From Pseudomonadota bacterium (GTDB lineage: Bacteria > Bdellovibrionota > FAC87 > UBA2466): a stretch of DNA of 20,890 bases. The DNA lies in the NCBI GenBank assembly GCA_043767805.1, contig JAYUGC010000185.1:1-20890 (forward strand). Reading direction: 5' to 3'. Under the pieces are notes generated by a model. That model was not told where the DNA came from and did no database searches. It worked only from the letters and a program-made list of their open reading frames with translations. Numbering within the stretch: position 1 is the stretch's first letter; each line of letters starts with the position of its first letter. The position numbers and the translations under genes are program-made. Positions 1-20,890 of this stretch are shown in pieces.

Positions 1-60
1 CCCACGGTGTATCGATGAGGAAGCCGTATGCGTAAATAGCGCCAGTACGGTTTTAATGGG

Positions 61-85
61 GGCGGGCCCCGCAAGGGGTCCCGCC
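61..85. other. GC-rich stem-loop with GCAA tetraloop (possible terminator of an upstream transcript or RNA-stabilising hairpin)
   Basis: GGCGGG-CCCC-GCAA-GGGG-T-CCCGCC forms a 10-bp stem with one bulged T and a GNRA loop. There is no clean U-tract after it on either strand, so terminator function is uncertain. Confidence 0.4.
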
Positions 86-335
86 TACCTACATAAATCC
101 GAAACGACAGCGTAGAGGTTTTTGGGGTGGGGTTGGGGCCGTTAGCAGCGGGCAGGGGACAAAGGGCAGCATGGGAGGGTTGGCGCCGCCACGTAAGCTT
201 GACGCTCGACTAACCCGACGCCAAGCCCATGGCGCCGCCGCCAGAGTCGGAAGCCTCCTCATCCCCTTAAGCAAAGCGCTAGCGTCCAGCCTCACGCAAT
301 TGTGCGACTAGCGCTCCGCGCGACGCCTACGATCT

Positions 336-351
336 CGCCAAAAATCTGACG
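336..351. promoter_or_regulatory. Candidate upstream activator sequence for a sigma54 enhancer-binding protein (FleQ/FlrA-like)
   Basis: CGCCA-AAAATC-TGACG is an imperfect CGTCA-N6-TGACG dyad with an A-rich centre, about 60 nt upstream of the -24 element. It resembles the FleQ box GTCAATAAATTGAC. Confidence 0.35.
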
Positions 352-410
352 CTCCTTCCGAGTCTCTGACGTAGAAAAGTTTGTCCCCTGCCTAAACGCC
401 GTGTGAATCC

Positions 411-426
411 TGGCACTGGCCTTGCA
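411..426 (+). promoter_or_regulatory. Sigma54 (RpoN) -24/-12 promoter of the fliL operon
   Basis: TGGCAC-TGGCC-TTGCA is an exact match to TGGCAC-N5-TTGCW, 73 nt upstream of the fliL ATG. Confidence 0.9.
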
Positions 427-499
427 CAGTGATCTCCTGCCCACCCGTCTATCCAAAATTTAAAAACGTAAGCTGATTTGAAAAGGCACAGGGGGTTCC

Positions 500-1066
500 A
501 TGGCTCAACCGGCAGCCAAACCAACGTCGTCCGTCGACCGTAGAACAGAGACCGCCACCACCGCGGCTGAAAAACCGCGCGCGGACATCTTGAGTCTCGT
601 CATTTTCGGGCTCGTCTCGCTCAACCTCGCCGCCGTCGGCGGTATGGGCTACTTCTTGAAGAATCTCTGGACGCAGCTGCGCGAAGTGCAGCAGCAACAA
701 GAGCTCCTTAAGGCAGCCAAGCTGCAAGAGCCGGCCCCCGGCCGCGAGCCCAAAGCTCCGGAAATCGGCGTGCTCTATCCCATCGAGAGCTTTCTCGTGA
801 ACATCAATAGCGATCAGGGACCCAAGTTCCTGCAGACACAGATGGAGTTCGAGCTCGGCGACCCCGCGCTGGAAAACGAGATTGCCCGCAAAAAGCCGGC
901 GCTCCGCGATGCGATTTTGCTCATCCTTTCTAGCCGCGCCTACAAAGAGCTCCGCGACCCGAACGGGATGAAGCGTCTGCGCGGCGACATCCTCCAGTCC
1001 ATCAACAGTCAGCTCACCACGGGCCGCGTGAAGAATATTTACTTCACTCAGTTCCATTTCAACTAG
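500..1066 (+). CDS. fliL: Flagellar basal body-associated protein FliL
   Basis: Single N-terminal TM helix; motifs FLVNIN, LRDAILLILSS and C-terminal VKNIYFTQF; lies directly before fliM. Confidence 0.92.
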   Translation: MAQPAAKPTSSVDRRTETATTAAEKPRADILSLVIFGLVSLNLAAVGGMGYFLKNLWTQLREVQQQQELLKAAKLQEPAPGREPKAPEIGVLYPIESFLVNINSDQGPKFLQTQMEFELGDPALENEIARKKPALRDAILLILSSRAYKELRDPNGMKRLRGDILQSINSQLTTGRVKNIYFTQFHFN

Positions 1067-1076
1067 AGGGGCAGCC

Positions 1077-2063
1077 ATGTCGGAAGTCCTATCCCAATCA
1101 GAAATCGACGCCCTTTTAGCCGCGGTCTCCACCGGAGATCTCAAGACGGAAGAAGAGGGAAAGATCGAGACGCAGATCGACTGGATCGCCTACGATCTGA
1201 CGTCTCAGGAAAAGATCGTCCGCAGCCGATTCGTGGCTTTGGAAGGCATTCACGATCGCTTCTCCAGTCTCTTTCGCGTCACGCTCTCCAGCATGCTGAA
1301 GCGCCCCGTAACCGTGAACTGCATCAACACCGATTTCTTGCGCTTCGGCGACTATCTCACCAACATTCTCCTGCCGACGTCCCTGAACGTCATGGTCATG
1401 CCCAATCTCAAAGGCCACGCCATCATGGTGGTCAGCTCCAAGCTCACTTACGCCCTAGTCGATGCCTACTACGGCGGCTCCGAGCGGCCATTCTCCAAAA
1501 TCGGCGGCCGGGAAGAGTTCACTAGCGTCGAGAATAAGCTCATCAACAAAGTCGTCGAAGGCGCCATCGTCGACTTGAAATCCGCCTGGAAGCTCAACTA
1601 CCCAGTGGAGTTCGCGTTCCAGCGTTCGGAGTCCAATCCGCAGTTCGTCGGGTCCATCCACGCGTCCGAGCTCGTGGCGGTAGTGAGCTTCGAAGTCGAG
1701 TTCGAGAATCTCTCCGGCCCGTTCGTGCTCATCATTCAGCTCTCCGCCCTGGAATCCGTGCAGAGCTACTTGAGCGTGAATCTCATCAGCGACATCTCCA
1801 GCGACGCGGCCCAATGGCGCGAGCACTGGCACCGCGAGATCATGACCACCGAGCTTGATGTGCGCGCGGAGCTCGGCACGGCCGCTCGCTCCCTCAGGGA
1901 AATTCATGCTTTGAAGGCGGGCGATAAAATGCTCCTCCTTCAAGACGCCGCTAGCCCCGTCCAGATTTACCTCGAAGGGCTGCCGAAGATGACGGGACTC
2001 ATGGGAACTTACCGCGGCAATTCCGCCGTACGGGTCAGCGACACAATCGCGCCCCGGCAATAA
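1077..2063 (+). CDS. fliM: Flagellar motor switch protein FliM
   Basis: N-terminal CheY-binding motif LSQSEIDALL, then YDL, ESNPQFV and a C-terminal SpoA-like domain. Confidence 0.96.
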   Translation: MSEVLSQSEIDALLAAVSTGDLKTEEEGKIETQIDWIAYDLTSQEKIVRSRFVALEGIHDRFSSLFRVTLSSMLKRPVTVNCINTDFLRFGDYLTNILLPTSLNVMVMPNLKGHAIMVVSSKLTYALVDAYYGGSERPFSKIGGREEFTSVENKLINKVVEGAIVDLKSAWKLNYPVEFAFQRSESNPQFVGSIHASELVAVVSFEVEFENLSGPFVLIIQLSALESVQSYLSVNLISDISSDAAQWREHWHREIMTTELDVRAELGTAARSLREIHALKAGDKMLLLQDAASPVQIYLEGLPKMTGLMGTYRGNSAVRVSDTIAPRQ

Positions 2064-2085
2064 TTTCGATCTAACGGAGGCTAAG

Positions 2086-2442
2086 ATGGATAGCGCCAAT
2101 GCGCCGAAAACGAACCCGCCCACCCCGCCTACGGGCGAGAACAAGGATTTCGCGCTGCACGCGAAGGTTCAGGGCAACGAGAGCGATCTCGAAGTGATTC
2201 TGGATATCCCGCTCCGCGTGAGCGTGGAGCTCGGCCGGACGAAAATTCTCGTCCAGGATCTCCTGAAATTGCACCGCGGCAGCGTCGTCGAGCTCAGTAA
2301 GCTCGCGGGAGACGCTCTCGAGGTGCTGGTGAATGACAAAGTCGTCGCCCGGGGCGAGGTCATCGTGGTGAACGAGAAGTTCGGCGTGCGCCTGACGGAG
2401 ATCGTCAGCCACGACCAACGCATCCGCCAGCTGGGAGGCTAA
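2086..2442 (+). CDS. fliN: Flagellar motor switch protein FliN
   Basis: ILDIPLRVSVELGRT...LAGDALEVLVN...ARGEVIVVNEKFGVRLTEI; GGAGG SD upstream. Confidence 0.97.
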   Translation: MDSANAPKTNPPTPPTGENKDFALHAKVQGNESDLEVILDIPLRVSVELGRTKILVQDLLKLHRGSVVELSKLAGDALEVLVNDKVVARGEVIVVNEKFGVRLTEIVSHDQRIRQLGG

Positions 2443-2447
2443 GCGCC

Positions 2448-3275
2448 ATGAAACGAATCCTGCTTGCCTTGGCTCTAGTCGCGCCGCTTTTCGCTCACGC
2501 CGATCCCAAGCTCATGGCCGTCGAAACGACGGGAAGCGATAGCGTGCGCCTCCTCTTCCGGACGGACTCTCCGGCCCGGGACGTGCCCCGCGTTTCCTAT
2601 AAGGACAACGTCATCGAGTTGTCCTTTGCCGGCATGACCCTGGACGAGGGCAAGAAGATCGATCTCGTTTCTCCCCACGTCCTCATTCAGCGCATCAGCG
2701 TCTTTGAGCCGGAAAAAGGGAAAGTTAAAGCCAATATCATCGTTAACGGCTCGGTGGAAAAGCTCAAAGAGCGGGTGAGCTTCACGAAGTCCGAAAACGG
2801 CGTGGCCTTTTCCCTCACGGTTCCCGAAGGGCAAAACCCCACGCTCACGCTTCTCAAGGAAGAACAGCTTCCTCTCGCGCGCGAAGCGGCGGGCGGTGCC
2901 GTGCCCAAAGCGGCGACCCGGTGGGGCGAGGCTCTCGTTCCCTTCGTCCTCTTCTGCTTCCTACTGGTGGGGTCTGCGGTCGGGTACCGTTACCTCAAAG
3001 GGAAGGGCAAGCTCGGCGGAACGCGCAAATTTCTCGTTGAGACTGTAAGCTATAGTCCCATCGGCCACGGCGGAAAAGCCGGCGTGAGCCTGGTGCGTGT
3101 CGGCACCGATTTCTTTTTGGTGGGAGTGACGGCCAATCAGGTCAATCTCATCTCCGCGATGCCCCAGCTCGGAACCCAATACAAAGAAGAGACCAAGCTC
3201 GAGCGTGAGAGTTTCCAGGAAGCGGTTTCCCAGGAAGTGAACCGTATGCGAGGCGATAAGAGGTACTCCGCATGA
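2448..3275 (+). CDS. fliO: FliO with an extended N-terminal periplasmic (AMIN-like) domain
   Basis: Lies between fliN and fliP. Signal peptide (..LFAHA), beta-rich domain, TM helix, then the FliO core (VSLVRVGTDFFLVGVTANQVNLI). Confidence 0.8.
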   Translation: MKRILLALALVAPLFAHADPKLMAVETTGSDSVRLLFRTDSPARDVPRVSYKDNVIELSFAGMTLDEGKKIDLVSPHVLIQRISVFEPEKGKVKANIIVNGSVEKLKERVSFTKSENGVAFSLTVPEGQNPTLTLLKEEQLPLAREAAGGAVPKAATRWGEALVPFVLFCFLLVGSAVGYRYLKGKGKLGGTRKFLVETVSYSPIGHGGKAGVSLVRVGTDFFLVGVTANQVNLISAMPQLGTQYKEETKLERESFQEAVSQEVNRMRGDKRYSA

Positions 3276-4018
3276 TGCCGGGCTTAGGACATATTGGATG
3301 GAAGATCCTCGGCATGGCGAACCTCGCCCTGGCCGAGAGCCCGTCGTCGCTCTTCCCAGTTCAGATTAACGTCGGAGGCGCCTCGGGCGAACAGACCGCC
3401 ATGGCGCTGAAAATCGTCGCGCTCATGACCATCCTGGCGCTTGCGCCGTCCATCCTCATCATGACGACGTCTTTCGTCCGAATCGTCATCGTGTTCTCGT
3501 TTCTCCGCCAAGCCATCGGCACCCAAGTGCTTCCGCCGAATCAGCTCATCGTGGGACTCTCGCTCTTTCTCACCGCCTTCGTCATGGCCCCCATCGGCAA
3601 AGGCATTTATGAGGAGGCGCTGGGGCCCTATTTGAACAACCAGCTCTCCAGCCGGGAGGCGCTCGCCTATACGGAGACGAGTTTGCGCGGCTTCATGTTC
3701 AAGCAGACCCGCGACAAAGACATCGGTCTCTTCGTGAAGCTCTCCAAGATGGCCAAGCCCGAAAAACGCGCTGACGTTCCCACCTATCTTCTCGTCCCGG
3801 CCTTCATGATTTCCGAGCTGAAGACCGCCTTCCAGATCGGGTTCATGATCTATATCCCGTTTCTGGTCATAGATATGGTGGTCGCCTCCGTGCTCATGGC
3901 CATGGGCATGATGATGCTACCGCCCGTCATCATTTCGCTGCCCTTCAAGCTGATTCTCTTCGTTCTCGTCGATGGATGGGGCCTCATCGTGGGCTCCGTC
4001 GTGAAAAGCTTCGGTTAA
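3272..4018 (+). CDS. fliP: Flagellar export gate protein FliP
   Basis: LAPSILIMTTSFVRI, PPNQ, PAFMISELKTAFQIGF, MGMMMLPP and PFKLILFVLVDGW motifs; ATGA overlap with the fliO stop. Confidence 0.98.
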   Translation: MMPGLGHIGWKILGMANLALAESPSSLFPVQINVGGASGEQTAMALKIVALMTILALAPSILIMTTSFVRIVIVFSFLRQAIGTQVLPPNQLIVGLSLFLTAFVMAPIGKGIYEEALGPYLNNQLSSREALAYTETSLRGFMFKQTRDKDIGLFVKLSKMAKPEKRADVPTYLLVPAFMISELKTAFQIGFMIYIPFLVIDMVVASVLMAMGMMMLPPVIISLPFKLILFVLVDGWGLIVGSVVKSFG

Positions 4019-4057
4019 GCTCTCAGAGCATCTATTCGCTTTCTCGAGGTACTCCCC

Positions 4058-4327
4058 ATGCAAACGGAACATGTCCTGGATATCACCCGTCAGGCGTTGA
4101 AGACCGCCTGCCTGCTCTCCGCCCCGATCCTCATTTTCGGACTCGTGGTCGGCGTCGCGACGAACGTCTTCCAGGCCGTGACCCAGATCAGTGAGACGAC
4201 CCTGGCCGTGGTTCCTAAGATTCTCGCGATGATGCTCGCTTTCGTTCTGTTCTCGCCCTGGATGATCGACATTATTTCCGACTTCACGACCCAGCTCTTC
4301 ACCAGCATCCCCAACGTAATCCGATGA
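4058..4327 (+). CDS. fliQ: Flagellar export gate protein FliQ
   Basis: 89 aa; GLVVG..FQAVTQISETTLAVVPK and PWM motifs. Confidence 0.96.
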   Translation: MQTEHVLDITRQALKTACLLSAPILIFGLVVGVATNVFQAVTQISETTLAVVPKILAMMLAFVLFSPWMIDIISDFTTQLFTSIPNVIR

Positions 4328-4346
4328 ATCCTCGTTTCAAGTCACT

Positions 4347-5132
4347 ATGAGCATATATTTCCCTCAAGACTGGACCGTTCTCCTAAGAATCGTTACGGTA
4401 TTTTTCCGTCTTCTTGGGCTTTTCATCTTCGTTCCCTTTTTCAGCCACCACACCATCCCGAACCGCATGCGGCTGATGCTCGCCATCGCGCTCACCTTCG
4501 CGCTCTTTCCCCTCGTCGAGAAGTACGTCGCGCCTCTGCCACCGGGAGTAGGAGGTTTGGCCCTCGTCGTCTTGAGGGAAAGCGTCATCGGGCTTCTCCT
4601 CGGCTTCACGGCCTATCTCACCTTCGAGTCCATTCATCTCGGCGCCCAGTTCATCGGCTATCAGATGGGCTTTGGCGCGGCGGGCGTGCTCGATCCGTCG
4701 CATTCTAAGGAAATGTCCGTGATGGTGCCCCTACAGGGCTGGCTGGCGCTCATGGTCTTTCTGATGGCCGACATGCACCATCAGATGATCGGCATCTTCG
4801 TCAGAAGCTTCGAGACCACGGCCATCATGCACCACGATTTCGGCACGAGCCTTCCGCTCTTGAATCTCATCGTGGCCAAGGCGGGCGGTCTTTTCCTGCT
4901 CGCCATTCAAATGGCCGCGCCTTTCAGCCTCGTGATTCTCGCGTGCAACGTTCTCATGGGTGTGCTGGCGCGCTTACTTCCCCAGATGAACGTCCTCCTT
5001 TTTAGTTTTCCGGTGACGATCCTGTTTGGTATCGCGGCGCTCTATATAGTCGCCCCAGAGATGCTCGACTTCTTCGAGGATCGTCTGGGCGGGATGAGTG
5101 CCGACATGATGGAAATGCTCAGAGTCCTCTAA
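4347..5132 (+). CDS. fliR: Flagellar export gate protein FliR
   Basis: Polytopic membrane protein with ESVIG, GYQMGF and RLLPQMNVL..FP motifs; between fliQ and flhB. Confidence 0.95.
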   Translation: MSIYFPQDWTVLLRIVTVFFRLLGLFIFVPFFSHHTIPNRMRLMLAIALTFALFPLVEKYVAPLPPGVGGLALVVLRESVIGLLLGFTAYLTFESIHLGAQFIGYQMGFGAAGVLDPSHSKEMSVMVPLQGWLALMVFLMADMHHQMIGIFVRSFETTAIMHHDFGTSLPLLNLIVAKAGGLFLLAIQMAAPFSLVILACNVLMGVLARLLPQMNVLLFSFPVTILFGIAALYIVAPEMLDFFEDRLGGMSADMMEMLRVL

Positions 5133-5135
5133 ACC

Positions 5136-6215
5136 ATGGCGCTATTCGGGGAAAATAACGACGACCGCACGGAAACAGCAAGTGCCTATCGGCGCGAGGA
5201 GTTCCGTAAACAGGGGAAGGTGGCGTTAAGCCGCGAGCTCGTCTCCGTCGCCATGCTGCTTTTGGTCGGCTGCGCGCTCTATTTCTCCGGCGCGCATATC
5301 TTCGAGCAGTTCGGTATCGTCACGAAACAATTCTTTCGTTTCGATAAAGTCGGCGTGTTCGATAAAGCCGATATCGTGGGCTTCACCCAGGTCGTTGTGA
5401 AATCCTGGGCTTGGGCTTGTGCTCCGATTTTCCTCGTCGGCATCCTGACCGCTATTGGCGCGGCCGTCGCGCAAGTGGGCTTTCAAGTGACCTGGGAGCC
5501 GCTCTCTCCGAACTGGGAGCGCATCAATCCGCTCACCGGCATGGGTCGGCTCTTTTCCGGAAAGAGCATCGTCGAGGCCATCAAGGGCATCGTTAAGCTG
5601 ACCGTCGGGGGATGGCTCCTCTGGACCTTCATGAAAGGGCTCGCCCCCATCGCGGGCACCCTGTTCAAGCGCGACGTCGCCGAGGGGCTTCTTCTCTCCA
5701 TTCAGCTTGTCGGGAAAATGTTTTTGTGGCTGGTCGGTGCCTTTTCGGTGCTGGCGGCGATGGACTACGGCTACCAGCGCTGGAATCTCGAAAAAGAGAT
5801 GAAGATGACCAAGCGGGAAGCCAAAGACGAATTCAAGCTGCGTGAAGGCGATCCGCTCATCAAGAGCCGTATCCGCACCCTCCAGCGCCGCATCCGCAAC
5901 CGCCGTATGATGGAAGACGTTCCGAAGGCGGACGTCATCGTAACCAACCCGACTCACTTCGCGGTCGCGCTAAAGTACGACCCAACCGTCATGGCCTCTC
6001 CTCGGGTCGTGGCGAAGGGCGCCGACCTCATGGCGAAACGCATCAGAGAGATCGCGCGCGAGCACCGCGTGCCTATCGTCGAGAACAAGCCGCTCGCGCG
6101 GACGCTTTTCAAGGAAGTCGAAGTCGGCGGCTCGGTTCCCCGGGAACTCTATAAAGCCGTCGCTCAAGTCTTGTCCTACGTCTATCGGCTCAAAGGCCGC
6201 ATGTCCGTAGCCTAA
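5136..6215 (+). CDS. flhB: Flagellar export specificity switch FlhB
   Basis: Autocleavage motif NPTH (VTNPTHFAVAL), plus EGDPLIKSRIR and ENKPLAR. Confidence 0.98.
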   Translation: MALFGENNDDRTETASAYRREEFRKQGKVALSRELVSVAMLLLVGCALYFSGAHIFEQFGIVTKQFFRFDKVGVFDKADIVGFTQVVVKSWAWACAPIFLVGILTAIGAAVAQVGFQVTWEPLSPNWERINPLTGMGRLFSGKSIVEAIKGIVKLTVGGWLLWTFMKGLAPIAGTLFKRDVAEGLLLSIQLVGKMFLWLVGAFSVLAAMDYGYQRWNLEKEMKMTKREAKDEFKLREGDPLIKSRIRTLQRRIRNRRMMEDVPKADVIVTNPTHFAVALKYDPTVMASPRVVAKGADLMAKRIREIAREHRVPIVENKPLARTLFKEVEVGGSVPRELYKAVAQVLSYVYRLKGRMSVA

Positions 6216-6227
6216 TTGGAGTCATAA

Positions 6228-8300
6228 ATGGCCACCGAGACAAAAGGTTTCAGCATAGCCCGGCTCACGAAGCACAGCGACCTGATGGTCGCCTTCGGCG
6301 TGCTGGGTACCTTGCTCGTCATGATTCTGCCGATTCCGGCCTGGCTCATGGACATGCTTTTTGTGCTCAGCATCACCATGAGCATCTCGATTCTCCTCGT
6401 CTCGGTGTACGCCGGCCGTCCTCTCGATTTCTCCGTCTTTCCGACGGTTCTCCTTTTCTCAACGTTATTTCGTCTTTCTCTGAACGTTGCCTCCACGCGC
6501 CTGGTCCTCCTCCATGGCCATGAAGGGACTTCAGCCGCGGGACACGTCATCGAGACATTCGGGAATCTGGTCGTGGGCGGTTCCTACGTCGTAGGGCTCG
6601 TCGTTTTCGTTCTGCTCATCATCATCAACTTCGTCGTCATCACCAAAGGCGCGGGCCGCGTGGCGGAAGTCGCCGCTCGCTTCATCCTGGACTCCATGCC
6701 TGGTAAACAGATGGCGATCGACGCCGATCTGAACGCCGGCCTCATTAATGAGGAAGAAGCCAGAAAGCGCCGCAAGCGGATTGAAGCCGAAGCGGACTTT
6801 TACGGAGCCATGGACGGCGCCAGTAAGTTCGTCCGCGGCGATGCGATCGCGGGCATTCTCATTACGCTCGTCAATATCATTGGCGGCTTTGCGATCGGCC
6901 TTTTTCAAAAGGGCTTGGGTCTAAGTCAGGCCGCGGAAATCTATACGCTCATGACCATCGGCGATGGTCTCGTGACGCAAATTCCTTCGCTCATCGTTTC
7001 GACCGCCGCTGGTATCATCGTGACCCGCGCCGCCTCGGGAGAGGACTTCTCTAAGGAAGTTGCCAAGCAAATCTTCCTCCAACCCCGCGCCATCGGCGTG
7101 ACCTCCGGCATCCTGTTCTTGATTGGCGTCATGCCGGGACTGCCGGGCTTCCCGTTCTTCGCGGCAGCGCTGGTTACAGGAGGGATCTCCTGGGCCGTCT
7201 CGCGGAGCAAGAAGGTGGAAGTTGCGGAGGCCAAGGCCAACGAGATCAAGACCGCCGAAACTTCGGCGCACGAAACCAACGTCCCGCCCGAAGTGGACGC
7301 GCTCGAGCTGCAAGTGGGTTACGGCTTGGTTTCCTTAGTCGAAGGCAGCGGCGACCTGGTCGATCGCATTTACCAGCTACGTAAGGAATTCGCCAAAGAT
7401 CTGGGCATCATCGTTCCCAAAGTCCGCATTCAGGATAACCTCGAGCTCCAGCCCGCTCAGTACTCACTGCTCATCCGTGGCGTTCCCGTGGGGGGAGGCG
7501 AGCTTATGAACGGGTATCTGCTCGCCATGGACTCCGGCAATGTCGAGCGTCCGATCAACGGCGTCGAGACGAAAGAACCGGTCTTCGGGCTGCCCGCCCT
7601 TTGGGTGAGTGAGAAACAGCGCGAGCAGGCGCAGATGGCCGGCTACACCGTGGTGGACTCCTCCACTATTTTGGCCACCCATCTTTCGGAAATCATCCGT
7701 AAGTTCGCTCACGAGCTATTGGGCCGCCAGGAACTGCAAACTCTCGTCGATAACTTGGCGAAAACCCGCCCGAAGGTGGTCGAGGATCTTATCCCGACGG
7801 TGATGCCTTTGGGTACGGTGCTCAAGGTTTGCCAAAATCTCCTTCGAGAGCAGGTGCCCATCCGCGACTTGCTGACCATCATGGAGACGCTCGCGAACCA
7901 CGGCGTCGGCCAAAAGGATCCGGAATCTCTGACCGAGTTCGCGCGGGGCGCGTTGGCCCGCACGATTACCAATCGCCTGACCCTCGGCACCCAGAGCCTC
8001 GAAGTGATCACCATGGCCCCGCGAACGGAAGAAGCGCTCATCCGGGCCTACCAGAGAAACGAGCACGGCCCTCAGCTGAACCTCGAGCCCGGCCACTTCG
8101 AGCGCTTGGTCACCCAAACCCAGAAGCTCATCGAGGGCACGGTGTTCAGCTCCGGTATCCCGGTACTTCTCTGTCACCCGCTCATCCGCAGCCAGCTGCG
8201 GAAATTGGTCGAACGGTTCATTCCGAATTTGACGATAGTTTCGGCGAACGAGATAGCGACGTTCGCCCGTGTGAAATCCCTTGGCAGTGTGGAGGCGTAG
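6228..8300 (+). CDS. flhA: Flagellar export apparatus protein FlhA
   Basis: FHIPEP motifs: RVAEVAARFILDSMPGKQMAIDADL, ADFYGAMDGASKFVRGDAIAG, IGDGLV.QIP. Confidence 0.99.
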   Translation: MATETKGFSIARLTKHSDLMVAFGVLGTLLVMILPIPAWLMDMLFVLSITMSISILLVSVYAGRPLDFSVFPTVLLFSTLFRLSLNVASTRLVLLHGHEGTSAAGHVIETFGNLVVGGSYVVGLVVFVLLIIINFVVITKGAGRVAEVAARFILDSMPGKQMAIDADLNAGLINEEEARKRRKRIEAEADFYGAMDGASKFVRGDAIAGILITLVNIIGGFAIGLFQKGLGLSQAAEIYTLMTIGDGLVTQIPSLIVSTAAGIIVTRAASGEDFSKEVAKQIFLQPRAIGVTSGILFLIGVMPGLPGFPFFAAALVTGGISWAVSRSKKVEVAEAKANEIKTAETSAHETNVPPEVDALELQVGYGLVSLVEGSGDLVDRIYQLRKEFAKDLGIIVPKVRIQDNLELQPAQYSLLIRGVPVGGGELMNGYLLAMDSGNVERPINGVETKEPVFGLPALWVSEKQREQAQMAGYTVVDSSTILATHLSEIIRKFAHELLGRQELQTLVDNLAKTRPKVVEDLIPTVMPLGTVLKVCQNLLREQVPIRDLLTIMETLANHGVGQKDPESLTEFARGALARTITNRLTLGTQSLEVITMAPRTEEALIRAYQRNEHGPQLNLEPGHFERLVTQTQKLIEGTVFSSGIPVLLCHPLIRSQLRKLVERFIPNLTIVSANEIATFARVKSLGSVEA

Positions 8301-8306
8301 TTCATT

Positions 8307-9428
8307 ATGATGGTGAAGCGTTACGAAGCTAGTTCTCTCGAAGAAGCCTTAGCCCAGGTGAAGCGGGACTTAGGCCCCGAAGCCCTCATTTTGTCGACGC
8401 ATCAGAAGCGCCGTACTTGGCTGCGCGCGCCTTTCGTGGAAGTGATGGCCGCGAAGGAGGCGACGCCCGCGCCGACCAAACAGGAAACTCAGCACGATTT
8501 GGACGAAGAAGCGCTCCGCAAGATTTTTCCTCACCGCCGCGGCAAGGAAAAGGAAACGCTCGAAGAAGCCATTGCTTCCAGTCCCGACATTCCGGCGGAA
8601 GAGACCTCCATTCGCCACACCCGGGTCTCGCGCTATAAGGATCTCGATAAGAAATCCAACGAGCTCCCCAAAGAAAGTCCGGGCGAGGCGTACATTGATC
8701 ATCTGACTCGTCTGGGCTTTAGCGATCCGACCGCGAAGGAAATCGCCCGGCGGATGATTTTCGACTATCCGAAGGAGGATAGGGCGGATGCGGCCATGCT
8801 CGCGAAAATCCGCACCCGCATCGCGGCCTCTTCGTTGCAGACGCTGTCTCCCAGCATTTTTGAGGCGCGCACCGTTTGGACCGCCATCGGTGTCGGCGGC
8901 GCTGGAAAGACCGCGAGTCTCGTGAAGCTCGCCATCGGGCTCAAGCGTCAGGGCTCTCACGTCTCTCTTATCGGCTGCGACAAACGCAAAGTCGTGGGCC
9001 AGAGGGAGCTCGCCACCTACGCCCGCTTGATTCAAGCGCCTTACTCGTCGGAGTTTCGCATCGAGCGCGGCCCGAAAAAGGTTCAGCTCATCGATACCCC
9101 CGCGCTGTCTTTCCAGAGCCCCGATCAGAACGCGGAAATCGGCGAAATCTGCCGTGGCACGAGCCCCTTTCTGGTCCTGGATGCGAGCGCACGCCTGAAA
9201 GAATCTTTACGCATCTGGGAAGTGGCGTCTCGCTTTCAGCCCGCCGCCATCGTCTTCACGCGCCTCGATCTCGTGAGCCAACCCGGCGTCATCCACGACG
9301 TTTTGAAGGCGACTCGCCTGCCGCTTCTCGGCGCTTCCGTCGGCGATTCATTCCGTACCCCTTTTCAATGGTATGAGCCCCGGTCCCTTGGGGAATTTCT
9401 CACCAACGCCCCGGGAGGCTCTCTATGA
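8307..9428 (+). CDS. flhF: FlhF-like SRP-family GTPase with degenerate G-motifs
   Basis: N-terminus MVKRYEASSLEEALAQVKRDLGPEALILST is typical of FlhF; P-loop GVGGAGKT; lies between flhA and flhG. Confidence 0.85.
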   Translation: MMVKRYEASSLEEALAQVKRDLGPEALILSTHQKRRTWLRAPFVEVMAAKEATPAPTKQETQHDLDEEALRKIFPHRRGKEKETLEEAIASSPDIPAEETSIRHTRVSRYKDLDKKSNELPKESPGEAYIDHLTRLGFSDPTAKEIARRMIFDYPKEDRADAAMLAKIRTRIAASSLQTLSPSIFEARTVWTAIGVGGAGKTASLVKLAIGLKRQGSHVSLIGCDKRKVVGQRELATYARLIQAPYSSEFRIERGPKKVQLIDTPALSFQSPDQNAEIGEICRGTSPFLVLDASARLKESLRIWEVASRFQPAAIVFTRLDLVSQPGVIHDVLKATRLPLLGASVGDSFRTPFQWYEPRSLGEFLTNAPGGSL

Positions 9429-10237
9429 AGGTCATTTCTTTTTCGAGTGGTAAGGGCGGGGTCGGTAAGACCACGCTCGTCGCGAACCTCGGCATGCTCT
9501 ACGCGAGCATGGGCCGCAAAGTGCTTTTAATCGATGGAGATTGGACCCTCGGTAAGCTCACCATTGCCCTCGGCGTGCGCCCTAAATGGACCGTCGAGCA
9601 AGTTTTGAGCGGCGAGATTTCCATGACCGATGCCATTCATCCGGTGCGGGAGAACTTATCGGTACTCGCGTCTCCGACGGGAGTGGTGGGACTCGAAGAG
9701 CTCGACGAAGCAAAACGCAATCAGCTCTTTTTCGAGATCGAAGGCTTGGGCGAAAACTACGATCTCGTTCTCATCGATCATTCCTCGGGCATAAATTGGG
9801 GCGTGCTGCAGTTTGCTGCCGCGGCGCATAAGCAAGTGATTGTTACGACTCCCGAGCCCACGGCCTATACGGACGCCTATGCTATAATCAAATTACTCCG
9901 CAAACGTTTCAGCATCCGCGATTTCAGTCTCCTGGTGACCTTTAGCGACAACCGGGCGGAGACCGCGGGCATTCTGGATCGGTTTACGGACGTGGTTTAC
10001 GGAAACTTGGACGTTCGGCTTCGGCTCCTCGACATTCTGCCGTGGGAGCCGCGGCTAGCCGAGTGCATCCGTCGCCAGCAGCCTTTTGTCGAACGGTTCC
10101 CTAGCGCCCCGCTAACGGCGCGTTTGAAGCAGGTTTGCGGCAGTCTCGATCGAGCTCCGGTCGCCGAGACGCACGGGCTTCGCTTCTGGTCCAACGGACG
10201 CCCCACGGAAAAATCCTCCGACGTGCCGATAGGCTAG
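9425..10237 (+). CDS. flhG: MinD-like flagellar number regulator FlhG (FleN)
   Basis: Deviant Walker A SGKGGVGKTT; VTTPEPTAYTDAYAIIK motif; between flhF and fliA; ATGA overlap with the flhF stop. Confidence 0.9.
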   Translation: MKVISFSSGKGGVGKTTLVANLGMLYASMGRKVLLIDGDWTLGKLTIALGVRPKWTVEQVLSGEISMTDAIHPVRENLSVLASPTGVVGLEELDEAKRNQLFFEIEGLGENYDLVLIDHSSGINWGVLQFAAAAHKQVIVTTPEPTAYTDAYAIIKLLRKRFSIRDFSLLVTFSDNRAETAGILDRFTDVVYGNLDVRLRLLDILPWEPRLAECIRRQQPFVERFPSAPLTARLKQVCGSLDRAPVAETHGLRFWSNGRPTEKSSDVPIG

Positions 10238-10272
10238 AAGAGCTCGGCTTTCGTTTCTAAACGCTTTAACGA

Positions 10273-10288
10273 CTCTTAAGCTTAAGAG
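10273..10288. promoter_or_regulatory. Perfect 16-bp palindrome overlapping the fliA ribosome-binding region
   Basis: CTCTTAAGCTTAAGAG is its own reverse complement and ends 6 nt before the fliA ATG (10295). Its function is not demonstrated. Confidence 0.45.
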
Positions 10289-10294
10289 AGAGAC

Positions 10295-11080
10295 ATGCCA
10301 ACCACCACCACCCAAAAGAAAAAGTACAAGGATGGGCCCCGAAAGATCGATCGGCGGACCAAGGAAAAGCTCATTCTCGAGTACGCGCCTCTCATCAAGT
10401 TCATCGCCCAAAAGATCGCGGTGCGCTTGCCCTCCAATATCGAGTTCGACGATTTAGTGAGCTCGGGCGTCATCGGCCTGATGGACGCCATCGACAAGTA
10501 CGACCCGACTCGCGACAACAAGTTCAAGACCTACGCTGAGTTTCGTATCCGCGGCGCCATCTTGGACGAGCTGCGCGCGCAGGACTGGGTGCCTCGTTCC
10601 ATCCGTGAAAAGGCCAAGCAGCTGGAGCGCACTCACGTGCGTCTCGAGCAAAAGCTCGGCCGCGTTCCCACGGAAGACGAGGTCATCGATGAGCTGAAGT
10701 GCTCGAAAGACGAGTACTACGATCTGCTCAATCAGGTGAAATCGGTCTCGATTTTGAGCCTGGACGAGGCGGGAAGCTTCAATAGCAGCGATCGCAAGAG
10801 CATTTTGAGCCTCCTAGAGAGCTGCAAGATCCCCAGCCCCATGACGCAGCTCAACTTCAAAGGCGTAAAAGAAGTCGTCACAAAGGCGATAGAAGGGCTT
10901 CCCGAGAAGCAGCGCCTTGTATTAAGTTTGTATTACTACGAGGATCTCAATCTCAAGGAGATTGGGGAAGTCCTCGACGTAACGGAGAGCCGGGTCTCGC
11001 AGCTCCACACTCAAGCCATTCTTTGGCTGAGACGGAAACTGCGATCCCACTTTGAAGGCGATGGCGGACCAAACATGTAA
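10295..11080 (+). CDS. fliA: RNA polymerase sigma-28 factor FliA
   Basis: FKTYAEFRIRGAILDELRAQDWVPRS (region 2) and LYYYEDLNLKEIGEVLDVTESRVSQLH (region 4). Confidence 0.98.
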   Translation: MPTTTTQKKKYKDGPRKIDRRTKEKLILEYAPLIKFIAQKIAVRLPSNIEFDDLVSSGVIGLMDAIDKYDPTRDNKFKTYAEFRIRGAILDELRAQDWVPRSIREKAKQLERTHVRLEQKLGRVPTEDEVIDELKCSKDEYYDLLNQVKSVSILSLDEAGSFNSSDRKSILSLLESCKIPSPMTQLNFKGVKEVVTKAIEGLPEKQRLVLSLYYYEDLNLKEIGEVLDVTESRVSQLHTQAILWLRRKLRSHFEGDGGPNM

Positions 11081-11984
11081 AGCGGCCGAAACTTCCGAGT
11101 CTGAAGTCCGGGAGTTTCTGTCTTATTTGGCCACCGAGAAAGGCCTCGCCGGAAATACGCTTTCCGCCTATCAGCAGGACATGAATGATTTTCTCGCCTT
11201 CTGCCGGGTGAAAAAATTTCCGTGGCTCACGCCTTCGCTCAAGCAGCTTCGCAATTACCTGGCTCACCTCAGAAAGCTCGAGCTCTCGGAGCGATCCATC
11301 GCCCGCCGGGCCTCGACGCTGCGCCAGTTTTACCGTTTTTTGCTCCGTGAAGACAAAGTCGAAAGTAATCCCGCCGATTTGCTCCTGGTGGTTCGCAAGG
11401 GAAGAAAGCTTCCCAAGCATCTGACGGTCGACGAAGTCTTTCGTCTCCTGGCCGCGGCCAAAGGCACCACGGAGGGCGAAGTGCGGGATAGAGCGATGCT
11501 CGAGTTCTGGTACGCCACCGGCTGCCGCGTCTCGGAGCTAGCGAATTTGAAAGCGAGCGGCATCGACTGGGCGGACGCGGTCGTGAAGCTCACCGGAAAA
11601 GGCGGGCGCGAACGGCTCGTCCCCATTACCCGCGACGCGGTGGACTGGGGCAAGAAGTACCAGGCCTTGCGCCATGAGGCGCTCCGCCGGCACAATCTGA
11701 AAGAGACCGAAGTGTTCTTTCTGACTCGCCGGGGCGAAGGTTTTACGCGGCAAGGGATGTGGAAAATCGTGAAGCTCTACGCGGTGAAGGCGGGGATCAC
11801 CAGAAACGTCTGGCCCCACATGATCCGCCACTCCACGGCGACCCACGTTCTGCAAGGCGGCGCGGATTTGAGATCGGTTCAGGAACTACTCGGGCACAGA
11901 TCGATTGCGACCACGGAAATCTACACGCATCTCGACCCTGAAAATCTCAAGACCATGCAGCGGAAATACCATCCGCGTTCTTAA
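11061..11984 (+). CDS. xerD: Site-specific tyrosine recombinase, XerD type
   Basis: Full catalytic set: R (TGCRVSEL), K (GKGGRER), HxxR (PHMIRHS), H (LLGH), Y (TTEIYTH). N-terminal EKGLAGNTLSAY and C-terminal YHPR are typical of XerD. ATG 11061 (GAAGG upstream) is preferred over TTG 11052. Confidence 0.85.
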   Translation: MADQTCKAAETSESEVREFLSYLATEKGLAGNTLSAYQQDMNDFLAFCRVKKFPWLTPSLKQLRNYLAHLRKLELSERSIARRASTLRQFYRFLLREDKVESNPADLLLVVRKGRKLPKHLTVDEVFRLLAAAKGTTEGEVRDRAMLEFWYATGCRVSELANLKASGIDWADAVVKLTGKGGRERLVPITRDAVDWGKKYQALRHEALRRHNLKETEVFFLTRRGEGFTRQGMWKIVKLYAVKAGITRNVWPHMIRHSTATHVLQGGADLRSVQELLGHRSIATTEIYTHLDPENLKTMQRKYHPRS

Positions 11985-12019
11985 GTCTTTTAAAAATTCC
12001 CTCAAATATGGAGTCAATT

Positions 12020-12853
12020 ATGAAACGGGCCTTGTTTGCCTTGGTGTCTTTGGCGTTGTCGGGTTGTTTCCTCGATCAGCATAAACCTGGTCCGGGAACT
12101 CAGCCTGCGAGCGGTGGCGTTCAAGGAGTCATCGCCGTCGAAGACGTCAAAGGACCGAACACGGGCGCCCAGTTCGTCGGTCTATTTGCCCGCCAAGCCG
12201 AAAAGTCGGGAGTCGTTTCGCGAGTGACCTCTCGCCCCGAACAAAGTCAGTGCAACATCAAGAGAAAGACGCTTGCCGCGGCCTCTGGTCTCATCTCCGT
12301 GGGCCAGCTCTCTTTCGGCACGGCTTTACAAAGCACCCATCTTCTCGTCGAAGAAAACGAGAATCACCAATACAAGCGTACCCTCAATGCCGATTTCCCC
12401 GCCGGCACCTACCATGTGGCAGCAGTGGGAGTATCGGGCATCCCGGGCTTTCAGGAGTATTTGCAGATGCCGGAAGCTCTCCAAGACGTGACCGTAAACG
12501 GCCAGGCGTTCGGATCTTCCTCGGTGCTCATCCGTAAGTCCGACGAACTGGTCGCGAGCTGGCGCCAGCCGGCCGTGCCCAACGCGGAACAAGTCGTAGT
12601 GCTCGACGTCGAGGCGAAGACCGCGACCGAGCTGATCACGCTCCATTGCATCGGTATCGAGAGCTCTTTCGCCGTGTCCGGCGGAAATTACGTCTGGCAC
12701 ATTCCTTCGTCCAAGCTTGCCGAGATCCCTGAGATGAAAAACGCGTTCGTCTACTTCGTCCGGGCCATCGTGAAGGACTCCAAGAGCACTTATCTCGATC
12801 TTCAATTGCAGGGCTTACGTACCTGGTACACCGAAGCGGAAGTGGGAGGCTGA
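12020..12853 (+). CDS. Hypothetical lipoprotein, beta-strand rich
   Basis: MKRALFALVSLALSG|C lipobox; GGAG SD at 12010-12013 supports ATG 12020 rather than 12008. Confidence 0.8.
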   Translation: MKRALFALVSLALSGCFLDQHKPGPGTQPASGGVQGVIAVEDVKGPNTGAQFVGLFARQAEKSGVVSRVTSRPEQSQCNIKRKTLAAASGLISVGQLSFGTALQSTHLLVEENENHQYKRTLNADFPAGTYHVAAVGVSGIPGFQEYLQMPEALQDVTVNGQAFGSSSVLIRKSDELVASWRQPAVPNAEQVVVLDVEAKTATELITLHCIGIESSFAVSGGNYVWHIPSSKLAEIPEMKNAFVYFVRAIVKDSKSTYLDLQLQGLRTWYTEAEVGG

Positions 12854-12855
12854 TC

Positions 12856-13344
12856 ATGCGAGTGCTTTGGCTTACCATCCTTTGGTTCGTGGGCTTATGG
12901 ACCGTGCTCGCCGTGGGAGCCGATTCGCCGGGAGAGGGGGCGTTGCCGGCTATCCATTTGGTACGGATTAATGATCCCATCGGTATGCAGGGCTACGATC
13001 TGCAGTGCGCGAAAGCGCTGAGTGAGAGCGCCGAGCCCGAGTGCACCGTTACCGAAGTAAAAGCTTCGAAGACCGTGCTGAAGACTACCTTGCCGGTGGA
13101 CCGGGCTCGAAAACTCGCGGCGGCGTTTCTCGGGCAAATGCCCCGAGAGAAGATCTACGATGCCAAACGAAAGAAAGACGTCGACCCCCCGGTGGCCGAT
13201 GTCCTTCTCGTTTGGAACGTCCGCTTGGGAGAAAAGGGCTCGGAAGGTTTTCTGAAGCGAAACCCCACCGAAGCCGAGCACGACGGAAATCTCAAGCGTG
13301 CCGTGCTCCTTCTGGAGTCGGAGCTCGGTCAAGACGAAGAGTAA
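12856..13344 (+). CDS. Hypothetical exported protein
   Basis: Starts 2 nt after the upstream stop with a GGAGG SD; hydrophobic N-terminal signal ending AVGA; two Cys in the mature part. Confidence 0.7.
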   Translation: MRVLWLTILWFVGLWTVLAVGADSPGEGALPAIHLVRINDPIGMQGYDLQCAKALSESAEPECTVTEVKASKTVLKTTLPVDRARKLAAAFLGQMPREKIYDAKRKKDVDPPVADVLLVWNVRLGEKGSEGFLKRNPTEAEHDGNLKRAVLLLESELGQDEE

Positions 13345-13350
13345 CTCGTT

Positions 13351-14694
13351 TTATCGCGCGCGGCCGGTTTGCGGAAGGATCCGCGAAGCCAGTCGTGTGA
13401 GTCCGGGAGAGCACTGCTTCGTCGCGGCCTCGTTCGGGCCAGCGAAATAGTTCGAGAACGCGGCTCGCCACTCAGGCGTCATCGCGCTCGCGTGGGAGCT
13501 ATCGGCCTTGGCTAGAATCGGTAGAAGCTCTTTTTGTAGACGCGCCACCTTGCCGAACTCCGCGCTCGAGAGACGGCCCGCGAGGCTCGGCAAAAGGACT
13601 TCGCGCCAGAGCCGGGCCGCGAGCTTCGGGCTCACGTTATCCGGAACTTCATTGAAAAGCGCTTTGGCTTCTTCCACGGTCGTCGCCCGGGCGAAACGGT
13701 TCGCCCACCGAATGACTTCGTTTTGAGCGGGAGCCGCGGTTAGCTTCGTGAAGCTCTTCGAAAAATGCTTTCGCAATTCGAGAAGCGTTTTAGCATCCCC
13801 GGACCTCCCGAGATGATTGAGTAGTAGCGCCGCCTTGATCTGCGACGGGATCGACTTGTCTTTACCCAGTGCCGCCACGAGAGGCTCGTTGACATTCTGG
13901 GCTTTGAGCTGCTTTTTCAGCGAGGACCAAGTGAGCCGTTCTTTCGCGAGTCCCAATTTCTGCAAGAGGTGGTCGAAATGCCCGGGATCCGCCGCGACGA
14001 TGGCGCTCTGGATGCCGCCCGCTTCTTTCAAGATCGGAAGCACGAGGTCCGTCCCAAAGCGAACGCCCAGAGCCTCGCGAGCCTTTTGCCGGGCCGCTTT
14101 GATAGCGTCATAGGTCGCGGGATCGGGATACAGGGCTCTCAAGCGTCCTTCCACCGCACGTTGTTGCATCGCATAGATGGTTCCGAAGAGGATCGGCTGA
14201 TAGGGGACCACCACTGAGATGGGAATCAGAAAGGGAAGGCCGACCTGAGCCAGCACCGCGGGAACGACGACGTCCATGGCGGTTCCCAAAACGATGCCCG
14301 CGCCCGCGGCGACGCCGTGCCGGCGCCCCAGGTTCATGGCCGAGCCACCGAGTTTTTTCGCGGAAGCGACCAGGTTTGAAAACGACAGCTTTTGAAGCAA
14401 GGCTTTGGCCCTCTCCTGGAACTTGAGCGGCGTCTTCGCCGGAAACTCAGTCGACAAAATCTTTTCGCTCGTGGCGCGCAAAAGTTTTTCGAGCTCACCA
14501 TCGGTCAGCTCTCCCTTGTCGGCCTGGGAGTCCGCCTGGGTCTCCAATTCCATGAGAATCGACTGCACGCGCGTCGCGATTTCGACTTCGGTGAGTTGCT
14601 CGCGGGTCAGGTACTGGTCTTCGGCCCGTGCTTTGAAGGGAGCCGCGATGGCCGCGAGCAATAGAAGCAGCGTGACGTAGGATTTAACTTTCAT
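13351..14694 (-). CDS. Hypothetical exported/membrane protein, mostly helical
   Basis: 447-aa ORF with a Sec signal (MKVKSYVTLLLLLAAIAAPFKARA|) and an internal long Gly/Ala/Pro-rich hydrophobic segment; GGGGG SD-like sequence upstream. Confidence 0.8.
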   Translation of the reverse strand: MKVKSYVTLLLLLAAIAAPFKARAEDQYLTREQLTEVEIATRVQSILMELETQADSQADKGELTDGELEKLLRATSEKILSTEFPAKTPLKFQERAKALLQKLSFSNLVASAKKLGGSAMNLGRRHGVAAGAGIVLGTAMDVVVPAVLAQVGLPFLIPISVVVPYQPILFGTIYAMQQRAVEGRLRALYPDPATYDAIKAARQKAREALGVRFGTDLVLPILKEAGGIQSAIVAADPGHFDHLLQKLGLAKERLTWSSLKKQLKAQNVNEPLVAALGKDKSIPSQIKAALLLNHLGRSGDAKTLLELRKHFSKSFTKLTAAPAQNEVIRWANRFARATTVEEAKALFNEVPDNVSPKLAARLWREVLLPSLAGRLSSAEFGKVARLQKELLPILAKADSSHASAMTPEWRAAFSNYFAGPNEAATKQCSPGLTRLASRILPQTGRAR

Positions 14695-14744
14695 GGCAGG
14701 CCCCCAGATTCACGGCGTACGCGCCGCTCTCGCCGGAGCCCTAC

Positions 14745-14760
14745 TGCAAGGTTTTGGCCG
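14745..14760 (-). promoter_or_regulatory. Candidate sigma54 promoter for the 447-aa minus-strand gene
   Basis: Minus strand reads CGGCCA-AAACC-TTGCA: the invariant GG-N10-GC spacing and a perfect TTGCA, with an imperfect -24 hexamer; 50 nt upstream of the ATG. Confidence 0.4.
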
Positions 14761-14874
14761 TAGACAGAAAGGCTACATTCAGGCTGGGCTCGTGCCTGTG
14801 GCCTCACGCTCCGACGAATAAGAAAGGAACGATTTGCCGAATTCCGTCCCGTCCCTTGCCAGACCCCATTAATA

Positions 14875-14894
14875 TGATAATGAGTATCATTATT
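14875..14894. promoter_or_regulatory. Fur box (ferric uptake regulator family operator)
   Basis: 14876-14894 GATAATGAGTATCATTATT matches GATAATGATAATCATTATC at 16/19. 14875-14889 TGATAAT-G-AGTATCA matches the 7-1-7 core with one mismatch. It is an AT-rich island in GC-rich DNA, directly before genes of iron-related families. Confidence 0.85.
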
Positions 14895-14895
14895 G

Positions 14896-15555
14896 ATGTC
14901 GTTGCAAAGCAAATGGCGAGTCTTGTGTCTACTACTGCTCTGGGGGGCCGTGGCTTGCGCGGAGGAGCCCCGCCGCCTGGGAGCCAGCTATTTCCTATTC
15001 TTTGATGGCCCGGGTCTCGCGGGAACCGGGGACCAAACGCCCAACGTCTTGGGCTTGCCAGAAGATGACGGCCTATTCGCGAAGTTCGCCTATCAACCCA
15101 GCGGCAGCCGTTGGTCGGTTTTTAGTCTCGTCATGCCGAGGATTTTCTTCTATCGCGATCGCGGCGCGGCCGAGCCCCAGCTCCTGCGCGCGGGCTATAG
15201 CCCCGGCCTGAAGCCGGAGTTCGCGCTCTCCCTTTCGCCCTCTATCAATTACGACCTCGGCCGAAAGTTAGGCCTGCGGTTTGGAACCGAGTTCACCTAC
15301 CGAAAGCTAGTGCTCTCATCGTGGAATCCTTTCGACGGCAGCTTAAATGGATCGGACATCGCCTCTAAGGCGTGGCGTCTGGCTCCGGTTCCCGCCCAAG
15401 TGGGGCTTACTTTCGAGCCCGATGAGAGTCTCAACGTTTCGATCTTCTTTCAGGGGTTTCCGATCGCCGCGCAACGAGTCCGAAAGGACGGGGTGAGAGC
15501 GAGCTTCTCCGAGACGACCTCCGTCGGGATGTGGGTTAGCGGGGCCCTCCTATGA
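14896..15555 (+). CDS. Hypothetical exported beta-rich protein, possibly an outer-membrane barrel
   Basis: Signal peptide (..LLLLWGAVACA|) and multiple amphipathic, aromatic-rich beta-like segments (SINYDL, LGLRFGTEFTY, VGLTFE, VSIFFQG, SVGMWVSGAL); ATGA-coupled to the next gene. Confidence 0.65.
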   Translation: MSLQSKWRVLCLLLLWGAVACAEEPRRLGASYFLFFDGPGLAGTGDQTPNVLGLPEDDGLFAKFAYQPSGSRWSVFSLVMPRIFFYRDRGAAEPQLLRAGYSPGLKPEFALSLSPSINYDLGRKLGLRFGTEFTYRKLVLSSWNPFDGSLNGSDIASKAWRLAPVPAQVGLTFEPDESLNVSIFFQGFPIAAQRVRKDGVRASFSETTSVGMWVSGALL

Positions 15556-16157
15556 TCCGCCGTTGGCATCGGGTGCTCGCGCTTCTCACGGCTTTGCCTT
15601 TTCTGGTGATCGTTGTCACGGGATGCCTTTTGCAGACGAAGCAGTGGCTTTCCTCGCTTCAGCCGAAAAGTCAGAAGAGCCGGGCCGGGCCGCTCTCCCA
15701 ACCCATCGCTTGGGAGGCTTTGCTCAACGCGGTCAGAGGCGGCTCCTCTGCGAAGGACTGGAGCGATCTCGAAGTCGTCGACATCCGGCCGAAACTCGGC
15801 GTCGCCCGCGCCCGAACACGCGACGGCTTTGAAGTGCAGGTGGATCTTGTGACCGGCGAAGTCCTCAGCGCAGCCCCTCGCTACACCTCATGGTTAATCG
15901 AGCTTCATGAAGGAGCGTTTTTCGGGAAGATCGTCCAAAACGGTATTTTCGTTCCGTCCGCCTTCGCGCTGCTCGCGCTTGCCTTCACTGGCTTTTGGCT
16001 TTTAGCCCGTCACTACCTGAAACCTCGGAGAAAAAAAAGATCGCTTCCCCCACGGCTCTTCACGAGTTTCGCTTTGGACTGGAAACGGAGTACATCGTCC
16101 TCGACAAGGCTAAGGGGCAAGCTCTTTGGCACCCTGATTTCAGCTTCGAGAGACTGA
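15552..16157 (+). CDS. Small PepSY-associated TM-helix protein; C-terminal ~40 aa probably not part of the conserved fold
   Basis: RRWHRVLAL...VTGCLL (PepSY_TM helix), PepSY-like EVQVDLVTGEVL, WLIELHEG and ALAFTGFWL. The domain ends at about KPRRKK (16037) but the frame runs on into the next gene. Confidence 0.8.
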   Translation: MIRRWHRVLALLTALPFLVIVVTGCLLQTKQWLSSLQPKSQKSRAGPLSQPIAWEALLNAVRGGSSAKDWSDLEVVDIRPKLGVARARTRDGFEVQVDLVTGEVLSAAPRYTSWLIELHEGAFFGKIVQNGIFVPSAFALLALAFTGFWLLARHYLKPRRKKRSLPPRLFTSFALDWKRSTSSSTRLRGKLFGTLISASRD

Positions 16158-17164
16158 ACGCCATCTTGGAGCGCGTGCCTTTGCACGGTATCCCCAGTCT
16201 CGACGGGCTCGATTTCGAGTTTCCGCATCGCAAGATGATGCCGTTCGTCGTCGAGGGTTATCACTTGCCCGATCAAGATTTTCAAGCGAAAGACCTTCTG
16301 CCTAAAGGGATCGAGATCCGCACGCCGGTTTGCCGCTCCATTGACGAGTGCTTCGACGTGCAACGCCTGCTTCTCTCTCGCCTCACCCAAGAGTGTGGCA
16401 AGGAAGGGTACGGGCTACTCTCGCTGTCTCATCATCCCGATCACCATCATTTTTCTGGGCCGCAGAACAAACGCCGGCATGACTTCTGGCAATGGGCCAT
16501 GGAAGTGATGACGACGTACGGCCCCGACATCAACGTGGGCGTTCCCGACGAAATTTGGATCAAGCTCGATCAGGCGGATCTACTCGCCAAGATCAACTAC
16601 TACGGCCCCGCGCTGACCGCGCTCAGCGTGCGCTCGCCTTTTAGAAACGGCGAGCCCTGGCGCATCCGGGGGAAGGTGGGGAAATCCTTGCGGGTCTTTC
16701 GCCGCAGCGTCGTCGCGCCGCCCATCGAGGTCCACCCGCATGAGAACCGCCGGCTCGAGTTCAAGGTATTCGATATGACGTCTTCTTTCGCGGAGCTAGA
16801 AGGGTATTTTCTCCTCTTTCTGACCTTGCTCCTCGATCCGGCCTTGAAGGGCCGCGCGTCGCAGGCGACTCGCATTTATGATTCGGGCGCCGTCGCGGTC
16901 GAAGGTTTTCAGGCGGATACCGTCGTGGCGCGGCTCGGAGAGATCTTCGATTCCGCCGAGTTGACCCTTCCTAAATGGGGTTTCCCCGCTTGGGGGCTGG
17001 GGCCTCTCATCGAACGGTTTGACACTCGCCGGACTCCGGCCGACGATCTCCTGGATCGTTACCACGAACTAGGAGACTCGATGCCCGCTCTACTTCGCGA
17101 CATGAATCGAGAGCTCGAAATGTCGTGTCGAGAGCCGGCATCTCTTGTTTATGCCAGCGCTTGA
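15995..17164 (+). CDS. Glutamate-cysteine ligase family 2 (GCS2/YbdK-like) carboxylate-amine ligase; start uncertain
   Basis: FGLETEY (ExE metal motif), GIEIRTPV, SHHP, YGPDINVG, ALSVRSPF and RLEFKVFD line up with the GCS2 motif order. No ATG precedes the first motif; candidate starts are TTG 15995 and ATC 16040. Confidence 0.8.
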   Translation: MAFSPSLPETSEKKKIASPTALHEFRFGLETEYIVLDKAKGQALWHPDFSFERLNAILERVPLHGIPSLDGLDFEFPHRKMMPFVVEGYHLPDQDFQAKDLLPKGIEIRTPVCRSIDECFDVQRLLLSRLTQECGKEGYGLLSLSHHPDHHHFSGPQNKRRHDFWQWAMEVMTTYGPDINVGVPDEIWIKLDQADLLAKINYYGPALTALSVRSPFRNGEPWRIRGKVGKSLRVFRRSVVAPPIEVHPHENRRLEFKVFDMTSSFAELEGYFLLFLTLLLDPALKGRASQATRIYDSGAVAVEGFQADTVVARLGEIFDSAELTLPKWGFPAWGLGPLIERFDTRRTPADDLLDRYHELGDSMPALLRDMNRELEMSCREPASLVYASA

Positions 17165-17939
17165 GTGGAGAGACGTCGCCGTCGCTTGGGCTGCCATGGC
17201 GGTGCATCTGGTTGGCTGCGCCCGCCTTGACCGAGCCCTCGCGAAGGGTTGGTTTTGGGCGAGTCTGCGGGCGACGGCTCAGCTTTGCGCGTTAGGCTAC
17301 GTTCTCGCGTTTCTTTTTCGGAAGGACAGCTGGGCATGGACGTCACTCGCCATGCTCGGCATGATGGGCGTCTCCACCTGGACGGTCTTCGATCGCACCG
17401 AAGTGCGATACCCTGGCCTGATACGTGATTGTTTTCTCGCCTTGAGTGCCTCCTTGCTTTTCGGGATGGCTCCGCTCCTCTTCTTGTTTGGCGACTCCGA
17501 GTCGTTGCGAAAGACCGCGGTGGTGCTCCCCTTTCTAGGAATCCTCCTAGGGAATTCCCTCTCCGGCCTTTCCTTGGGGCTCGCGCAGTGGTTGAGAGAG
17601 CTGCGCCAGCGGCAGAACGAAGTGGAATTCTGGATTTCCCTGGGCGCGTCTCCCGCCCAGGGGTCTGCAAAGCTGAACCGCTCTGCGTTTCGGACCGCAA
17701 TGACGCCAATCCTAAATTCACTTGCCGTCGCCGGAGTCGTGAGCCTTCCGGGCATGATGACGGGACAACTGCTTGCGGGAGGAAGCCCGAATCAGGCGGT
17801 GCGGTATCAGTTGGTCGTGCTCTTTTTGATCTCGGGCGTGATTTTCAGCTCTCTTTGGCTGGCACTGCATTTAGGGCTTCGGCGCGCGTTCGATCCGTGG
17901 GGTGCGCTCCAGCTGCTTACAGAGCGTGAAAAAAAATGA
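17151..17939 (+). CDS. fetB: ABC transporter permease, FetB/YbbM (UPF0014, STAR2-like) family
   Basis: RATAQL...GYVL, GILLGNSL, SLGASP and GVVSLPGMMTGQLLAGGSPNQAVRYQ family motifs; ATG 17151 overlaps the ligase 3' end. Confidence 0.9.
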   Translation: MPALEWRDVAVAWAAMAVHLVGCARLDRALAKGWFWASLRATAQLCALGYVLAFLFRKDSWAWTSLAMLGMMGVSTWTVFDRTEVRYPGLIRDCFLALSASLLFGMAPLLFLFGDSESLRKTAVVLPFLGILLGNSLSGLSLGLAQWLRELRQRQNEVEFWISLGASPAQGSAKLNRSAFRTAMTPILNSLAVAGVVSLPGMMTGQLLAGGSPNQAVRYQLVVLFLISGVIFSSLWLALHLGLRRAFDPWGALQLLTEREKK

Positions 17940-18574
17940 CGCCCGCGTTACGTTTTTTCAACCCGCACGCGCGAATACCGGCGTGGACCTGCCTTCCAGG
18001 AGAGCGGTGGGTCTTGGTTGCGCCTACCGGCTGGGGAAAGAGTCAGTGGCTGAGACAACTCACTTTGCTACGAGACGCCTCCGAGTCCCGGGTCGAATGG
18101 AATGGTCGCGTGGTGGAAGCGCGCGACGCCGCCCAATACCGAAAACAATGGATTTTTTTGGCGCAGACTTCCTATCGCTCTTCGGACACGGTCGTGGCCC
18201 ACCTTAAAGAAGTGGCGGGGCTCCGCGGGTTGTCGGACGTCGATGCCTTCGTCTCCCACGTTCGACAGGCTCTCGGAGATCTCGGGCTTGGTGCGCTCGA
18301 TGAAAAGAAGCGAAGCCTACACGAGCTTTCCGGAGGAGAGCTTCAAGTGGTGTCGCTCTTGCGCACCGTGCTGCTTTCACCGGAGGGGATTTTTCTCGAC
18401 GAACCCACCTCCGCCATGGACGGGGCACTCAGACTAAGGACCGAAGCTTGGTTGCTTCAGCACTTCAGTGGACCGTTCCTTTGGGTTAGTCATGATGAGG
18501 AACAGGTTGGCCGCCTGCTTTCCACTGGCGCCCAACTGGTTCATCTTCCCTCTGCGGCGCCCCGCGTCGGATGA
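17936..18574 (+). CDS. ABC transporter ATP-binding subunit, FetA/YbbL-like
   Basis: Walker A APTGWGKS, signature LSGGE, Walker B IFLDEPTS, H-loop WVSHD; 212 aa; ATGA-coupled to the permease. Confidence 0.88.
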   Translation: MTPALRFFNPHARIPAWTCLPGERWVLVAPTGWGKSQWLRQLTLLRDASESRVEWNGRVVEARDAAQYRKQWIFLAQTSYRSSDTVVAHLKEVAGLRGLSDVDAFVSHVRQALGDLGLGALDEKKRSLHELSGGELQVVSLLRTVLLSPEGIFLDEPTSAMDGALRLRTEAWLLQHFSGPFLWVSHDEEQVGRLLSTGAQLVHLPSAAPRVG

Positions 18575-18616
18575 CGGGCCCAACTAAGACCTCGACGATA
18601 AAACCGCCGAACAGGG

Positions 18617-18625
18617 TGCTATAAT
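18617..18625 (+). promoter_or_regulatory. Extended -10 sigma70-type promoter for the prepilin cluster
   Basis: TG-C-TATAAT is a perfect TGnTATAAT in the 60-nt intergenic gap, 9 nt before ATG 18635. Confidence 0.65.
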
Positions 18626-18634
18626 CGACCCACG

Positions 18635-19117
18635 ATGAAGCCTGCGTTCGATAATCGGGGAGCGGGTCTGCTGCTTTTGGTTCTCATCTTATTGGGCCTT
18701 GGCCTGACGGCCGGGGTGGTGTCCGTGAGTATGCGACTGGCAATCGACGAACGCGCGACGGCCGAGACTCAAGTCAAGATGCGAGCCTTAGCTGAAGCTA
18801 TCTCCTCAACCAACTATATATCTGGGGCGCAGAAGGTCCGCCACTTTGAACAGGACGCGGGTCTACTTCCTTCTACGTTAAACGAGCTACTGAGTCGTCC
18901 GATCGCCATCGGGACGTGTTACATGACCACCGCAGCCCAGAATTTGGCTGGGTGGTGCGGCCCCTATTGGAGTTCGCAGTTCTCCGGAGAAGATCCCTTT
19001 TCGGATGGTTGGAACAATACGTTGATTCTGAGCACGGCCTCTCGTCACATTCGAAGTAAGGGGCCCAATGGCGTGGATAATAGCGGGGGTGGCGATGACA
19101 TCGTCCAAACCTACTAG
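18635..19117 (+). CDS. Prepilin-like protein with a GspG-like globular domain, lacking Glu+5
   Basis: MKPAFDNRG|AGLLLLVLILL leader plus hydrophobic helix; GWCGPY, DPFSDGW and IRSKGPNG...GGGDDI resemble the T2SS GspG C-terminal domain. Confidence 0.75.
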   Translation: MKPAFDNRGAGLLLLVLILLGLGLTAGVVSVSMRLAIDERATAETQVKMRALAEAISSTNYISGAQKVRHFEQDAGLLPSTLNELLSRPIAIGTCYMTTAAQNLAGWCGPYWSSQFSGEDPFSDGWNNTLILSTASRHIRSKGPNGVDNSGGGDDIVQTY

Positions 19118-20234
19118 GTTTCCTTCCGGCTGGACGCTCATCGAACTGATCGGGGTAATGCTGATAGTCGCCATTTTGGTAAAATTCGCGCGCGATTCTT
19201 TCGATAGTCAGCTGTCCGGTTCCAAATCCGAGATGACTCAGCAGCGTCTCGAGGCGATTAGAACTGGGATTCTGGGAGCAGACCTTTCCCAAACCACCGA
19301 GGGAGTGCGAGCGAACTTCGGCTTTATCGGCGATATTGGCCGCCTTCCCACGAGTTTGGGCGAGTTGTCCTCGCAAGGAGGTCTGCCTGCCTGGATCTAT
19401 TCGACCTCGTATGGCATTGGGGTAGGTTGGCGCGGCCCCTACGTCAGCGGGGGAGATTCGCTTTCTCTTTCGATTCAAAAAGATGGTTGGGGGCGGGCTA
19501 TTGTGTACTCGACGACTCTGCCCCAACCATTTCTCTCGAGTCTGGGTGCAGACGGTGCCGCTGGCGGTGCCGCCGCTAATACCGACCTGGTAGTTGAGAT
19601 GGCGACTTCACTTTGGCAAAGCCGTTTGTCGGGAAATCTTCGCGAAGGGGATGGGCTCGTATCTGGGGCGGTCGTAGCTCTGGATTACCCGGTAGCGGGA
19701 AGCCTTGCCTCAGTTCTTACTACTTCCGACTCCAATGGTTTTTTTCAATTTAATAGCATTCCCTTCGGAGTCCGTTCCCTCCGCGTGGTGTCTCCCACAG
19801 CATACGGTCCCGTTCCCATCGTCGTGCAGAGGGGAGAGATTCAAGTGCCCGATTCGGCGCTAAACTATCGCGGCGGATCTGAGTCGGTCGCCTACCAAGC
19901 CGGTTCGGTGAAGAACTATAATTCGGGCCTCTCGATTTTAGCCCACCTATCCAGCTCCTATAGCTTTCCGGTCCAGCTTGCCTCGATAAAAGTCACCTGG
20001 GTTGGCGGTGGAACGTTTTCGGCAGTGGCGTTGGACGGTATTTCTGAAACATTCTCTTCCGCAGTTTCTTCGGCCACGGACAAGGCAATCGGGGGCACCA
20101 TGATTTTGCCGGCAAAATCATCGGACAACAGTCTAGAGATCACTTTCAGCGGGGACATGACGGGCAAGCTCATTACGATCGTGCTTTCGTGGCTCAACCG
20201 AACTCGCACGGATACGGTGGCTTTCACTCCATGA
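19095..20234 (+). CDS. Large prepilin: GspG-like domain plus C-terminal beta-sandwich-like domains
   Basis: From ATG 19095: MTSSKPTRFPSG|WTLIELIGVMLIVAIL; GDIGRLP, GWRGPY, DGWGR, SLGADGAAGG..TDL; then LSGNL...TTSDSNGFFQFNSIPFGVRSLRV, which resembles a carboxypeptidase-regulatory-like fold. Confidence 0.8.
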   Translation: MTSSKPTRFPSGWTLIELIGVMLIVAILVKFARDSFDSQLSGSKSEMTQQRLEAIRTGILGADLSQTTEGVRANFGFIGDIGRLPTSLGELSSQGGLPAWIYSTSYGIGVGWRGPYVSGGDSLSLSIQKDGWGRAIVYSTTLPQPFLSSLGADGAAGGAAANTDLVVEMATSLWQSRLSGNLREGDGLVSGAVVALDYPVAGSLASVLTTSDSNGFFQFNSIPFGVRSLRVVSPTAYGPVPIVVQRGEIQVPDSALNYRGGSESVAYQAGSVKNYNSGLSILAHLSSSYSFPVQLASIKVTWVGGGTFSAVALDGISETFSSAVSSATDKAIGGTMILPAKSSDNSLEITFSGDMTGKLITIVLSWLNRTRTDTVAFTP

Positions 20235-20890
20235 AACGGCAAGTCGCGCAAAAAGGCTTTACGTTATTGGAGCTAGTCGTGGTGATAGTTTTAATGGCTA
20301 TCGTCTCAACGATGACCATGTCTTTCTTTACCGGAAGGTCCGACTTCGAACGTTGGGAGGAAACCCGGGCCAAGATGGAAGCCATTCGGGTGGGACTTTT
20401 GGGAGACAACTTGGGAGAAGCCGGGTTCGAGAGGAGCCGCTTCGGATATTTCGGCGACATGGGCCGAATGCCGACAAATTTTACCCTGCTTACCGCGGCA
20501 GAAACGCCTGTTTGGGTCTATCAAGGATCGAATGGGGTGGGGGCTGGTTGGAGAGGGCCCTACTTCAATAATAGATTTACCGGCTCTTATGCGATGGAAC
20601 TCGACGGATGGGGCCGGGCTTTTGTTTACTCAACCACTTCCTTGACGAGCTATGGATCGGACGGCGTGGCTGGAGGGGTGGCTCACGCCACCGATATTCT
20701 CATCTCGTTTCCCGGCGCGGAGAGGCTGGGTTCGGTGCAGGGACGACTTACCGATCGGGGGGAGCCGCTTGCGACGATTCCGGTGATATTGAAATACGCG
20801 TCTAATGGCTCGCTCATCGCTTCCACTTCTTTGACGGCTGCGGATGGAACTTTCAGTTTCTCCACCGTTCCCTATGGGGTGCGGGCTCTC
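20231..20890 (+). CDS. Large prepilin, paralog of the preceding gene; runs off the window (partial)
   Basis: Not in the ORF track; translated by hand. MKRQVAQKG|FTLLELVVVIVLMAIV...GYFGDMGRMP...GWRGPY...DGWGRAFVY...SYGSDGVAGG...TDI...VQGRL...TAADGTFSFSTVPYGVRAL. 220 codons with no stop; ATGA overlap with the upstream stop. Confidence 0.88.
   Translation, partial: MKRQVAQKGFTLLELVVVIVLMAIVSTMTMSFFTGRSDFERWEETRAKMEAIRVGLLGDNLGEAGFERSRFGYFGDMGRMPTNFTLLTAAETPVWVYQGSNGVGAGWRGPYFNNRFTGSYAMELDGWGRAFVYSTTSLTSYGSDGVAGGVAHATDILISFPGAERLGSVQGRLTDRGEPLATIPVILKYASNGSLIASTSLTAADGTFSFSTVPYGVRAL

Follow-up and report, generated by a model that had tools for sequence, protein, structure and literature searches.

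A predicted Fur-controlled operon that joins a divergent GCS2/YbdK-fold ligase to a FetAB-type transporter, a possible iron-starvation module

The window analysed here, the whole stretch of 20,890 nucleotides of contig JAYUGC010000185.1 (Pseudomonadota bacterium, assembly GCA_043767805.1), carries at positions 14875–18574 five overlapping genes behind a Fur box, among them a divergent carboxylate-amine ligase and a FetAB-type ABC transporter, a pair that recurs in homologous loci. We see nearly an even chance that these genes form a Fur-controlled module for iron starvation, with FetAB exporting a small amide compound produced by the ligase. The first-pass annotation of this DNA did not recognise the gene combination as a described pathway, and likewise no description of the module was found in the searchable literature.

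All five open reading frames lie on the + strand and each overlaps its neighbour, as had been noticed from the letters. They encode, in order, a porin-family protein with a putative signal peptide (ORF1, 14896–15555, first ATG at 14896), a short PepSY_TM protein (15552–16157), the ligase (15995–17164, with an uncertain start at TTG 15995 or ATC 16040), a FetB-type (UPF0014) permease (17145, or ATG 17151, to 17939) and a FetA-type ATPase (17936–18574). The successive overlaps measure 4 nt, 163 nt, 20 or 14 nt, and 4 nt, where the figure of 163 nt presumes TTG 15995, the sole canonical start of the ligase. A consensus scan of 14600–18800 gave no sigma-70-type promoter on the + strand, and the 8 terminator-like matches in this interval are not above those of shuffled sequence (5.5 ± 2.4). 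Because of the four overlapping junctions, the lack of a listed internal sigma-70-type promoter and the shuffle-level terminators, we read the genes as a single operon. A Pfam search of the five proteins (E ≤ 0.01) gave no match to families of TonB receptors, binding proteins, NRPS or NIS synthetases, in agreement with the earlier reading of the unit. For binding proteins this agreement is confined to the window, since in one family of relatives (L016) the gene string behind the Fur box opens with that of a solute-binding protein.

The candidate regulatory site is a palindrome at 14876–14894, GATAATGAGTATCATTATT, separated by one base from the ATG at 14896. When compared with an E. coli-type 19-mer Fur consensus it matches at 16/19 positions (+ strand) and 17/19 (− strand), and no Fur-box match arose in 100 dinucleotide-preserving shuffles of the window, so that the box described as abutting the first start codon was upheld. 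The genome (4,521,288 bases) contains only five sites with four or fewer mismatches to this consensus, and the operon box is one of the three that have two. Another of these three best sites (G000:C14:1189) has the same core, GATAATGAGTATCA, and precedes an open frame ending in a long-chain flavodoxin (TIGR01752, 192 bits), flavodoxin being a classical low-iron protein. There is one Fur-family gene in the genome. A box at the predicted promoter, a Fur gene and a sister site at an iron gene are all present, as would be expected of a Fur regulon. Fur is a repressor, and a box over the promoter and start implies expression at low, not high, iron.

Fur boxes with at most four mismatches were also found in 8 of 80 ligase loci, and in 6 of these 8 (L016, L027, L057, L067, L070 and L071) the box stands at the head of the PepSY/ligase string of genes. 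This corresponds to 6 of the 61 related operon starts that could be scored, whereas the rate in 12,200 control windows is 0.34%. The earlier expectation of upstream Fur boxes in other genomes is therefore supported by the recurrence rate, but 52 of the 61 starts have at least five mismatches to the E. coli-type consensus. No Irr ICE-like site was seen in seven Bradyrhizobium-type loci.

The ligase matches PF04107 (GCS2) with 44.2 bits against a cut-off of 21, over profile positions 39–167 of 291 only, and reaches no NCBIfam cut-off (TIGR02050, 39.4 against 176.4; NF010039, 37 against 371; NF010043, 33.2 against 409). Its AF2 model (pLDDT 92.8) gives VIA Z scores of 28.6 to 2gwc (rmsd 3.3 Å over 313 residues), 28.3 to 1tt4 and 27.7 to 1r8g, whereas the comparison folds score lower (PafA/Dop 18–23, glutamine synthetase about 14). 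The protein is thus like YbdK and the plant-type glutamate-cysteine ligases (GCLs) in its modelled fold over nearly the whole length and in a Pfam match above the gathering score, but unlike them in its identity of 15–16%, the partial extent of that match, its scores below the NCBIfam cut-offs and its own motifs. The best E value in a profile search of PDB sequences was 0.004.

The family is tightly conserved, with about 50–55% identity across phyla; 848 homologs were found at E ≤ 1e-5 among 8000 scored, and the 119 homologs listed (the window's own 327-aa call aside) are stand-alone proteins of 350–406 aa. Residues invariant in 120 sequences include E30, E32, E87, E107, R109, H146, H147, R161, E245, E255 and K257, among others, and the enzyme of the window, 80% identical to its homolog P0002, keeps all the family-invariant residues. 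The first-pass annotation had considered that the enzyme might be an ordinary gamma-Glu-Cys synthetase. This housekeeping identity was rejected, because a separate and better plant-type GCL-like gene lies on contig C11 of the genome (TIGR01436, 272 bits) and the cluster enzyme reaches none of the NCBIfam cut-offs; in hhalign, only 65 C-terminal columns of the two align.

How the ligase is started is less regular, as no ATG, GTG or TTG stands at the conserved start position. At the PepSY/ligase junction (16027–16042, + strand) the window has GGAG at 16027–16030, a run of eight A at 16031–16038 and ATC at 16040–16042, where locus L001 has GGGAG and then ATG. Contigs of runs X2 and X3 show the same A8 run with no indels, and read in the PepSY frame A_AAA_AAA (16031–16037) is a −1 slippery heptamer into the ligase frame. 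Judged from the sequence, a full-length ligase could be made from TTG 15995, from the ATC or by slippage of −1 on this heptamer.

The presence of a FetAB-type transporter was confirmed. The permease covers the full PF03649 profile (205.2 bits, positions 1–242 of 242) and is followed with a 4-nt overlap by an ATPase that matches PF00005 (ABC_tran, 61.7 bits, positions 6–137 of 137) and whose Walker A/B and signature motifs look intact when its translation is judged by eye. It is the only UPF0014 permease gene in the genome. The pair is like E. coli FetAB (YbbL/YbbM) in the full UPF0014 profile, in having FetA as the best NCBIfam match of the ATPase and in its adjacent, translationally coupled genes, but it scores far below the equivalog cut-offs (TIGR00245, 101.4 bits against 410; NF007601, 69 bits against 292) and is tied here to a ligase behind a Fur box. 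E. coli fetAB is not known to have a ligase gene beside it. In the literature that we consulted, E. coli FetAB is known only through overexpression phenotypes interpreted as metal export: overexpression improves survival on nickel, and a 2013 paper names the transporter an iron exporter. These phenotypes fit detoxification better than acquisition, but the predicted low-iron regulation argues against plain iron efflux by the FetAB of the window.

The linkage between ligase and transporter extends well beyond this genome. In 51 of the 80 homologous loci the ligase has FetA/B no more than 3 kb away; when only loci with at least 3 kb on both flanks are counted, this holds for 29 of 48, and the other 19 lack FetA/B within that distance. 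The pairing spans Bdellovibrionota, Planctomycetota, Bradyrhizobium and Methylococcaceae, and it is found in co-directional, swapped-order and convergent layouts. Within a 301-genome sample of the phylum the ligase occurs in 17 genomes, UPF0014 in 19 and both in 11 (about 1 expected); the two lie no more than 2.1 kb apart in 8 of these 11, and 6 of the 17 ligase genomes have no UPF0014. A PepSY_TM gene is directly upstream of the ligase (≤300 nt) in 42/80 loci, all from Bdellovibrionota-like lineages, and in Bdellovibrionota it always precedes the ligase. The synteny that had been anticipated for the whole set hence holds for the transporter and the PepSY_TM protein but not for the barrel, whose gene occurs in only 4 of the 80 loci.

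Relatives bring further genes to the module. In 12 Bdellovibrio-type loci the ligase is followed by a MurF-like gene, which we regard as a paralog because each of the two genomes checked has a true murF besides (372.5 and 371.2 bits; the cluster copies score 263.3 and 255.8, with a cut-off of 288.6). Tandem second GCS2 ligase copies are seen in three loci (L057, L068 and L070), and DUF3182 occurs in 6 Bradyrhizobium-type loci. In 15 Bacteriovoracaceae-type loci a MauG/MbnH-like di-haem protein of about 700 aa is encoded upstream of PepSY_TM; its match to TIGR04039, the MbnH model of methanobactin-type systems, has 122.8 bits and lies below the cut-off. Chromate-transporter genes adjoin the ligase in 7 Planctomycetota-type loci.

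The PepSY_TM protein matches PF03929 with 48.5 bits against a cut-off of 28.8, over profile positions 1–163 of 295. Its conserved core is about 155 aa long and homologs stop near residue 157, beyond which the protein of the window has an unconserved 45-aa tail. Among 46 sequences two histidines, H6 and H119, never vary; they lie in or beside both hydrophobic segments. According to the FoxB preprint, known PepSY_TM proteins reduce ferrisiderophores via haem, and FoxB is a 382-residue protein with four TM helices, two PepSY domains and two haems; CrpH is reported to support haem-copper oxidase function under copper starvation. The present protein is like FoxB/FpvG and CrpH in its PF03929 score above the cut-off, its invariant histidines by hydrophobic segments and its predicted iron-type regulation. 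It differs from FoxB in its half size, in a core that covers only the first half of the profile and in the lack of a TonB receptor in the unit, and the four-TM, two-PepSY architecture of FoxB was rejected for it. Of the proposed PepSY-TM reductase, the family identity stands, whereas reductase function is an analogy only. By analogy with FoxB, the half-size protein may be a haem-carrying membrane electron carrier that is active as a dimer.

ORF1 has no Pfam or NCBIfam match. The AF2 model of its full-length homolog P0122 (pLDDT 92) is a barrel of about 12 strands, for which Foldseek returned OmpF1, OmpG, FapF and NanC with probability 1.0 but a TM score of only 0.4–0.6. Among 51 homologs 47 have 305–364 aa, whereas the copy in the window has 219 aa and lacks 94 internal residues, corresponding to residues 60–153 of P0122, with the junction near 15075/15076. 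The missing part holds four strands of the model and the most conserved, nearly invariant loop of the family. Contigs from two further samples span the short form, and its sequence is identical in three samples. The putative outer-membrane barrel is thus predicted to be porin-like as a family but is incomplete here, and the porin-family barrel is an occasional add-on to the module, internally deleted in this genome.

The loss of the loop and four strands, together with the lack of a canonical ligase start, means that the local copy may be impaired. It is conceivable, though rather doubtful, that the operon is a decaying remnant in this genome, with a crippled barrel and a ligase that is poorly translated or not at all, in a family that may be functional elsewhere. 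Such decay would fit the ATC found where L001 has ATG behind an SD-like GGAG, the 45 codons by which the PepSY frame continues past its conserved end, and the patchy occurrence of the module (17/301 genomes; no copy found in G171, a genome of the same genus with 93% completeness). Against it, the reading frames of the ligase, FetB and FetA are undamaged, the invariant ligase residues and the ATPase motifs are kept, the Fur box is among the best of the genome, the sequence is the same in three samples, and the routes given above could yield a full-length ligase.

Other readings concern what a working operon would do. Metal or oxidative-stress defence, in which FetAB would pump out free metal ions, as proposed for E. 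coli, with the ligase supplying a protective thiol such as gamma-Glu-Cys, would be detoxification and not acquisition; the reports on E. coli fetAB, the chromate-transporter neighbours and a ligase fold closest to Glu-Cys ligases are consistent with it. We consider it unlikely, as the position of the Fur box implies low-iron expression, a plant-type GCL candidate is already encoded elsewhere in the genome, the cluster enzyme does not reach any of the GCL equivalog cut-offs, and gamma-Glu-Cys needs no second dedicated ligase, yet relatives have one. The plant UPF0014 transporters STAR1/STAR2 are reported as UDP-glucose exporters, which, with the MurF-like paralogs and the di-haem proteins of relatives, would suit the export of an envelope or cofactor precursor: ligases would build a peptide-type or nucleotide-linked precursor, UPF0014 would move it to the periplasm, and there PepSY_TM, together with MauG/MbnH-like di-haem enzymes, would draw on it for the maturation of a redox cofactor or envelope component, with iron control being secondary. 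However, both the MurF-like and the di-haem gene are missing from the window, and Fur-box recurrence with flavodoxin co-regulation points to iron as the primary signal, so that this reading appears quite improbable. That the metal is copper or another one instead of iron would fit the CrpH work and the sub-threshold MbnH match; it is very improbable, given a box that matches the iron-Fur consensus, a single Fur-family gene and a best sister site in front of flavodoxin.

Under the iron-starvation reading that we prefer, scarcity of iron would lift the predicted Fur repression and switch the operon on. Its conserved core would be an ATP-dependent ligase of the YbdK/plant-GCL fold coupled to a FetAB-type (UPF0014) exporter. 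The ligase would make a small amide-linked compound in the cytoplasm, which in relatives may be extended by a further dedicated ligase (MurF paralog, additional GCS2 copy or DUF3182). Carried by FetAB into the periplasm or out of the cell, the compound may bind or reduce iron. The first-pass annotation had thought of a small gamma-glutamyl chelator or thiol as the product, a proposal that is not supported here. In logic this resembles NIS/NRPS siderophore clusters, with a Fur-repressed operon (predicted for the window), ATP-dependent amide-bond ligases and an exporter. It is unlike them in having no IucA/IucC or NRPS domain, in its GCS2, MurF-like and DUF3182 ligases and in lacking a cognate TonB receptor. 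A bolder and distinctly uncertain proposal, which we rate as somewhat unlikely, is that the ligase–FetAB core is a novel way, free of NRPS and NIS enzymes, to a metallophore or periplasmic reductant that GCS2-fold and MurF-like or DUF3182 ligases build and UPF0014 exports. If this is true, the FetAB/STAR family, E. coli FetAB included, would move small organic metal-handling molecules and not bare iron.

The segment at 14875–18574 carries five open reading frames on the same strand. The first, ORF1 (14896–15555, + strand), begins with a signal-peptide-like N-terminus and matches nothing in Pfam or NCBIfam. It is followed by a PepSY_TM protein (15552–16157; PF03929, 48.5 bits), a ligase (15995–17164; GCS2 PF04107, 44.2 bits over part of the profile only), a permease (17145–17939; UPF0014/FetB, 205.2 bits, a full-length match), and an ABC ATPase (17936–18574) whose top NCBIfam match is FetA. 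Successive frames overlap by 4, 163, 20 (or 14), and 4 nt. A consensus scan found no + strand promoter within the unit and terminator-like matches no more frequent than in shuffles, and because of these features together with the overlapping neighbours the five frames read as a single operon. The window is one contig (C185) of a genome of 4.52 Mb in 204 contigs with 57.9% G+C, and its placement in Bdellovibrionota comes from a quick tree of the ligase and from locus titles. By eye, translations of 500–11080 show a cluster for flagellar export and its regulation (FliM/N/P/R-, FlhB-, FlhA-, FlhF-, FlhG-, and FliA-like) and, after it, a XerD-like recombinase. Right of the operon (18635–20890) the genes look pseudopilin-like, with hydrophobic segments at their N-termini, and one of them has a weak T2SSG match (E 0.003).

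The operon starts directly behind a putative Fur box. The sequence GATAATGAGTATCATTATT at 14876–14894 agrees with the E. coli-type 19-mer Fur consensus at 16/19 positions (+ strand) and 17/19 (- strand), such matches occurred in 0/100 shuffled windows, and one base separates the end of the box from the ATG of ORF1. The genome has a single Fur-family gene and five sites with at most four mismatches, three of which, including GATAATGAGTATCATTATT, have two mismatches. Another of these three best sites, on contig C14 (locus L082, 1189–1207), has the core GATAATGAGTATCA in common with the operon's box and precedes an open frame. Long-chain flavodoxin accounts for the final ~165 residues of this frame, no family matches its 250-residue N-terminal portion, and it may be two genes. 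Flavodoxin is a classical low-iron protein. Since a sister box sharing GATAATGAGTATCA precedes such a gene, the motif most likely marks the iron-starvation regulon of this organism. Canonical iron-uptake systems accompanying the operon in the genome are few: there is just one TonB-dependent receptor match in the whole genome, and no clear FeoB, with weak GTPase-level matches of at most 42.8 bits. A divergent gene (13351–14694, - strand), whose secreted 447-aa product belongs to no known family, faces the operon across a common 201-nt intergenic region. The only sigma-70-like match there (14874–14902) lies on the minus strand, that of the divergent gene, and because it overlaps the Fur box this gene may be co-regulated with the operon. 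The 447-aa protein was not found in any of the 80 related loci.

The ligase belongs to a large and tightly conserved family. At least 848 homologs were found at E ≤ 1e-5 among 8000 candidates scored, and the 119 homologs listed, from which the window's own 327-aa call was set aside, are stand-alone proteins of 350–406 aa, mostly 50–57% identical to the window's ligase even across phyla. A relative 95–99% identical is present in sequencing run X4. The protein is nevertheless remote by sequence from characterized enzymes: it falls under every NCBIfam cut-off, a profile search of PDB sequences gave a best E of 0.004, to plant Glu-Cys ligase (GCL), and its ESM Atlas clusters carry only the generic name "glutamate-cysteine ligase family". 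Its AF2 model is confident (pLDDT 92.8) and superposes over nearly its whole length on plant Glu-Cys ligase and YbdK (Z 28.6, 28.3, and 27.7) at 15–16% identity, compared with Z of 18–23 for PafA/Dop and ~14 for glutamine synthetases. The first-pass annotation had allowed that the enzyme might be an ordinary gamma-Glu-Cys synthetase. This alternative is disfavoured by a separate plant-type GCL-like gene on contig C11 (TIGR01436, 272 bits), only 65 C-terminal columns of which align with the ligase; thus the operon enzyme is not the obvious housekeeping Glu-Cys ligase.

Eighty loci with a ligase homolog came from a pattern scan across species-representative genomes; they were sorted by hand from record titles into 21 Bdellovibrio-type, 21 Bacteriovoracales-type, 8 other "delta", 17 Planctomycetota, 7 Bradyrhizobium/Xanthobacteraceae, 2 Methylococcaceae, and 4 others, and neighbours were located by tblastn with the window's proteins. 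FetA/B lies within 3 kb of the ligase in 51/80 loci and within 7 kb in 54/80; where at least 3 kb was available on both flanks, the 3-kb figure is 29/48. PepSY_TM was found within 300 nt of the ligase in 42/80 loci, all in the three Bdellovibrionota-like groups (Bdellovibrio-type 20/21, Bacteriovoracales-type 19/21, other "delta" 3/8) and in none of the other groups, and the ORF1 family is near the ligase in 4/80 (L001, L047, L051, and L069). The earlier proposal of an undescribed Fur-controlled iron-handling operon thus holds in its neighbourhood for FetA/B, for PepSY_TM, and for a Fur box at 6/61 operon starts, and gives way for the ORF1 barrel. The layout differs between lineages: ligase-FetB-FetA in Bacteriovoracaceae and the window, ligase-FetA-FetB in Planctomycetota and Methylococcaceae, a FetB-FetA fusion in one gene in Bdellovibrio, and a convergent FetBA in Bradyrhizobium. 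That the linkage outlasts these rearrangements argues for a functional tie between ligase and FetAB. Consistently, when 301 genomes were sampled evenly across the phylum, 17 had the ligase, 19 had UPF0014, and 11 had both against ~1 expected if independent, a descriptive figure as relatives are non-independent; in 8 of the 11 the two genes are at most 2.1 kb apart. The module is patchy: it occurs in 14/169 genera, and it did not turn up in the sole same-genus genome, which is 93% complete.

Fur-like sites recur in one part of the family. Matches with at most four mismatches occur in 8/80 loci, and six of these (L016, L027, L057, L067, L070, and L071) have it at the very beginning of the PepSY_TM/ligase gene string; in L016 the first gene behind it encodes a solute-binding protein. 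Among 61 untruncated operon starts (-200 to +100) six have such a match, compared with 0.34% of 12,200 random 300-nt windows drawn from the same loci. Of the other starts, three differ from the E. coli-type consensus at 5 positions and 52 at 6 or more. None of the six is a Bacteriovoracaceae-type, Planctomycetota, or Bradyrhizobium locus, and the Bradyrhizobium-type loci (L044, L063–L066, L073, and L080) have no match with at most 3 mismatches to the Irr ICE motif. On this evidence, putative iron control recurs in a part of the ligase family. The closest relative, L001, has a palindrome, TTGAGAACCATTCTCAA, at 2221–2237, 55 nt upstream of its ORF1 homolog, possibly a lineage-specific form of Fur box overlooked by this consensus.

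All-against-all clustering of frames within 6 kb of the ligase, with Pfam and NCBIfam run on examples, revealed further partners. In 12 Bdellovibrio-type loci the gene directly 3' of the ligase encodes a MurF-like ligase. This gene is a paralog, since both genomes checked also have a true murF (372.5 and 371.2 bits against 263.3 and 255.8 for the cluster members; TIGR01143, cut-off 288.6 bits). In L003 (8087–9397), L013 (8056–9366), and 10 more loci the paralog sits between the ligase and the fused FetB-FetA. Other loci have a second tandem ligase copy (L057, L068, and L070) or DUF3182 (six Bradyrhizobium-type loci). Because a second dedicated amide-bond ligase comes in these three unrelated forms, the neighbourhood offers the best hint that the module builds a small molecule. 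A MauG/MbnH-like di-haem protein of ~700 aa, roughly double the usual size, lies directly 5' of PepSY_TM in 15 Bacteriovoracaceae-type loci, among them L025 (4396–6534). A chromate-transporter-family gene (7 loci), a ~305-aa protein with no assigned role (8 loci), and a solute-binding protein (6 loci) were also found.

The PepSY_TM proteins have a core of ~155 residues common to 46 aligned sequences, with H6, P16, G24, Q37, H119, G121, and G147 invariant, and their Pfam match is confined to the first half of the profile. The solved member FoxB is a protein of 382 residues with four TM helices and two PepSY domains, in which conserved histidines hold two b-haems, whereas the core here is far shorter; a dimer of the short form could rebuild a FoxB-like haem arrangement.

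The window's copy has peculiarities of its own, and a local decay of the operon has to be weighed. Among 51 ORF1 homologs 47 have 305–364 aa, compared with 219 aa here. The closest full-length homolog, P0122, is modelled as a barrel of ~12 strands (pLDDT 92), with OmpF1, OmpG, FapF, and NanC as best Foldseek matches at probability 1.0 and TM just 0.4–0.6. ORF1 of the window is an in-frame deletion variant without P0122 residues 60–153, and the 94 lost residues comprise four strands (62–72, 77–88, 101–116, and 120–129), the most conserved loop, and most of the nearly invariant residues of the family, so its channel function is doubtful. The deletion is real in the population, since contigs from two more samples of that study run across the junction (near 15075/15076) with zero differences, and "GL" at both ends of the missing segment suggests an origin by microhomology. 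The ligase lacks a canonical start at the conserved position: at 16027–16042 the window has GGAG (16027–16030), a run of eight A (16031–16038), and ATC (16040), where L001 has GGGAG and then ATG. The sole canonical in-frame start keeping the conserved N-terminal strand (FRFGLETEY) is TTG 15995, 163 nt inside the PepSY frame. In that frame A_AAA_AAA (16031–16037) is a textbook -1 slippery heptamer leading into the ligase frame, on which ribosomes would slip by -1 in a candidate programmed event. A PepSY-ligase fusion hidden by a sequencing error in the A run was rejected, as the 119 listed homologs are stand-alone and independent contigs of runs X2 and X3 reproduce the run without indels; the failure to find a fused form of at least 682 aa is weak evidence. 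A second contig, with loose ends, is also present in X2 and X3, and because it differs by nine single bases at 15928–16004, a co-occurring strain variant exists. Taken together, the ORF1 deletion and the ligase start may mean that the local copy is eroding.

The best-supported account is that of an iron-starvation operon whose core would produce a small amide compound for export, presumably with iron as the target. The ligase would make the compound, FetAB would export it if the transporter works outward, and PepSY_TM, as a membrane haem protein, would supply or remove electrons in the periplasm, possibly as a reductase. UPF0014 transporters (FetAB, plant STAR1/STAR2) are widespread and their true substrate is unsettled; FetAB is reportedly the subject of Nicolaou et al. 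2013. The case for E. coli FetAB is built on overexpression phenotypes. The module could alternatively serve metal or oxidative-stress defence, or export an envelope or cofactor precursor. The metal could also be copper: PepSY_TM proteins are not specific to iron, because CrpH supports haem-copper oxidases. On the side of iron stand the Fur box at the operon start and its sister before flavodoxin.

No title or abstract found in a search of an open-access literature collection describes a GCS2-FetAB or PepSY_TM-GCS2 cluster, and the operon would join enzyme and transporter families not previously tied together in a putative Fur-controlled biosynthesis-plus-export cluster. The conserved ligase partner, found in at least four phyla, often with a second dedicated ligase and repeatedly behind Fur boxes, offers a concrete handle on the UPF0014 substrate question. 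Should its product bind or reduce iron, the pathway would be siderophore-like, drawn from enzyme families not yet linked to metallophores and present in predatory bacteria (Bdellovibrionota), Planctomycetota, and soil Bradyrhizobium, and it would give a role to the half-size class of PepSY_TM proteins.
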